This document shows, piece by piece, positions 1 to 64,000 of a stretch of DNA of 64,000 bases; the stretch's first letter is position 1, and every line of letters begins with the position of its first letter. This DNA comes from Truepera sp. GTDB lineage: Bacteria > Deinococcota > Deinococci > Deinococcales > Trueperaceae. The notes under the pieces are model-generated. The model was not told the DNA's origin. It searched no databases and worked only from the letters and a program-made list of their open reading frames with translations. The DNA lies in NCBI GenBank assembly GCA_965218435.1, contig CBDCKW010000009.1, positions 3,616,001-3,680,000 on the forward strand. Direction: 5' to 3'. Both the position numbers and the translations under genes were made by a program.

Positions 1-1083
1 AGTGTCGTGGTGGCCCTCGGTTTGGCCGTACTGGGTGCTCTGCTCGGTTTGGCGTACTGGCGCACCTCGGCAGGGGAAAAAGTCGGGGGCACCAGCGAGA
101 TTGCGGCGCTGGTGACTTTCGGTTTGGGCGTACTGGCCGGCCTTGAGCACCTTAGCGTTGCGGTTGCAGGCGCAGTGATTGTAACGGGCGTATTGTCTCT
201 GCGCGACGAACTCCATCAACTGTCGCAGGCCGTAAGCCGCGAGGATCTATTTGCCACCGTACAGTTTGCCGCCGTATCGCTGCTGATTTTACCCTTGGTA
301 CCCGACCGCTCGCTCGGCCCCTGGGGAGTTTGGAACCCACATACAATCTGGCTGCAAGTGGTACCTATCTCAGGTATTTCGTTTGTCGGTTACCTCACCG
401 CCAAGCTCATCGGTACGGCGCGTAGTATCGGTCTGGGCGGATTGCTCGGCGGGCTGGTTTCGTCTACGGCCGTCACGCTTTCGTATAGCAAGCGCAGCCG
501 GACCCACCCGGCACTCGGCCGGCTGCTCGCAGTGGGCGTGCTGCTCGCCTCAGCCGTGATGGTCGTGCGCATCCTGATTTTGCTGAGCGTCGTTGCGCCC
601 GCGCTGGTCGTCCCGGCGCTCGCGCCTTTTGCGGCCCTGTTCGTAGTATCACTGGCGGGCTGCGCCCTTGTTTACCGGACCAGTAAAAAACAACCGGTGG
701 GCGAGCTGGCGATGAAAAATCCCTTCGAGCTTAAAACCGCCTTGCAGTTCGCGCTCATCTTTGCGGTTATTTTGTTGCTGGCCCAGGCCGCTAAAGTGTA
801 TCTGGGTGTAGGGGGCGTGTATCTGGCGAGTATCGTCGCCGGGTTTGCCCGACCTGACGCGGTGGCGCTGACACTCGGACAGCAGGCGCAAGGGGGACTC
901 GGGGCGGCTGTCGCCGTGCGCGGTCTGACGCTGGCGGTCATAAGTAACACCCTTTTTAAGGCGGGGCTGGCGCTGAGCTTCGGTCATCAAGCATTTGGAC
1001 GCGTGGTGATGAGCACTTTACTGCTCGCCGCACTTGCCGCCCTCGCGGTCGCTTGGGGAATGGGACCTTACCTTGGGGCCTGA
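1..1083 (+). CDS. MgtC/SapB-family membrane protein with DUF4010-type C-terminal region (probably 5'-truncated by the window edge)
   Basis: Frame is open from base 1. Very hydrophobic, with GGTSEIAAL, LLILPLVPDR..GPWG.WNP..IW, GGLVSSTAVT and NPFEL..AL.F motifs typical of DUF4010 proteins. Confidence 0.8.
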   Translation, partial: SVVVALGLAVLGALLGLAYWRTSAGEKVGGTSEIAALVTFGLGVLAGLEHLSVAVAGAVIVTGVLSLRDELHQLSQAVSREDLFATVQFAAVSLLILPLVPDRSLGPWGVWNPHTIWLQVVPISGISFVGYLTAKLIGTARSIGLGGLLGGLVSSTAVTLSYSKRSRTHPALGRLLAVGVLLASAVMVVRILILLSVVAPALVVPALAPFAALFVVSLAGCALVYRTSKKQPVGELAMKNPFELKTALQFALIFAVILLLAQAAKVYLGVGGVYLASIVAGFARPDAVALTLGQQAQGGLGAAVAVRGLTLAVISNTLFKAGLALSFGHQAFGRVVMSTLLLAALAALAVAWGMGPYLGA

Positions 1084-1119
1084 CAAACGACGCTGCGCGA
1101 CTTGGGCTTAAACTACCCT

Positions 1120-2472
1120 ATGAATCAGAGGCTGGCAAACTTTCAAGGAACGCTTTCTGAAACCGGTAGCAAACGTCACCTCGAGTTCATCTTTACCTGT
1201 CCGCCGGGGGCAGCGGGGCTCGAGCTTACCTTAACTTTTGAACCTGCTGAGGTTGGGGGGATTCACAACCTGCTCTACTTCAGCATTTTCGGTCCAGACG
1301 GTTTTCGTGGCGCGGGACATAGGGGGGGCAATGAGCACCGCGTTTGGTTGAGCAAAGACGCCGCCACCCCCGGTTATCTTCCCAGCACGCTTAAAGCGGG
1401 CAGCTGGCGGGTCGTTATCCATACCCACATGGTCAGGCCGGGAGAGCCGCTGCGGTATCGGCTTGAGGTTGGCTTGACCGACGCGCCTACGGCTCAGCCT
1501 CGCTCACTGCCCCAACCTGTTCCACCTGAACGTGGCCCCGGCTGGTACAAAGGCGACCTGCACGCGCACTCGGCCCATTCGGACGCGTCTTGGAGTATCA
1601 GAGATTTAGTGGCTTCAGCGAAACAATCCGGTCTCGAGTTCGTCACGCTGAGCGACCACAATACGGTCTCCGGTTTGCCTGAAATGGACGCCTTGACGAC
1701 GCCCGAACTGTTGACGTTGGGCGGGATCGAACTCACCACGTTTTACGGGCACGCGCTCGCGCTGGGCCGCCGCACTTGGCTCGACTGGGTTCATACCCCG
1801 ATGACCGAACTTGCCGAACGCGCCGACGCAGAGGGACTTTTTATCATCGCGCACCCACGCCGCGAGGGTGACCCGGTGTGTACCGGCTGCCGCTGGGAGT
1901 ACGCGGAACTGCTGCCGGGGCGGGCACAAGTCGTTGAAATCTGGAACAGTAGGAGTTGGGACACGCACAACGAACAAGCTTTGGCCCTGTGGTACAGCTG
2001 GCTGAACAAAGGTCACCGGATCACCGCAAGTGCCGGAACCGACGGGCACCGACCTGCGCTGGAGGGAACGCAAGTCGGGTTTAACGTGGTTTACGCCGAA
2101 GCCCTGACTGAAGCCGCGATTCTGGTAGGAGTAAGGCGGGGCCGGTCTTACCTGAGTTCAGGGCCGAGGCTCGAGCTGACTCTACCCGACCACCCAGAGC
2201 CTGTCACCGGAGACGTCGTAGCGGCTGAAACGACCCTCTCACTGCGCTACGAAGGCGTGCCCGCCGACGCGTCTTTGCGGCTTATCGCAAACGGAGAGGT
2301 TCAGCGCACAGTGAGCTTGGCGGACTCAGGACGGCTCGAGCTACGTCTCCCCGACGCCGCCCGCTGGGGGGTGCTCGAGCTCCGCGCCGCGGACGGCAAG
2401 GTGCTCGCCGTGACAAACCCGGTTTTTACGCCTGCGTTTGCGACTTTAGTTCAGACTGCGGCGTCACGGTGA
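1120..2472 (+). CDS. PHP-domain metallohydrolase (CehA/McbA-like phosphoesterase)
   Basis: PHP motifs GDLHAHSAHSDA, LSDHNT, GIELTTFYGHA, IAHP, GTDGH. ATG 1120 follows TAAACT by 5 nt. Confidence 0.85.
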   Translation: MNQRLANFQGTLSETGSKRHLEFIFTCPPGAAGLELTLTFEPAEVGGIHNLLYFSIFGPDGFRGAGHRGGNEHRVWLSKDAATPGYLPSTLKAGSWRVVIHTHMVRPGEPLRYRLEVGLTDAPTAQPRSLPQPVPPERGPGWYKGDLHAHSAHSDASWSIRDLVASAKQSGLEFVTLSDHNTVSGLPEMDALTTPELLTLGGIELTTFYGHALALGRRTWLDWVHTPMTELAERADAEGLFIIAHPRREGDPVCTGCRWEYAELLPGRAQVVEIWNSRSWDTHNEQALALWYSWLNKGHRITASAGTDGHRPALEGTQVGFNVVYAEALTEAAILVGVRRGRSYLSSGPRLELTLPDHPEPVTGDVVAAETTLSLRYEGVPADASLRLIANGEVQRTVSLADSGRLELRLPDAARWGVLELRAADGKVLAVTNPVFTPAFATLVQTAASR

Positions 2473-3502
2473 CCTCGAGCGGTGCGCCCTCTTGATAGAC
2501 CAAGTAGCGAGACACCCCGAAAGCAAGGTCTTGACCTTCACGCAGTAGGTGTGTTTTCGGAGCCATCAACCGCAGTTCGGGTAGCTTGGGAAGGTCCAAA
2601 CGCACCAGTTGATACGGTCCCAAATCAACGACCCGTGTGACGGTGCCGCGCCACGGGCACGGCTTTGAAAGCGTGATGTCTTCGGGTCGTAGGGCGAGGG
2701 TGCAGGCTCCATCTTCGAGACCTTGCGGCGCTGAAAGCTCGAGCTCACCGGCCCTTAGGCGTCCATCCTTGACAGCTGCGTCCAACAAGTTCATCGTGCC
2801 GATAAAGCCTGCGACAAAGCGGCTTTTCGGGCGGGCGTAGAGTTCGCTCGGGGTATCGAACTGCTCGATTTTTCCGGCGTTCATCACCGCGATGCGGTCG
2901 GCAAGTGTCAGCGCCTCCTCTTGGTCGTGGGTCACAAACACGGCGGTGATGGCGAGCTGCTGCTGAATCCGGCGCAGCTCTTCACGTAGCCGGACACGGA
3001 GGTGTGCGTCAAGGGCGCTAAAGGGTTCGTCCAATAAGAGAATTTGCGGCTCGAGGACGAGCGCCCGGGCAATCGCCACGCGCTGCTGCTGCCCCCCTGA
3101 AAGTTGCGCGGGATAACGGCTTCCTAACCCCGGCAGCCCTACGAGTTCCAACGTCTCTTCCACACGTTTTTTGACCTCGTTGCGGCTCAGGCGGCGCAGC
3201 TCGAGTCCGAACGCCACGTTGTCATAAACCCGCATATGCGGCCAGAGCGTGTACTTTTGAAAGACCATCGCGGTGGGTCGGCGGTTCGGCGGCAGCGATA
3301 ACACCGACGTGCCGCCGACTAAAATGTCACCCTCACTCGGCTCTTCAAACCCGGCGACCATCCGCAGGGCCGTCGTTTTGCCGCACCCCGACGGCCCTAA
3401 AAAACAGACGAACTCGCCGTCTTTAACCTCGAGGTCCATCTGCTCAACGGCGTGAAGCCCGCCAAAAGTTTTAGACAAATTTTGAAAACTCAGCGTCGCC
3501 AC
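2426..3502 (-). CDS. ABC transporter ATP-binding protein (PotA/FbpC-like, with TOBE tail)
   Basis: GPSGCGKTT, LSGGQQQRVA, LLLDEPF, VTHDQEEA. GTG 3502 lies directly after the permease stop. Confidence 0.92.
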   Translation of the reverse strand: MATLSFQNLSKTFGGLHAVEQMDLEVKDGEFVCFLGPSGCGKTTALRMVAGFEEPSEGDILVGGTSVLSLPPNRRPTAMVFQKYTLWPHMRVYDNVAFGLELRRLSRNEVKKRVEETLELVGLPGLGSRYPAQLSGGQQQRVAIARALVLEPQILLLDEPFSALDAHLRVRLREELRRIQQQLAITAVFVTHDQEEALTLADRIAVMNAGKIEQFDTPSELYARPKSRFVAGFIGTMNLLDAAVKDGRLRAGELELSAPQGLEDGACTLALRPEDITLSKPCPWRGTVTRVVDLGPYQLVRLDLPKLPELRLMAPKTHLLREGQDLAFGVSRYLVYQEGAPLEVTVTPQSELKSQTQA

Positions 3503-3503
3503 C

Positions 3504-4316
3504 TTACACCCCGAATCCGGCGGCGAGCGTGCGGCTTTGCAAGATACGCCGCGCAAATACGAGCGCCACCAAAGACGGTACCCATAAAAATACCGAGAGC
3601 ACCGCGCCGTACTGCACGATGAGCTGGTTGTTAATGAGTGAAATCATCACCAGCGGCATCGTTCGGACGTTGGGTAGTCCAACTAAGATCGCGCCCTGCG
3701 TTTCGTAAAATGTGCCGACGAAGGTCAGCAAAAGCGCCGCGCCGAGAGCCGGGGCGACCTGCGGCAACGAAACGCGAAAAAAGACCTGGAGCCGGGTCGC
3801 GCCCACGTCGAGAGCGGCTTCCTCGAGCGCCTTATCTACCCCGCGAAAGGCGGCAGTCGGAATCCAGATCATCAAGAGGAGAGTATTGACGAGCTGAATC
3901 AGCACGACGCCTGTGACGGTCCCAATCAAGTTGAGCCGGAAAAAAATAACTGCGATAGCGATATAAAGCCCAAAGCGCGGAAACGCGTTCGTTGCCAAAA
4001 ACGAGAGCAAAATTGCCTGCGAGCCGCGAAACTTGAGGCGGGCAAAGGCGTAGGCGGCGGGCAAACAGATCACTGCCGACAACAAGGTCACGAGCGACGC
4101 GATACCGAGGCTGAGCGGCAGCGCCCGCAACACGTCGGCGCGGCTCAGCGTCGCCTCCCAAAAGCGAAAGCCCCACTGCGTCGGCAACAGCGACGGATAC
4201 CGCCACTGCTCAGCAAAAGCCCAAAGCACCACTGAGACCATCGGCGCGACGATAAAGAGGACGAGCAAGATCAGGATGAGGTAGCCGAAAAACCCGTCCA
4301 GGCGTAGTCTACGCAT
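3504..4316 (-). CDS. ABC transporter permease (PotC-like)
   Basis: About 6 TM segments, EAA loop LEEAALDVGA. Confidence 0.9.
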   Translation of the reverse strand: MRRLRLDGFFGYLILILLVLFIVAPMVSVVLWAFAEQWRYPSLLPTQWGFRFWEATLSRADVLRALPLSLGIASLVTLLSAVICLPAAYAFARLKFRGSQAILLSFLATNAFPRFGLYIAIAVIFFRLNLIGTVTGVVLIQLVNTLLLMIWIPTAAFRGVDKALEEAALDVGATRLQVFFRVSLPQVAPALGAALLLTFVGTFYETQGAILVGLPNVRTMPLVMISLINNQLIVQYGAVLSVFLWVPSLVALVFARRILQSRTLAAGFGV

Positions 4317-5201
4317 CTACAGCCCCTCTTCTTGCCGCTGCTTAACTGCGGCGCGTACATACAAAAAGCCCACGACTGAACAGATCAAAAAGGTGATGAC
4401 CGCCTGCGTTTCAGCGCGTTCAGGTGCGCGGGCGTCGCCGAAGGTTCGCTGCATAAACACGCCCATCATTTCGGGTGAGGCGGGGCCGAGCAGATACGGC
4501 AGGGTAAAGCTGCCGATGATTCCCAAAAAGTTGAGCGAAAAGACGATCAAGACCGAACGTGAAACCAGTGGCAAAATAATCTGAAAAAAGATACGGAAGA
4601 TGCCCGCGCCGACATCTCTAGCACTTTCGATCATCCCATTAGGGACTTGCGCGAGCCCGGCAGTTAAAATCAAAACGGTCAGCGGAATACTCTCCCATAA
4701 AAGCCCGATCACGGCCCCCGAAGGCCGCAAGTAAGGGGTACGGTAACCGCCGAAGCCGGTGGTGACCTCGAGCAACGTCTCAAAGAGGCCGTTCGGCCCG
4801 AGAAAACGGATCAGCGCGTAGGCCAAAATAATCCCCGGCACAAAGAGTGGAAACAGCGCCAACCCCTGAATCCATGAGGTCGTCCAGTGCGTGGAAAACC
4901 GCAAAAAAAGTGCGATAGGAAAGCAGATAGCAAAAAGCAGCCCAATCGTTACAAAAGTTACGACGAGCGTAAAAATAAGATTGCGGAGGCTGAGCGGGTC
5001 GCTAAAAAACGCTTGATAGTTTTCTAAACCGAAGTGCCGCACGCCGTCAACGCTTGGAAAAAGCGTCCGGACGAGCGACAGCAGCGCCGGATAGAGGATC
5101 AGCAGCAGCATCAGTAAAAAAGGCGGCGCGACGAGCAGATACGCCCAGCCGTTATTTCGGTTTCGCTGTAGTGCGCGTGAAGAAGATTTAGCCAGAGACA
5201 C
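4317..5201 (-). CDS. ABC transporter permease (PotB-like)
   Basis: TM segments and EAA-like IESARDVGA. GTG 5201 preceded by AGGAG. Confidence 0.88.
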   Translation of the reverse strand: MSLAKSSSRALQRNRNNGWAYLLVAPPFLLMLLLILYPALLSLVRTLFPSVDGVRHFGLENYQAFFSDPLSLRNLIFTLVVTFVTIGLLFAICFPIALFLRFSTHWTTSWIQGLALFPLFVPGIILAYALIRFLGPNGLFETLLEVTTGFGGYRTPYLRPSGAVIGLLWESIPLTVLILTAGLAQVPNGMIESARDVGAGIFRIFFQIILPLVSRSVLIVFSLNFLGIIGSFTLPYLLGPASPEMMGVFMQRTFGDARAPERAETQAVITFLICSVVGFLYVRAAVKQRQEEGL

Positions 5202-5235
5202 AGTAACTCCTGATGAAGTAAGAGGGTAAAGCAAA

Positions 5236-5258
5236 CCGGCGGGCGCTTAACCCGCCGG
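5236..5258 (-). terminator. Intercistronic stem-loop after the solute-binding protein gene (partial terminator or mRNA stabiliser)
   Basis: CCGGCGGG-N7-CCCGCCGG, followed by TTTGCTTT on the minus strand. Confidence 0.65.
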
Positions 5259-5272
5259 GAGCCTAAACTGGC

Positions 5273-6415
5273 CTATTCGCTGTCGCGGTCAACGTTGGGC
5301 GCGACGTTACTGTACCAGCCGTCGTTCATCGCGGCTTCCCACTCGCCCCCCGGAAAGACGGGCACTTCGTCGGTCACGACGTCGGTAAATTCTTGTTGCA
5401 GGTCGGTAGACAGCAGTTCCCAGCGAATCGCCGGAAAGCCGCCGATATCTTGCACGACGCTCGTTTGTATCTCAGGGGTCAGGAGAAAGTCGGTCAGCGC
5501 CAAAGCACCCTCGAGGTGAGCCGCGTTCGTCGGAATCGTCGAGGCCGCGTAGCCTCCGACAAAGGGCAAATCTTCAAGTTGCACCAGTTTGATGGTGTCG
5601 GGCAGCGCACCCAAGCTGATAGCCTGCAGCGCCTGATCCGACCACGCCGGAATCATCGAAACCGCACCCTGCGCCAAAAGTTGCAGCGTCGGGGTGTTGC
5701 CTGCAGGGTAGGCGGCGTTGTCGTACAAACTCGGCGCGAGGTCGTTAAGGATTTTCCAGGCTCCGGCAAAGTCTTTTTTGGCCTTTGCCGCACTGAAGTT
5801 GTCAACCTTAAAGAGCTCAGGGTTTTGTCCGTTCGCTTCGTGAATGGCGCGGACGACGAAGTTGCGCCCGGAACCACCACGGTCAGGACGACCGTAGATA
5901 AACTGTCCCGGATGCGCTTTGATCCACGCCACAAGGTCGGGCCAGGTGTGCGGCACCTCATTTTCAGGCACCTTGGTGCTGTCGTAAGCGAGCAGAACTT
6001 GCGACCCCCGGTACGGCAGGCTGTACGGGGTGATTTTAGCGGCGTCCACGATATTGTCGTAACTGGAAACATCTTGGGTTGAAAACTTTTCCCAAAGCCC
6101 GGCCTCAATCGCGCCGACCGGCGAGAACGGGTCTTGGCTTTCAAACAGGTCAACTTGTGGGTTGCCACCGGTTTTCAGCGCCGCGAGTGCACGCTGAGCA
6201 ATCGGGTCGTTCCCGGCTCCGCCGCCGCCGGTAATCACGACGTTCAGGCGGTACTCAGGGTGCGCCGCTTCAAACGCAGGCGCAACCGTATTCGTCCACC
6301 AGTCTGAGATGTTGGTGTCTGAGTTGGTATAGACATCTAAGGTTTCTTGCGCCGTAGCAACTGTAGAGACGAGCAGCAGCGTCCCTAAAACTGACCGTAC
6401 CAACTTGTTCATCAT
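5273..6415 (-). CDS. ABC transporter extracellular solute-binding protein (PotD-like class; substrate unknown)
   Basis: Signal peptide MMNKLVRSVLGTLLLVSTVATA-Q, AAGGAG RBS, first gene of the permease/ATPase cluster. Confidence 0.85.
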   Translation of the reverse strand: MMNKLVRSVLGTLLLVSTVATAQETLDVYTNSDTNISDWWTNTVAPAFEAAHPEYRLNVVITGGGGAGNDPIAQRALAALKTGGNPQVDLFESQDPFSPVGAIEAGLWEKFSTQDVSSYDNIVDAAKITPYSLPYRGSQVLLAYDSTKVPENEVPHTWPDLVAWIKAHPGQFIYGRPDRGGSGRNFVVRAIHEANGQNPELFKVDNFSAAKAKKDFAGAWKILNDLAPSLYDNAAYPAGNTPTLQLLAQGAVSMIPAWSDQALQAISLGALPDTIKLVQLEDLPFVGGYAASTIPTNAAHLEGALALTDFLLTPEIQTSVVQDIGGFPAIRWELLSTDLQQEFTDVVTDEVPVFPGGEWEAAMNDGWYSNVAPNVDRDSE

Positions 6416-6613
6416 ATTCTCCTTATGCTGTAGCTGCAGCCTCCCGGACTTATCCTGAGAAGAAAGCTTAGTCAGGTTGTACCGAAAGAACATGCTAATT
6501 TTTGCTACGAGCAGAGCATATCACGAATTGAGGGCAAGCTCCCATTTTGTAGTGTGGTTTCTCGCTCGAGCCCATAGCCGACATCACCATAAGAAGATGT
6601 TGTCACGTCAAGG

Positions 6614-7384
6614 TCAAGAAATACTTTGGCCAAGGCGGTGGCGCTCGAGATACCCCTTCAAACCTTCTAAATCGTCGGTGTTCAGTAGGTCTACCCCGAC
6701 CTCTAAAAGCGTGTCCCAGACCCTTTCGCGCTCCGGCGTTGCGTCGTCCGGCGTTCCCCAAAACCGCAGTTTTTGCCCGCAGCTGTAGGCTGTTTCGACC
6801 ATTTGCTCGAGCTTTTGCCGCTCACCTTCCGGCATGGGGCCGTGACCCGACCAAAGGAAGTGCTTGCGCCAGTTGTCACTAATAATGGGCATCACGCTTG
6901 GGTCGGTATGGACGCCTAAATCAGTGATGCGCCCATCGAGCGCCGCGTAGCGAAGTGGGAGCTTGGCCGCTTCACGGTAGGGAACCCGGTTACCGGAGAT
7001 GATCACGGTGACTGCACCTGGGTGCGCCGTTCCGGGTGTAAAGGTCGTCAGCATGTCGCGGTAAGAGGCCAGTAGCTTGTGCAGCGCAGCGTAACTGGCA
7101 GCAGCCGGGGTTTTAACGTCAACGAACAGCCATAACGGATTGTCAGCAAAGAGAGCGCCCTGTTGCTGCAGATAGTCGTGGAGGGGCCTCAGATAAAGAG
7201 CTTGCAACGTACGCCGAGGCCGCAACTGCTGCAGGTCATGCGCGACCAAGGTGCGCCCAAAAAGGCTATAGACATCGGCTTCGATAAACCTAAAGCCCGC
7301 ATGGAGCGAGCGCCATAAGGGAGGTTGATATTCACAGTCGCGGTGGGCGTAGGCGTGCTCTAGGGTGATAGCCGCAGGTTTCAT
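6614..7384 (-). CDS. PLC-like/GDPD-superfamily phosphodiesterase (AIM6-like), with variant N-terminal motif
   Basis: GFRFIEADV, LVAHD, TL..LYL.PL, VDVK, IISGNR, LRFWGTPD, GVDLLNTDDL. Confidence 0.75.
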   Translation of the reverse strand: MKPAAITLEHAYAHRDCEYQPPLWRSLHAGFRFIEADVYSLFGRTLVAHDLQQLRPRRTLQALYLRPLHDYLQQQGALFADNPLWLFVDVKTPAAASYAALHKLLASYRDMLTTFTPGTAHPGAVTVIISGNRVPYREAAKLPLRYAALDGRITDLGVHTDPSVMPIISDNWRKHFLWSGHGPMPEGERQKLEQMVETAYSCGQKLRFWGTPDDATPERERVWDTLLEVGVDLLNTDDLEGLKGYLERHRLGQSIS

Positions 7385-7430
7385 GTACTGAGCCTACAGC
7401 GGTGGTAGCAACTGGGAGTTCTGACTGAAC

Positions 7431-7540
7431 TAGAAGCCGTTTCAAAACCCCTTTTTGGCTGAGGCTAAAAGGGGTTGACCGAGCTGGGCGAGGTAGCTAG
7501 GACGCTCTAAGTCTAAAATCATGGTTGAGACAAGTTTTGC
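7431..7540. mobile_element. MITE-like element, degenerate copy
   Basis: Aligns by eye with the reverse complement of 19313-19425 (shared TAGAAGCC.T.TCAAAA, TTGACCGAGCT.GGCGAG, TAGGACGCTCT, TTGAGA). Confidence 0.7.
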
Positions 7541-7809
7541 TTAGAGGGTGCTTGGAAATCCCTTGTCTCTGACGCATTAAATTTAACATTAAGTTCTTAG
7601 AGATACGCTCGACACTGGTATAGGTGCTTCTCAGAAGGTTTACGGCTGGGACTTGACCGCGAGAAAAGTTTGACTCTATGTCCCAAATACCCGCTGGCTC
7701 CGTCCTCTTAAGCAGCGGAAACAAGCGCACCCTACGTGGGACTCGAGCTCGAGTACCACGGCGGTAAAAGTTCAGGTACCTCGGTGTTGTCCTACTTTAC
7801 TCACCCCGG

Positions 7810-9080
7810 CTAATGTACCGAACCGTCAGCGCGAAACGGCTCGAGAAATGGCGCAGTGCAGGCTGCAACGAGGGGCGGGAACGCCGAGAGCAGCAAAATC
7901 TCCCGGTAACCGCCGAAACGCTCGTCGCCGAGGGCAAAAAGAAGCGGTCCCACAGCGGTACCGGCAACCGTGAGGGTAGCGACAAAGCCCTTGATCGAGC
8001 CGATGTAGGTGCGTCCGAAAAGGTGAGCGTAGGCACCGCCGGAGATCGCCCCGCGCATCCCCTGCGCCACGCCTAAAACCGCGCCGTAAACGAGTACCAG
8101 CAGGGGCGTGGTCACATAAGAAGCGAGCATGAGGGCGCTGCAGAGCAGTGCGAGCGACGCCGAGAGCAAAAAGCGGGGTGGCAAGCGGTCCAGCAAAACG
8201 CCGGTTAAGAGGTTGCTGCCCGCTGCGATAAAACCGAAGGGGACGAAAACTGCCGCCGCTTCCAGGCGGTCAATGCCGCCGCCTGCCATGATGTTGTAGT
8301 GATGAAAAATCAGGCCGGTGCCGAGCGCCGCGCCGAAAACGTCGGCGCTTACGAACAGCCAAAACGTCACCGTACGGCGAGCGCGGGCCAGCGTGTAGCG
8401 CCGCTCCTGCACCGCCGCGTCGCTCGAGCTTTGAATCCGGCTGTCCGGTCGCAGCCCGTAGAGTTCGGGTTTACCTCGGTAAAGCCACGCGCCGAGCGGC
8501 AGAATCGTTCCGGCTACGAGTGCGCCCAGCACCATATACGCCGTGCGCCAGCCGAACGCGCCGATCAGCACCTCGATGACAAAGGGAAAGAACGCCGTAG
8601 CGACGGCCATTCCCAGCCCCGACAGGCCGACGGCCAGCCCGCGCCGCCGCACAAACCAGAGGTTGATGACGTGCAAACTGACCAGCCCGAGCGCCCCCTG
8701 CCCGAGTCCCCGAATCAAGATAAAGCCTAAAAGCAGCGTTAGCGGGCCGCTGACTAAGCCCAGCCACACGCAGGAGAGCGCGAACAGCGCGGAGATGATA
8801 ATCACGGCGATACGCGGGCCACGCACGTCAACAAAACGCCCGATAAAAGGCAAAGAAAACGAGCCTATCAGCGTGCCAACCGTGTACATCAAAGACACCG
8901 TGGCCCGCGACAAGCCCAAATCTTGAATAATCCGGTCGAGGAAGATTGACACGCCCAAGGTCTGGCCGGGGGTCGTCATAAACATGCCGAAGGTACCGAC
9001 GAGCAAGATAATCCAGCCGTAATAAACGGGGGAGCCTGCGACGACACGGCTGTGTCTGATAGGAGCGGGGGTGTCGTCAT
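7810..9080 (-). CDS. MFS transporter; the probable ATG at 9080 is out of frame because of an apparent 1-nt deletion in a homopolymer (G5, 9067-9071)
   Basis: About 12 TM with GRFVDVRGPR motif A. The in-frame region upstream of 9006 reads ..SPVYYGWIILL (typical MFS start) but has no start codon; one extra base in the run gives MTTPPAPIRHSRVV. Confidence 0.75.
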
Positions 9081-9322
9081 AGAAACCTAAGCGTACGGAA
9101 ATTTTTAGGCAGTACCGCCTATTTGCAGCGTGTATCTCTGCTTAGAAGCATACAGCCGCGATGATACCGTTTGAGTTGCAGCCAAGCGTGTTATAGGGAC
9201 GGTGGTTTGGGCTCGAGCCGTACAGCCACCGGACAGACGTTCAAGCAGGCCGAAAGCTCGCCTTACCGGGGTGCGCCACCAAATCGCCAAACCCGAACGC
9301 TTAGGCGAGGTAAAGTTAATGA

Positions 9323-10531
9323 GTGACTTCAGTTACTGCTTCCTCGGCTACCCCAGCACCTAAAGCCAATCGCCCCGGCCTCCTCGCGGTGACTCTGGCG
9401 CACATTACTGTAGATATGCACACCGGTTCGCTCGTCGTGCTGCTCCCGCTGCTGCTCGCGTCGTTTCACCTCTCTTACGCGTCAGCGGCTGTGATCGTTA
9501 CCGCTAACAACCTCGTCATCGCTGTGGCGCAGCCGTTATTTGGCATCTTCGGGGACCGCCGCGCCCTGACTTGGCTGGTGCCAGCCGGGTGCGCGCTTGC
9601 GGGCGCGGCGATGGTCTCGGTGCTGTTCGTTCCGAGTTACACGCTCGTGTTGCCGGTCGTGATGTTGTCCGGGCTCGGGTCGGCGGCGTTTCACCCCGAA
9701 GGGCTCTCGAGGATTCGGGCAGTCAGCGGCCGCCTCGCGGCGAGCGGCACCTCAGTCTTTTTTGCCGGGGGCAACATCGGCTTCGCCCTCGGCCCGATTT
9801 TAGCGACGGTGTTGACGGTGCGTCTGGGCCGTCCCGGAGTCCTTGTGTTGCTCTTGCCGACCCTTTTAGCCCTCGGGTTTTTGTGGAGCCAGTGGCGCGT
9901 GTTAGGACGGGTCACACCGAAACCGCGCCGTTCCTCTACTGCCGAGACCGGTAGCCGCACCGAGACGGTGAGCGCCGTCGGCTTCTTGATGGCGCTGATC
10001 GTCCTCCGCAGTACGGCGATGGGCGGCCTGCAGACCTTTATGCCGCTCTATTTTCACGAAAACGGGGCGCTGTCCCGGGAGGGTGCCGCGCTGCTCGTCA
10101 CCATTCTCCTCATTTCCGGCGTCCTCGGCACGCTACTAGGTGGGACGCTCGCCGAACGCTTTGGCCGTAAAACGCTCCTGCTCGGCAGTATGGCGGTCGC
10201 GGTCGCCGGGCTCTACGCATTTTTGCACGGGAGCGGATTTTTACGCACTGCCGCGCTCTGCGTGAGCGGGATCAGCATCAACTCGGCGTGGCCGGTCTTG
10301 GTTGTGATGATTCAAGAAGCGATGCCGGGGCAGATTGGACTCGCGTCGGGGTTATCTTTAGGGACGGCTTACGGTGCAACGGGGTTAGGCGTTGCGGCCC
10401 TCGGACAACTGGCCGATGCTCAGGGGCTGGCCTTGACGATGAACGTCATCACGCTCTTACCGATTTTGGTTTTACTGCTGACACTCTTTTTGCCGGAGCG
10501 GGTGGCGCGGCCAGCGACCCTGCTGAGCTAG
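9323..10531 (+). CDS. MFS transporter (Fsr/fosmidomycin-resistance-like)
   Basis: AH..VD, QPLFG..GDRR, GLGSAAFHPEG, GGNIGFALGP. Confidence 0.85.
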   Translation: MTSVTASSATPAPKANRPGLLAVTLAHITVDMHTGSLVVLLPLLLASFHLSYASAAVIVTANNLVIAVAQPLFGIFGDRRALTWLVPAGCALAGAAMVSVLFVPSYTLVLPVVMLSGLGSAAFHPEGLSRIRAVSGRLAASGTSVFFAGGNIGFALGPILATVLTVRLGRPGVLVLLLPTLLALGFLWSQWRVLGRVTPKPRRSSTAETGSRTETVSAVGFLMALIVLRSTAMGGLQTFMPLYFHENGALSREGAALLVTILLISGVLGTLLGGTLAERFGRKTLLLGSMAVAVAGLYAFLHGSGFLRTAALCVSGISINSAWPVLVVMIQEAMPGQIGLASGLSLGTAYGATGLGVAALGQLADAQGLALTMNVITLLPILVLLLTLFLPERVARPATLLS

Positions 10532-11204
10532 AGCTGAACTGCGATCCAGCAGGCGTGGTAGTAACCCCAGGTGGTGCGACCGCGCAGCCCAACATCGGCG
10601 CAATTCAGTACCTTATGGATGTGACGTCTCACTGTGTTCAGCGCGGGCGGGCTACGCCACCGATTTAGAAAAACTGTTTATAGTGCGCATTTTAGGGTGA
10701 TACCCGTGGTGACCAACCGTGCATGTGCTGGATTACCGTAACAGCTGACTTTAGCAACGCTAAGCCCTGCAACTCCAGCTTGCTTACGGCTTCAAAGTTA
10801 AACAAATCATAGCGGGCGCTTCTAGGCTGTTCTATAAAGAGTTCTGGATGCGCTACAACTGCAAAGCGCACCCTAAAAAGACCGGATGTGCTGCCAGGTG
10901 AGACGTGGGTTTAGAAGCGTTTACAAACGGGCGCAGAAAGCTGAATAAGACAACGATGTCTGCTTAGCAAAAAGCAGCGGCATTCCCGCATTCTGGTGCG
11001 CAGACGTGGAAACTATAACCGAGTTTTCATCGGAAATTCGCGTTTCTATCTGAAACACAGTCTTTAAGAAAGGAGTGAAATTTAGGCTTAACTGCCCAAG
11101 CTGCGTAGCTAAGCCTTCCTGTCCGGGTACTTAGAAACTGGTTGGGACCGAGCTGTCTGACGACCCAAACCTGCTTGCTTAAACGCAATTTTAGGAGACC
11201 AAAA

Positions 11205-13229
11205 GTGCGAAAGGTGTACCTGGCCTTGACCGGCCTTTTTTTGTTAGCCGCATGTTCGAGGGATACCGTTCTTGAACCCTTGGCCGTTTCTTTACTTCGA
11301 GGCGAGGACGGATCAACTACGACCCGGCTCTTTCTCGCCTCAAATTCTTTACGAGGCGACGTGAGTTTCTACGTTGACGGCCGTCTGCTCGTCAAAGATG
11401 CCACCGCTCCCTTTGAGACGACAGTTGACGAAACGAAGATGCAACCCGGCACCCACCGCGCCTCAGCGGTCAACCGTCATAACGGCACGCAGCTGCATCT
11501 AGGCAACTTCTACTTCAGGGTCGAAAGCGTAGCTACCCCCTCACTGGGTGGCAGCAACGTGGCGCTCCCGGCTCGCGGAGCCTTTTATTACCCTTGGTAT
11601 CCCGAAACTTGGACGGTTAACGGCAAGCATGTTTTTTATACCCCTACGCGCAGCTACTACCGTTCGGACGAGCAGAGCGTAGTAGACGCTCACGTCAAGG
11701 CGCTAGACTACGCCAACGTGCAGGTCGGTATCGCGTCTTGGTGGGGTCAAGAGACCCACCACGAGCAGAACAGAATCCCGCTGCTCCTAAACCGCACAGC
11801 TGCTTTAGGCTCGAGCCTAAAGTGGGCGCTCTACTACGAGAAGGGCACGAAGTCTCAAACCGAACTTCGGAATGACCTCGCTTACATCAAGGCCAACTAC
11901 GCCCAAAATCCTGCTTATGCTCGGGTCAATGGAAAACCTGTCCTGTTTGTCTACAACACTTCAAACCCATCTTGCGCCGACGCCGACGCTTGGCAGGCGG
12001 CGACGCAAGGCGAATGGTACATAAGCTTGAAAGTTTTCCGGGGCTACCGGACTTGCAGAGCACAACCTGCCGCGTGGCATCAGTACGGGCCTGCCGCAGC
12101 GACTGACCAGCAAAAGGGGTACGCCTACAGCATTTCCCCCGGTTTCTGGCGCGCCGATGAGAGCCGCCCTCGACTCACGCGCGACCTCGGCCGTTTTCAA
12201 AAAAACGTGCAGGAGATGGTGGCAAGTCATGAACCGTGGCAGTTGGTGACGACCTTTAACGAGTGGGGTGAGGGAACCGCAATCGAAAGCGCCGATGAGT
12301 GGGGACAAGCCTATCTAGACGCCCTCCACAAGACCGGGCGTGCAGCCCCGACACCCGAGCCGACGCCGCAACCGCCCGGTACCGTTACGGTGGTGGCCAG
12401 CGGTGATATCGCTTGCGACCCCGCGAGTGGCAACTTCAACGGCGGTGACGGTACCGCGACGGCCTGTCGGCAGAAGTACACAGCAGAGGTCGCCGCCGCG
12501 CAAAACCCCGAGGCAGTGCTCGTGTTGGGCGACCTTCAGTATGACGCGGGTACTCTTGACAAGTTTCAGCGCTCCTACGATTTGTCTTGGGGCAAGTTAA
12601 AATCAATTACCTACCCCAGTATCGGCAACCATGAAGGTGAAGTGAGGAGTAGCGGACAGGGCTACTGCGCGTATTTCGGGGCGGTGGCACACTGTAACAG
12701 CAGCGGCTCCCAAGACGGCGCGGCCTACTACAGCGTTGACCTAGGTGCGTGGCATATCGTCGTGCTGAACTCGAACTGTACCGTTGCCGGGGGGTGCAGC
12801 GCCTCGAGCCCGCAGTATAGGTGGTTGGTGCAAGACTTGGCGGCACACCCGAGCAAATGTACCCTAGCAACCTGGCATCATCCTCGCTTTTCAAGTGGCG
12901 ACCACGGCGACCACACGATGATGGCTCCGATGTGGAAAGCACTGCAAGATGCGGGAGCCGAGTTGGTCCTGAGTGGCCACGACCACGACCTAGAGCGCTT
13001 TGGCCCACAAGATGCCTCGGGACAGGCCGACCCGAAGGGTATCCAGCAGTTTGTCGCAGGTGGTGGTGGCAAAAATCTGTACAGCTTCGGCACTGTCAAA
13101 GCCAACTCGGAGTTTCGCGCCGAGAGCTATGGTGTTCTCAAGCTTACACTGGCCTCCGAATCCTATGCTTGGGCTTTTCTATCTGACACAAGCGCAGTTC
13201 TGGACGAAGGTCAGACGGTTTGTAACTAG
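11205..13229 (+). CDS. Lipoprotein: Ig-like domain + GH99-like glycoside hydrolase + calcineurin-like metallophosphoesterase
   Basis: AGGAG RBS, lipobox LLAAC. GH99-like AFYYPWY, SWWG, TFNEWGEGTAIE. Pro/Thr linker. Phosphoesterase GDIA, GDLQY, GNHE, HH, GHDH. Confidence 0.75.
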   Translation: MRKVYLALTGLFLLAACSRDTVLEPLAVSLLRGEDGSTTTRLFLASNSLRGDVSFYVDGRLLVKDATAPFETTVDETKMQPGTHRASAVNRHNGTQLHLGNFYFRVESVATPSLGGSNVALPARGAFYYPWYPETWTVNGKHVFYTPTRSYYRSDEQSVVDAHVKALDYANVQVGIASWWGQETHHEQNRIPLLLNRTAALGSSLKWALYYEKGTKSQTELRNDLAYIKANYAQNPAYARVNGKPVLFVYNTSNPSCADADAWQAATQGEWYISLKVFRGYRTCRAQPAAWHQYGPAAATDQQKGYAYSISPGFWRADESRPRLTRDLGRFQKNVQEMVASHEPWQLVTTFNEWGEGTAIESADEWGQAYLDALHKTGRAAPTPEPTPQPPGTVTVVASGDIACDPASGNFNGGDGTATACRQKYTAEVAAAQNPEAVLVLGDLQYDAGTLDKFQRSYDLSWGKLKSITYPSIGNHEGEVRSSGQGYCAYFGAVAHCNSSGSQDGAAYYSVDLGAWHIVVLNSNCTVAGGCSASSPQYRWLVQDLAAHPSKCTLATWHHPRFSSGDHGDHTMMAPMWKALQDAGAELVLSGHDHDLERFGPQDASGQADPKGIQQFVAGGGGKNLYSFGTVKANSEFRAESYGVLKLTLASESYAWAFLSDTSAVLDEGQTVCN

Positions 13230-13250
13230 CTCATTTTGTAACTAGTTCAC
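13219..13250 (+). repeat. 16-bp tandem duplication spanning the stop codon
   Basis: TTTGTAACTAGCTCAT / TTTGTAACTAGTTCAC. Confidence 0.7.
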
Positions 13251-13344
13251 TGCAGTACGGGTTGGTCGCTGCGCGCTCTTGCGAAAGGGTCTGGGTGCGG
13301 GCGGCCAACCTGTATAGGTAGCGCGCTCAGCGGTGGCTAGAATC

Positions 13345-14013
13345 CTAGCAAAGACGCATCTCGAGCCACCTACCAAACGCCTCTATATCCGGCAGCGTTT
13401 CATACCCAGTACCCGGTTCATTACCCAGGTAAACGACCTGCATCCCGTATGCTAAAGCACCTTTGACATCAGCCTCCAAGTTGTCTCCAACCATCAAAGT
13501 TTCACCCGGTTCTGTTCCCAACGCCTCACACGCCATCTCAAAGATACGTGGGTTGGGTTTACGCACGGCTACGTCCGCGTCCCCTGAAACCAAGATGCGC
13601 TTGAAAAAAGTCTCGAGCCCTACTGCCTGAACTGCGTCACGCTGCATGTCTGACGTTCCGTTGGTCAGAAGCGCCAACGGTAGATTATGGGTTCCGCAGA
13701 AAGTAAGAGCTTGAGGCGCACCGGGTAGCAGCTTCATCTGTGAACAGTAATGGGCCACTGTATCTTCAGCTATTCGCTCTAAGTTCTCGGGTTGAGGTCG
13801 TCCGATTGCCTTAAAAGCCGCCTGTACGGTGTCATAAAAGGTCATCGGACCGTCTTGACGCTCGAGTTGGGTACGGTGAAGCTCGAGCCTCCTCACCTCA
13901 TTTTCTGACAGCCCTAGTTTGTGCCCAAAACGCCTTTGCAGCTCCCCAAAATCCCCGCTGAACTGCGCCAGCGTCCCATCAAAGTCAAAACAGATTGCCC
14001 GGATTATAGACAA
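13345..14013 (-). CDS. HAD-superfamily hydrolase
   Basis: FDFDGTL, LLTNG, RKPNPRIF, MVGDNLEADV. Confidence 0.9.
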   Translation of the reverse strand: MSIIRAICFDFDGTLAQFSGDFGELQRRFGHKLGLSENEVRRLELHRTQLERQDGPMTFYDTVQAAFKAIGRPQPENLERIAEDTVAHYCSQMKLLPGAPQALTFCGTHNLPLALLTNGTSDMQRDAVQAVGLETFFKRILVSGDADVAVRKPNPRIFEMACEALGTEPGETLMVGDNLEADVKGALAYGMQVVYLGNEPGTGYETLPDIEAFGRWLEMRLC

Positions 14014-14017
14014 CGGC

Positions 14018-15001
14018 TCACCAACGCTGATGCACCTGCGGCGCGATCTTCTCGTCGTAAATGGCTTTGACTTTCGCCATCACCTCGTCTGACAGTGCGG
14101 GCAGGTCGGCGGCGGCGGCGTTGTCCTCGACCTGCTGCGGGTTTTTGCCGCCCGGAATGGCGCAGGTCACCGCGTCAAACATCAAAATCCAGCGGAGCGC
14201 AAACTGCACCAAGCTCATGCTGTCGGGAACGAGGGCACGCAGTTCGTCTACGGCTTCTAAACCGGTCTCAAAATCCACGCCTGAAAACGTCTCACCCTGA
14301 TCGAACGCCTCGCCGTGCCGGTTGTAGTTGCGGTGGTCGTCTTCGGCAAAATGACTGTCACGCGTCATTTTGCCGGTTAAGAGGCCGCTGGCGAGGGGAA
14401 CACGGGCCAAAATCCCGACGTCTTTCGCCTGCGCTTCACGAAAAAACAGCTCGGCGGGGCGTTGCCGGAAGATGTTAAAGATAATTTGCACCGACGCGAC
14501 GCCGGGGTACTCGATCGCCTTAAGCGCCTCTTCAACTTTTTCTACGCTGACACCGTAGTTTTGAATCAACCCTTCAGTCTTAAGATCGTCCAACGCGCCG
14601 AAGACTTCAGGCCGGTAGTAAACCTCGGTAGGCGGGCAGTGAAGCTGCACGAGGTCGAGCGAGTCGGTCTCGAGGTTTTTCAAACTCCGCTCGATAAAGG
14701 CTCGCAAATTCTCAGCGTTGTACCCGTCTGCGGTGTGCGGGTCTAAACGGTGGCCTGCTTTGGTCGGGATGACGAGCTTTTCGCTGGTTTCACGGTTGAG
14801 CCGTGCTAGTAGCCGCTCACTTCGTCCGTCGCCGTAAACGTCAGCGGTGTCGAACAGGTTAATGCCTTCGTCTACCGCCGTGTGCAGCGCCCGGAGCGCG
14901 TCGTCTTCTGAGACTTCGCCCCAATCTGAACCGATGGCCCAAGCGCCGAAACTGACCGTTGAAACTTCAAACCCCGTTTTGCCGAGTTTGCGTGTGTGCA
15001 T
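14018..15001 (-). CDS. Aldo/keto reductase
   Basis: FGAWAIG, FDTADVYGDGRSE, SLKNLETDSLDLVQLH, AIPGGKN. Confidence 0.92.
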   Translation of the reverse strand: MHTRKLGKTGFEVSTVSFGAWAIGSDWGEVSEDDALRALHTAVDEGINLFDTADVYGDGRSERLLARLNRETSEKLVIPTKAGHRLDPHTADGYNAENLRAFIERSLKNLETDSLDLVQLHCPPTEVYYRPEVFGALDDLKTEGLIQNYGVSVEKVEEALKAIEYPGVASVQIIFNIFRQRPAELFFREAQAKDVGILARVPLASGLLTGKMTRDSHFAEDDHRNYNRHGEAFDQGETFSGVDFETGLEAVDELRALVPDSMSLVQFALRWILMFDAVTCAIPGGKNPQQVEDNAAAADLPALSDEVMAKVKAIYDEKIAPQVHQRW

Positions 15002-15229
15002 AGGTTTGCCTCCGCTATCACGCTAACATTCCAGTCTCACGCTGGATTAGAACCTAGTGCTGAATCATCTGTGAAACCGCCGCGAAGTAAAGGTAGCTTG
15101 CAACCTGAGTTGGTTTTCTGAACCGCTAACGGGTTTGCTATGGGCACTGCTGAACCTGTAAAATACTTTCACCCGGCTCAGCGCCCGACGACCAATCAAA
15201 CGTTGTCGGCGAGCGGGCAAGAGGTTCCC

Positions 15230-15610
15230 TTGACAGTACGGATAGATCACGCCATCGTCGCTGCATACGACCGGCAGGCGTCCGCTGCGTTCTTCGCAGA
15301 GGTATTCGGCCTTGCACAGCCTACCGAGTGGGGGCCGTTTAGCACGGTTTTACTCGGCGACGGTGCGCACCTGCATTTTGCAGAGCCGCCCGGGGTTACA
15401 GACGTCCAGTTCCAGCATTATGCATTTAAGGTAGATGATCGGCATTTTGACGAAATTTACACCCGGTTACGTGATTTGAAGCTAGAGCATTGGGCCGACC
15501 CACAGATGCGCCAGCCGAACCGGATCAATACCAATCATGGCGGGCGCGGCGTTTACTTTAGGGACGTAGCAGGGCATTTTTTGGAAGTGTTGACGCGCTC
15601 GGAGGTATGA
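15230..15610 (+). CDS. VOC/glyoxalase-family protein
   Basis: RIDHAIV, QHYAF.V, GGRGVYFRD..GH.LE. TTG start after GAGG. Confidence 0.85.
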   Translation: MTVRIDHAIVAAYDRQASAAFFAEVFGLAQPTEWGPFSTVLLGDGAHLHFAEPPGVTDVQFQHYAFKVDDRHFDEIYTRLRDLKLEHWADPQMRQPNRINTNHGGRGVYFRDVAGHFLEVLTRSEV

Positions 15611-15813
15611 CCTCAACCTATAAAATTTCTAATAATGCTCTTTGCAACATCTTAGGGTGGGCTTTTTGACTGCTCGAGCGGGTTATGACCTGAACTACTG
15701 AAACGCAAGCCTACAAAACATGCAAGGCTTGCAAGATAAAAACCTGCTGCCAAAAATGTAACTATGAATGCAACCGTAAGTGCAACGGTATTCACACTCG
15801 ACCACCTTCATGT

Positions 15814-16515
15814 TTAGGCTCGAGCGTCCCTTAGCGAGCGTTCACGCTTGGCAAACTCTTTCTGATAGTAGCGAACCCAAAAGCTGATGCCGACGCCGCC
15901 TAAGAGCCCCGGCGCAACCCAGACCGTCCAGGCGAGGTCTGCCGGAAGATGTGGCCCTACATTTTGCACCATAAACGCGGTGACTGCCGCTAGATACGAA
16001 CCCACCATACGCTCGAGATGATACGTCAACCACCAATTCGGTTGAGGGCTCGGACGGCGAAAGCTTTTAAGGTCGGCCCACGCGTCTTTGCTGAGAAAAA
16101 TCCCGAAGCCTACGCCCAAAAGCGAAAAAGCTACCGGGGTTTCACCGTTTATCAAGCCTGTCAGCGGCAACACGCCCCAGACGATAAAACTGACGCCTGC
16201 TAAAAGGGCAATAGACGCCCCTAGCCAGTCGAGCAGCGCGGCGCGTTCACCGCGTTCCGGGTGTTTGCGCCGGAGTGAGCGCACACCCGAAAATGCGCCG
16301 TAAAAACTTAAAATCGAGATGATAAACAAAAACACGTTGGGCCGCACCACGAGGAGCGCGAGTGCGCTCACAAAAATCACAAACATCGCCCAGAAGTAAA
16401 CGCGCCCCCAGCGGCGGTGGGCGGCTCCACCTTTTTGTGTCAGCATGGCGACAGGTGCGACAACTAAGGCCGTGATACCGGCTCCGACGTGTGTAAAAAG
16501 CAGTAGCGTTTCCAT
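15814..16515 (-). CDS. DUF2306-like membrane protein
   Basis: HV.AG..AL, KGG..HRRWGRVY, H..RM.GSY.A..TAF. ATG 16515 follows TACCCT by 6 nt; the longer ORF overlaps the kinase gene. Confidence 0.75.
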   Translation of the reverse strand: METLLLFTHVGAGITALVVAPVAMLTQKGGAAHRRWGRVYFWAMFVIFVSALALLVVRPNVFLFIISILSFYGAFSGVRSLRRKHPERGERAALLDWLGASIALLAGVSFIVWGVLPLTGLINGETPVAFSLLGVGFGIFLSKDAWADLKSFRRPSPQPNWWLTYHLERMVGSYLAAVTAFMVQNVGPHLPADLAWTVWVAPGLLGGVGISFWVRYYQKEFAKRERSLRDARA

Positions 16516-16552
16516 ACCCTTAGGGTAGCGGCGTACAGGGCTGCCGCGCCTG

Positions 16553-16608
16553 TGCCAGAGGTCATGGGGCCGGTAGATAACCGGGCATGACTTCCGGCAG
16601 GGGTCATG
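16553..16608. promoter_or_regulatory. Putative NarL/LuxR-type response-regulator boxes in the divergent promoter
   Basis: TGCC-agag-GTCA (16553-16564) and its inverse TGAC-ttcc-GGCA (16588-16599), plus CATGAC...GTCATG. Confidence 0.45.
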
Positions 16609-16635
16609 AGGTTTACAGCGTTTTATACTTCCCTT

Positions 16636-17787
16636 ATGCCCGCTGCACCCAAGCCCAACGGTTTGCGTGACCTGCCGCTGCCTCTCTGGTCGCTGTCGCA
16701 GGCTGCCGGACTCGTCACCTGGCTGACGGTCGGGGTTCCGCGGGGACTCGAGCGTCTCCAGGGGCCTGTTCCCGGCACGTTTAGTCTCTGGCTGGTCTGT
16801 TATCTGAGCTTCGGCGTGCTGTTCGCGCTCCTTTCCGACCCACGTTTTGACTCGTGGCTGCCTCACCGTAGTCTGTTGCCGCTACTTACGCTGTTGACCT
16901 TCGGTGTGATCGGCTTCGGCGAGGGCTACTGGCTGGGCGGCGTGCTGCTGATTATCACCGCCAGCTCCGCACCACATCTGCTCTCACCGCGCAACGCGGC
17001 CCTTTGGGTAGTTGGGCAAACGTCTATTATGTTGGTTCTTTTCCTGTTTTCTGGCGAAGCGGTAGACGCCCTCGTGCAAACGGCGCTCTACTTAGGCTTT
17101 CAACTCTTTGCCCTTTTTTCCACGCACGCGGCCCTTAGTGAAGCCGCCGCTAAAGAACGGATGGTGCGGCTGAACGCCGAGCTTCGGGCCACCCAGGAAC
17201 TTCTACGCGAAAGCAGCCGGATGGCCGAGCGGGTACGCCTCGCCCACGAACTCCATGACGTAATTGGGCATCACCTGACGGCGCTGAGCCTTAACTTAGA
17301 GGTCGCCAGTCACGTTGCTGAAGGCCGAGCGTTGACGCAGGTGAGAACCGCGCAGGCCATCTCGAAAACGCTGCTTACTGAAGTGCGCGGCGTGGTCAGC
17401 AGTATGCGTGAGCCTATTTGCCTAGACTTAGCTACCGCGCTGAGGCTCCTCAGCCGCGACATTCCGACGCCTCAAGTACATGTCACGGTTGCGCCTGATT
17501 TGGCGCTCGAGAACCCGGAACGCGCCCAGGTTATCTTGCGCTGCGCCCAAGAGGTCATTACCAACGCCGTCAAACACGCCGAGGCCAAAAATCTGTGGTT
17601 GCGGGTCACGCGAGCTGAACACGGTGTAACGCTCTACGCCCACGACGACGGGCGCGGTGCGGGCAGCTTTGCTTGCGGGAACGGCTTGACGGGAATGCAG
17701 GAGCGGTTAGAAACGCTTGGGGGACGGCTCGAGCTCCACCCCAACGCCGGTCGTGGTTTTGCCCTAACCGCCGCCCTACCCGAATGA
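16636..17787 (+). CDS. Membrane sensor histidine kinase (HisKA_3, DesK/NarQ-like)
   Basis: ERVRLAHELHDVIGH, QEVITNAVKHA, DDGRG, GNGLTGMQER. Confidence 0.92.
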   Translation: MPAAPKPNGLRDLPLPLWSLSQAAGLVTWLTVGVPRGLERLQGPVPGTFSLWLVCYLSFGVLFALLSDPRFDSWLPHRSLLPLLTLLTFGVIGFGEGYWLGGVLLIITASSAPHLLSPRNAALWVVGQTSIMLVLFLFSGEAVDALVQTALYLGFQLFALFSTHAALSEAAAKERMVRLNAELRATQELLRESSRMAERVRLAHELHDVIGHHLTALSLNLEVASHVAEGRALTQVRTAQAISKTLLTEVRGVVSSMREPICLDLATALRLLSRDIPTPQVHVTVAPDLALENPERAQVILRCAQEVITNAVKHAEAKNLWLRVTRAEHGVTLYAHDDGRGAGSFACGNGLTGMQERLETLGGRLELHPNAGRGFALTAALPE

Positions 17788-17794
17788 CCCCAAG

Positions 17795-18424
17795 ATGATT
17801 CGCGTCCTCCTGGTTGACGACCAAACGCTGGTACGGCAAGGGATTCGGAGCCTGTTAGAACTCTCGCAAACGGTAACTGTGATCGGCGAAGCTGCCGATG
17901 GGGAAGAGGCGCTCGTACTTATCGGCAGAGTAAAGCCCGACGTGGTGCTGCTCGATTTGCGGATGCCCAAGTTGGACGGGTTGGGCGTTTTACGGGCACT
18001 TGCTCCGGACGCGCCGCCCACACTGATTCTGACCACCTTCGACGATGATGAATCAGTTTTAGAGGGCTTGCGGCTCGGCGCAAAAGGCTACCTCTTAAAA
18101 GACGTGTCGCTGACGCAGCTGTTAGACGCGGTTGAAACCCTCGCTATGGGTAAAACACTGGTGCAACCTGCTGTGACCGAACGGCTTTTACGGGGTTTGC
18201 AAAAAACCACTTATCCAAGTCTCGAGGCTCCCGAGGAGCTGACCAAGCGTGAGCTCGAGGTTGTGCGCCTTTTAGCAGGTGGGTACAGTAACAAAAAGAT
18301 TGCCGGGGCGCTGGGGATGAGTGAGGGCACCGTAAAAAATCACGTATCGTCGGTGCTTTCTAAGCTGGGGGTACGCGACCGGACGCGGGCGGTTTTACGG
18401 GCGCTCGAGCTGGGTTACGTCTAG
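17795..18424 (+). CDS. Response regulator, NarL/LuxR family
   Basis: LVDDQ, LLDLRMP, GYLLKD, LTKRELEV...GTVKNHVS. Confidence 0.95.
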   Translation: MIRVLLVDDQTLVRQGIRSLLELSQTVTVIGEAADGEEALVLIGRVKPDVVLLDLRMPKLDGLGVLRALAPDAPPTLILTTFDDDESVLEGLRLGAKGYLLKDVSLTQLLDAVETLAMGKTLVQPAVTERLLRGLQKTTYPSLEAPEELTKRELEVVRLLAGGYSNKKIAGALGMSEGTVKNHVSSVLSKLGVRDRTRAVLRALELGYV

Positions 18425-18483
18425 GGTTCATCGTCGTTGCTCGCCAAGTAAAATCCACGCCGCAGCCAACCGTAAACTATGAC

Positions 18484-19265
18484 ATGGTTATAAAAACAGT
18501 AGACGCGGTGCTGAAGCGGCTCGAGGCGCACCCGGACGTCACAGGCTTGATTCGCTACGGTTCTGATCATCAGGAAGACAACTACAGCGTCGGGGATTAC
18601 GACCTCTTTGTGGTGTTCTCTAACTGGCAGCCTCCGGTTGAGAGCCTTCATTTTAGGGTTGGGCACACGCCGGTAGACCTCAACTTGATAACTTTAGAAA
18701 CGTTGGCAGGGTTAGCGCCCGCTTTTACCTTTCCACAACTTGCCTTGGGAGACGCTGCGCTCATCTTTGACCGGACTGAGCAGGTAGAGGCCGCTCTAAC
18801 ACGGCTTAAAGACATGTTTTTGCAGCACGTCCCGAACCTCTCTCGGCGCACGCTGTTGCATTTATGCGTCACGGTCATCGGCACCTGCTCGAGAAGGTGC
18901 GGGGGCGACTCGAGAGTGAACCGTTACTGGCGAACTTTGTGCTCGGCGTCAACCCTTACTGGCTGATGGAGAGCTATTTTCGGGTGAGACAGCTGCCCTT
19001 TAGAGGTGAAAAGCACGCGCTCGAGTATTGGCGTCAGCATGAGCTTGACATCTACGGTACGCTCGAGGCGTTCTACCAAACAGCTGATTTGAAGGAACGG
19101 TTTGGTCTCACTGAGCGTCTGACGGAACTGGTGCTCGCGCCCGTGGGGGGTGCTTGGCAACCAGCTGAGGTTCTTGCTTTTGGTCACGGTCAGAGCGAGA
19201 ACGACAAGCTGGCTGAAAAGGGCGTAGAGGTCTACCACGAGCTTTTTGGGGAAGCGTCGGTTTGA
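18484..19265 (+). pseudogene. Frameshifted nucleotidyltransferase (Pol-beta superfamily) with helical C-terminal domain; pseudogene or assembly error
   Basis: YGS...GDYDLFVV in 18484-18966. The C-terminal half lies in another frame (to 19265); the frames join with one extra T in T5 at 18817-18821. Confidence 0.65.
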
Positions 19266-19312
19266 AAAGAGGTTGACGAACTGAGAGGTAAACGGCCTAG
19301 CACTGCGGTTTC

Positions 19313-19425
19313 TAGAACCTATCTCAAAAATGGCTTTCTAGCGTGAGAGCGTCCTATCTTACTCGCCTAGCTCGGTCAAACCCTCACCGGGCTCCGCCCG
19401 CCAAGGGTTTTTGAGATGGCTTCTA
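19313..19425. mobile_element. MITE-like element with 18-bp terminal inverted repeats
   Basis: TAGAACCTATCTCAAAAA ... TTTTTGAGATGGCTTCTA (2 mismatches), no ORF, second copy at 7431. Confidence 0.75.
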
Positions 19426-19474
19426 AACTAAATGTCACGCTCGAGCCGCCTATGTCCAGCAGTAAAATGTGGGT

Positions 19475-20359
19475 GTGGCCACGACCGTAGACAACTTAGC
19501 CGAAACATTTTCAGCGTTTTGGGCGCTGGCACAAGACAAGCCGGTCTCTGAGCAAGTTTTACTGTGGGAAACGTACTACGCTGAACCTCACCGTAAAATC
19601 CTGAACTACGAAAAGTGCTACAACGACCTGAGCGTCCCTTGGGAGGAAGTGTTCGCTCGCTACCCGGAGGTCATTCCAAATATCCGCAGTGTTTCAGCCG
19701 GTGCTGAAGGTGCCATTACCGAGTCCGTCAAAAAATGCGCGGCTGTCCTAAATACTGCCGAACCGTCCGGGCGGCATATCGTGCTGGTCGGGCGCTTTAT
19801 CTCGAACGCTTGGGCTGACCTGTTTGAAGGCGCACCGACGTGTTTTTACGCGCTCGAGCTCATCCCTGACGTAGACACGTTGGCGCTTATGGCCGTCCAC
19901 GAAACGGCGCACACGCTGCACTTTCAGCTGAGCGATCTACCCGTTGACGGTAAGACGGTCGCAGAGACGTTGCTGCTCGAGGGCCTCGCTACCATGACCT
20001 CAGCGGTTGCCGTACCGGGGCTTAAAGATGAAGTCTATCTCTGGCCGGGGTATCCTTATACGACGGCGGGCCAAAAGGTCGAGGCGTGGTTGGCTGACTG
20101 CACGGCGCAACGATCTGAGTTGGTTCGGCAGTTGTCAGATGACCTGGACAAAACCGACTCGGCGACGCTTGGGCGTTACTTTAGTGCGGGGGCCAAAGAT
20201 CGGCGTCCCCAGACGCCAGTAAGAGCCGGTTACGCTGTCGGCTACTGGTTGGTGCGACACCTATGTCAGCACCGTCAGCACCGTAAACTGAGCGACTTGG
20301 CGCGTTGGCCGAGGGAGCGTGTAAACCGCGAAGTGAGGCGGGCACTGTGCAAAACTTAG
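19475..20359 (+). CDS. Putative Zn-dependent protease (DUF2268-like gluzincin)
   Basis: HETAH plus downstream EGLA and GYAVGY. GTG 19475 follows TAAAAT by 6 nt. Confidence 0.7.
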   Translation: MATTVDNLAETFSAFWALAQDKPVSEQVLLWETYYAEPHRKILNYEKCYNDLSVPWEEVFARYPEVIPNIRSVSAGAEGAITESVKKCAAVLNTAEPSGRHIVLVGRFISNAWADLFEGAPTCFYALELIPDVDTLALMAVHETAHTLHFQLSDLPVDGKTVAETLLLEGLATMTSAVAVPGLKDEVYLWPGYPYTTAGQKVEAWLADCTAQRSELVRQLSDDLDKTDSATLGRYFSAGAKDRRPQTPVRAGYAVGYWLVRHLCQHRQHRKLSDLARWPRERVNREVRRALCKT

Positions 20360-20428
20360 CTCACGAAAATTCCATAAGGGTCACCGGAGTAGGATTTTAT
20401 ACACCGTGCAAGCTGCGCTCGGTCACAG

Positions 20429-20476
20429 ACAAAATGACTGTAGAGCAAAACGACTGCGAAGCAAAACGACTGCGAA
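20429..20476 (+). repeat. 16-bp tandem repeat x3
   Basis: ACAAAATGACTGTAGA / GCAAAACGACTGCGAA / GCAAAACGACTGCGAA. Confidence 0.8.
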
Positions 20477-20539
20477 GTAGGTCACACCATACGAAGGTTG
20501 AGGGGCAATTTTGGCCAGCTCGTTAAACCGGTTCGGGCT

Positions 20540-21295
20540 TTATTCGTCGGGTCCCGCAGGTTCGGGGGTTTCCAACCCTGCTTGCGCCGCATCCTTGTAA
20601 TACGCGTCGATTTCTCCTGGAATATCCGCAGTTTCGTCCACGACCTTAAAGAGCTTTAGGTCTTGCTCACGAATTGTGCCGTGCTTTAACAGCGTTCCTT
20701 GAAGCCAATCGAGTAGCCCCTGCCAGTAGCTGCGACCGACTAAATAGACCGGAAACGGCAAGATTTTTTTGGTTTGAATCAGCGTCAAGGCTTCAAACAG
20801 CTCGTCAATGGTGCCAAAACCGCCCGGAAACACTACAAACGCCGACGAGTATTTGACCAGCATCACCTTACGGACAAAAAAGTAGCGAAACTTGACCTCG
20901 TCGGTCTGGTACGGGTTCGGGTCTTGCTCGAAGGGCAGATCTACATTGAGGCCGATGCTGCGCCCGCCCGCCTCATACGCGCCCTTATTGCCCGCTTCCA
21001 TCAAACCGGGGCCGCCGCCGGTAATCACTGTGTAGCCGTCCTCAGCTAAAAGTTTGGCGAGCGCCTCGGCCTGCTCGTAGTAAGGGTTGCCCGCACTGAG
21101 CCGCGCCGAGCCAAAGATAGTGACCGCTTTGGTCACGCCGCTCATCTCTTCAAAGCCCTGGACGAACTCGCCCATGATGCGGAAAAGCCGCCACGACTCG
21201 CCCGCGAGCGCGTCAATCACGTACTGCTGTTCGGGTCTGCCCACGATAGGTGTGGCTTGGCTTCTGGGGTTGTCCGGTTTTAGATCGTCAGGCAT
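20540..21295 (-). CDS. LOG-family protein (nucleotide 5'-monophosphate nucleosidase type)
   Basis: IFGSAR, ITGGGPGLM, FFVRKVM, PGGFGTIDELFE. Confidence 0.9.
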   Translation of the reverse strand: MPDDLKPDNPRSQATPIVGRPEQQYVIDALAGESWRLFRIMGEFVQGFEEMSGVTKAVTIFGSARLSAGNPYYEQAEALAKLLAEDGYTVITGGGPGLMEAGNKGAYEAGGRSIGLNVDLPFEQDPNPYQTDEVKFRYFFVRKVMLVKYSSAFVVFPGGFGTIDELFEALTLIQTKKILPFPVYLVGRSYWQGLLDWLQGTLLKHGTIREQDLKLFKVVDETADIPGEIDAYYKDAAQAGLETPEPAGPDE

Positions 21296-21337
21296 CCGCT
21301 AGTTTAACGCTTATGTGCGCGTCACGCTTATTCAAAG

Positions 21338-21964
21338 TCAATCCGCGCCGACCGGATAGCGGCGGCTCCCGACGACCGCAATAATTACCAGCAGTAGATA
21401 AAACCCGCCGACGAGCCCCGCGACGGCCCAACCGGGAACCGAGCCGATGGCGGCTTCAGTGAGTGCGCCCCGGCTGTCTTGATGTGCGAGCGTCAGTTTG
21501 CCCCACCACGCCAAGACGAGCGCGGTATAAACCCATAAATAGGTGCGCCGAAGCCGCCAGCCGAGCGCGGCAAGTTGTGACACGGGACTTTCGGGTTCGC
21601 GCAGGTCGTCAAGCAGCGTTTGCTCCCAATTTGGTTCGGGGGTGCCGCCTAACGCTTGGGCAAAAAAGCCCAGCTCGAGCAGCCGTACCCGCTGATGCGC
21701 CGTCTCATAGATACGAAACCGGCCCGCCTCGAGGTTCAAAAAAAATAGTGTCAGTACCATCGCCAAGATAAAGACCACGTGCGACACCGCCGGGTTACCG
21801 AGAGCAAACGTCACAATTCCGGCGGTTGTCACCACCGCCCAGTTCGTCGTTGTATCCAAACGCACTCGGTACGAGGTCATCCGGCCCAACTCGCCGCGGT
21901 AGAGGTGAATCAGGCTGTTCGTCTGGTTGCTGTCCCTCTGGCTTTGGCCATCATCCTGAGTCAC
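21338..21964 (-). CDS. DUF2270-family membrane protein
   Basis: LIHLYRGELGRM..YR.RLDTTTNWAV; GTG start at 21964. Confidence 0.8.
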   Translation of the reverse strand: MTQDDGQSQRDSNQTNSLIHLYRGELGRMTSYRVRLDTTTNWAVVTTAGIVTFALGNPAVSHVVFILAMVLTLFFLNLEAGRFRIYETAHQRVRLLELGFFAQALGGTPEPNWEQTLLDDLREPESPVSQLAALGWRLRRTYLWVYTALVLAWWGKLTLAHQDSRGALTEAAIGSVPGWAVAGLVGGFYLLLVIIAVVGSRRYPVGAD

Positions 21965-22030
21965 GCCTCTCAGTATGCCCCGTTTTGAGTTTTTTGGCAC
22001 GTTTGCACGGGCTTGCAGTAAAATATCCGG

Positions 22031-22474
22031 GTGAGAGACCGGACCCGTTACACCTACACCATCCGGGTTCAACCGGATGAAATTGACGAACTCGGGCATG
22101 TGAATAACACCGTGTACCTGCGTTACGCCGAAGACGTGGCGCGGGCACATTCGGACGCGCTCGGGTTGACCTTGAGCGTTTACAAATCGCTCGGCGTGGT
22201 GCCGGTGGTGCGGCGGCACACGATCACCTACTATCAGAGCGCCGTTTTAGGGGATGAAGTGAGCGTCAGCACGCACGTTGAGGCGTTTAAGGGCGCACGG
22301 GCGGGCCGGACGACGAGGCTCGAGCGTCAAGGCGGTGTGCTCCTCGCCGAAGTTGAAACCGAATGGGTGTGGATCACAGTTGAGCGCGGTCGTCCGACCA
22401 GAGTCCCGCAAAAGGTGCTCGAGGCGTTCGGCTTAGCGAACGAAGTCCATACCGGCGAGATTAAGGGTTGGTGA
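22031..22474 (+). CDS. Acyl-CoA thioesterase (hotdog fold, YbgC/4HBT-like)
   Basis: EIDELGHVNNTVYLRY. Confidence 0.88.
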   Translation: MRDRTRYTYTIRVQPDEIDELGHVNNTVYLRYAEDVARAHSDALGLTLSVYKSLGVVPVVRRHTITYYQSAVLGDEVSVSTHVEAFKGARAGRTTRLERQGGVLLAEVETEWVWITVERGRPTRVPQKVLEAFGLANEVHTGEIKGW

Positions 22475-22532
22475 AAGCTTCCTCGCAGACCGTTTGTTAA
22501 GCTGACGGCAGCCTAAACCGGGAGGTTGCCTT

Positions 22533-23192
22533 TTGCGCCGCGTTTACGTTTTGCTTTTTTTCTGCCTAACTTCGCTGAGCGCCTGTGCGCCGGTCATCTT
22601 GGGCCGTACCCCGACGCCCGCGCCGGTCGGTCAAACCGAGGTCTTTGCCGCAGCGGGGGTGCCCCTTACCCTGACACCGCTGACGTGTGGTGGTACCGCT
22701 TACGGCTCAGCGGGTTGTCTCTCGAACGGACCTATCGGCCCGGACTACTGGCCTAAAGCCGCGCCGGTTCATATCATGAGTGCTTGGGGCGTCTCTGAGG
22801 CTAGAGAAGTCAATACGACCTTTAGCCTGTCGCTTAACCCGGGGTTTCGCTACGGCGGTAAAACGCTTATCAATGAGGCTCCTAAGCTCGCCTTCGATTA
22901 CGGCGTTTCCCTTTACGCGTTTAATCTCGGCTTAGACGCCGGTTTACTCGCCAGTGTGCCCTTTGAAGGGGGTGAACTTTACGGCGCTTTGCGCGGGTTT
23001 GGTACGCTGGTCTGGTCGTATGACCCGAGTTTAGCGGCTTCGGTCACGCTCGGCACGTTGGCTTTTATCGAGGGGCGAAAAACATTTTTTGAACTGACCT
23101 TAGCAACCGGCAGTTTTAATGAGGCCGGTCCCGCAGCGGGTGTCGCACCCGTAGGGTTTACGCTGACTCCGGCGGTAGGGTTTTATTTTTAG
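22533..23192 (+). CDS. Hypothetical lipoprotein, possible outer-membrane beta-barrel
   Basis: GGAGG RBS, lipobox LSAC, amphipathic beta-strand pattern, C-terminus VGFYF; paralog of the next gene. Confidence 0.6.
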   Translation: MRRVYVLLFFCLTSLSACAPVILGRTPTPAPVGQTEVFAAAGVPLTLTPLTCGGTAYGSAGCLSNGPIGPDYWPKAAPVHIMSAWGVSEAREVNTTFSLSLNPGFRYGGKTLINEAPKLAFDYGVSLYAFNLGLDAGLLASVPFEGGELYGALRGFGTLVWSYDPSLAASVTLGTLAFIEGRKTFFELTLATGSFNEAGPAAGVAPVGFTLTPAVGFYF

Positions 23193-23243
23193 CTCTCTAG
23201 CTTTGCTTTTTAAGCTGCTATGCTGCACCTTAAGAGGGAGTTT

Positions 23244-23966
23244 ATGTCACACACTACGCGAGTTGTAGGGGTCACTATTTTGTTTTTTGCTTTAAGTGCG
23301 TGTGCGCCGGTGATGCTAGGCCGCACGCCGACACCGGCTGCTCCGGGCATGACCAAAATAAGTGCCAGCGCGAGTTATCCGGTTGGGTTGACCGAAGCAC
23401 TTACACCGGTTGAAACCGGCTTGGTCAGCTTTACTGACCCGGCCTATTTGCCCCTCCCTCTACCATTAGACCTCCGAATTGCTTACGGCAGAAGTGAAAC
23501 GCTCGAGACTAACGTCGAGCTGATGGTTTCTCCTGGGATCGAAGGTTCTGTAACGACTGGCAGTGGAGACGACTACGGGGTCTATAACTTCGGTTTACGC
23601 TACGGTGTCAAAAACCGATTTGAAGAGAGTCCTATCGAACTCGCCTATGATTTTGGCGGTTCGGTCTATCCGCTCAGCCTTACCGCCGGCCTCGACGGAG
23701 GAACCTTGGCAGCGGTACCTCTCGGTGACGCGAAACTTTACGGTGGATTGCGCGGCTTCGTCGGGATTTTTCCGGGAATCGGCGCAGCGGCGCTCACAGT
23801 GGGGGGCGAGGTTCCGCTCGAGAACGCCCAAAGTGTGATGCTCGAGCTGACCCTGCTGGTCAACCGTTACAACGGTGCTGCCTATACCCTTCCCTTAGAG
23901 CCCAACCCGCCTGTACCTCAGCCCATCGGTTTTACCCTGGTTCCGGCGGTCACCTTTAACTTTTAA
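23244..23966 (+). CDS. Hypothetical lipoprotein, possible outer-membrane beta-barrel (tandem paralog)
   Basis: GGGAG RBS, LSACAPVMLGRTPTPA, C-terminus GFTLVPAVTFNF. Confidence 0.6.
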   Translation: MSHTTRVVGVTILFFALSACAPVMLGRTPTPAAPGMTKISASASYPVGLTEALTPVETGLVSFTDPAYLPLPLPLDLRIAYGRSETLETNVELMVSPGIEGSVTTGSGDDYGVYNFGLRYGVKNRFEESPIELAYDFGGSVYPLSLTAGLDGGTLAAVPLGDAKLYGGLRGFVGIFPGIGAAALTVGGEVPLENAQSVMLELTLLVNRYNGAAYTLPLEPNPPVPQPIGFTLVPAVTFNF

Positions 23967-26263
23967 CTCCGCAAATACGCCACCGTCACGCCGTGCCCAC
24001 CTTCATAAGGCGGCGCGTCTTCATAGCGTTCGACGCGTTTTTCATTTTTGAGGTAGCTCCGCACCGCGTCGCGCAGCGTACCGGTACCTTTGCCGTGCAA
24101 GATGCGGATACGCGGCGATTTGAGGGCGTGGGCCTCGAGCACAAAGTCCCGCACCTTTTCTAAAGCCGGTTCCACCCGTTCAGCCCGGATGTTGAGTTCA
24201 TCGTCAAACCGGGTCGGGGCGGTGTAACCGGTTGGCTTTTTGGCCTTTTTGGGTTGTCCCTGCAGCTTGACGCCGCTTTTGGGCACCGTGACCTTGAGCA
24301 GTCCGAGCTGGACGACAACTTCGTTGCTGCGCACTTCGACGACCGGCCCCTTAGCTCCGTAAGATTCGACATAGACCTCGGCACCAGGCTCGAGCGCCGG
24401 TTTTTTGCGCTCTGACGGGAGCGGTATCTTCTGCGCCGCCGGGATTTTCGGTTTGACGTTGCGCCGGAGTTGTTGCAGTTCGTTGAGCGCCTGGGAACGC
24501 CCTTCGGGGCTATTCGTCGCGGTGCGTTTGAGTTCTTTGGCGCGTTGCAAGGTGTCTTGTAAGAGTTCGTCGGCTCGTTCTGCAGCGGCAGCTAAGACTT
24601 CGTTTTCACGGCTCCGCAAGGTGGCGATCTGTTCCCGCAACACAGCGGCTTCACGGGCAGCTTCGTCGCGGTCGTTCTCCAGCTGGGCTTGGCCTTGCGC
24701 CAGTTCGTCGCGCTGACGCTCCAAAGTTTGGAGGAGGGTCTCGAGCGCGGCCCCTTCCGGCCCCAAAATCTCTTGTGCCCGTAAAAGGAGTTCATCGGCA
24801 AGCCCCAACCGTTCAGCAATGGCGAGCGCGTAAGAGCGGCCCGGTTGCCCGACGACGAGTTCGAAGCGAGGAGCCAAGTTCGCCACATCGAAACTCATCG
24901 CGGCGTTTTGCACACCGGTCGTCTCCGAGGCGAAGACTTTGAGGGGCGCTAAATGTGTGTTGATGAGGCCGCGTGCGCCACTCTTGAGAATGCGCTCGAG
25001 GATCGCCCGTGACAGCGCCGCACCTTCATCCGGGTCGGTGCCGGAACCGAGTTCGTCCACCAACACCAGCACGTCCGGCGCGGCCCGCTCCGCAATCGCT
25101 TTGAGGTTTTTAAGATGCCCCGCGTAGGTACTCAGGCTCGCTTCGATGCTCTGCTCATCGCCGATGTCGGTCAGTAGCGCCGTAAAGTGCGGCAGCGTCG
25201 GCTTGTCCTCCGCTGCGACAAAAAGCCCGCTGTGCGCCATTACCGCCGCCAGCCCGAGCGTCTTAAGTAAAACGGTTTTCCCCCCGGCGTTCGGGCCGGT
25301 GACAATCAGCAGGCGGTGGTCGTCGTCTAACGCAACGGTGTTCGGCACGCAGCCTTTAATCAGCGGGTGACAGGCGCGGGTCAGCTTGACCGTGCCGTCT
25401 TTGCTGAGTGTTGGTTGCGTAAGCTGCCAGTCTCTTGCCAGCCGCGCACTCGCCGCCACCAAATCCAGCTCAGCCAAGGTTTCTAACGTCTCATCTAGTC
25501 CCGGTTCAAACGCCAACCGCTGCCCGAGCGAGATCAAGATGCGCCGCACCTCGTCGCGCTCTTCAAACTCTAAAAGTGCCAGCTCATTGTTCATCGGGAC
25601 GACCGACTGTGGTTCGACAAACACCGTTGCGCCTGAGTCCGACGTATCTAAAACGATACCGGGTACCCGCGACTGCGACGACGCCCGTACCGGAATCACG
25701 TACCGGTCGCGCCGCAAGGTGATGATGTTGTCCTGGACGAATTCAGCGTAGCGGCCCAGCAGTTCTTGCAAGCGGTCGCGGATACGGCCCCGCAGCGGAT
25801 TTAGGCGGCGGCGAATCTCGCGGAGTTTGGGCGTCGCGTCGTCGCGGACGCGCCCGTCCGGGTCGAGCTGTTCGCGCACCAGTCGCAAAGCCCCGTCAAA
25901 ACTGCCGAGCTGCCGTGCGAGTTCAGACAGTGCTGGACGCTCCGAAGCTAAGATGCTCCGTTTGATGGTGCCGGACGCGTCCATCGTGTAGGCGATCTCG
26001 AGGAGCTCGAGCCCCTCCAACACCCGCCCGTCCCGTACCCGCTCTAAGAGAGGCCGGATGTCTTGAACGCCGCCGAGTGACAAGTCAGACCCGGAGAGTG
26101 CCTCAGCCGTCCGCGTCCACGCCTGTTCGACCTCCACGCGGCTCATCTCCGGGGAGACGGCGAGCACCCGCTCTATGCCCAAGGATGAGGCGGCGCGTTC
26201 GGCTAGGGCCGCTTGGATGCGGGGGAAGTCGAGTTTTTGCAGCGTGGTGGAGGTGACGTTCAC
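23963..26263 (-). CDS. mutS2: MutS2 endonuclease/ATPase with Smr domain
   Basis: TGPNAGGKT, DIGDEQSIEASLSTY, DELGSGTDP.EG, GQPGRSYAL, Smr ILHGKGTGTLR. Confidence 0.95.
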   Translation of the reverse strand: MNVTSTTLQKLDFPRIQAALAERAASSLGIERVLAVSPEMSRVEVEQAWTRTAEALSGSDLSLGGVQDIRPLLERVRDGRVLEGLELLEIAYTMDASGTIKRSILASERPALSELARQLGSFDGALRLVREQLDPDGRVRDDATPKLREIRRRLNPLRGRIRDRLQELLGRYAEFVQDNIITLRRDRYVIPVRASSQSRVPGIVLDTSDSGATVFVEPQSVVPMNNELALLEFEERDEVRRILISLGQRLAFEPGLDETLETLAELDLVAASARLARDWQLTQPTLSKDGTVKLTRACHPLIKGCVPNTVALDDDHRLLIVTGPNAGGKTVLLKTLGLAAVMAHSGLFVAAEDKPTLPHFTALLTDIGDEQSIEASLSTYAGHLKNLKAIAERAAPDVLVLVDELGSGTDPDEGAALSRAILERILKSGARGLINTHLAPLKVFASETTGVQNAAMSFDVANLAPRFELVVGQPGRSYALAIAERLGLADELLLRAQEILGPEGAALETLLQTLERQRDELAQGQAQLENDRDEAAREAAVLREQIATLRSRENEVLAAAAERADELLQDTLQRAKELKRTATNSPEGRSQALNELQQLRRNVKPKIPAAQKIPLPSERKKPALEPGAEVYVESYGAKGPVVEVRSNEVVVQLGLLKVTVPKSGVKLQGQPKKAKKPTGYTAPTRFDDELNIRAERVEPALEKVRDFVLEAHALKSPRIRILHGKGTGTLRDAVRSYLKNEKRVERYEDAPPYEGGHGVTVAYLRS

Positions 26264-26365
26264 AAAGGTAAATTATACGGGTTTAGACGCAAGAAACTAC
26301 ACCACGAGCAAACATTGCTTATGGCCTCAAAAAAATGTTCAGTTAATAGCTTTCAGTAGGCTAAT

Positions 26366-28771
26366 ATGTTGTATATGCTTCTCAAAACCGTTTTTGTGCG
26401 CTTCTACAAATCCTTTAATTACGATTACCTCAAAAAATTTCATGGGAAAGCTAAAGCTCAACCTTGGGAGAAGGTTGATAATATGTGGTATCCCTATGTT
26501 CGTGTCCCAATTGAGAATGAAGTCACAACGATTGTGGGGGCAAATGAATCAGGCAAGTCGCATCTTTTGACGGCAATAGAAAAGGGCATATCTGGTCAGA
26601 AAATTGCTAGAGAAGACTTTTGCCGATATTCGAATTTTTTTACGGTTGAGACGGGAAAACTTAGATGGCCGGACTTCGGTTTTGAGTTCGGTACCCTTTC
26701 AGATGACGAGCAGAAGTTGGTAAAAAGCATTTGTAATACCGGAAATAGTAAGGTAATCACTAAATTTTATGTTTTTAGAAGTCAACGCCAAAAGCTGACA
26801 ATATATCTACCAAAAGGTGAAAGTGGTGATTTTTCAGAGCACGAAGTGAGTACAGAGGACGAACCTGCGTTAGAAGGTCTCTTACCTCACATCTTTCGTC
26901 TGGATGCTGAGGTTGCTATTCCTAACAGTGTTTCAATCAAAGATTTAACCAAAGCAGAAAGCAAGTCAAGAGCGGAGACAATGGGGCGTAGCCGCAGATT
27001 TGATTTCATGAATAGCTTTTACAATTCTTCAAGCCTTTTTACTTCGCAGGAGGCAGTAAAATCGAATGCGTCCGCAATTTACTCCAGCTTTTCTAAATAC
27101 TATGTAGATGATTTTGATTCAAAAGAGGCAAGCAAGAGAGAAGCAGAAATTGATCTGGCCCATAAACTCATTTGTAAAGTAGCTAACGTTGATACTGAAG
27201 CTTTAACAGAACTTTACAACGCATTACGTGACGGTAAAGAAGGGCATGCTAACGGTATTATTGAAAGCATCAATGATCGTCTAGCAGCCAGCCTCAACTT
27301 TCCTAACTGGTGGGTACAAGACCGCAACTTCCAGCTCAAAGTTTCGCCGAGAGAGTTTGACCTAGTATTTACAATTCGAGATCGGACTGAAACAGAGTAT
27401 TCTTTTTCAGAGCGGAGCAGTGGACTGCGATACTTCCTAAGCTATTTTGTCCAATACTTGGCTCACGTTCCAAGAGAAGACAAGGCAGAAGTTTTGCTTA
27501 TGGATGAACCAGACGCCTATCTTTCAAGCCAAGCTCAACAAGACCTGTTGAAAGTTTTTGAGTCATATGCTTTGCCTCAGAACAATCGGAAACCCGTTCA
27601 GGTTGTGTACGTGACACATTCTCCATTCCTGATTGACAAGAATCATGCTGAGCGCATCAGAGTTCTAGACAAAGGTGTATCTGACGAGGGTACACGGGTA
27701 GTTAAAGACGCCGCTAGAAATCACTACGAGCCTTTACGCTCAGCGTTTGGGACTTATACAGGTGAACTAACGTTTATTGGTAACAACAATCTGATGGTCG
27801 AGGGATTAGCCGATCAAATTCTAATAGCTGGTGCAACAAATTATCTGCGGGGACGTAAAAATCTTTCAGATTTAGAACTACTGGACTTGAATAGGATTAC
27901 TATCGTACCTGCCGGTTCTTCGTCGGCAATCCCATATATGGCTTACCTAGCACGTGGGCGCGACGTTGAAAAGCCAGCAGTGGTCGTCTTACTAGATAGT
28001 GACAAGGCCGGTAACGAAGCAAAGCGTAGCTTACAGAGAGGTGGACCACATGCGAAACGGATTCTCAAAGAAAATCTTGTTTTCCAGATTGGAGAATTGG
28101 ACGAGTATTTACCTAGCAATGGTTACAAGCTAGTCGAAACAGAAGATTTAATCCCTCTGGGAATTTGTGTTGTTGCTGCACAAAATTATGCTAGAGATGT
28201 TTGTCAAGTAGAGCTTAGTGAAGTCGAAAAACTGACAGTAGAAGAAATCCACAATGGAATAGCGGGAGGAAAAACAGTATTCGATGCAGTCACGGGAGGC
28301 TTTTCGAAAGCCTATGGAGATAGTTTTCATATCGAAAAAGTGGGATTCGCTAAAAGTGTAATCGATCTAGTCTTAGGTAAAGTACCAGCTTCTATAAAAA
28401 GCCAAGACGCCAAGCAGTTCGAAGAAAATTTCAAAGCACTTTTCCGGAATCTGAACCGCATCATACGTGAAGCTGAACGTGAGATGAATCAAGAGCGTGT
28501 AACTCAAAAGGTAGAACGGCTTAAGAAAGCTTTTGTACAAGACAACGGAAGCGGTGCGTTGCGCGAAAAAGCACAGTTGCTATTTGAGAATATTGAAGCG
28601 TCACTGAACGACGACGAAGAAGGAGATGCTATTAGAGCTGAACTAGCCAAGCTGCGTCGGGACTTCAATATTGACAAGGATATTACTCAGCCCATCCAGG
28701 GATTTGAAAACTTTGTAACAGGGCTGGAGAAAGTCAAGTATGCAGGGCGACTAGCAACGCAAGAAAGTTAG
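26366..28771 (+). CDS. OLD-family-like ATP-dependent nuclease (ABC ATPase + TOPRIM), stand-alone, low GC
   Basis: Walker A GANESGKS, ERSSG, Walker B LMDEPDAYL, VTHSP, TOPRIM MVEGLAD and LLDSD. Confidence 0.8.
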   Translation: MLYMLLKTVFVRFYKSFNYDYLKKFHGKAKAQPWEKVDNMWYPYVRVPIENEVTTIVGANESGKSHLLTAIEKGISGQKIAREDFCRYSNFFTVETGKLRWPDFGFEFGTLSDDEQKLVKSICNTGNSKVITKFYVFRSQRQKLTIYLPKGESGDFSEHEVSTEDEPALEGLLPHIFRLDAEVAIPNSVSIKDLTKAESKSRAETMGRSRRFDFMNSFYNSSSLFTSQEAVKSNASAIYSSFSKYYVDDFDSKEASKREAEIDLAHKLICKVANVDTEALTELYNALRDGKEGHANGIIESINDRLAASLNFPNWWVQDRNFQLKVSPREFDLVFTIRDRTETEYSFSERSSGLRYFLSYFVQYLAHVPREDKAEVLLMDEPDAYLSSQAQQDLLKVFESYALPQNNRKPVQVVYVTHSPFLIDKNHAERIRVLDKGVSDEGTRVVKDAARNHYEPLRSAFGTYTGELTFIGNNNLMVEGLADQILIAGATNYLRGRKNLSDLELLDLNRITIVPAGSSSAIPYMAYLARGRDVEKPAVVVLLDSDKAGNEAKRSLQRGGPHAKRILKENLVFQIGELDEYLPSNGYKLVETEDLIPLGICVVAAQNYARDVCQVELSEVEKLTVEEIHNGIAGGKTVFDAVTGGFSKAYGDSFHIEKVGFAKSVIDLVLGKVPASIKSQDAKQFEENFKALFRNLNRIIREAEREMNQERVTQKVERLKKAFVQDNGSGALREKAQLLFENIEASLNDDEEGDAIRAELAKLRRDFNIDKDITQPIQGFENFVTGLEKVKYAGRLATQES

Positions 28772-28998
28772 GGTTAGTCAACTCTGACAATAAGGAAACA
28801 AATTCCCATATTTTAGGGAATGCCGAACAACTATAATTTAGATGAAAAATCTCACTAGAGCCCTCAGCTGCTAAACTCGAGCCCAGGACCTAACCATGAC
28901 CGAACAAGAAATCTAGTAACGCTTCACTGACGGACTTGCTCTTCGTACTATCTTTCAACCGGCCTCAGTCCGCTACACTAAAGGCAGAGAGGTTTTCT

Positions 28999-29235
28999 AT
29001 GCGCATTGTCAAGCTAGAATCGGTTGTCCCTAAAAATCGTCAGCTGTCCCTTACGGTCCCACCAGAAATTCCCTCGGGTCCGGTTGAAGTGTTTATCCTC
29101 ACTAAAGCTGTAGACGCGCCACAAGCTTCTCTTACGGGATTTTTGGACGCGCTCACCTCAGAGCCCGTGTCGGCTCGGAGCGCCGAAGCTATAGAAGCAG
29201 ACGTTACTGCCAAGCGTAGTGCCTGGGATGAATGA
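28999..29235 (+). CDS. Putative antitoxin (VapB partner)
   Basis: 78-aa gene overlapping the PIN gene (ATGA), GAGG RBS. Confidence 0.65.
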   Translation: MRIVKLESVVPKNRQLSLTVPPEIPSGPVEVFILTKAVDAPQASLTGFLDALTSEPVSARSAEAIEADVTAKRSAWDE

Positions 29236-29621
29236 TCTGTCTGGACAGCTGCGTCGTCATCTACCTCGTTGAAAAGCATCCGCTGTTTTACAGACCGCTT
29301 GACCGGCAATTTAGAGAGCACACTTCTATGGGGTTCGCTATATCTCCTCTAGCGGTGTTGGAGTGTTTGGTAGGACCACTTAAACGAGAAGACGCTACCT
29401 TACAAGCTCGTTTTGAGGGCTTCTTTGCGGTAGTGGCGCAGTTACCTAACGATGAGGCTGTTTTTCGCGAGGCTGCGGAGTTGCGAGCGCATCTTGGAGT
29501 CAAAACGCCTGACGCTTTGCACCTTGCTACGGCAGAACGTTATGGTTGCATACAGTTTTGGACTAATGATGATCGTTTGGCTAAAGCTTCGCCTTTAGCT
29601 GAAAATGTACTCAGGTCGTAA
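29232..29621 (+). CDS. vapC: PIN-domain toxin (VapC family)
   Basis: LDSCVVIY, E at VLECLVGP, KTPDALHLATA, WTNDDRL. Confidence 0.9.
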   Translation: MICLDSCVVIYLVEKHPLFYRPLDRQFREHTSMGFAISPLAVLECLVGPLKREDATLQARFEGFFAVVAQLPNDEAVFREAAELRAHLGVKTPDALHLATAERYGCIQFWTNDDRLAKASPLAENVLRS

Positions 29622-29682
29622 TCTGCTCTATCTTTCACTTCGCTTAGCGGTCTCAGCCTCTATAGGTTTTGGTCTCGAGCCC

Positions 29683-30024
29683 TTATGCTATAGCCTCCAA
29701 GTGATCCAAGTAGACATTTACAAGCTTATTATTTTCTAAAAGGCTTTCGACACGGGGCCAAACTTTTGCTAAATGGTTGTGAAAATCATTTAGCCGGAAA
29801 TTACCGAATCGTAAATGCGCGACTCTGGGAGGTGGATCGTTTATAAGCATACGCTCAGAGAAATCTGCATCTTTGGTCACAATAACTAGATCGTGCTGCA
29901 GCGCGTAGGCCCACAGATCAGTATCGCTTAGACTGGCTCCTAAGTCTCTGGCGTGGATCACGGGTAACAAGGGTGTAAAGCGAACTTTGCTCGGCAAATT
30001 TTCGTCTAACAAAAAGCCTGTCAA
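29683..30024 (-). CDS. DUF5615 PIN-like toxin
   Basis: FLLDENLP, SDTDLW.YA, IVTKDADF; coupled to DUF433. Confidence 0.85.
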   Translation of the reverse strand: MTGFLLDENLPSKVRFTPLLPVIHARDLGASLSDTDLWAYALQHDLVIVTKDADFSERMLINDPPPRVAHLRFGNFRLNDFHNHLAKVWPRVESLLENNKLVNVYLDHLEAIA

Positions 30025-30242
30025 GCAACCTTCTCGAGTGTAAACCGGTTGTCCATCAGCCTCGAGGCGTACTGCAAGCTCGCCTGCACATCTTCGCGCG
30101 TTAGTCCTGGATATTCGGCGAGCAAAGCTTCTATGCTGTCACCAGCACCCAAAAACTCGAGCAACGTATGAACCGTAATTCTGGTTCCCCGAATTGTCGG
30201 CCGTCCGTTACAGATGTCCGGGTCAAAGGTGATGCGTTTCAT
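30021..30242 (-). CDS. DUF433 antitoxin
   Basis: RITFDPDICNGRPTIRGTRITV...YPGLTREDV. Confidence 0.9.
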   Translation of the reverse strand: MKRITFDPDICNGRPTIRGTRITVHTLLEFLGAGDSIEALLAEYPGLTREDVQASLQYASRLMDNRFTLEKVA

Positions 30243-30513
30243 AGCTGGATTATAACGGACAGCTTTGCGCTTCGGCCAATATCACTGATCTCCCTCGTCC
30301 CTGTGTCGCCTCGGTTCGACCCGCTCGAGCCCTGCCTAACTCACGCTACGTTTCTTCTGTGGCACGTCTATACGGTCTGACCTAAGACCCAACCCATAGA
30401 CCTAAGTGGACGGACTATCTCGAGATTGCGCGGCGAGTCAGGTTTAACCTGCTTTATTCTGGTCTCACAGCCCAATTACTCAATCTAAGCGAGTACTGTG
30501 ATAGCCTCTGGTC

Positions 30514-31971
30514 GTGCCACGCGACAGCAGGCTGACGTTTGACCGGGGGACGCTCATTTTGCACCCGCCACCCAAAGGTAAGAGCTGGGTGGAGTTTGCC
30601 ACCTGGGACGACCGTATCGAAAAGTTTCGGCTGCCCGCGCTGCATTACCGTGAGTTTCTCGAGGCGATGCGTGCCGAGGGCGTCGCGGTCATGGACAAAG
30701 CCAAAGGATTTACCGACCTTACCCTCAATGTTGGGCTCGAGCAGACCCCTTTTCTGCATCAACAAGAGGCGCTCGTAGCCTGGAAACGGGCCGGACGGCG
30801 CGGCGTCGTGGTGTTGCCGACCGGTGCGGGGAAGACGTATGTGGCGCAGCTGGCGATGGAGGCAACCCCGCGCAGCACCCTCATTCTGGTTCCAACGCTC
30901 GACCTGATGCATCAGTGGTACGCGCACCTGACCGCCGCTTTCCCCGACGCCGAGGTCGGGCTGTTGGGTGGCGGCTCGAAAGACCGCACACCGATTTTGG
31001 TCTCGACGTATGACAGCGCCGCCATTCACGCCGAAACGTTGGGGAACCGCTACGGGTTACTTATCTTTGACGAGTGTCATCACCTGCCGAGCGAGTTTTA
31101 CCGGGTCGTGGCTGAGTATTCGTTGGCCCCTTACCGTTTGGGGCTTTCCGCTACCCCTGAACGCAGCGACGGTAAACACGAAACCCTGGACGCGCTGATT
31201 GGGCCGATCATCTACCGCAAAGAACCTGAAGAGTTGGCCGGGGGTGCGTTGGCCGAACACCGCGTGGTGCAGCTCAAGGTCAAGCTTTCCGCTGAAGAAC
31301 GCGCCCGCTACGACGCGTGTATTGCGACACGTAACGCCTTTTTAGGCAAACGTGGGATTCGGCTCGGGACTTTGGAGGGTTGGTCGTACTTTGTCCGTGA
31401 AAGCGCCCGTTCGTCAGAGGGCCGCGCCGCCATGCTCGCCCACCGCGAAGCGCGTACCCTAGCGTTTGGGACCGAAGGCAAACTGCGCGTCTTAGCTGAC
31501 CTGTTGGCACAACACTACGGTGACCGGACGCTCGTCTTTACCGACGATAATGCGACCGTTTACCGCGTGTCGCAAGACTTTTTGCTTCCGGCTATTACGC
31601 ATCAGACCAAAGTCAAAGAGCGGCACGACACGCTGACGAAGTTTCGTTCTGGCGAGTATCCGGTGCTCGTGACCTCGAAGGTCTTAAACGAAGGGGTAGA
31701 CGTACCCGAGGCAAAAGTTGCCATCGTGTTATCGGGGACGGGCTCGAGCCGTGAATACGTGCAGCGTTTGGGCCGGATTTTGCGTAAGGGTGAGGGCAAG
31801 CTGGCGCTCTTATACGAGGTGATTGCCGAAGATACGAGTGAAGAAGGGGTATCGAAACGGCGGCGGGAGCGGCCCGGTTCAGTTGCCACACAAAATGAGA
31901 AAACGCCGCCCCAGCGTACGCTCTTTGCCCCGATTACCGAGGGGGACGCGGTAGATCTCGATGAGCTTTAG
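30514..31971 (+). CDS. XPB/Ssl2-like SF2 DNA helicase
   Basis: HQQEAL, LPTGAGKT, FDECHH, GLSATPER, LNEGVDVP, QRLGRILR; adjacent to DUF790. Confidence 0.88.
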   Translation: MPRDSRLTFDRGTLILHPPPKGKSWVEFATWDDRIEKFRLPALHYREFLEAMRAEGVAVMDKAKGFTDLTLNVGLEQTPFLHQQEALVAWKRAGRRGVVVLPTGAGKTYVAQLAMEATPRSTLILVPTLDLMHQWYAHLTAAFPDAEVGLLGGGSKDRTPILVSTYDSAAIHAETLGNRYGLLIFDECHHLPSEFYRVVAEYSLAPYRLGLSATPERSDGKHETLDALIGPIIYRKEPEELAGGALAEHRVVQLKVKLSAEERARYDACIATRNAFLGKRGIRLGTLEGWSYFVRESARSSEGRAAMLAHREARTLAFGTEGKLRVLADLLAQHYGDRTLVFTDDNATVYRVSQDFLLPAITHQTKVKERHDTLTKFRSGEYPVLVTSKVLNEGVDVPEAKVAIVLSGTGSSREYVQRLGRILRKGEGKLALLYEVIAEDTSEEGVSKRRRERPGSVATQNEKTPPQRTLFAPITEGDAVDLDEL

Positions 31972-32069
31972 AGTGATACGGGTTCAGGACATTCAGTAAC
32001 GAGTTGTCACGGGGGACGTTATGACAAGAAACACAGAAGTAGAACTGCTGACAGGCGGGAGGAAAACCG

Positions 32070-33284
32070 ATGCTCCCGACTGAACTGCTGATGTTTCGTT
32101 ATAACGGCGAAGAGTTGGTCCCCAAACGTCTGAAACACGACAAGACGACGTTGACAACCGCGCAAGACATTATCGGACTTTTCGACCGGCACCGGGGGCA
32201 GCGGCGCGGCGAGTTGGACGAGCAGTTGGGGGTACTCGAGGGTGAAGCCACCGACTACCGCACGAAACGGGGCCTGGCGCATCTTTTACGGAGCGGGTTC
32301 AGCACCTTTGAAACCGTGAGCCCCGTAGAGCCGCCCCTCCTCCGTGAACGCGTTTTTTCCCTCGCCGCTGCCGGTTTGCCGAGCCCGCAAGCTGCCAAGG
32401 TGACCCTTGAACGCGCCGCTGCCGCCCTCAGCACCGAACTCGGGCGTGAAGTTCACCCGGAAGAGGTCACGCGCGGGCTCTACGCCGACCTTGCTGAAAA
32501 CCAGCGCCTCACAGCGTTTGAGCCGCCCGACCCGAAAGCTTTGGTAGACCGCTACAACCTCTCACAAGTACAGGGCGTCTTGTACCGCGCTCAGCGTGTC
32601 GTCATCAACGCGCACCGCAACGACCCCGGCGAATACAAGCTTTTGTTTCGTTACCTCAAACTGTTCGGCCTGATGAGCTATATCGAAGGGGACGCTGACC
32701 ACGGCTTTACTATCACCGTAGACGGCCCTGCGAGTCTTTTTCAGGGGAGCCCGCGTTACGGTTTGGCGCTCGCTAAGCTGTTACCCGCGCTGTTACACGT
32801 GACGCGCTGGAGTTTGGAAGCCGACCTCGTCCCCCGCACTTTATATGACGGCACCACGACGCCCGCGCGGTTTACCCTCGAGTCGGATTGCGGTTTGGTC
32901 TCGCACTATCCACCCGGTAAAACGTATGACAGCATGCTCGAGGCGTCGTTTGCCGAGCGTTGGAGCAAGGCAAAAACTGAGTGGCAGCTCGAGCGCGAAG
33001 TAGACTTGGTGAGCATCCCCGGCTCCGTGATGGTTCCCGATTTTCGCCTGGTTCACCCCGACGGGCGCTCGTTTCTCTTGGAGATTGTCGGCTACTGGCG
33101 ACCCGAATACCTCAAAAAGAAGTTTGCCCAAGTCAAAAAAGCTCTGCGCGATGACCTCATTTTGGCGGTCTCCGAAAAGCTCAATCTGGGCGGCGCAGGG
33201 ATTAAGCTAGACGACATCCCGGCGAAAATCGTCTGGTTTAAGGACAAGCTCATTCCCAAGTCGGTGTTGTCGCTGCTGCCTTAG
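32070..33284 (+). CDS. DUF790 / Bax1-like endonuclease
   Basis: LYADL.EN, RYNLSQVQG.LY, DGPASLF, YDS.LE..FA, PDF...LEIVGYWRPEYL.KK. Confidence 0.85.
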   Translation: MLPTELLMFRYNGEELVPKRLKHDKTTLTTAQDIIGLFDRHRGQRRGELDEQLGVLEGEATDYRTKRGLAHLLRSGFSTFETVSPVEPPLLRERVFSLAAAGLPSPQAAKVTLERAAAALSTELGREVHPEEVTRGLYADLAENQRLTAFEPPDPKALVDRYNLSQVQGVLYRAQRVVINAHRNDPGEYKLLFRYLKLFGLMSYIEGDADHGFTITVDGPASLFQGSPRYGLALAKLLPALLHVTRWSLEADLVPRTLYDGTTTPARFTLESDCGLVSHYPPGKTYDSMLEASFAERWSKAKTEWQLEREVDLVSIPGSVMVPDFRLVHPDGRSFLLEIVGYWRPEYLKKKFAQVKKALRDDLILAVSEKLNLGGAGIKLDDIPAKIVWFKDKLIPKSVLSLLP

Positions 33285-33343
33285 CAGCAGCTTTGGTAAG
33301 CTATTGGGAAACAACTACCCGTGCCCTTCGTATCATGACAATC

Positions 33344-35134
33344 ATGTCTCCATTTACCTACTCTGATTCAGAGCTCCAAGAACTAAAAATAGATGTCGGA
33401 ATACCTATTGAAGAAATTGGAGACTTCATCATCCACTTTGGACGCGCAGGTGAAAAGTGGAGAATTTCAAATGATCTGAAAAGGTCCCATCTCTACGACG
33501 TTCTAGCCGGACTTGTTTTTATGTCTTGGTTTCCTGACCAAACGGAGGTTTTTGGGCCTCTAGAGAAACTAAAAGAATACAGATTCCTCAATAATGGTTT
33601 GTTAGAGGATTCTGATGCGGATATGTTGAGGGGAGTCTTGAGGCATGTCAGCAGTCCTGCACTAAAGGCTCGAATCGGTGATGCTTTATGGAGTTTCAAG
33701 AAAGACCATAAGAGTGCTAGGACTGCGATTTCGTCGTATATGGACTATGCCAAATTGACCGATGACCTTGAACACTGGCGTGAACCAGTTCATGCATTAA
33801 CACGAGCCCTCGCTGTGGCAAAAAGTCTGGGTAGAAATGCGCCAGAAATCAATGAAGTCTTAGAGTACATCCAAGAGTGCGTAATTAGAGCGAATGCTCA
33901 AGACCCCTACTTTTATTCCAACCGACTTATCCGGCTGCTAACTGACAACGAGTATGGCGACTTGAATCAGCTTGGCAGTTTTGCCGAAAGGCTTGCGGTC
34001 AACGAAGAAAACAAGCTTGAACCAGCATGTGAACGAGCACAGCAACATTGGCAGTTGGCTTCGGACTGCTATCGCAACCTTGGGGATAAAGATAGAGAGC
34101 GTCAAGCAATAATCAACAGTGCAGAGACATGGGTAAAGGTGGCAGAGGTTGAGCTTCAACACCCTACACTAGCTCGTTTTCAAATCTCGGCTAAGTATGA
34201 GAGAGCAATCCACATTCTTCGAACTCTTCCAGATACTCAAGGTCGTGTAAACGAATTACGCCAAAAACTCCTCGAGGTACAGAGTGAGGCGAGAAAACAG
34301 ATGATCCCCTCAACGATTTCTCTCGAAAACGATCCTGAAGTTTTGAGACTTAGAGAAATGTCTATTAAAGCGGTAGATGAAGGAAACTTTTTTCACGCTC
34401 TTATTGCTCTTGCAAAACTGCATTTCTCTTCATCTCATCAAGATATGCTTGAGCAAGCAAAAGTGGCTCGAGAAAAATACTTGCTTCAAAGGTTATTCCC
34501 TACAAAGGTAGTTGATGCCTTTGGGCGAACTGTTGCTAATCCGCCACAAACTGAAGACGAGCAGCTCTTAGCAGACGTATTTCAGAATCAAAATCTGCTT
34601 CGCCAAAGTATTGTTGGGCTATCCATCGAACCTGCACGACAGGAAGTTGTACATGCCCATGTGTTCAGCATGAACGACTTGGCAATAATTCTTGACGGCA
34701 ATCCACTTATTCCATACGGGCATGAGTACTCAGTTGCAAAGGGCCTATTTGCTGGCTTGCAAGGTGATTTCTTCACGTCTTCACATATGTTAGTCCCACA
34801 ACTAGAAGCCACCTGTAGGCATTTACTTACAGTTCAAGGTGTATTCTCTTCAAAATACTCAAAAGATGGCGTTCAAGACGAAATAAGCCTCAACCGTATG
34901 ATTGAAGAGGAGCAGTATTCTTCGGCAATCTCAGCAGTTCTCGGCCAAGATACAGTGTATGACCTTCGTGGTCTTTTAGTTGATAGATTCGGAGCTAGTT
35001 TCAGGAACAATTTAGCGCACGGTCTTTTGCTTGATTATCAGTTGCAAAGTGCTGACAGTATTTATCTATGGCACATTTCGCTCAACATCTATAGTCGTCC
35101 ACTTATCTCATCAATAGGCAAGAAGAGTAATTAA
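33344..35134 (+). CDS. DUF4209-like protein with C-terminal HEPN-type RxxxxH motif, low GC
   Basis: Helical-repeat-like N-terminus; C-terminal H.LVPQLE...R and G..FRNNLAHGL. Start uncertain (33293-33344). Confidence 0.7.
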   Translation: MSPFTYSDSELQELKIDVGIPIEEIGDFIIHFGRAGEKWRISNDLKRSHLYDVLAGLVFMSWFPDQTEVFGPLEKLKEYRFLNNGLLEDSDADMLRGVLRHVSSPALKARIGDALWSFKKDHKSARTAISSYMDYAKLTDDLEHWREPVHALTRALAVAKSLGRNAPEINEVLEYIQECVIRANAQDPYFYSNRLIRLLTDNEYGDLNQLGSFAERLAVNEENKLEPACERAQQHWQLASDCYRNLGDKDRERQAIINSAETWVKVAEVELQHPTLARFQISAKYERAIHILRTLPDTQGRVNELRQKLLEVQSEARKQMIPSTISLENDPEVLRLREMSIKAVDEGNFFHALIALAKLHFSSSHQDMLEQAKVAREKYLLQRLFPTKVVDAFGRTVANPPQTEDEQLLADVFQNQNLLRQSIVGLSIEPARQEVVHAHVFSMNDLAIILDGNPLIPYGHEYSVAKGLFAGLQGDFFTSSHMLVPQLEATCRHLLTVQGVFSSKYSKDGVQDEISLNRMIEEEQYSSAISAVLGQDTVYDLRGLLVDRFGASFRNNLAHGLLLDYQLQSADSIYLWHISLNIYSRPLISSIGKKSN

Positions 35135-35201
35135 AAAATCTAAGCCACACCTCGAGCTTGGTTGTCGGCTCGAGCCTTGAACACTCTCTGATCGTGACTA
35201 C

Positions 35202-37034
35202 TTAATCGGCTGCGACCGCTTCCCCGCGAAACTGCTTCCGGTACAGCTCGGCGTAGACGCCGCCCTGCGCTAACAATTGCTCGTGCGTCCCCTGCTGGAC
35301 GGTGCGCCCCTCATCTAAGACGATAATCTGGTCGGCGTTACGCACCGTAGACAAGCGGTGCGCGATGACAAACGTGGTGCGACCCGCCATCAGCACGTCT
35401 AAAGCTTCTTGGACTAAAGATTCGGATTCGGAATCGAGCGAACTCGTCGCTTCGTCCAAGATCAAGATGCGGGGGTCTTTGAGAAGCGCCCGCGCAATCG
35501 CCACGCGTTGGCGCTGCCCACCGGAGAGCTTAATCCCGCGCTCGCCGACGACCGTTTCGTAACCTTCTGGAAACGCACGGATAAAGTCGTGGGCGTTGGC
35601 AGCTGCGGCTGCGGCTTCGACCTCTTCGTCGGCGGCGTCCGGCCGACCGTAACGGATGTTGTCGCGTACCGTCCCGGAAAAAAGCTGCGTCTCTTGCGGG
35701 ACGATGCCGATGTGGGCGCGGAGCTCGAGCTCACTCAGCTCACGCAAATCTACCCCGTCGAGCGTGATGCGTCCGGCGGTCGGATCGTAAAAGCGGGGGA
35801 TGAGTGTCACCAACGTGCTTTTGCCCGCCCCCGAAGGGCCGACGAGCGCGGTGACTTCGCCGGGTTGCGCCGTGAGCGCGATGTGGTGAAGGACAGCCCG
35901 TTTGCCGCGTTTGTCAAGCTCTTCACCGTCTTGAACGCTGCCGTAACGAAACGACACGTCTTCAAACTTGACCAGACCGCGTACCGACGTGAGAGCTTGG
36001 GGCGACGCTGGCGTGGGCAGGTCACTCTTTTCTTCTAACAGTTCAAAAATACGTTTGGACGCGCCCAAAGCCTCTTGAAACTGGCTGTAAAGCCCGGTGA
36101 GCGCACCTACTGCGCCCGCGACGAAGAGGGTATAGAGCAGAAACTGTACCAGCTGGCCGGGAGTCAACCCGCCGCTGTTGACCAGCCGTCCGCCCACGTA
36201 GAGCACCACGCTGATGGCGCTGAACATGGCAAAGATAATCCCTGAGAAAAACGCAGCCCGAAACGCCGCTCGTCTAAGAGCGATGTGGTACGACGCGTTG
36301 ATCAAGCTGCCGTAACGGGCGGCCTCGAGCCCCTCCGCCGTAAACGATTTGACCACCCGTACGCCGACAATCGCCTCTTCTGCGCTCGCGTTCGCCTCGG
36401 CGATGCGGTCTTGAAACTCGGTGCTGATAGCCCGCAGTTTACGCCCGAACGTACGCGCCCCGAACATCACGACCGGCACGACCAAGAGCATCAGTAAGGT
36501 CAGCTGCCAGTTGGTAACAAACAGTAAAACAATACTGCCGACCAAAAGCGCCCCCTGATTGACGAGCTGTGCCAGCGCCTGTGAGACCGCACCCTGCACC
36601 ACCGACGCGTCCGAGGTCAGGCGTGAAGTGATCTCTCCGGTACGGCGCGTTTCAAAAAAGCGAATCGGCAACGCCATCAGGTGGGCGTACAAATCTCGGC
36701 GGAGGTCGGCAACGACGCCTTCGCCAACTTGCGCGATCATATAGGTCCGTAAAAAGTTAAACGCGGCCTGGACTAAAAAGATACCCAGCAAAATGGCGAC
36801 AATTCGGTTGAGGTTTAAGCTGGCCCCTTGTCCCGAAGCGATAAAGGTATCGAAAAAACGCCGGACGACCTGCGGCACCGCGAGAGACAGGAGGCTTGCG
36901 ACTCCTACAGCCACCATCCCGACCACAAGCTGCACACGGTAGGGGCGAGTATAAGCGAACAGTTTACGGAGCTGGCCAAAGTCTGAAAATGATCCTTTGG
37001 TTTCGCCTTTGGAGGAGATAGTACGGCGCATCAT
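35202..37034 (-). CDS. ABC exporter, fused permease/ATPase (MsbA-like)
   Basis: TGEITSRLTSD, GPSGAGKST, LSGGQRQRVAIAR, ILDEATSSLD, IAHRLST. Confidence 0.92.
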   Translation of the reverse strand: MMRRTISSKGETKGSFSDFGQLRKLFAYTRPYRVQLVVGMVAVGVASLLSLAVPQVVRRFFDTFIASGQGASLNLNRIVAILLGIFLVQAAFNFLRTYMIAQVGEGVVADLRRDLYAHLMALPIRFFETRRTGEITSRLTSDASVVQGAVSQALAQLVNQGALLVGSIVLLFVTNWQLTLLMLLVVPVVMFGARTFGRKLRAISTEFQDRIAEANASAEEAIVGVRVVKSFTAEGLEAARYGSLINASYHIALRRAAFRAAFFSGIIFAMFSAISVVLYVGGRLVNSGGLTPGQLVQFLLYTLFVAGAVGALTGLYSQFQEALGASKRIFELLEEKSDLPTPASPQALTSVRGLVKFEDVSFRYGSVQDGEELDKRGKRAVLHHIALTAQPGEVTALVGPSGAGKSTLVTLIPRFYDPTAGRITLDGVDLRELSELELRAHIGIVPQETQLFSGTVRDNIRYGRPDAADEEVEAAAAAANAHDFIRAFPEGYETVVGERGIKLSGGQRQRVAIARALLKDPRILILDEATSSLDSESESLVQEALDVLMAGRTTFVIAHRLSTVRNADQIIVLDEGRTVQQGTHEQLLAQGGVYAELYRKQFRGEAVAAD

Positions 37035-37144
37035 CGCCCCTAAGTTTACGCCCCTGCGCAAGCGGCTTACGTTGCGGCGGTGCATACCTAAGCTGGCTAA
37101 ACCCAACGTTCAAGCTCATCTTGGTGCAATTGCCCTAACACAAC

Positions 37145-37170
37145 AAAAAAAGAGCGGAGCCGTGCTCCGC
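37145..37170 (-). terminator. Intrinsic terminator of the sugar ABC operon
   Basis: GCGGAGC-N3-GCTCCGC stem followed by a T7 tract on the minus strand. Confidence 0.75.
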
Positions 37171-37195
37171 CCTAAAAGCGTACTGAGAATGTCGC

Positions 37196-38041
37196 TTAGC
37201 CTTTGACCGCCCCGGCCGTAAGGCCGTCAACGATACGAGCCTGAAAGATAAGGACGAGAATCACCAGCGGAATCGAGACGAGCACCGACGCCGCCATAAT
37301 TTCGCCGAACGGTTCTTGCCGCGCAATTCGCCCTGACAGCTGAGCAATGGCGACCGGCACCGTTTGCGACGGTTTGTCAAACGCCGTAAAGGTTAACGCA
37401 AACAGATATTCGTTCCACGCACCGATAAAAGCCAGCAACCCGGTGGTGACGAGTGCGGGCGCGGTCAGCGGCAATAGCACCCGCCAAAACGTCTGCATCA
37501 TGTTAGCCCCGTCAACCTGCGCGGCTTGGAGAAGCGAGTCGGGTAACGTGCGGAAAAAAGCTGTCAAAACCCATACCGTAAAGGGTAAAGAAAAGAGCAG
37601 ATAGGTCAGGATCAGACTCAGCGTCGTCGGCAGGTGGAGAAAGCGGATAACCGCGTAAAGACCTGAAAGAATCGCAATCTGCGGAAACATAGTCATCGAT
37701 AAGATAACGTAGAGCGAAATGTCTTTACCGCGAAAGCGCAGTTTGCCGAGCGCATAAGCGGCGAACGAACCTACGAGGAGCGCCAGCAAGGTAGTCATAC
37801 CGGCAACAATGACGCTGTTAAGTAAACCACGTAAAAAAGCTGGATTACCGAGTACGGCCTGAAAGTTGATCAGTGTGGGGTTGGTCGGCCACAGTGTCGC
37901 TGGGGTTTGAAAAAGCTCCCGCTCAGACTTGAGAGCAGAAACAACTGCCCAGTAAAACGGAAACATTAGATAGATAAAGATAACGACGACGAAAATCCAG
38001 AAGAAAATTCGGCCCCATGGCGACTTTTTAGTTGCGGTCAT
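37196..38041 (-). CDS. Carbohydrate ABC permease (MalG/ThuG-like)
   Basis: FPFYW, AAYALGKL.FRGK, QAAQVDGA, FIGAWNEYLFALTF. Confidence 0.9.
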   Translation of the reverse strand: MTATKKSPWGRIFFWIFVVVIFIYLMFPFYWAVVSALKSERELFQTPATLWPTNPTLINFQAVLGNPAFLRGLLNSVIVAGMTTLLALLVGSFAAYALGKLRFRGKDISLYVILSMTMFPQIAILSGLYAVIRFLHLPTTLSLILTYLLFSLPFTVWVLTAFFRTLPDSLLQAAQVDGANMMQTFWRVLLPLTAPALVTTGLLAFIGAWNEYLFALTFTAFDKPSQTVPVAIAQLSGRIARQEPFGEIMAASVLVSIPLVILVLIFQARIVDGLTAGAVKG

Positions 38042-39132
38042 TCTGTGTCCACCCTTAAAAGACGAATGTATAAAAAGGCGAAGGCGAAGAGAACGATAAA
38101 GATGATTACGCTCGTTGCAGAGGAAAAACCCATCTCTCTAGCACTGATCAGCTGGAAATAAGCAAAGCTCGCCATCGATTCCCGACTTTCGCCGTACATA
38201 ATCTGGAACGCGTCGAAGATACGGAGCGAATCGAGCGTACGAAAGACCAAAGCGACGGCGAGCGTCGGGGTAAGTAGCGGCAGCGTCATCGAGAAAAACT
38301 GTTGTATCTTGCTTGCGCCGTCAATTTCAGCAGCTTCGTAAAGGTCGCTGGGGATGGTGGCAAGTCCGGCTAAGAGCAAGAGCGCCATAAACGGGGTAGT
38401 TTTCCAGACTTCCATAGCGATGATGCTAGGGACCTGATACTTTGGGTCACCGGTCCAGTCAACGAACCCGCTACTCAGGCCAAATCGGTTAAAGAGGGCG
38501 TTAAAAAACCCTTTACGGTCAGGGGCCAACATCCATTCCCAGATACGGGTTGAAACGACGGTGATAATCGCCCACGGCACTAACATTGCGGCGCGCATGA
38601 CGCCGCGGCCAAAAAACTTTGCGGCGAGCACCAGAGCAATCGCCATGCCCAAAAGGGCCTCGAGCGCCACTGCGATGACCGCGACAAAGACGGTATCACC
38701 CACAGCGTGAATAAAGTCGGCGTCTGCGGCCCCTAAAACGTAGCGTTTACCGCCGAGGTTAAACTCGGTGAGTTCACCGTAGCGGCGTGGTGAGCGGGGC
38801 AGAATCCGGAAAGGGTTTTGGTACTGTATCTGACCGTTTTCAACAACTGGCTGACCACTGTCGTCAAGTTCGGGCGGCAGCTCGCGGATGGTAAAACTCA
38901 GCAGGTCGCGGTAGTTCGACCAACCGACAAACTCGGTGGTTGCGCCAGGGTCGGCGAAGCGGGCATTGGTAAAGCTCAGATAAAAAACCTGACCTAGCGG
39001 ATAGATTGCCAGCAAAAATAACATAGCAAAGGTAGGGAGAAGGAGCCAAAGTGCGGTGCGCTCTTCTGAGCGGGCCAGCTCCGAAGTGTGCTGAGGAGTT
39101 TTAGTGACCGTAACAGGATTTGCTTGAGCCAC
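38038..39132 (-). CDS. Carbohydrate ABC permease (MalF/ThuF-like)
   Basis: FVGWSNY, PWAI, VWKTTPFMALLLLAGL, LYEAAEIDGA. Confidence 0.9.
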   Translation of the reverse strand: MAQANPVTVTKTPQHTSELARSEERTALWLLLPTFAMLFLLAIYPLGQVFYLSFTNARFADPGATTEFVGWSNYRDLLSFTIRELPPELDDSGQPVVENGQIQYQNPFRILPRSPRRYGELTEFNLGGKRYVLGAADADFIHAVGDTVFVAVIAVALEALLGMAIALVLAAKFFGRGVMRAAMLVPWAIITVVSTRIWEWMLAPDRKGFFNALFNRFGLSSGFVDWTGDPKYQVPSIIAMEVWKTTPFMALLLLAGLATIPSDLYEAAEIDGASKIQQFFSMTLPLLTPTLAVALVFRTLDSLRIFDAFQIMYGESRESMASFAYFQLISAREMGFSSATSVIIFIVLFAFAFLYIRLLRVDTE

Positions 39133-39158
39133 AGTCGTGACCCCTTTCTAAAGAAATC

Positions 39159-39189
39159 TTGCCGGACGCTCACGCTGAGGGTCCGGCAA
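39159..39189 (-). terminator. Intercistronic stem-loop after the sugar-binding protein gene
   Basis: TTGCCGGAC.CTCA-cgc-TGAG.GTCCGGCAA. Confidence 0.65.
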
Positions 39190-39214
39190 CAATCTAAGAC
39201 ATAGTATAGTGATG

Positions 39215-40540
39215 TTACTTAGTAGCGACCTCTACGCCAGAGTGCGCAGCGGCTTTAAGTCCGGTTAAGTCTTCTAGGTCGATTTCAAGTTCGCCCATCG
39301 CGGTATCGGCGTCGTTGGCACCGGTCAACACGTCATGGACAGCGGTAAAGAACGCTTTTGAAACTTGGGCGTAACGTGGCGCGGTGACCGTCGAAGGACG
39401 GGCGACAGCGTTTTGGAATACCGGCAAGAGGTCGGCAAACCAAGAGACGTTTGAATCGAGTAACTTCTGGTCTTGGTAGACAGCTTCAATTGTCGGCAGT
39501 GCAGCGGTTGCTATCGCGTGCGTAAGTTGCTCGTCATAGGAGGTCATAAAGCGAGCTACATCAACGGCGACGTCGGGGTTTTTGCTGTACTTGTTAACTG
39601 CTAATTGCCAACCGCCCAAGGTCGCAGCGGGGGAACCGTCCTGACCTGCAGGCAAGGTGGTGATACCAACTGAGTCGGCGATGGGGCTGTCGTCAGCGGT
39701 TGCTAAGCTATAGGCGTAGGGCCAGTTACGCATAAAAACGGCGTTCCCGTTTTGGAAAATCTGCCGAGCATCTTCCTCTTGAAAGCCAGTTACCGCTCTT
39801 GGTGAGATGGTACCGACCCAGCCCGCAGCGGCGTCAAGTGCGGCAATGGTTTGGTCGTTATAGACTTCGATCTGACCTTCAGGGCTGATAATGCTGCCGC
39901 CGCCGAACGAAGAAATCCACTCTAAGGCGTCGCAGGTCAGGCCCTCATAGGCGTCGCCCTGCCAAACATAACCGGTAAAGTCAGGGTTGTTGGCCCCTTC
40001 ACCCTCCATAATTTTGGTTGCCATCTCTTGCAACTCGGTCCAGGTTTTCGGCGGGTTGTCGTAGCCGTACTTTTTCAGCAAGTCGGTGCGGTAGTAGAGC
40101 AGACCGGCGTCGGTAAAGTACGGAATCCCAACGAGCTTACCGTCTACCGTATTGTTTTCGACGATAGGTTGGAAGAACGCTTTCATATCGTCGGCAACAC
40201 CGTCGTACTGATTAAAGTCGATAAGGTGCTGTTGCAGGTCACCCGGCCAGATCACGTCAATCTCTAACAGGTCTGCGTCACTCGATTGCGCTTCGAAAAG
40301 CTGCAGATAGAGGGCGTAGCGGTCAGTAGTTGACTCAGGCCCCTGCTGCACGTTGACCGTGACGTTATAGTCTTGGCCATTGATGGTGTGAGGGTTGGCG
40401 CTCTGGTAACGTTGGGCGGCGGCCTTGGAGTACTGGATGGCCTGAGCGGTGTTCCCTGTCAACCACGTTATAGAGACGTTTTTTTGGGCAAACGCCATCC
40501 CTGCAGTTAACAGTGCTGCAGCTACTAAAACCTTCTTCAT
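39215..40540 (-). CDS. Carbohydrate ABC substrate-binding protein (trehalose/maltose-type)
   Basis: Signal peptide; IDVIWPG, FTDAGLLYYRTDLL, WQGDAYEGLTC, FMRNWPYAY, ATLGGWQL. Confidence 0.88.
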   Translation of the reverse strand: MKKVLVAAALLTAGMAFAQKNVSITWLTGNTAQAIQYSKAAAQRYQSANPHTINGQDYNVTVNVQQGPESTTDRYALYLQLFEAQSSDADLLEIDVIWPGDLQQHLIDFNQYDGVADDMKAFFQPIVENNTVDGKLVGIPYFTDAGLLYYRTDLLKKYGYDNPPKTWTELQEMATKIMEGEGANNPDFTGYVWQGDAYEGLTCDALEWISSFGGGSIISPEGQIEVYNDQTIAALDAAAGWVGTISPRAVTGFQEEDARQIFQNGNAVFMRNWPYAYSLATADDSPIADSVGITTLPAGQDGSPAATLGGWQLAVNKYSKNPDVAVDVARFMTSYDEQLTHAIATAALPTIEAVYQDQKLLDSNVSWFADLLPVFQNAVARPSTVTAPRYAQVSKAFFTAVHDVLTGANDADTAMGELEIDLEDLTGLKAAAHSGVEVATK

Positions 40541-40814
40541 TTTTCACCTCTTTCTTAAATTTCTTTCACGTCAAGACGACTACTGTTTAGGTGTCCTACC
40601 GCACATGTGTTAACGAGGTCCTTAAAGCAAACTAGCCGTTTTGATAAAGAGATTGTAGCAATCTTAAGGCGCAACTGCAAGGCGTTTAGCTTACGGTTTC
40701 TTCATGCTGGACGCTTTTTGTTATTTGTTACAAGAGCTTGTCATATGTAAAAACGCACCCAAAAATTCCACTTTTTTTATTCGCATCGCTGTATTTGCGC
40801 TTTTGGAATCATGT

Positions 40815-40837
40815 AAAACCCCGTCATGGTGACGGGG
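40815..40837 (-). terminator. Intrinsic terminator downstream of ruvB
   Basis: CCCCGTCA-N3-TGACGGGG followed by TTTT on the minus strand. Confidence 0.7.
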
Positions 40838-40871
40838 CTCTACGTTTTATAGGGGGATGATGCAGCGTCTT

Positions 40872-41939
40872 TTAAGCGGCGTCCTGATCTTCTGCCCTGT
40901 CTTCGTTGTCCTCGGGGTCTTCGTTATCCAGGTCATCTTCAGCTGGGCTGGCTTCGGCAGCAAACAACCCGGACTGCGCAGGTGGGGTGTAGGTGTAGCC
41001 GAGGTGCGTGTAGGCGCGCTCAGTAGCGACGCGGCCCCGTGGAGTACGGCTTAACAGGCCGTTTTGAATCAAGAACGGTTCGTAGACTTCCTCGAGCGTA
41101 TTGCCGTCTTCACCTACTGACGTCGCCAGGGTATTGACGCCGGTCGGCCCCCCGGCAAATTTGGTGATTAAAGCTTCCAAGATCACGCGGTCACGGGCCT
41201 CGAGGCCGAGTTCATCAATGTCGAGTTCATTGAGGGCGCTTTTCGCACGGGCTAGACTCACGGTGTCTTCGCCCGCGACTTCGGCAAAGTCGCGGACGCG
41301 GCGCAAGAGGCGTTTGGCGATACGCATGGTGCCGCGCGCTCGCCGCCCAACCTCTAAGGCGGCGTCGGGGTCAATCTTAAAGCCGAGCAGGTCGGCGTCA
41401 CGTGAGACCCCGGCGGCGAGTTCTTCGGTGGTGTAGTACTCTAAGTGTTCGATAATCCCGAAACGGCTCCGCATCGGGCCGGTAATGAGCCCCGAACGGG
41501 TCGTTGCGCCGACCAGCGTAAAACGTGGCAGATCGAGCCGGATGGTGCGGGCAGCCGGACCTTGACCCAAAATGATGTCTACCTTAAAGTCTTCCATCGC
41601 CGGGTAGAGGTGTTCTTCAGCAACGCGGCCCAGACGGTGAATCTCATCAATAAAGAGCACGTCGCCGTCGTCTAAGGCGTTGGTTAGGATGGCGGCCAAA
41701 TCGCCGGGTTTTTCGATGGCGGGGCCGCTCGTCACGCGGATATTGACCCCGAGTTCGTACGCGACGATATGCGCCAAGGTCGTTTTGCCGAGTCCGGGGG
41801 GGCCGTAGAGCAGCACGTGATCCAGAGCTTCACCACGGTTTTTGGCCGCGCTCAGGTAGACGCCGAGCTTCTCTTTTAACTTTTTTTGCCCCACGTAGTC
41901 GTCTAGCGAGCGTGGGCGCAGCGCACCGTCGAGTTCCAT
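40872..41939 (-). CDS. ruvB: Holliday junction branch migration helicase RuvB
   Basis: [48 protein letters not shown]...RTPRGR. Confidence 0.97.
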
Positions 41940-42039
41940 TCTTAGTAGCGTAGCACGTACCAGGAGAGTATCAGACCACCTGCCCGACCAAAATATATCG
42001 CGTGTGGGACGGGATTCTTACAGTGTTACGTCGTTTGGC

Positions 42040-42939
42040 TCAGGTATTTGCTGAAGTCAAGGTGTCCACGTTTAGAGGGGCCAAAAGGGACTCGAGTTCC
42101 GCCGTATCCGTAAATTCCAAGAGGGGCGCACGGGGATACCCGGCGTCAAGGCCCTGAAGCTTGAGCGCCGCCTTAAGGCCCGGAATCCCAAAGCGTGTAG
42201 TGACAGCCTGAGCGAGCGGGTTGAGGCTAAATTGTAAGGCTCGAGCCGTCTCTAAATCACCTTTGTGAAACGCGTCGTAAAGTCCTCGGCAGGGCCGAGC
42301 GGCAACATTGGCCACCGCCAAAATGCCCCCACGTGCGCCGAGCGCGAGCGCGGCCAAAAAAGTTGGGGCGCTGCCGGTCATGACCTGAAAGTCTTTCGGG
42401 ACGCGGCGCATGGTTTCGCTCAGGGCGGCAACGTTGCCCGACGAGTCTTTAAGCCCAACAATATTTGGGTGCTGCGCGAGGCTGGCAATAAGTGTAGGAC
42501 TGAGGGCGAGCGTGGTGACCGACGGGATGTTATAGAGCAGCACGGGCAGGGTGCTCTCGTCGGCAAGCGTTTCGTAGTGCGTCCGTAAAACCGTATCGGT
42601 CATCGCAGCCGGGTAGTAGTGCGGCGGTAAGACGAGCACCGCGTCTGCGCCGAGCTCATGCGCCTCTCGGTTACGCGCCGTGACAAGCTGCGTCGCCTCA
42701 CCGCCGGTGCCGACGAGCAGCGGTTTGGTTTTAGAGATAACTGCCCTAGCCGCCTCAACGACTTGACGCCGTTCGGCTGCGGTCAAAAAAGCTGCTTCGC
42801 CGTTGCTGCCTAAGAGTAAAAACCCGTCTACCTGGGGCTCGAGCCGCTGCAAAAGCTCTTGTAACGCCGCTGTATCTACGTCGCCGGTACGGGTAAACGG
42901 GGTAGGAACCGGGGGGATGATGCCTTGGAGGTTGATCAT
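42040..42939 (-). CDS. Dihydrodipicolinate synthase-family aldolase (HOGA-like)
   Basis: PTPF, GSNGE, LYNIP, IVGLKDS. Confidence 0.85.
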   Translation of the reverse strand: MINLQGIIPPVPTPFTRTGDVDTAALQELLQRLEPQVDGFLLLGSNGEAAFLTAAERRQVVEAARAVISKTKPLLVGTGGEATQLVTARNREAHELGADAVLVLPPHYYPAAMTDTVLRTHYETLADESTLPVLLYNIPSVTTLALSPTLIASLAQHPNIVGLKDSSGNVAALSETMRRVPKDFQVMTGSAPTFLAALALGARGGILAVANVAARPCRGLYDAFHKGDLETARALQFSLNPLAQAVTTRFGIPGLKAALKLQGLDAGYPRAPLLEFTDTAELESLLAPLNVDTLTSANT

Positions 42940-42955
42940 GCTTAAGTTTACCCGC

Positions 42956-43009
42956 CCAGCAACTATGAAAACGCTAGGAACTGTGAAAACGCCAGCAACT
43001 GTGAAAACG
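42956..43009 (+). repeat. 18-bp tandem repeat x3
   Basis: CCAGCAACTATGAAAACG / CTAGGAACTGTGAAAACG / CCAGCAACTGTGAAAACG. Confidence 0.85.
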
Positions 43010-43122
43010 GTTGTACCCCGAGCTCTTAACTCGAGTCATCCTCTAGTTTGCTTCTGTTCTAAAGGTGCAGGTCTGATCGTCGCGCGTCCTTTAAGATAGC
43101 CTGGAGAAAGCGCAGGTGAACC

Positions 43123-44739
43123 GTGGCCGACCACGCCGCACAGCCGTGTAATGAAGGGGTTATTCGTTCGGGGAAACACGACGAAACCCACCCCCAAACG
43201 TCGCGTCCCTGGGTGCTGGCTGCGACCATTTTGGGCTCGTCGCTCGCGTCGGTCACGACTTCAGCCGTCAACGTTGCTTTGCCCAACTTGCAAACTGCGC
43301 TTAACACTACGCTCGTGAACGCGCAGTGGGTGGTCAACGCCTACACGCTCTTTTTGGCGGCGCTGATCTTGCTCGGGGGCTCGCTCGGGGACCACTACGG
43401 GCGCAAACGCGTATTTGTTCTCGGCACCCTGATCTTCGGCGCGGCGTCGGTGTGGTGCGGCCTCGCGCCGAACGTCACGCAACTGATCGTCGCACGCGGC
43501 GTGCAAGGCGTCGGTGGGGCGCTCTTAACCCCCGGTTCGCTGGCGATACTCAGCGCGGCGTTTCCGGAGAGTGAACGCGGGAAAGCTATCGGCCTCTGGT
43601 CGGGGTTTTTAGCGATTACCACGGCGGCGGGGCCGGTTTTGGGCGGCTTTGTGACCGACGCATTGTCGTGGCGCTGGGTGTTTTTTATGGTCGTCCCGCT
43701 GGCGCTCCTGGTCGTCTTGATTACGCTCTGGCGCGTGCCCGAAAGCCGCGATGATGAGGCCACCGGCGGCCTCGACTACGGCGGGGCGCTCCTAGTCACG
43801 CTCGGTTTAGGCGGGCTGACGTTCGGGCTCTTGCGTTCCTCGAGCACTTCGTGGGGCGATCCGGTTGTGCTCGTCTCTTTAGGACTCGGCGTCCTTTTAT
43901 CGGCAGGTTTTTTGTGGCTCGAGACGCGTGTCGAAGGGCCGATGATGCCGCCCAGACTCTTCCGCAGCCGCACCTTTACCGGGGCCAACCTCCTCACCCT
44001 ATTTTTGTACGCGGCGCTCGGGGCGGCGCTATTCTTTTTGCCCTACCATTTTCAGAGCGTGCAGGGCTATAGCGCAGCGCAGACCGGGTTGGCGCTCTTA
44101 CCGATGATCCTCTTAATGACGCTGCTCGCACGTTGGGCCGGAGGGTTGGTAGACCGCGTGGGGGCAAAACTGCCGCTGATGGTCGGGCCGAGCATTGTCG
44201 CGGTAGGGTTCGCGCTGCTGGCCATTCCCGGCCTGAACGCGAACTACTGGACGACCTTTTTCCCGGCGCTCTTGGTACTGGGCTTCGGCTTGGCGGTGTC
44301 GGTCGCGCCGCTGACGACGACTGTGATGAACGCCGTCCCGACGCATCAGGCAGGGACAGCTTCGGGGGTGAACAACGCGGCGGCGCGGCTGGCGAACCTC
44401 CTAGCGGTCGCAGTTTTCGGCGTGGTGATTTTGCTCGTTTTTAACCCGGCGCTGACCTCAAACCTCGCCCCACTTTCTTTGCCGCAGGGGGCCAGCGAGC
44501 AGATTGACGCGCAGCGTACCGACCTCGTAAATATCCGTGCGCCGGAAGGCTTGCCTGATCAGACGCGTGCGGAGGTCGAAACGGCCGTTAAGGGGGCCTT
44601 TGTCAGCGGGTTCCGTTTTGTGACCTTGGTATGTGCGGGGCTGGCGGTGCTGAGCGCCCTGATCGCTTGGCGCACGGTTGAGGGGAAAGGCGAGGATGAG
44701 GGGAGTAAGAATGGTGACTCGAGTCCGAGCACTTCGTAG
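43123..44739 (+). CDS. MFS transporter, DHA2 (14-TMS) family
   Basis: VNVALP, QWVVNAY, GSLGDHYGRKR, QGVGGALLTPGSLA, WRWVFF. Confidence 0.9.
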   Translation: MADHAAQPCNEGVIRSGKHDETHPQTSRPWVLAATILGSSLASVTTSAVNVALPNLQTALNTTLVNAQWVVNAYTLFLAALILLGGSLGDHYGRKRVFVLGTLIFGAASVWCGLAPNVTQLIVARGVQGVGGALLTPGSLAILSAAFPESERGKAIGLWSGFLAITTAAGPVLGGFVTDALSWRWVFFMVVPLALLVVLITLWRVPESRDDEATGGLDYGGALLVTLGLGGLTFGLLRSSSTSWGDPVVLVSLGLGVLLSAGFLWLETRVEGPMMPPRLFRSRTFTGANLLTLFLYAALGAALFFLPYHFQSVQGYSAAQTGLALLPMILLMTLLARWAGGLVDRVGAKLPLMVGPSIVAVGFALLAIPGLNANYWTTFFPALLVLGFGLAVSVAPLTTTVMNAVPTHQAGTASGVNNAAARLANLLAVAVFGVVILLVFNPALTSNLAPLSLPQGASEQIDAQRTDLVNIRAPEGLPDQTRAEVETAVKGAFVSGFRFVTLVCAGLAVLSALIAWRTVEGKGEDEGSKNGDSSPSTS

Positions 44740-44983
44740 AAAGAGTCTCGGCCTAGAGCCTGTTATAAATGAGGCAATTGTGACTGCTGTTATCGCTACT
44801 GAACTTGCGTCTTGCACAGCAGTTGAACTGTTTAGAGGTTTCAGCACTTCGGACTCGAGCCTGCCTTTAAGCTCCAAACACACCCAAAAAATTGCTGCCG
44901 AAAGTGCGAAAAGCTAGCCTGGGACGGATTTCCTGAGTGTCAACCAAACAGCTCGAATAAATCTCCAAGGTTCATAACACGCT

Positions 44984-45481
44984 TTAGGGACGCACTTTTT
45001 CAAGTTCTACAAAAGCGAAAGGTGTTTGCCCTTTATATTCATAGGGGTCACATTCGTTCTTAAAAAGCGACGCGTACTCAAAGGTATACGCGGTGTCAAG
45101 TCGGTCGCCGTAAAAAACATCTGAGCAAAGCGAATAGTGAAGGGTGCCGTTTGGGTCGGTTAAGGTCAGCGCAAGTATCCCCATCTGCGGGAGCGCCTGC
45201 GCTGACAGGTAGCCGAGGTTTGGATTCGCCAGCTCGTAGCCTTCAACGTTGTAGGTCTCAGCGCCTAACGTAGCACTGCCCGAGAATGTGTACCGCGTTT
45301 TAGTGACCTCGGTAACTTTTGTCTCGATACGCAGTCCAATCGGTACCGCTCTATCATCCGTTTGATAAAAACCAATAAATGTACCCGTCATATAGGGCTG
45401 GCTTTCAATATACTGAGAGCAGCCCACAAGTGCAAGCAGAAGCAAGAAGAAACCCAAACGTGTCACAAATGAGCTTAGCAT
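44984..45481 (-). CDS. Hypothetical lipoprotein
   Basis: Lipobox LVGC after a hydrophobic stretch; no recognisable family. Confidence 0.55.
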   Translation of the reverse strand: MLSSFVTRLGFFLLLLALVGCSQYIESQPYMTGTFIGFYQTDDRAVPIGLRIETKVTEVTKTRYTFSGSATLGAETYNVEGYELANPNLGYLSAQALPQMGILALTLTDPNGTLHYSLCSDVFYGDRLDTAYTFEYASLFKNECDPYEYKGQTPFAFVELEKVRP

Positions 45482-45750
45482 GTGAGCACAAACAAGTGAG
45501 GTCGTACCTCGCTTGTCACCAACTATGCGTCAGTCTCGTCAAGCGGCGACAAAGGCACAACTTGGGGTGCTGCTCCGACTCACATAAAAAACTGACAAGT
45601 TAGCTTTAGTGTGATGCAATTTCTGAAGCGTGCTACGGATTCCTTTGAGTAAAGAGGTTGTAGAGTTGAGCGGTAAGGGGCTCCGGCGCAGGCTGCTTGT
45701 GGCGCGGACTCTCTAGACAAAGCCGGAAAAGGCTCTAAGGAGGCTCGAAC

Positions 45751-46167
45751 ATGGCAACCATCGTAGAAATTGCTCAAAGTGACGGCAGATTCGGCACGCT
45801 CGTTCAGGCTTTACAAGCCGCCGACCTGGTAGACACCCTAAACGGCGACGGTCCCTTTACCGTTTTCGCGCCCACTGACGACGCTTTTGAACAGCTCGAT
45901 AACGACGTACTCAATACCCTGATGGGTGACAAAGACAAACTGACCAAGGTGCTGACTTATCACGTCGCCGACGACCGCTACACCGCCCGTGACTTGGAGG
46001 GGCTGTCGCGCCTGACGACGCTGACGGGGGACGACTTGCAGGTCTCGAGTGAGACGAACTTGCGGGTAGACGAAGCGACGATTGTACAAACCGACGTTGA
46101 GGCCGACAACGGCATCATTCAGGTGATCGACCAGGTGATTTTGCCCGAAGGTATTTTGCTCTCTTAA
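45751..46167 (+). CDS. Fasciclin (FAS1) domain protein
   Basis: GPFTVFAPTDDAF, LTYHV, ADNGIIQVID.VILP; AGGAGG RBS. Confidence 0.92.
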   Translation: MATIVEIAQSDGRFGTLVQALQAADLVDTLNGDGPFTVFAPTDDAFEQLDNDVLNTLMGDKDKLTKVLTYHVADDRYTARDLEGLSRLTTLTGDDLQVSSETNLRVDEATIVQTDVEADNGIIQVIDQVILPEGILLS

Positions 46168-46470
46168 GAAGCAGGTTTCTGCGGGTTTTGGGCCGCACCG
46201 GAGGTAGCCTAAGACCCCTTTACTTCTCAACCCTTTCAGGAACTGCCTGATGGTGGCTCAACTTTTTAACGCCCTAAGACCGACCTCGAGCCGCCGGAGT
46301 TTTGGCTTGGGATTGGTGGCCAACTGACTTGATAACGTTTTACTGTCCAGGCTTTTGGTGAAGGCTACGCCTGCTGCTACCCATAAGCCGACCTGCAGAT
46401 TTGGTTACGGGTTGCTTGTCATCTGAAGGCGGCAGTTAATCACGGCACACTTTCGTAGGGGAGCGTACTG

Positions 46471-47928
46471 GTGTCACAACAAGGGTCACAGCAAAAGCCT
46501 GCTGACGCTTCAGCTGATGCTTTAGAGCATAAGGGTAAATGGGCCATCTTGAGCGTCGTGTCTCTAGGCACTTTTATGACGGTTTTAGACGGCTCGATCG
46601 TCAATATTGCGCTGCCGAGTATCGCCAGAGCTTTTAGTATGCCCCTTAACGGTCAGATTCAGTGGGTCTCGATTGCCTATCTGATCACGCTGGCCTCGAG
46701 CCTGGTGATTTTCGGCAAACTTTCCGGCGCGTTCGGCGCGAAGCGCATCTGGCTGGCCGGCGTCACAGTGTTTACGGGTTTTTCGGTGGCCTGTGGTCTG
46801 GCTCCGGGTATCCTCTGGCTGATCGTCTTTCGCGCTTTACAAGGGGTGGGCGCAGCGATGATCTTTGCGCCCGCTGCTGAGATTATTACCGATACGTTTC
46901 CCGGTAATCAGCGCGGCCGGGCGCTTGGGATCAACGCAGTGGTTGTCTCGTTGGGTATCAGTGTCGGGCCGATTTTGGGGGGGCTTCTGACCGAATACCT
47001 CGATTGGCGCTGGATTTTTTTCGTCAACGCGCCGATCGGCGTCTTTACCTTTTTCTGGGCGCTGAGAACGTTGCCGGGTCAGCAGCGGCAAAAGGTGACC
47101 CACTTCGACTTTGTGGGTGCGGTGCTCCTCGTCCTCGGGTTGGGGGGGCTGACGCTCGGGCTTTCGTTCGGCCGAGAGTGGGGCTGGAGTTCGCTACCTG
47201 TTTTGATCGCGCTCGGAGTAGGTGTCGGCGGCGTTGCTGCAACCATCTTTGCCGAAGCGCGTATCAAAAATCCCCTCATCAACCTGGACTTATTTAAGAA
47301 CCGCACCTTCTCGTCGGCTTTTTTCAGCTTGATTTTGGCCTTTACCGCCGTGTTTGCCGTAAACTTTCTCGCGCCCTTTTATTTCGAGCAGTTGCGCGGC
47401 TTTTCAACGGTAAAGTCCGGGTTGCTCTTGACTCCGATCGCTATTGCGGTCGGGGTGGCCGGCCCGCTCTCAGGTGCGCTTTTTGATCGGACCAGCTCGA
47501 GGTTTATCGCACCCTCCGGCCTAGTCATCGTAGCTGTCGGACTTTTTCTCCTGAGTCGCTTGGACGCCAGCAGCGCCTTGTGGCTGATCATCACCGCCTC
47601 GGCGCTCGTCGGCTTGGGAAACGGTACTTTTTCGCCACCTAATACCAGTACGCTTTTAGGGGTAGCACCCAGCAGCGACCGCGGAGTCGCGTCGGCGCTC
47701 TTAGCGACCGGGCGCTCGACCGGGCAGGCGTTTGGGGTTGCGATTACCGGGGCCGTCTTCAGCGGGCTGGGCGGCTCCGCCTCCGGGCAGCGGCTGGGGC
47801 AGGGCACAGGCAGTCCGGGACTCGCCGGGACCTTTACCCACGCGTTTGACACGGCGCTGCTGGTCGCCGCCGGGATCGCGGTGCTGGCTTTTGCCGTGGC
47901 GCTCTTTAGACGTAAGCAACCAGCGTAG
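46471..47928 (+). CDS. MFS transporter, DHA2 family (tandem copy 1)
   Basis: LDGSIVNIALP, FRALQGVGAAM, WRWIFFVNAPIG. Confidence 0.9.
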   Translation: MSQQGSQQKPADASADALEHKGKWAILSVVSLGTFMTVLDGSIVNIALPSIARAFSMPLNGQIQWVSIAYLITLASSLVIFGKLSGAFGAKRIWLAGVTVFTGFSVACGLAPGILWLIVFRALQGVGAAMIFAPAAEIITDTFPGNQRGRALGINAVVVSLGISVGPILGGLLTEYLDWRWIFFVNAPIGVFTFFWALRTLPGQQRQKVTHFDFVGAVLLVLGLGGLTLGLSFGREWGWSSLPVLIALGVGVGGVAATIFAEARIKNPLINLDLFKNRTFSSAFFSLILAFTAVFAVNFLAPFYFEQLRGFSTVKSGLLLTPIAIAVGVAGPLSGALFDRTSSRFIAPSGLVIVAVGLFLLSRLDASSALWLIITASALVGLGNGTFSPPNTSTLLGVAPSSDRGVASALLATGRSTGQAFGVAITGAVFSGLGGSASGQRLGQGTGSPGLAGTFTHAFDTALLVAAGIAVLAFAVALFRRKQPA

Positions 47929-48215
47929 CGTGCTGGGTTTTGTTGGGCTTTTGGCTACAGTTGAAGATATCTGTAGCGTCTCGAAGGGGAAAAGTCAGAA
48001 TCCAGAAGTTGGACAATATAATCAAGAAATCAGCGTCTCTCACGCGCTCAGAACGTTATAAAAAAGCTCAACACAGCTTAGGCAACGATTACACCTGTGC
48101 GCTACCGGTATGGTTTGGTAGTTTGTGTCCCGTCTTATAAGCGTTCCGGGCGGCCTCAGCTTGATATGTCCAGCTTTTACGTGTCTATGACCTACGCCGC
48201 AAAAGGAGCGTGCCT

Positions 48216-49661
48216 GTGCAAATGTCTGATGCTGCAAACCAAAATAGCCTTCAGCAGCCCAAAAACAAGTGGGTTATTTTAAGCGTCATCTGTTTAGGGG
48301 CGTTTATGACGTCTTTGGACGGGTCAATTGTCAACATCGCCTTGCCGACGGTGTCTCGAGCGTTCGGGGTGGCGCTTAACGGTCAGATTCAGTGGGTGGT
48401 GATCGGTTACCTGATCGTGATTGCCGCAACGCTGCTCACCTTTGGGAGGCTCTCAGACGCGGTGGGTGCCAAACGTATCTGGTCACTGGGGATCATCTTC
48501 TTTGCCGTCAGCTCAGCGGCTTGCGGGTTCGCCCCGGCGCTGATTTGGCTGGTCGTCTTCCGTGCTGTTCAAGGGGTGGGGGCGGCGATGATCCTGGCGA
48601 CGAGCGCCGCGCTCATTACCGAGACGTTTCCGGGTAGTCAGCGGGGCCGGGCGTTAGGCATCAACGCGGTAGTCGTTTCGCTGGCGGTCAGTACCGGCCC
48701 GGTCTTGGGTGGGCTGATTACCGAATACGCCAGTTGGCGTTGGATCTTTTTTATCAATGTGCCGATTGGAGTTGTCAACTACTTCTGGACACTCCGCACT
48801 CTGCCGCCTGACCAGAAGAGTCGGGCGTCGGGTTTTGACTTTACCGGTGCGGCGCTGCTGGCGCTCGGTTTGGGCGGCCTGACCTTGGGGCTTTCGTTCG
48901 GGCGGCAGTGGGGCTGGAGTTCGCTGCCGATTTTAGCGGCGCTCGGTTTAGGCGTGCTCAGCTTTGCCGCGGCACTCTTCACTGAAACGCGGGTCAAGCG
49001 CCCGCTGATTGACCTTACCCTGTTTCAGAACCGTACCTTTACTTCCGCCACCTTTAGTCTGCTGCTCAGCTTTGTAGCTTTCTTCTCGGCAACTTTTTTG
49101 CTGCCCTTTTACCTCGAGCAGCTGCGCGGCTTTTCGACCTCGAGGGCGGGCCTGCTCCTTATCCCGCTCACAGTAGGCATCGGCCTGCTCGGACCCTTGT
49201 CCGGTGCGCTCGCAGACCGCATCGGCTCACGTTTACTCTCGCCACTCGGTTTAGCAGTTGCGGCGACGGGCCTTTTTCTGATCAGCCGTTTTGACGCCAC
49301 TACTGCGGTCTGGTTTGTTGTCATTGCGCTTTCTATCAGCGGTATCGGGCTGGGCATCTTCGCGTCGCCGAACTCGAGTTCGCTGATGGGCGCGGTAGCG
49401 GGCAACAAACGCGGCGTCGCCTCGGGGCTTTTGGCGACCAGCCGCACAGTGGGTCAAGCTTTTGGTATCGCGGTGTCCGGCGCAATCTTTGGGGGTCTCG
49501 GCGGCGCGGTCGCGGGCGACCGGCTCGCGCAGGGCGAGGCGGGTGCGGGCCTAGCAACGACTTTTACTCGAGCGTTCGATACGGCCCTATTGGTCGCAGC
49601 GGGGGTCGCAGTGTTGGCTTTCGCCGTGGCTTTAGTTAGGAACAGAAGGCAAGACACGTAA
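48216..49661 (+). CDS. MFS transporter, DHA2 family (tandem copy 2)
   Basis: LDGSIVNIALP, GRLSDAVGAKR, WRWIFFINVPIG; AGGAG RBS. Confidence 0.9.
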   Translation: MQMSDAANQNSLQQPKNKWVILSVICLGAFMTSLDGSIVNIALPTVSRAFGVALNGQIQWVVIGYLIVIAATLLTFGRLSDAVGAKRIWSLGIIFFAVSSAACGFAPALIWLVVFRAVQGVGAAMILATSAALITETFPGSQRGRALGINAVVVSLAVSTGPVLGGLITEYASWRWIFFINVPIGVVNYFWTLRTLPPDQKSRASGFDFTGAALLALGLGGLTLGLSFGRQWGWSSLPILAALGLGVLSFAAALFTETRVKRPLIDLTLFQNRTFTSATFSLLLSFVAFFSATFLLPFYLEQLRGFSTSRAGLLLIPLTVGIGLLGPLSGALADRIGSRLLSPLGLAVAATGLFLISRFDATTAVWFVVIALSISGIGLGIFASPNSSSLMGAVAGNKRGVASGLLATSRTVGQAFGIAVSGAIFGGLGGAVAGDRLAQGEAGAGLATTFTRAFDTALLVAAGVAVLAFAVALVRNRRQDT

Positions 49662-49693
49662 ACTACAGCCCCCAGCACATCCTACGAACCAGC

Positions 49694-50023
49694 CTAAAGA
49701 GACAACAGCGTCAGCGCAATTAGGAGTGCGTGGAGCGGCGGCGCGAGCGGGGCCAAGCGCATGATACGGGGCCGCTCTGTAAAAAAGCCGATCCAACCTG
49801 CAGCCACCGCGCCCAAAACAGTGATCGGATAGGTATGCGTCACTAGAGTCGCGCCGAGCGGCAACCTTACCGGTGTACCCTCTACATCCAATAGGGTCAG
49901 CAAAACGAGCACAAACCAGCAGATGATCGAAACCAGATACGCGGGTGTGGTCACAATCAGGGCCAAAAACCCGGCCGGTGTGGGCTGCCGCCGGTCAAGC
50001 ACCGGCTCACGGTAGTGCCGCAT
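49694..50023 (-). CDS. Small hypothetical membrane protein
   Basis: 3 hydrophobic segments; TATACT 6 nt before the ATG. Confidence 0.55.
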   Translation of the reverse strand: MRHYREPVLDRRQPTPAGFLALIVTTPAYLVSIICWFVLVLLTLLDVEGTPVRLPLGATLVTHTYPITVLGAVAAGWIGFFTERPRIMRLAPLAPPLHALLIALTLLSL

Positions 50024-50170
50024 GTGCTAAGTATAGCGCGTGCATAGCAGGTATGATCTGAGAACGAACGCTCTCAGTTTAGTGAGCCTAGCCAACATGA
50101 TGAGATCATACCTGCGGGATTTGAGACTAGCTTATCTGTGTGCTCCACCTGCAAGGTATGCTAAACCTCC

Positions 50171-51070
50171 ATGTCAGCTCCGTCCGGTTCCCAAACCGCC
50201 CGCCTCCTCATTTCGTGCCCCGACCGCCCTGGTATCGTCGCGGCGGTGTCACAGTTTTTATACAGCCACGGCGCTAATATCCTGGACGCGCAGCAGCACT
50301 CGGCGGACCCAACCGGCGGCGAGTTTTTGATGCGGATGGTGTTTCACCTAGAAGACCTGAAGGTAGAAAACCGGGACGTGACCCGCACACAGTTCGAGCG
50401 GGCCTTCGCCGAGGTGGTCGCGCGGCCTTTTAGAATGAACTGGCACGTCGCCTACGCCGACGAGCGCAAACGGATAGCGATTTTGGTGTCGAATACCGAC
50501 CACTGTTTGTTAGAGCTTTTATGGCGTAAACAAAGCGGCGAGTTTGAAGTTGACATCCCTTTCGTCGTGTCAAACCATGAAAACTTGTGCGGCGTTACCG
50601 AGTCGTACGGCGTGCCGTTTCACTATCTGCCGGTCGCTAAAGACCTGGACAAAAATAATAAGGCCGAGCAAGAGGCGCAAATTTTAGCGTTGCTAGAATC
50701 CGAACCTGTAGACTTTATCGTCTTAGCCCGCTACATGCAGGTTTTGTCGCCTGAGTTTGTGGCGCGTTACCCAGCCAAAATCATCAATATTCACCACTCG
50801 TTTTTGCCAGCATTCGTGGGCGCGAACCCTTACCAACAGGCGTATCGGCGCGGCGTCAAACTGATCGGCGCAACCGCGCACTACGTCACCGACGACTTAG
50901 ACGAAGGCCCGATTATCGAGCAGGACGTGGCAAGAGTTTCACACCGCGAATCCATCGAAGATTTGGTACGGGTAGGGCGGGGGCTCGAGCGCACCGTCTT
51001 GGCGCGGGCGGTCGCAGCGCAGTTAGACGACCGGGTGCTGTTGGTCGGGAATAAAACGGTGGTGTTTTGA
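50171..51070 (+). CDS. purU: Formyltetrahydrofolate deformylase
   Basis: ACT domain [52 protein letters not shown]. Confidence 0.95.
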
Positions 51071-51078
51071 GCTTTAAG

Positions 51079-51618
51079 ATGAGTGCAGACCATGATGAAC
51101 TCTTAGATGTAGTTGGCGCTGATGACAACGTGATCGGCCAGCAACCTCGTTCGGAAGTGTACCGGCGTGGACTGCTCTGCCGCGTCGTTAATGTGTTTCT
51201 CGAGAACACTCAAGGCCAGCTTTGGATTCCCCGACGAACTGCCCACAAAAGGACCTTTCCGCTCTGCCTCGATATGAGTATGGGCGGCCACGTCGAAAGC
51301 GGTGAGAGCTACGAAGAGGCTCTAGCACGCGAACTGTCAGAAGAGTTGAGGCTAGACGTAGAGAAAACTGACTGTGAGCTTTTGGGGTATCTGACACCAT
51401 CTGAAAGCGGCGTTTCGGCGTTTATGAAGGTCTACCGCATCAAGGCGGATGACGCGCCTGCTTATAATAAAGACGATTTTTTAGAAGCTCGGTGGCTCTT
51501 ACCTCACGAGCTGTTACGCCGACTCCGTGACGGTGAACCTGCCAAAGGAGACCTGCTGACCCTAATCGAGCGGTTTTATACGGACAAAAAGCAGTATGGT
51601 AGAGCGAAAAGCTTTTAA
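51079..51618 (+). CDS. NUDIX hydrolase (IDI/YfcD-like)
   Basis: GGHVESGESYEEALARELSEEL Nudix box. Confidence 0.85.
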   Translation: MSADHDELLDVVGADDNVIGQQPRSEVYRRGLLCRVVNVFLENTQGQLWIPRRTAHKRTFPLCLDMSMGGHVESGESYEEALARELSEELRLDVEKTDCELLGYLTPSESGVSAFMKVYRIKADDAPAYNKDDFLEARWLLPHELLRRLRDGEPAKGDLLTLIERFYTDKKQYGRAKSF

Positions 51619-51648
51619 GTTAGCTCTCGAGCCTCGAGGAGACCATCA

Positions 51649-52206
51649 ATGACCCAAACCTCTAATCAGACCTCAAGAACTCGCACCGTCACCATCGGTT
51701 CCGAAACCCGCGACTTGCCCATCGTCAGCGTCGGCCCCGTGTCGGTCGCTCTGCTGAACCTTCTGGGTGACGCGCCCCTGACCGAAGCTGCCGCTGCCGA
51801 GCTCGCGGGGCGCTTGCCCGAAGTTGACGTGCTCGTGACGCCCGAAGCCAAAGCTGTCCCGCTCGCCCACGCGCTCGCGGTGCGTACCGGCCTGCCCTAC
51901 GTGGTCGCCCGCAAAACGAAAAAACCCTATATGGTGGGTGCCGTCCGCAAAACCGTGACCTCGATTACCACCGGCAAACCGCAAGACCTCTTTTTAGACG
52001 GGACCGATTTGCCAAAGCTTAGGGGGCACCGGGTCGCCATCATTGACGATGTGGTGAGTACCGGCGGTACCCTCCGCGCCTTGTCCGAACTGCTCACTGA
52101 AGTCGGAGCCGAGGTCGTGGCGACACTTGCGGTACTGACCGAAGGCGACGAACGAGACGACGTTATTTCGCTCGGACATCTGCCGCTGTACGACAATCCG
52201 GTTTAG
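51649..52206 (+). CDS. Type I phosphoribosyltransferase (adenine PRT-like)
   Basis: [17 protein letters not shown]-binding loop, VVARK. Confidence 0.85.
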
Positions 52207-52560
52207 ACCCGGACTTTTAGACTTTTGCTGTCGCTTGGGAAACAAAGTTAAGAATACGGAATAAAGGAAGAAGGCAGAATTAAGGATGCTCCAATCTTTT
52301 TAAGGTCGCTCCTTCTTGTCTACTCAACAACCCCTTTGCACAACTTCGCTTAAGTCTTCAGCTTGACACCTCAAAGTTTACGTGAGAGACGCTTTTTAGG
52401 CTATAACTCTCATATTTTTTGCGTTCCTGACGGAATTTCTGGTGATGGCTCGAGCCCACTTCAACGGGGCTGATGTGCTACGATAGCCTACTACCCCGCG
52501 CCGCTATCTCTGCTGCGCCTTTTTCCCAGTTGTCCGTTTCCCTACTAGCCTGGAGTCCGT

Positions 52561-54393
52561 GTGCCGAGCGACGCCAAAGAACGTATCCGCGAACGCCTAG
52601 ACATCGCCGAGGTCGTCGGTGAAGTTGTGGCGCTTAAACCGGCGGGTAAGGGGCGACTCAAGGGCTTGTGCCCGTTTCACGGCGAGAAAACGCCGTCGTT
52701 TCACGTGTTGCAAGATCGGGGCTTTTTTTACTGCTTCGGGTGTCAGGCCAAGGGTGACATCTTCGACTTCGTGATGCGCACCCAAGGCGTCGAGTTCGGT
52801 GAAGCCTTGCAGGTGTTGGGGCAACAAGCAGGCGTCGAGGTCACACCGAGCACCCCCAAAGACCTGCACAAGCGCGATTTATACGAGGTTAACAAGCTCG
52901 CTTTGGAGTTTTTTAGATCGCACCTACCGGGGACGGCTGAGAACTATCTGTTGGGGCGTCATCTGACTCCCGAAAGCCTCGAGGCGTTTGATTTGGGTTT
53001 TGCCCCCGATAGCTGGGACGAACTCCTTAAATACGCGCTCACTAAAGGCGTCAAAGATACTGAGCTTTTACGGGCCGGTTTACTTGCCGAGTCCGAAGCG
53101 GGGCGGCGTTACGACCGTTTTAGGGGCCGGGTGATGTTTCCCATCAAAGACTCCTTAGGCCGCGTGGTCGGGTTTTCGGGCCGTGTGTTAGACGACAGCC
53201 TGCCCAAGTACGTCAACACGCCTGAAACCGACGTGTTCCGTAAGGGCGAACTGCTCTACGGCCTCGATACGGCCAAACACACGATTCGCTCAACCGGCGA
53301 ATGTTTGGTCGTTGAAGGTTACATGGACGTCATTGCGCTCCACCAGACGGGGTTTAGCAACGCGGTTGCGGCGCTAGGCGCAACCCTGACGGCAGAACAA
53401 GCCGTCCAGCTCTCACGGTTAGAAGTGCAAAAACTCTACCTCGCCTTTGACGCGGACGAAGCGGGGCAGCGGGCGGTCTTGTCGGGCCTCGAGCAGTCCG
53501 TGGGCCGTCAGTTCCTAGTTAAAGCGGTGCGCGTGCCGCACGGTAAAGACCCGGCAGACGCGGTGCTGGGTGGCTACATCGAGGCGTTTCAGCAGGCGTT
53601 GGGCGCAGGACTTTCCGAAGTGACGTTTCGCTTTCGCAGCGTCCTAGCCAAGCACGACGCGGGGAGTCTCGAGGGCAAAAAGAACATCTTGCAGGAGCTG
53701 TTACCCGCGCTCCGGCCCCGAGACGTCTTTGACCCGGTAGCCAGCGAGATGCGCCGTCTGGTCATTGATGAGCTGAAAATTGAAGGGCCGCGCCTCGACG
53801 AGTGGGTGAGTTCTAAAACCAAACGGGCGCTTAACACCACGCAGCTTCGGGGGATGCAGCGGCAAGGAACGGGCGGCTCACAGGTGGCGGTCATTGAACT
53901 CGAGCTGATAGCGCTGCTGCTTTTGGAACCGTATAGGCTCGAGGAACGTCTCTTGACCGTTTCGGCAGCCCTCCCCAGTGAGGGCAACGACTCACTCCTC
54001 CGCGAATTTACCGACATCTGCCACGCCTGCGCCTTTGACGACCGTGCGATTTTGAGCCGTTACCAGGGGCGCGACGAGGGCCGCGTATTGTTCGAGCGTT
54101 TACTCACGCAGCAGCAGACCGAAGAACACCACATTGACATTGACGCGCACCTAAATAAATCCCTCTCACGTCTCCGCGAGCTCTATTTGAGCGGTGAAAA
54201 AGAAGGGCAGCGCAAACGGCTGTTAGAGCGGATGCACGAGGTCTCGTCGTTTCTGACCGATCCGAACTTGCCGACGGATAAATTGCAGCACTACTACGCT
54301 GAGCTCAAAGAGATCAACGCGATGCTCGCCGCCCGCGACGCCGAACGCCGGACGCGCGTCCCGGCAGGCTACGCCAACCGCAAACGCCGCTAA
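52561..54393 (+). CDS. dnaG: DNA primase
   Basis: CHC2 zinc finger CPFHGEKTPSF...CFGC, DRFRGRVMFPI, KYVNTPET, VEGYMDV, FDADEAG. Confidence 0.97.
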   Translation: MPSDAKERIRERLDIAEVVGEVVALKPAGKGRLKGLCPFHGEKTPSFHVLQDRGFFYCFGCQAKGDIFDFVMRTQGVEFGEALQVLGQQAGVEVTPSTPKDLHKRDLYEVNKLALEFFRSHLPGTAENYLLGRHLTPESLEAFDLGFAPDSWDELLKYALTKGVKDTELLRAGLLAESEAGRRYDRFRGRVMFPIKDSLGRVVGFSGRVLDDSLPKYVNTPETDVFRKGELLYGLDTAKHTIRSTGECLVVEGYMDVIALHQTGFSNAVAALGATLTAEQAVQLSRLEVQKLYLAFDADEAGQRAVLSGLEQSVGRQFLVKAVRVPHGKDPADAVLGGYIEAFQQALGAGLSEVTFRFRSVLAKHDAGSLEGKKNILQELLPALRPRDVFDPVASEMRRLVIDELKIEGPRLDEWVSSKTKRALNTTQLRGMQRQGTGGSQVAVIELELIALLLLEPYRLEERLLTVSAALPSEGNDSLLREFTDICHACAFDDRAILSRYQGRDEGRVLFERLLTQQQTEEHHIDIDAHLNKSLSRLRELYLSGEKEGQRKRLLERMHEVSSFLTDPNLPTDKLQHYYAELKEINAMLAARDAERRTRVPAGYANRKRR

Positions 54394-54425
54394 CCTCTGT
54401 CTGGTAAAACGTCTACACTGTCCGT

Positions 54426-55001
54426 ATGACTGCGCTCAAGCTTTTAGATACCGTCAGCGTTAAAGACTACCTCGAGGGCGAAAAAGACTCGCCGACCAAA
54501 CACGAATATGTCCATGGACGGGTCTTTGCACTGGCTGGAACAAGCGACGTTCATAACCGCATCAGCATCAACTTACTCGTTGCTTTGGACGCGGCGAGTA
54601 CAAAACAAGGCTGTCAACTTTTTGCTGCCGACCTTAAACTAAGTATTTTCGGTGAACGCTACTATTACCCCGATTTAATGGTGACCTGTGAGCCTGAAGC
54701 TGATCCCTATATCAAAGAAAAACCCTGCCTTATCATCGAGATATTATCCCGCTCCACCGCGAACACCGACCGCCGCGAAAAAGTAGACGCTTATCTGAGC
54801 TTGCCCTCGTTGCAGTCTTACGTTCTAATAGATTCTCAGATGAAACGAGTTGAGGCTTTCCTTCGGACACCTGAAGGCTGGCGAGAAGAGAGTTGGCAGG
54901 GAAGCGGTGAGGTGCCGTTCTCATGTTTGGACACGGCGCTCGGCTTTAACGCCGTCTACCGGGGTTTAGAGCTACCGGATTACCTCGAGCCTTTAGGTTA
55001 G
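54426..55001 (+). CDS. Uma2-family endonuclease-fold protein
   Basis: KHEYVHG, YYYPDLMVTC, IIEILSRST...DRREK..AY. Confidence 0.88.
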   Translation: MTALKLLDTVSVKDYLEGEKDSPTKHEYVHGRVFALAGTSDVHNRISINLLVALDAASTKQGCQLFAADLKLSIFGERYYYPDLMVTCEPEADPYIKEKPCLIIEILSRSTANTDRREKVDAYLSLPSLQSYVLIDSQMKRVEAFLRTPEGWREESWQGSGEVPFSCLDTALGFNAVYRGLELPDYLEPLG

Positions 55002-55092
55002 ACTACCAAAAAGCAGCGTAAAACCTAGCAGGCGGCGTAAAAGTTACGTTAGCCTCTGAGCTATACGCACCTGCATATCTACGGAGGCTGAA

Positions 55093-56295
55093 ATGAAAAT
55101 TACGATCCTGACCAACGAGTACCCGCCGCACATCTACGGCGGGGCGGGCGTCCACGTTGAATACTTAACCAAAGAGCTGGTCAAGCTTAACCCCGGTGAG
55201 ATTGACGTGTTGGCGTTTGGTGATCAGGATATTCACAACGGGTCTTTGAGTGTTGAGGGCGTTGAAGCGAAGACGGAACTTGGAGCACAAGACCCGCGTC
55301 ACGCGAAAGTTTTAGATACCTTGCAACGCGACCTCATCATGGCGGGTAAAGCGAAGGGGGGCGATATCGTACATTGCCACACCTGGTACACGCATTTTGC
55401 GGGCTGCTTGGTGCAGCAGCTGCAAGGGGCCAAACTCGTGTTGACGACGCACTCGTTAGAACCGCATCGCCCCTGGAAAGTCGAACAGCTCGGCAGCGCG
55501 TATCAGGTGAGCAGTTGGCTCGAGCGCACCGCCTTCCAAAATGCCGATGGGGTAATTGCGGTTTCGGAGTCTATGAAACGCGACGTGCACGAACTTTACG
55601 ACGTCCCGGAAACGAAAATCTCGGTGATCCCCAACGGCATTGACTTGGACGAATACAAACCGACCTTTGACGCGTCGGTCCTCGAGAAGTACGGCGTTGA
55701 CGCGTCACGACCGTTTGTGCTTTTTGTCGGCCGGATTACCCGGCAAAAAGGGATTTTGCACCTCGTCAACGCGCTGAAATACCTGCCTAAAGATACGCAG
55801 GTGGTGCTCTGTGCAGGTGCGCCCGATACCCCTGAGATCGGTGAGGAGATGAAAGGCCGGGTGCAAGCGGCGCACGACGCCGGGGCCGAGCAGGTGATCT
55901 GGATTGATGAGACAGTCGGGCGTGAAGACCTGATCAAGCTCTACTCGCACGCGGCGCTCTTTGTCTGCCCGTCGGTCTATGAACCGTTTGGGATTATCAA
56001 CTTAGAGGCGATGGCGTGTGAGACGCCGGTGGTGGCTTCAGCGGTCGGGGGCATTCCTGAAATCGTCGTCCCCGGTGAAACGGGGACACTCGTCCCACTC
56101 GAGGCTGGCGACGACTTTGAACCCACAGACCCGGACAAATTTGCACACGACTTAGCTGACGCCATTACCGAACTTTTAGACAATCCGGCAGAGCTAAAAA
56201 GGATGGGCAAGGCGTCCAGAAAACGGGTTGAGGAGAAATTCAGTTGGGGGGCGGTAGCAGAGGAGACGCTGGCGTTTTATCGGTCGCTGCTTTAG
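55093..56295 (+). CDS. glgM: GT4 glycosyltransferase, GlgM-type (actinobacterial 'glgA'; alpha-maltose-1-phosphate synthase-like)
   Basis: LTNEYPPHIYGGAGVHV, HCHTWY, HSLEP.RPWK.EQLG, FVGRITRQKG, YEPFGIINLEAMAC. Confidence 0.8.
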   Translation: MKITILTNEYPPHIYGGAGVHVEYLTKELVKLNPGEIDVLAFGDQDIHNGSLSVEGVEAKTELGAQDPRHAKVLDTLQRDLIMAGKAKGGDIVHCHTWYTHFAGCLVQQLQGAKLVLTTHSLEPHRPWKVEQLGSAYQVSSWLERTAFQNADGVIAVSESMKRDVHELYDVPETKISVIPNGIDLDEYKPTFDASVLEKYGVDASRPFVLFVGRITRQKGILHLVNALKYLPKDTQVVLCAGAPDTPEIGEEMKGRVQAAHDAGAEQVIWIDETVGREDLIKLYSHAALFVCPSVYEPFGIINLEAMACETPVVASAVGGIPEIVVPGETGTLVPLEAGDDFEPTDPDKFAHDLADAITELLDNPAELKRMGKASRKRVEEKFSWGAVAEETLAFYRSLL

Positions 56296-57934
56296 CGGTT
56301 GCTCGAGCTTTGCCCCGGTAATAACGTCTGTCACGGAGCAGCTGGGCTGACTGTCGTAAAACGGTGCAGTCGGCTTGGCTCAGACCTAAGTGGTCTTGCA
56401 AAAGTGCCCGGTCAGCTAAAGTCTGAGCCTCGTCCATTTTTTCCTGCCGTAAAAGTGCGTCCAGCTTGGTTTCAAGCTCTCCAAACTCACCCTCCGGCGT
56501 CGCCATCAGTACCCGCCGCGCTTCGCCGGGCTCGAGCTTGAGCATTCCGCCGCCCAAGGCGTGACCCTCTAACTCAACACTCAAACTTGTCAGTGAAGTC
56601 TGCCAAAACGCTGCTAGAGTCCTCGCCGAAAAGCTCATATCAGGCCGAAAACGGACGACGTGCAGGGTATTGGGTGCAACCGCCTCGGCGTCGTTGGCGA
56701 CAAGCTGCGGTCTCAGGCCACTCATATAGGTGAGCAAAGCGTCCGGTGTATAGACGTGTGGCACGCGGTACCAAGGGGTACGGACGCGGCATTTATACGC
56801 TCCTAAGACGCCTGCGTCTTCGCCTCGTTCCAGATAGCTTTTGAGTTCTGCGCTGAGTTCAGCATCTGTGATATTGAGGAGATAACCTGCGTTTTTGATG
56901 CTTACAGCACCGTTCCAATCAGCTTCGGTAAAGCTCAGGCCCGACAGCGCCGCACTACGAAAGACTGCGCGTTTGAGGTATCTGTCAGCTAATCCTAACT
57001 CGGCAGTTTGCTCCGGCCTCAGGTGAAAAAAACTGTTGGCTCCGGTGACGTAGCCAATCCCAACGTCGGCTAAAGTGCCAAGGCTCGAGACCTGCGGACG
57101 CGCTGACAACTGAGCATATAGTGCTTTAGCTTCAGGCGGCAAAAGCTGTGTGATGAGTTTTTCCTGTCCTTGTCTAAACGGTTCAAGAGGCAACTTAGTG
57201 ACATCTTTAAGAACAACGTCTACAGACTGAGCCAGTGCTTCGCCCTTATCCAAATCGCGCCAGAAAAGGCCCTCAGAGGCTCTGTTTTTGTTTTCAGCCA
57301 ACACCAGCAGCGTATCTTGGCTGAGGTCGGGAAAAAGCCGCTCCTTAAACGTCAGCAAGGTAACGCGCCCAAACGTTTGGGCGAGATAATTCAGAACGGG
57401 TTGCGCGTAAGCGGCGTGTCCCAGCTCTGCTGGAACGACCATACCGAGCCGCCCACCCGGTTTAAGAAACGCTGCACTATGGATGAGGAACGCCGCCCAC
57501 GAACTCGAGAGCTTGGTCAGCGTCACACCCTGCGCTTTAGCTCTCAAAGAGGCAAGTTCACCGCTAAAACTCTGGTAACGGATAAAAGGCGGATTGCCGA
57601 CGACGGCGTCTAATTTAGGCAGGGAAGTAGACTCTAACGCGAAAAAGTCCGCTTGTATCAGATGCTCCGGTGAGACGTTGGTTAGCTCTTGAGAGACTCG
57701 AGCATAAACCTCTTCGTCTAGCTCGACCCCGTAGACCTGCTGTTCACTCGTCCCACTCAGCTTGTCAATACGCGCCGCTGCCGCCTCTAAAAAGACGCCA
57801 CCGCCAAAACTCGGGTCCATCACCTTGTCGTTTGGACTGCGCACCGCCCACCGCACCAAAAACTCGGCGACAACCGTGCCCGTATAAAACGCGCCGAACG
57901 CTTTAGCTCGCCCTAAATCCATTTGCGGCCTCAC
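56240..57934 (-). CDS. Orphan N6-adenine DNA methyltransferase, gamma class (MamA/Rv3263-like)
   Basis: GAFYT, motif I DPSFGGGVFL, motif IV GNPPF, PGGRLGMVVPAEL, G.VTGANSFF, YKCRVR.PW, GGGMLKLEP.EA; no adjacent restriction endonuclease. Confidence 0.85.
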   Translation of the reverse strand: MRPQMDLGRAKAFGAFYTGTVVAEFLVRWAVRSPNDKVMDPSFGGGVFLEAAAARIDKLSGTSEQQVYGVELDEEVYARVSQELTNVSPEHLIQADFFALESTSLPKLDAVVGNPPFIRYQSFSGELASLRAKAQGVTLTKLSSSWAAFLIHSAAFLKPGGRLGMVVPAELGHAAYAQPVLNYLAQTFGRVTLLTFKERLFPDLSQDTLLVLAENKNRASEGLFWRDLDKGEALAQSVDVVLKDVTKLPLEPFRQGQEKLITQLLPPEAKALYAQLSARPQVSSLGTLADVGIGYVTGANSFFHLRPEQTAELGLADRYLKRAVFRSAALSGLSFTEADWNGAVSIKNAGYLLNITDAELSAELKSYLERGEDAGVLGAYKCRVRTPWYRVPHVYTPDALLTYMSGLRPQLVANDAEAVAPNTLHVVRFRPDMSFSARTLAAFWQTSLTSLSVELEGHALGGGMLKLEPGEARRVLMATPEGEFGELETKLDALLRQEKMDEAQTLADRALLQDHLGLSQADCTVLRQSAQLLRDRRYYRGKARATAKAATDKTPASPLLPPPN

Positions 57935-58590
57935 ACGCCCAAAATAACCCGCATCAGCCCAATCGTAACCCAGTTGATGAGGCCGTACACCTGCCGCTGA
58001 AAGAGGAGCAAAACCCCAAGGATCAGCAAAAATCCGTAACGCTCGAGGCCCCGCATCAGACGCTGCAACCTGCTGGGTAAAAACGCCTGTAAGATTTTGG
58101 ACCCGTCTAAAGGCGGAACCGGTAACAGGTTAAAAACGGCCAGCAAGATGTTGATCTGCGCGGCGACAAAAAGCCCGTAACGCAGCGAGTTGCCGCCACC
58201 GGGCGCACCCGGAAAGATGTCCCGGAGGTTGCTTAAGGTCGTGCCGAGCGCGGCCAACACGACCAGCGCAACGACGGCGATACTCAGATTGACCAAAATC
58301 CCGGCGATGGCCACCCAAAACATCCCGACGCGGTAGTGGCGAAAGTTGCCGGGTCGAATCGGCACGGGTTTGGCCCAACCGAAGCCGACGGTTAGGAGCA
58401 GCAAGGTTCCGATAGGGTCTAAGTGCTTGACGGGGTTAAGCGTGACGCGGCCCAAGTTGCGGGCGGTCTTGTCGCCCATGCGGTCGGCAACCCAAGCGTG
58501 CCCGAGTTCGTGGAGTGCCAGACTGTAGAGCAAGACCACTGCGACAATCGCAAAGGTGAGGGGCGCAGTTTGTAGAAGTTGTAAAAGCAC
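57931..58590 (-). CDS. Site-2 protease (M50 family), intact
   Basis: HELGH, GRVTLNP..HLDP.G, FGWAKPVP, FNLLPVPPLDG. Confidence 0.92.
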   Translation of the reverse strand: MLLQLLQTAPLTFAIVAVVLLYSLALHELGHAWVADRMGDKTARNLGRVTLNPVKHLDPIGTLLLLTVGFGWAKPVPIRPGNFRHYRVGMFWVAIAGILVNLSIAVVALVVLAALGTTLSNLRDIFPGAPGGGNSLRYGLFVAAQINILLAVFNLLPVPPLDGSKILQAFLPSRLQRLMRGLERYGFLLILGVLLLFQRQVYGLINWVTIGLMRVILGV

Positions 58591-59232
58591 CTAAAGGCCG
58601 GGGATCAGCTGAATAATCGCGCGGATAATCCCTAAAAAAAGGCTTTGCAACGCGCCGGTTACGCCCAAATAGCTCAGGGCAAAAAAGAATACGATAAAAC
58701 CCAACACGCCAAACGAGGCGATCTGCTGGACAAAACGGCGGAGACTCGGATTTCCCCAGGCGAGCGCACCCTTGGCTCCGTCGAGCGGAAACACCGGGAA
58801 GAGGTTGATGACTGCGTGCAACACGGCGACCGACGCGGCCAAAAAAAACGACCTCGCCAAAATCGGGCTGTTGACCGAAGCGAAAATTGCGCCTACCAAC
58901 GTAGAGACGAAGGCGACGATCAGATACGCGAGGGGGCCGCTGTACCACACCAGCGCCTCTTGCTGCCCGCGACCACGGTAGTTGCGGCTGTTGACCGGAA
59001 TAGACTGCGGCCAACCGAACCCGAGCAAAAAGAGAAACAAGACGCCGGTGGGCTCGAGCTGCCGCTGCAAATCAAACTTCATATAGCCGGCAAACCTCGG
59101 GTTGGCGTCGCCGTAACGCGAGGCGACGTACGCCTGGAAGACATTGTGAAAGACGAGCGCGACGATCATCACCAGCCCCACGATAATCAGGTCGGTCGTA
59201 TTATAAAAACCTTGAATATAACTAACAATCAT
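58591..59232 (-). CDS. Site-2 protease paralog with degenerate HExxH (HNVFQ)
   Basis: Retains GFGWP..IPVN, SGP and NLFPVFPLDG, but HExxH is replaced by HNVFQ. Confidence 0.75.
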   Translation of the reverse strand: MIVSYIQGFYNTTDLIIVGLVMIVALVFHNVFQAYVASRYGDANPRFAGYMKFDLQRQLEPTGVLFLFLLGFGWPQSIPVNSRNYRGRGQQEALVWYSGPLAYLIVAFVSTLVGAIFASVNSPILARSFFLAASVAVLHAVINLFPVFPLDGAKGALAWGNPSLRRFVQQIASFGVLGFIVFFFALSYLGVTGALQSLFLGIIRAIIQLIPGL

Positions 59233-59244
59233 GCTTGCTCCCGC

Positions 59245-60408
59245 TTAAGAAATATCGTCAACGAGGCGTTTAGCCAGCGCCAATTCGTCAGCAAAAGACG
59301 CGACCCGCGCGTCTAGGCGAGCTTGTGCTAATAAAGACAAAACTCTGCCGACCTCAGGCCCCGCCGATAGCCCTAAGCTTAGCACGTCGCTGCCGCTTAC
59401 CTGCGGGTAGTCCGTCCCGGCGCTACTCGGCCCGGCCGCTTGCGCAACTGTTTTCTCAGCCGGGGTAACGGCCGCTCCGCCTGCCTTTAACCCGCCTGCC
59501 CCTAACCTTCTTCTTGCTGCCAGCAGCTTTTTAGGGAGGCTAAAGGTTGAGACAAACGCTTCAGCTTCGCCTTCTGGAATCCCGAGTAAAAGGGCTAGCA
59601 GGTAACTCTCGAGCGGCACTGGTACCTTTAGCTCAGCTTTAAGCGCGTCGAGGCGTCCCACAAGCGGTGTATCTTTGAGGCCGTAAAGCTCAGAGAGCGC
59701 ACCTGACGCGCTGAGATAGGTAAGTGCGGGCGCAACCTGCGTTTCGGCAAGCGTGATGAGCAGCTCGTTTTTGAGGCGGCTGGGGCTGACCTGCCGGTAG
59801 ACCTCGGCGGCTAAAGCTTCTTTAAGCGCGGTCTCAGCCTCGTCATCGTAACGAAACCCCAACCTTCCAGCGAGCCGTGCCCCCCGAACGATACGGGTCG
59901 GGTCGTCAAAAAACGAACGTTCGTGGAGGATGCGTAAAGCGCGGCGCTCCAAGTCGTTGACTGCTCCGGGAACGCTCAGCAGCGTGGTCGGTTCAGCGAG
60001 GTCTAAGGCAAACGTATTAACTGAAAAGTCGCGGCGGGTGAGGTCAGCTTGGATCGCTCCGGGCGTGACTTTGGGAAGTGCGCCGGGGCGCGTGTAAACC
60101 TCGGTTCGGGCTGTTGCCAGGTCGAGCGTCAGCGTGGGCAGCGTTAAGGTGCAGGTCAAAAACGTCTCGTGACAGGTTAAGGTTCCGCCGAGTCGCTTGT
60201 GCAGGGCTACGCCCAAGGTTTTCGCAGGTGTTTCGCTGACCCAATCGAGGTCGCGGCTGGCGTGCCCGAGTAACAGGTCTCTAACGACGCCGCCGACGAG
60301 GTAGATGCGTGCGCCGAACTGCGCCGCGATCTCTGAAACTGCCTCGACAACCTCTTGAAGCTCGAGTTCCATCAGCAGCGGGGCTACAGGCTGAGCGTCA
60401 ATATCCAC
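59245..60408 (-). CDS. cca: Class II tRNA nucleotidyltransferase (CCA/A-adding type)
   Basis: VGGVVRDLLLG..SRDLD, DLATARTE.Y..PGALP, DLTRRDFSVN, SFFDDPTRI.R. Confidence 0.85.
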   Translation of the reverse strand: MDIDAQPVAPLLMELELQEVVEAVSEIAAQFGARIYLVGGVVRDLLLGHASRDLDWVSETPAKTLGVALHKRLGGTLTCHETFLTCTLTLPTLTLDLATARTEVYTRPGALPKVTPGAIQADLTRRDFSVNTFALDLAEPTTLLSVPGAVNDLERRALRILHERSFFDDPTRIVRGARLAGRLGFRYDDEAETALKEALAAEVYRQVSPSRLKNELLITLAETQVAPALTYLSASGALSELYGLKDTPLVGRLDALKAELKVPVPLESYLLALLLGIPEGEAEAFVSTFSLPKKLLAARRRLGAGGLKAGGAAVTPAEKTVAQAAGPSSAGTDYPQVSGSDVLSLGLSAGPEVGRVLSLLAQARLDARVASFADELALAKRLVDDIS

Positions 60409-60438
60409 AGGCTCAACTATACCGGGCAGCTTTTTAGC

Positions 60439-60497
60439 AACCTGTAAACGTAAAAACCTGTGAGCGTAAAAATTTGCGGGCGTAAAATCTGTAGAGC
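60439..60497 (+). repeat. 16-bp degenerate tandem repeat x3 plus a partial unit
   Basis: AACCTGTAAACGTAAA / AACCTGTGAGCGTAAA / AATTTGCGGGCGTAAA / ATCTGTAGAGC. Confidence 0.7.
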
Positions 60498-60579
60498 CTG
60501 GGGTGCCCTGAGGGGGGCTGGTTAGGTATGCTGGAGTTTGTGACGAGCTTTACGCCCATCGGTGAGGTACCCAGCGGCT

Positions 60580-60631
60580 GGACACCTGTTGTCCGGACAC
60601 CTGTTAGTGGGACACCTATTGGCAGGAAACC
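60580..60631 (+). repeat. 15-bp tandem repeat x3 ending at the corA start
   Basis: GGACACCTGTTGTCC / GGACACCTGTTAGTG / GGACACCTATTGGCA / GGAAACC-ATG. Confidence 0.8.
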
Positions 60632-61564
60632 ATGATCGAATATTACCGGAGCGTGCGCGGCGCGTTAGAGCGCCTCGAGGGGTATCAACCGGGGTGCTGG
60701 GTCAACGTTGCCTCGCCGACGCAAGCCGAACTGACCTTTTTGTCGCAGCAGCACAGCGTCCCGCTCGACTACCTGCTCTACTCGCTCGACTTAGATGAGC
60801 GCCCCCGTTTTGAACGCGACGGCGAATACATTTTAATCGTGATGCAGACCTCGTTTCCTTTTGGTGACGAGGCGGATGTGCCGTTTGACACGTTGCCGCT
60901 GGGCATTATTCACACCCCGAGCGCCCTAGTAACGGTCAGTACCACGGTCAACCCGGTCCTCGAGGAGTTTAAGGCCAACCGCATCCGGGGCGTAAGCACC
61001 GTTAAACGCAACCGCTTTACGATGCAGATTTTTTTGCGCGTTGCGCAGCGTTATCTGCTCGACCTTAAACAGATCAACCGGCAAGTTGACGCGATTGAAA
61101 CCAAGCTCGAGACCAGCACCCGCAACCGTGAACTCTTAGGGCTTTTACGTTTTGAGAAAAGTTTGGTGTACTTTAAGACCGCCCTTAAAGCCAACGAGCT
61201 GATGATGGAACGTATCCGCCGTGACCGTGTGTTTGAGATGTACCCCGACGACCACGACCTGTTTGAAGACGTACTGATTGAAAACCTGCAGGCGATTGAA
61301 ATGACCGACATCGCCACGAACATTTTGGTTTCAATGATGGGCGCGTTTGCCTCGGTAATTTCAAATAACGTCAACGCGGTGGTCAAAGTCTTAACGGTGG
61401 CAACGATTATGCTTGCGATTCCAACCCTAATCACCGGCTTTTTCGGGATGAACGTGCCGCTGCCGCTCAGGGAAAATCCGTGGGCGTCCTTACTGATCAT
61501 CAGCCTTTGCGGGCTCTCGGCGGTAGGACTGCTGCTCTGGTTCCGTGCCAAACGGTGGCTCTAA
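60632..61564 (+). CDS. corA: Magnesium transporter CorA family
   Basis: LDLDERPR, SNNVN.VVK.LT, GFFGMNV signature, two C-terminal TM. Confidence 0.92.
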   Translation: MIEYYRSVRGALERLEGYQPGCWVNVASPTQAELTFLSQQHSVPLDYLLYSLDLDERPRFERDGEYILIVMQTSFPFGDEADVPFDTLPLGIIHTPSALVTVSTTVNPVLEEFKANRIRGVSTVKRNRFTMQIFLRVAQRYLLDLKQINRQVDAIETKLETSTRNRELLGLLRFEKSLVYFKTALKANELMMERIRRDRVFEMYPDDHDLFEDVLIENLQAIEMTDIATNILVSMMGAFASVISNNVNAVVKVLTVATIMLAIPTLITGFFGMNVPLPLRENPWASLLIISLCGLSAVGLLLWFRAKRWL

Positions 61565-61595
61565 ACTGTAATATTTTCTACGGGGCTTTAGGCGC

Positions 61596-62201
61596 GTGAA
61601 CGCGTTTTGGCAGGGGTCGGGACTAGGCGCAGGGCTCATTATCGCCATCGGCGCACAAAATGCGTTCGTTTTACGGCAAGGGCTTAAAAAGCGGCACGTG
61701 TTTCTCGTGGCACTCGTCTGTACGCTTTGCGACGCGGCGCTCATTACGTTGGGTGTGGCAGGGTTTGGCAGTGTGGTCTCGAGCCGTCCCCTGCTCACCC
61801 AAGCTGCCGCGTGGGGCGGCGCAGTATTTTTATTTGTTTACGGCCTGCGGGCGTTTTGGGAGGTGTTTAAGGTGCAGGGGCTCGAGGCTCAGAATGGCGC
61901 AGCCCTCTCCAGACGAGACGCCGTGCTGACGACGCTCGGGGTCAGCCTCCTCAATCCGCACGTCTATCTCGATACGGTGGTTTTGCTGGGCGGCATCGGG
62001 GGACAGTTTGTCGGGCAGAGCCGCGTCTTTTACGGCGTGGGCGCAGTGACGGCCTCGAGTGTGTGGTTTTTCAGCCTCGCCTACGGTGCAACGCGCCTGG
62101 GGCCGCTTTTTCGCCGCCCGCTGGCTTGGCGTATCCTCGATGCAGCGATTGGCGTCATTATGTGGCGCATCGCTTTTTCACTCGTCCGTGAGGTGGTGTA
62201 G
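61596..62201 (+). CDS. LysE/ArgO-family amino-acid exporter
   Basis: LIIAIGAQNAFVLRQG, LLNPHVYLDTV. Confidence 0.92.
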   Translation: MNAFWQGSGLGAGLIIAIGAQNAFVLRQGLKKRHVFLVALVCTLCDAALITLGVAGFGSVVSSRPLLTQAAAWGGAVFLFVYGLRAFWEVFKVQGLEAQNGAALSRRDAVLTTLGVSLLNPHVYLDTVVLLGGIGGQFVGQSRVFYGVGAVTASSVWFFSLAYGATRLGPLFRRPLAWRILDAAIGVIMWRIAFSLVREVV

Positions 62202-62662
62202 TGCTCTATGTCGCACTTTTTGAACCGGAAATCGCCGGAAACGTCGGCAATATCGCCCGTACTTGCGTGGCGGTCGGCGCTGAGCTGCATCTGATTCGCC
62301 CTTACGGGTTTCGCCTCACCGACGAGGCGGTGCGCCGCGCCGGGATGGACTACTGGAAAGATACCAAACTCGTCCAACACGCTTCGTTCGGGGCGTTTCA
62401 GCAGCTATTTAGTAAAGCTTTTGAGCAGAACCAGGTCTTTGCCTTTACCACCAAAGCTAAGGGCTATCACAGCAGCGTTAGCTATCAGGCGGGCGATGTA
62501 TTACTGTTTGGGCCGGAGTCAAGGGGCCTACCCGAAGTCGTGCGTCAAAGCTGTGTACAGGTGCGAATCCCCATGCACCCCGAGGCGCGTTCGCTCAACC
62601 TGGCGGTGAGTGTCGGCGTCGGGGTGTATGAAGCGTGGCGGCAGCTGAGCTACGCCGAGTAG
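62201..62662 (+). CDS. trmL: tRNA (cytidine/uridine-34-2'-O)-methyltransferase
   Basis: PEIAGNVGNIARTC, RRAGMDYW, FGPESRGLP, RSLNLAVS. Confidence 0.92.
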   Translation: MLYVALFEPEIAGNVGNIARTCVAVGAELHLIRPYGFRLTDEAVRRAGMDYWKDTKLVQHASFGAFQQLFSKAFEQNQVFAFTTKAKGYHSSVSYQAGDVLLFGPESRGLPEVVRQSCVQVRIPMHPEARSLNLAVSVGVGVYEAWRQLSYAE

Positions 62663-62664
62663 TT

Positions 62665-63846
62665 TCAAGAACTTGTTACTTGAATTTCCTGGTCTTCTTT
62701 CGGCAGTGTGAACAAATTTTTGCCTTGTGAGTCAAATAATTCAAGATAGAGTGTGAACCTATATATCCTATTTCTTTGGTTACCTGTTATCTCTTCGATA
62801 AAGCCGAGCTTCGTCAGCTGCGCGGTGAGTTTGTTCGCTGTAACGTAGGTACATTTAAGATGCGCCGCAGCCATCTGAACGCTAAAGATCGGCTGCTCGA
62901 AAAAGAACTCGAGCAAGCTCAGAGCATTGGCGTTGTTTCTCAATTGGTCGCGGCAAGATTCTCTCAGCGAAAGAATTTTGCGAGCGGTTTCTACAGCTTC
63001 TTGACTCACAGTGCGGACACCCGTCAGAAAAAACCTGAGCCAGCCCTCCCAATCGTCATCATTTCGAATTGCCGTGAGCCTGTCATAGTACTGGGCTCTA
63101 TGCGCTTTTAAGTAGTGACTAAGATAAAGGAGAGGCCGTTCCAATGCTCCCTGCTCACATAACAGAAGCGTTACCAGCAGACGTCCTACACGACCATTAC
63201 CGTCTGAAAACGGGTGAATGGTTTCAAACTGTGCGTGCGCAAGGCCACACTTTACCAGTAAAGGAAAAGAGTCTGTGCTGTGCAAAAACTTTTCCAGGTT
63301 ATCAAGTGCTACGAGCATCTCGTGAGGCGGCGGAGGAACAAAATCGGCGTTTTGAATAGTTGAGCCTTGCGCACCAATCCAGTTTTGTGAGCGCCTGAAC
63401 TCACCCGGCTGTTTTGTTTCGCCTCTAACGCCTTTAAGAAGTTCAGCGTGAATTTCCCTGATAAGCCGCAAACTTAGAGGTAGGGTCTCGAGCCTCTCAA
63501 GACCGTAATTCATGGCGCTGATATAGTTAATGACCTCTTCTAAATCACCTGGGTAAGGCGTTTCCCGGTCAGCTGCTTCAAACAGCAAAACGTCCTCGAG
63601 CGTTGTGTGTGCTCCTTCGATTTGAGAACTTAGAACGGCCTCTTGGCGCACATACATTGCTACAAACAAATCTGGGTTGGGCAAAATAGAAGTTACGCCG
63701 TCCAGACGGGCTAGAGCTCTATCTGCTTGTGAAAGAAGGCGGCTCACCTCGGAGCTGAGATTTATAGGGAGCTTAGGCGGTAATGGCGCTGGGATAAAAG
63801 CGGTATAGCCGCTCGGTTGTTTTATAAAGTGCCCCGCTTTTGACAT
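62665..63846 (-). CDS. Fic-family protein with N-terminal inhibitory helix
   Basis: HPFSDGNGRVGR catalytic motif; SSQIEG inhibitory motif; PGEFRRSQNWIG. Confidence 0.92.
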   Translation of the reverse strand: MSKAGHFIKQPSGYTAFIPAPLPPKLPINLSSEVSRLLSQADRALARLDGVTSILPNPDLFVAMYVRQEAVLSSQIEGAHTTLEDVLLFEAADRETPYPGDLEEVINYISAMNYGLERLETLPLSLRLIREIHAELLKGVRGETKQPGEFRRSQNWIGAQGSTIQNADFVPPPPHEMLVALDNLEKFLHSTDSFPLLVKCGLAHAQFETIHPFSDGNGRVGRLLVTLLLCEQGALERPLLYLSHYLKAHRAQYYDRLTAIRNDDDWEGWLRFFLTGVRTVSQEAVETARKILSLRESCRDQLRNNANALSLLEFFFEQPIFSVQMAAAHLKCTYVTANKLTAQLTKLGFIEEITGNQRNRIYRFTLYLELFDSQGKNLFTLPKEDQEIQVTSS

Positions 63847-64000
63847 AAGTGTCCGCCTCTTCCAGCCTTGTTTTACTGCTCTATAACAAGGCAATTACGA
63901 GAACAATTATATTATACAGAAACGCTTTTTATTAAAACAATACCGCTTATGGGCGGCGTGGCGGCAGCTAGGGTTTTGAGCTCTTATTCCTTCCACGGTT

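Follow-up and report, generated by a model that had tools for sequence, protein, structure and literature searches.

HIP1 (GCGATCGC) and the alternative HIPs (highly iterated palindromes) of cyanobacteria, with their orphan methylases DmtA and DmtC, are treated in the literature as a cyanobacterial phenomenon (PMC4390886, PMC5861425, PMC13756078); HIP densities reach 1,000 to 2,000 sites per Mb (Elhai), and for three decades HIP1 has lacked an explanation of what it does and how it arose. Within the phylum of Truepera, SMRT sequencing found orphan m6A methylation of CTCGAG at 94 to 99.5% in Meiothermus ruber, M. chliarophilus, and Marinithermus; the tables of that study give the methylases as M.Mru1279II, M.Mch9957IV, and M.Mhy14884I, list no cognate nuclease for them, and record some unmethylated sites in two of the related organisms (Blow 2016, PMC4752239, S3 table and S5 rows). 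In the parts of that paper available to us, we found no mention of a genome-wide over-representation of CTCGAG. A third relevant enzyme is MamA, which in Mycobacterium tuberculosis targets CTGGAG (PMC3701705), with 1,947 sites in H37Rv; for the M. smegmatis MamA/MSMEG_3214 pair, CTCGAG is predicted by REBASE but unmeasured (PMC7526240). The initial annotation of the Truepera locus presented below named this its best candidate for an undescribed system; the mark itself has precedents, in the orphan CTCGAG methylation reported from Meiothermus and Marinithermus, and it is the HIP1-like over-representation of CTCGAG that we have not found in print.

The window (the whole stretch of 64,000 nucleotides analyzed) comes from a Truepera assembly that is 100% complete in 9 contigs, and contains the following features:

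56240..57934, minus strand: gamma-class N6-adenine DNA methyltransferase (MTase), 564 aa from GTG or 560 aa from ATG at 57922
57809..57829, minus strand: motif I (SAM binding), DPSFGGG, residues 36-42
57596..57607, minus strand: motif IV (catalytic), NPPF, residues 110-113
56369..57118, minus strand: C-terminal target-recognition region, Pfam M_Eco57I_C, residues 273-522, with GYVTGAN, YKCRVRTPW, and GGGMLKLEP
56240..56308, minus strand: 22-residue read-through tail of the MTase; the nuclease gene starts here in a congener (G005)
57931..58590, minus strand: site-2 protease (S2P, M50) with HELGH, whose stop overlaps the MTase GTG start
58591..59232, minus strand: S2P paralogue without HExxH (HNVFQ)
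59245..60408, minus strand: cca-like tRNA nucleotidyltransferase, first gene of the run
55093..56295, plus strand: convergent GT4 glycosyltransferase, the locus boundary
1..64000, no strand: 133 CTCGAG sites, the predicted target

As first annotated, the MTase is the last gene of a cca - S2P without HExxH - S2P - MTase run, and the GTGA overlap of its start with the S2P stop is seen in the sequence. The ATG at 57922, four codons downstream of the GTG and preceded by GAGG, is at least as good a start as the GTG; the closest database protein (98% identity) is 560 aa long. At the other end, the read-through tail, which is disordered in the predicted structure, overlaps by 56 bp the 3' end of the glycosyltransferase gene, which we take to be glgA-like. 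Promoter and terminator scans returned signals no better than chance. The open reading frame is intact, motif I precedes motif IV and the target-recognition region is C-terminal, as in the gamma order, and N6_Mtase, Eco57I, and M_Eco57I_C all match above Pfam cut-offs; the annotation of a full gamma-class MTase with DPSFGGG and NPPF is thus borne out. The predicted structure (pLDDT 91) superimposes on CamA with a TM score of 0.75, and M.BseCI and M.TaqI were also matched, indicating an M.TaqI/CamA-like fold. The same domain architecture and fold are found in M.Eco57I-like methylases (Pfam PF22837), CamA, M.BseCI, and M.TaqI, but identity to the solved structures is only 14 to 19%, and the targets differ.

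A motif-by-motif match to MamA had been proposed and is a putative one. The target-recognition motifs named for it are all in the MTase, where they are invariant or nearly so across 90 homologues. Both enzymes are gamma-class m6A methylases, each solitary in one lineage and with a nuclease partner in another, and they are presumably similar in size. The MamA target, CTGGAG, is not enriched in Truepera, and the MamA sites in H37Rv number about one-fifth of the CTCGAG sites of Truepera. In the search for MamA itself, a PDB sequence search gave 0 matches, no protein of that name was returned with a mycobacterial plasmid homologue as query, and no MamA-like synteny appeared in a 378-genome search of a class that was possibly not Actinomycetes.

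No nuclease gene adjoins the MTase, so the locus is not a complete type II restriction-modification system, and searches of the Truepera genome found neither the partner nuclease of this MTase family nor one of the XhoI family; the absence of a restriction endonuclease noted for the locus thus extends, for the cognate enzyme, genome-wide. A remotely XhoI-like nuclease is present at 67 of 80 homologous MTase loci, sharing with XhoI-family proteins, weakly, a D...K and an N..NR.EE segment. Congener G005 retains it at the very same locus, as a whole open reading frame with 2 of 27 conserved positions changed and the putative catalytic D and K kept. These sequence relationships show the MTase to be a type II restriction-modification methylase that has been orphaned; considered by itself, the gene is an ordinary example of that kind. 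It is under purifying selection (dN/dS 0.13) and is present in all six genomes of the genus. The description as a domesticated solitary methylase therefore needs a qualification: solitary and conserved it is, but its origin lies in a restriction-modification pair that one congener still keeps. The GC content had likewise been called host-like; at 0.55 it is above the 10th percentile of host genes (0.528) but just below their lower quartile (0.558).

CTCGAG is the commonest hexamer of the genome, with 9,883 sites versus 1,892 expected from a second-order Markov model (5.2-fold, 2.06 per kb), so the high enrichment first reported is far beyond chance; most other 6-bp palindromes are avoided. After correction for amino acid and codon use, the three reading frames are enriched 3.4-, 8.4-, and 5.3-fold, and the count between genes is 637 versus 96; codon or Leu-Glu bias was therefore rejected as the cause. 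Nearly all synonymous one-step neighbors of CTCGAG are depleted, and a Vsr-type C-to-T ratchet is disfavored because transversion neighbors are depleted as much as transition neighbors. Between congeners at a dS of about 1, 231 of 288 sites were conserved, versus 30 to 61% for nine other well-sampled codon pairs (odds ratio 14.5 versus 1.7 to 9.0), in a test covering one genome pair, 225 genes, and the Leu-Glu frame only. The five CTCGAG sites inside the MTase gene (56302, 56531, 57084, 57504, and 57697), once offered as a supporting point, are all present but have no evidential value, since about 3.5 are expected at the genomic density.

CTCGAG thus shows two properties of a HIP, over-representation throughout the genome beyond frame and codon use and conservation of sites between genomes. 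Like HIP1, it is palindromic and GC-rich, occurs about 2,000 times per Mb, both in genes and between them, and is accompanied by an orphan methylase predicted to recognize it. Unlike HIP1, an octamer enriched 15- to 300-fold, it is a hexamer enriched about 5-fold (about 10-fold in a sister family); it occurs in non-cyanobacterial phyla; and its writer is an m6A gamma-class enzyme out of a restriction-modification pair, with writer families that vary by lineage.

The MTase is present in 22 of 37 genomes of the family; of the 37, 18 are enriched for CTCGAG. A candidate writer was found in 17 of these 18 (14 with the MTase family and 3 with only a PaeR7I-like methylase) and in 8 of the 19 weakly enriched genomes, although the enrichment cut-off of 2 was set after inspection of the data and kin genomes are not independent. 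The weakly enriched genomes still had observed/expected ratios (O/E) of 1.1 to 3.2 in 20- to 40-kb samples. Eight carriers of the MTase are barely enriched; six of them group in a single clade in which the YKCR motif is eroded, and another genome, G022, has an intact-looking MTase and a ratio of only 1.16. Conversely, G017 (92% complete) is strongly enriched, and neither the MTase nor the PaeR7I-like family was found in it, and G005 has an O/E of 5.0 despite its whole nuclease gene, where site avoidance would be expected. As alternative writers, the Truepera genome also encodes type I, III, and IIG systems, two C5 genes, and a D12 gene that adjoins a transposase, but none of these looked conserved in the genus; the search across relatives covered only the C5, PaeR7I-like, and TaqI-like families. 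C5 methylases are absent from 3 of 5 congeners, and 5 of 6 genus genomes lack the PaeR7I-like family.

A second lineage gave the same association. In a Myxococcota group, close MTase homologues occur in only 3 of 31 genomes, and these rank first to third in their CTCGAG/CTCGAC ratio (3.7, 3.6, and 1.8, versus at most 1.09 in the other 28). Two of the three enzymes branch apart from those of Deinococcota; monophyly of the Trueperaceae MTases was supported by FastTree (0.984) and left unsettled by a quick IQ-TREE run. The expected correlation of gene and enrichment is therefore supported in two separate lineages, but relatives that are enriched without the gene also exist, so that one of the outcomes that the initial annotation had named as refuting its proposal has in part come about: some carry the other methylase family, and the six genomes of sister family f5, each with 23,000 to 28,000 CTCGAG sites (about 10-fold, above Truepera), have no close MTase homologue, a single 32% PaeR7I-like match in one genome, and no gamma-class methylase common to the four genomes scanned by family. 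In another family of Deinococcota, f2, CTCGAG is depleted.

Our reading is that the MTase would be an active SAM-dependent methylase placing m6A on both strands of CTCGAG; that it may have come into this lineage as the methylase of a type II pair, taken its place downstream of cca-S2P-S2P, and outlasted the nuclease; and that it would be kept because CTCGAG acts as a highly iterated palindrome in much of the phylum, at a density of about 2 per kb, with the sites maintained at silent positions. Activity on CTCGAG is quite probable, that methylation and enrichment are causally linked is slightly favored, and we judge this account as a whole the likelier one. Because other lineages use a PaeR7I/XhoI-like writer, the methylated site, rather than a particular enzyme, appears to be what counts.

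The main competitor, which we consider unlikely, reverses the causation: something other than methylation (a reader protein, an uptake sequence, or an old mutational bias) would have made CTCGAG abundant, and in a genome so rich in sites any CTCGAG methylase that arrived would be retained because it protects against XhoI-type nucleases, with no regulatory role. The greater enrichment of f5 with no shared writer found fits this, as do writers of different families drawn from mobile restriction-modification pairs, a genus (g35) that almost wholly avoids CTCGAC yet keeps about 2,000 CTCGAG sites, and a broken XhoI-family nuclease adjoining the PaeR7I-like methylase of genome G001. It nevertheless requires that CTCGAG rose independently, and free of methylation, in exactly the Myxococcota lineage that holds the enzyme; the erosion of the recognition motif that accompanies loss of enrichment in one clade also speaks against it, although such erosion is compatible with this competitor too. 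That the MTase methylates some other motif (CTGGAG like MamA, CTGAAG like M.Eco57I, or another palindrome), with the enrichment unrelated, is improbable. Pfam groups its target-recognition region with M.Eco57I, more distant homologues (about 35%) have large 'N-6 DNA methylase' genes as partners, arranged much as in Eco57I, identity to the solitary PaeR7I-like gamma-class protein of M. ruber (presumably M.Mru1279II) is only 24%, and in one study a methylase proved to recognize BAAAA although its best match, with 25% identity, was an enzyme for CTCGAG. Against this, closer homologues are paired with a small nuclease of a type that seems usually to cut palindromes, the co-occurrence with CTCGAG in two lineages would be coincidence, and the O/E in the genome is 0.87 for CTGGAG and 1.18 for CTGAAG, although lack of enrichment is compatible with CTGGAG as a target.

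A regulator of the Dam/CcrM type, acting through its mark on the timing of replication initiation, on mismatch repair, or on promoters, is highly improbable, even though a conserved orphan within a run of housekeeping genes, the unmethylated sites tabulated by Blow 2016, and the clustering of CTCGAG at Nocardia origins speak for it. The dnaA-dnaN spacer has nine DnaA boxes and zero CTCGAG, the sites are spread evenly (86 to 131 per 50 kb), MutH was found in 0 of 5 genomes searched (the control search was positive in E. coli), and the gene is absent or eroded in many family members; in the Dam/CcrM/HIP1-style system originally proposed, the likeness to Dam/CcrM is weak, and the enrichment is HIP1-like in its properties. 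How the mark is used is the weakest step of the reading we prefer, that of an orphaned writer kept for an iterated palindrome. Our best guess, which is doubtful and modeled on HIP1, is that methylation biases DNA uptake or recombination so that near-sites would be ratcheted into perfect ones; a chromosome-organizing protein that reads the mark is less likely still.

Tentatively, and at less than even confidence, CTCGAG may be a second, independently evolved HIP system in much of Deinococcota and again in a Myxococcota lineage with the same methylase family, in which a methylation-reading process, acting in uptake of DNA, in recombination, or in chromosome organization, drives 2 to 6 sites per kb and the writer may be any one of several captured restriction-modification methylases. 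On that view, a methylase on its own would be enough to initiate a HIP, and culturable thermophiles would be the place to look for the reader. Interchangeable writers, the stages of complete pair, orphan, and eroded orphan, and the separate origin in a second phylum would then be natural replicates, making CTCGAG a parallel to HIP1 with another palindrome and the question testable where the mark is already measured, in M. ruber.

Within Meiothermus, no in-place swap of the two writer families was seen, and the M. chliarophilus CTCGAG enzyme was not among 10 Thermaceae-clade clusters. Site avoidance in seven small plasmids and 65 operons was uninformative as to the target. Outside Deinococcota and the Myxococcota group, CTCGAG is neither enriched nor avoided at MTase-family loci (O/E 0.93 in flanks and 0.70 in operons). 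The M. extorquens AM1 region gave a PaeR7I-like match only, and 13 MTase homologues, at 26 to 37%, lie on viral contigs.

CTCGAG is the commonest hexamer in the genome that carries the window, with 9,883 sites against 1,892 expected. The next-ranked palindrome is at 1.13, and many 6-bp palindromes are strongly avoided (GGCGCC 0.02, GGGCCC 0.03, TTTAAA 0.04, AGGCCT 0.07), to a degree that far exceeds what the resident methylases explain. Using rough gene calls made here (4,069 genes) and correcting for amino acids and codon use, we found the CTC-GAG frame enriched 3.4-fold (6,337 versus 1,892 expected) and the remaining two frames 8.4- and 5.3-fold; intergenic sites number 637 against 96 expected, or 6.7-fold. 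Synonymous neighbours of CTCGAG are mostly depleted (CTC-GAA 0.19, CTG-GAG 0.21, CTT-GAG 0.32), the exception being CTAGAG in frame +1, at 3.1. Sites are spread evenly, with low-GC genes thinner (1.3 versus 2.1-2.4 per kb). Of 288 CTCGAG sites at Leu-Glu positions that are conserved, the congener G005 retains 231. For nine other codon pairs, each represented by 35 cases or more, the retained share is 30-61%, a range that leaves out seven scarcer pairs (no more than 15 cases each). The retention of CTCGAG is compatible with selection or directional repair bias alike.

The initial annotation's observation of a gamma-class methylase at 56240-57934 in CTCGAG-rich DNA holds. The features concerned, in window positions, are:

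56240-57934, minus strand: methylase, downstream of a cca-like gene and a pair of site-2 proteases
57931-59232: site-2 proteases in tandem, of which the first has no HExxH

In the 564-residue methylase, motif I (DPSFGGG) precedes motif IV (NPPF); Pfam assigns the C-terminal region to M_Eco57I_C, and N6_Mtase and Eco57I also score above their cut-offs. A structure model built with 90 homologues as input (pLDDT 91) matches CamA (TM 0.75), as well as M.BseCI and M.TaqI. Against the G005 ortholog its dN/dS is 0.13, where the median over 225 orthologue pairs is 0.10, a crude estimate with dS near 1. The GTGA start overlap described initially is present, although the ATG at 57922 is an equally or more probable start; likewise, the gene does contain five CTCGAG sites, but that count is what genome density predicts and carries no signal. 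The site-2 protease lacking HExxH is still conserved (dN/dS 0.13) and is possibly an inactive partner subunit. No tie to the methylase was seen for a Uma2-family putative nuclease (54426-55001), 1.2 kb away past a glycosyltransferase, or for a Fic-domain gene (62665-63894). Taken singly, the methylase is of an ordinary kind, and what merits follow-up is the wider pattern.

As initially annotated, no restriction endonuclease lies beside the methylase, and neither the partner-nuclease family nor the XhoI family was found anywhere in its own genome; it is an orphaned restriction-modification methylase. Among 80 homologous loci from named genomes, 67 have a conserved neighbour of 200-330 aa (HMM E <= 1e-3); seven of the 13 loci without it are Deinococcota-titled and one is Myxococcota-titled, and some others stop at contig edges. 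This neighbour has a PD-(D/E)xK-like D...K arrangement and a short N..NR.EE segment in common with XhoI-family nucleases; Pfam linked it to XhoI at E 0.03 in one of 14 proteins scanned (13 cluster proteins and one candidate), and comparison with three XhoI-family proteins gave 12 bits. These sequence likenesses hint weakly that the nuclease may be remotely related to the XhoI family. The partner-nuclease family also occurs on plasmids. In G005, the same cca-S2P-S2P locus continues with the methylase and then a complete 222-aa nuclease ORF:

L002:866-1534, minus strand: whole nuclease ORF of an unannotated family, no Pfam match above cut-off

The related genome G012 retains the nuclease start, adjoining an assembly gap. 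The window and congeners G002 and G004 have lost the nuclease, and there the methylase frame extends into the antisense of a convergent glycosyltransferase, a read-through tail with pLDDT under 50 in the structure model. Over 1.5-kb flanks, the full gene order is common to four of five congeners and G012, and is partial in G035. A second orphaning is under way within the same genus: at L161 (G001:C1:1094188-1097598), a PaeR7I-like methylase is followed by an XhoI-family nuclease broken into two ORFs.

We measured enrichment as the whole-genome ratio of CTCGAG to its neighbour CTCGAC. Close homologues of the methylase occur in 22 of 37 Trueperaceae-family genomes, including all six of the genus; four of the 37 carry a second methylase family, which we take to be PaeR7I/XhoI-like from motif likeness and the adjacent XhoI-family nuclease in G001. 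The ratio is at least 2 in 18 genomes, of which 14 have the family under study, three only the second family, and one (G017, 92% complete) neither; the 19 weakly enriched genomes comprise eight with the family under study and 11 with neither. Fisher's test of carriage against enrichment gives p = 0.001, which makes the association look stronger than it is, as the genomes are kin and the cut-off was fixed after viewing the data. In 20-40 kb samples the weak genomes still have a CTCGAG O/E of 1.1-3.2, a range that takes in G001 (2.2). One supported clade with an altered YKCR motif in the target-recognition region accounts for six of the eight weak carriers; as exceptions, G023 (ratio 2.1) is also altered, G022 is intact though weak, and G015 is fragmented. 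FastTree unites all 22 enzymes (0.984), and a quick IQ-TREE run left the grouping undecided.

An independent case of co-occurrence is seen around the Myxococcota-titled genome G062, which has an orphan homologue of ~51% identity and 19,006 CTCGAG sites. Among G062 and 30 relatives, close homologues (E below 1e-100) occur only in G062, G443 and G444, whose ratios (3.6, 3.7 and 1.8) are the top three, the other 28 being <= 1.09. The G062 and G443 enzymes branch separately from the Deinococcota enzymes, with G444 undecided in the tree; the co-occurrence probably represents one or two events rather than three. The Myxococcota-titled orphan homologues lie at L088, L338 and L340. GAGCTC is also nearly absent from G062 (170) and G443 (152). 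CTCGAG is strongly depleted in G451 and G454 (0.12 and 0.17), and G451 has a distant solitary homologue (33%, L341).

Several cases stand against a simple causal link. All six genomes of another family, f5, lack a close homologue of the methylase and yet hold 23,000-28,000 CTCGAG sites each (5-6 per kb); over 40 kb of G060 the O/E is 9.6. A search of five Pfam methylase families in four f5 genomes and G017 found no methylase common to those four; a C5 enzyme is present in both genomes of genus g36 compared, a D12 enzyme in both of g40, and one f5 genome has a 32% match to the second methylase family. These f5 genomes (G040, G044, G048, G052, G056, G060; L286, L287) are the most extreme CTCGAG case seen, and GAGCTC is almost absent from them (4-24 per genome). 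Genus g35 (G039, G043, G055; L217-L219) avoids CTCGAC almost wholly (8-54 per strand) and keeps ~2,000 CTCGAG; it carries a presumably M.TaqI-like gene, with a relative at 54-56% in G042. CTCGAG is depleted in family f2 (0.10-0.35), G005 is enriched despite keeping its nuclease ORF, and homologous restriction-modification loci in other phyla have no CTCGAG signal.

We consider it likely that the methylase writes m6A at CTCGAG, its predicted target, and it behaves as an orphan methylase serving a HIP-type palindrome would; membership of that type would rest on the inferred target and on a methylase-per-palindrome rule that f5 may break. The Dam-type comparison drawn initially is weak. The methylase fails two Dam-type tests: the dnaA-dnaN spacer contains no CTCGAG, and MutH was absent from the results for all five genomes searched. 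The MamA likeness proposed initially makes the methylase at most a candidate MamA orthologue. In the accessible parts of the papers cited here, every cyanobacterial HIP has a matching methylase, with Thermus and Deinococcus unmentioned (Elhai 2015, PMC4390886), HIP1 shows conservation and periodicity (Xu 2018, PMC5861425), and transformation gains are cited as dependent on methylation (Rodriguez-Cruz 2026, PMC13756078). MamA is a gamma-class enzyme for CTGGAG (Shell 2013, PMC3701705), and its M. smegmatis homologue is paired with a nuclease, CTCGAG being a prediction only (Randall 2020, PMC7526240). A 2026 hot-spring preprint, as far as its accessible text goes, has CTCGAG and TCGA common to one host-phage group (10.64898/2026.06.24.734251). 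Our search, with most subscription papers and REBASE outside it, located nothing relevant on CTCGAG over-representation in Deinococcota. In the accessible part of Blow 2016 (PMC4752239), m6A CTCGAG methylases without a cognate nuclease are recorded at 99.5% for Meiothermus ruber, 94.1% for M. chliarophilus and 94.6% for Marinithermus hydrothermalis. Meiothermus, Thermus and Deinococcus go unmentioned in the main text of that paper but may appear in the family table of Fig. 3D. The protein at locus L024, recorded under the Meiothermus ruber name, is 24% identical to the methylase under study.
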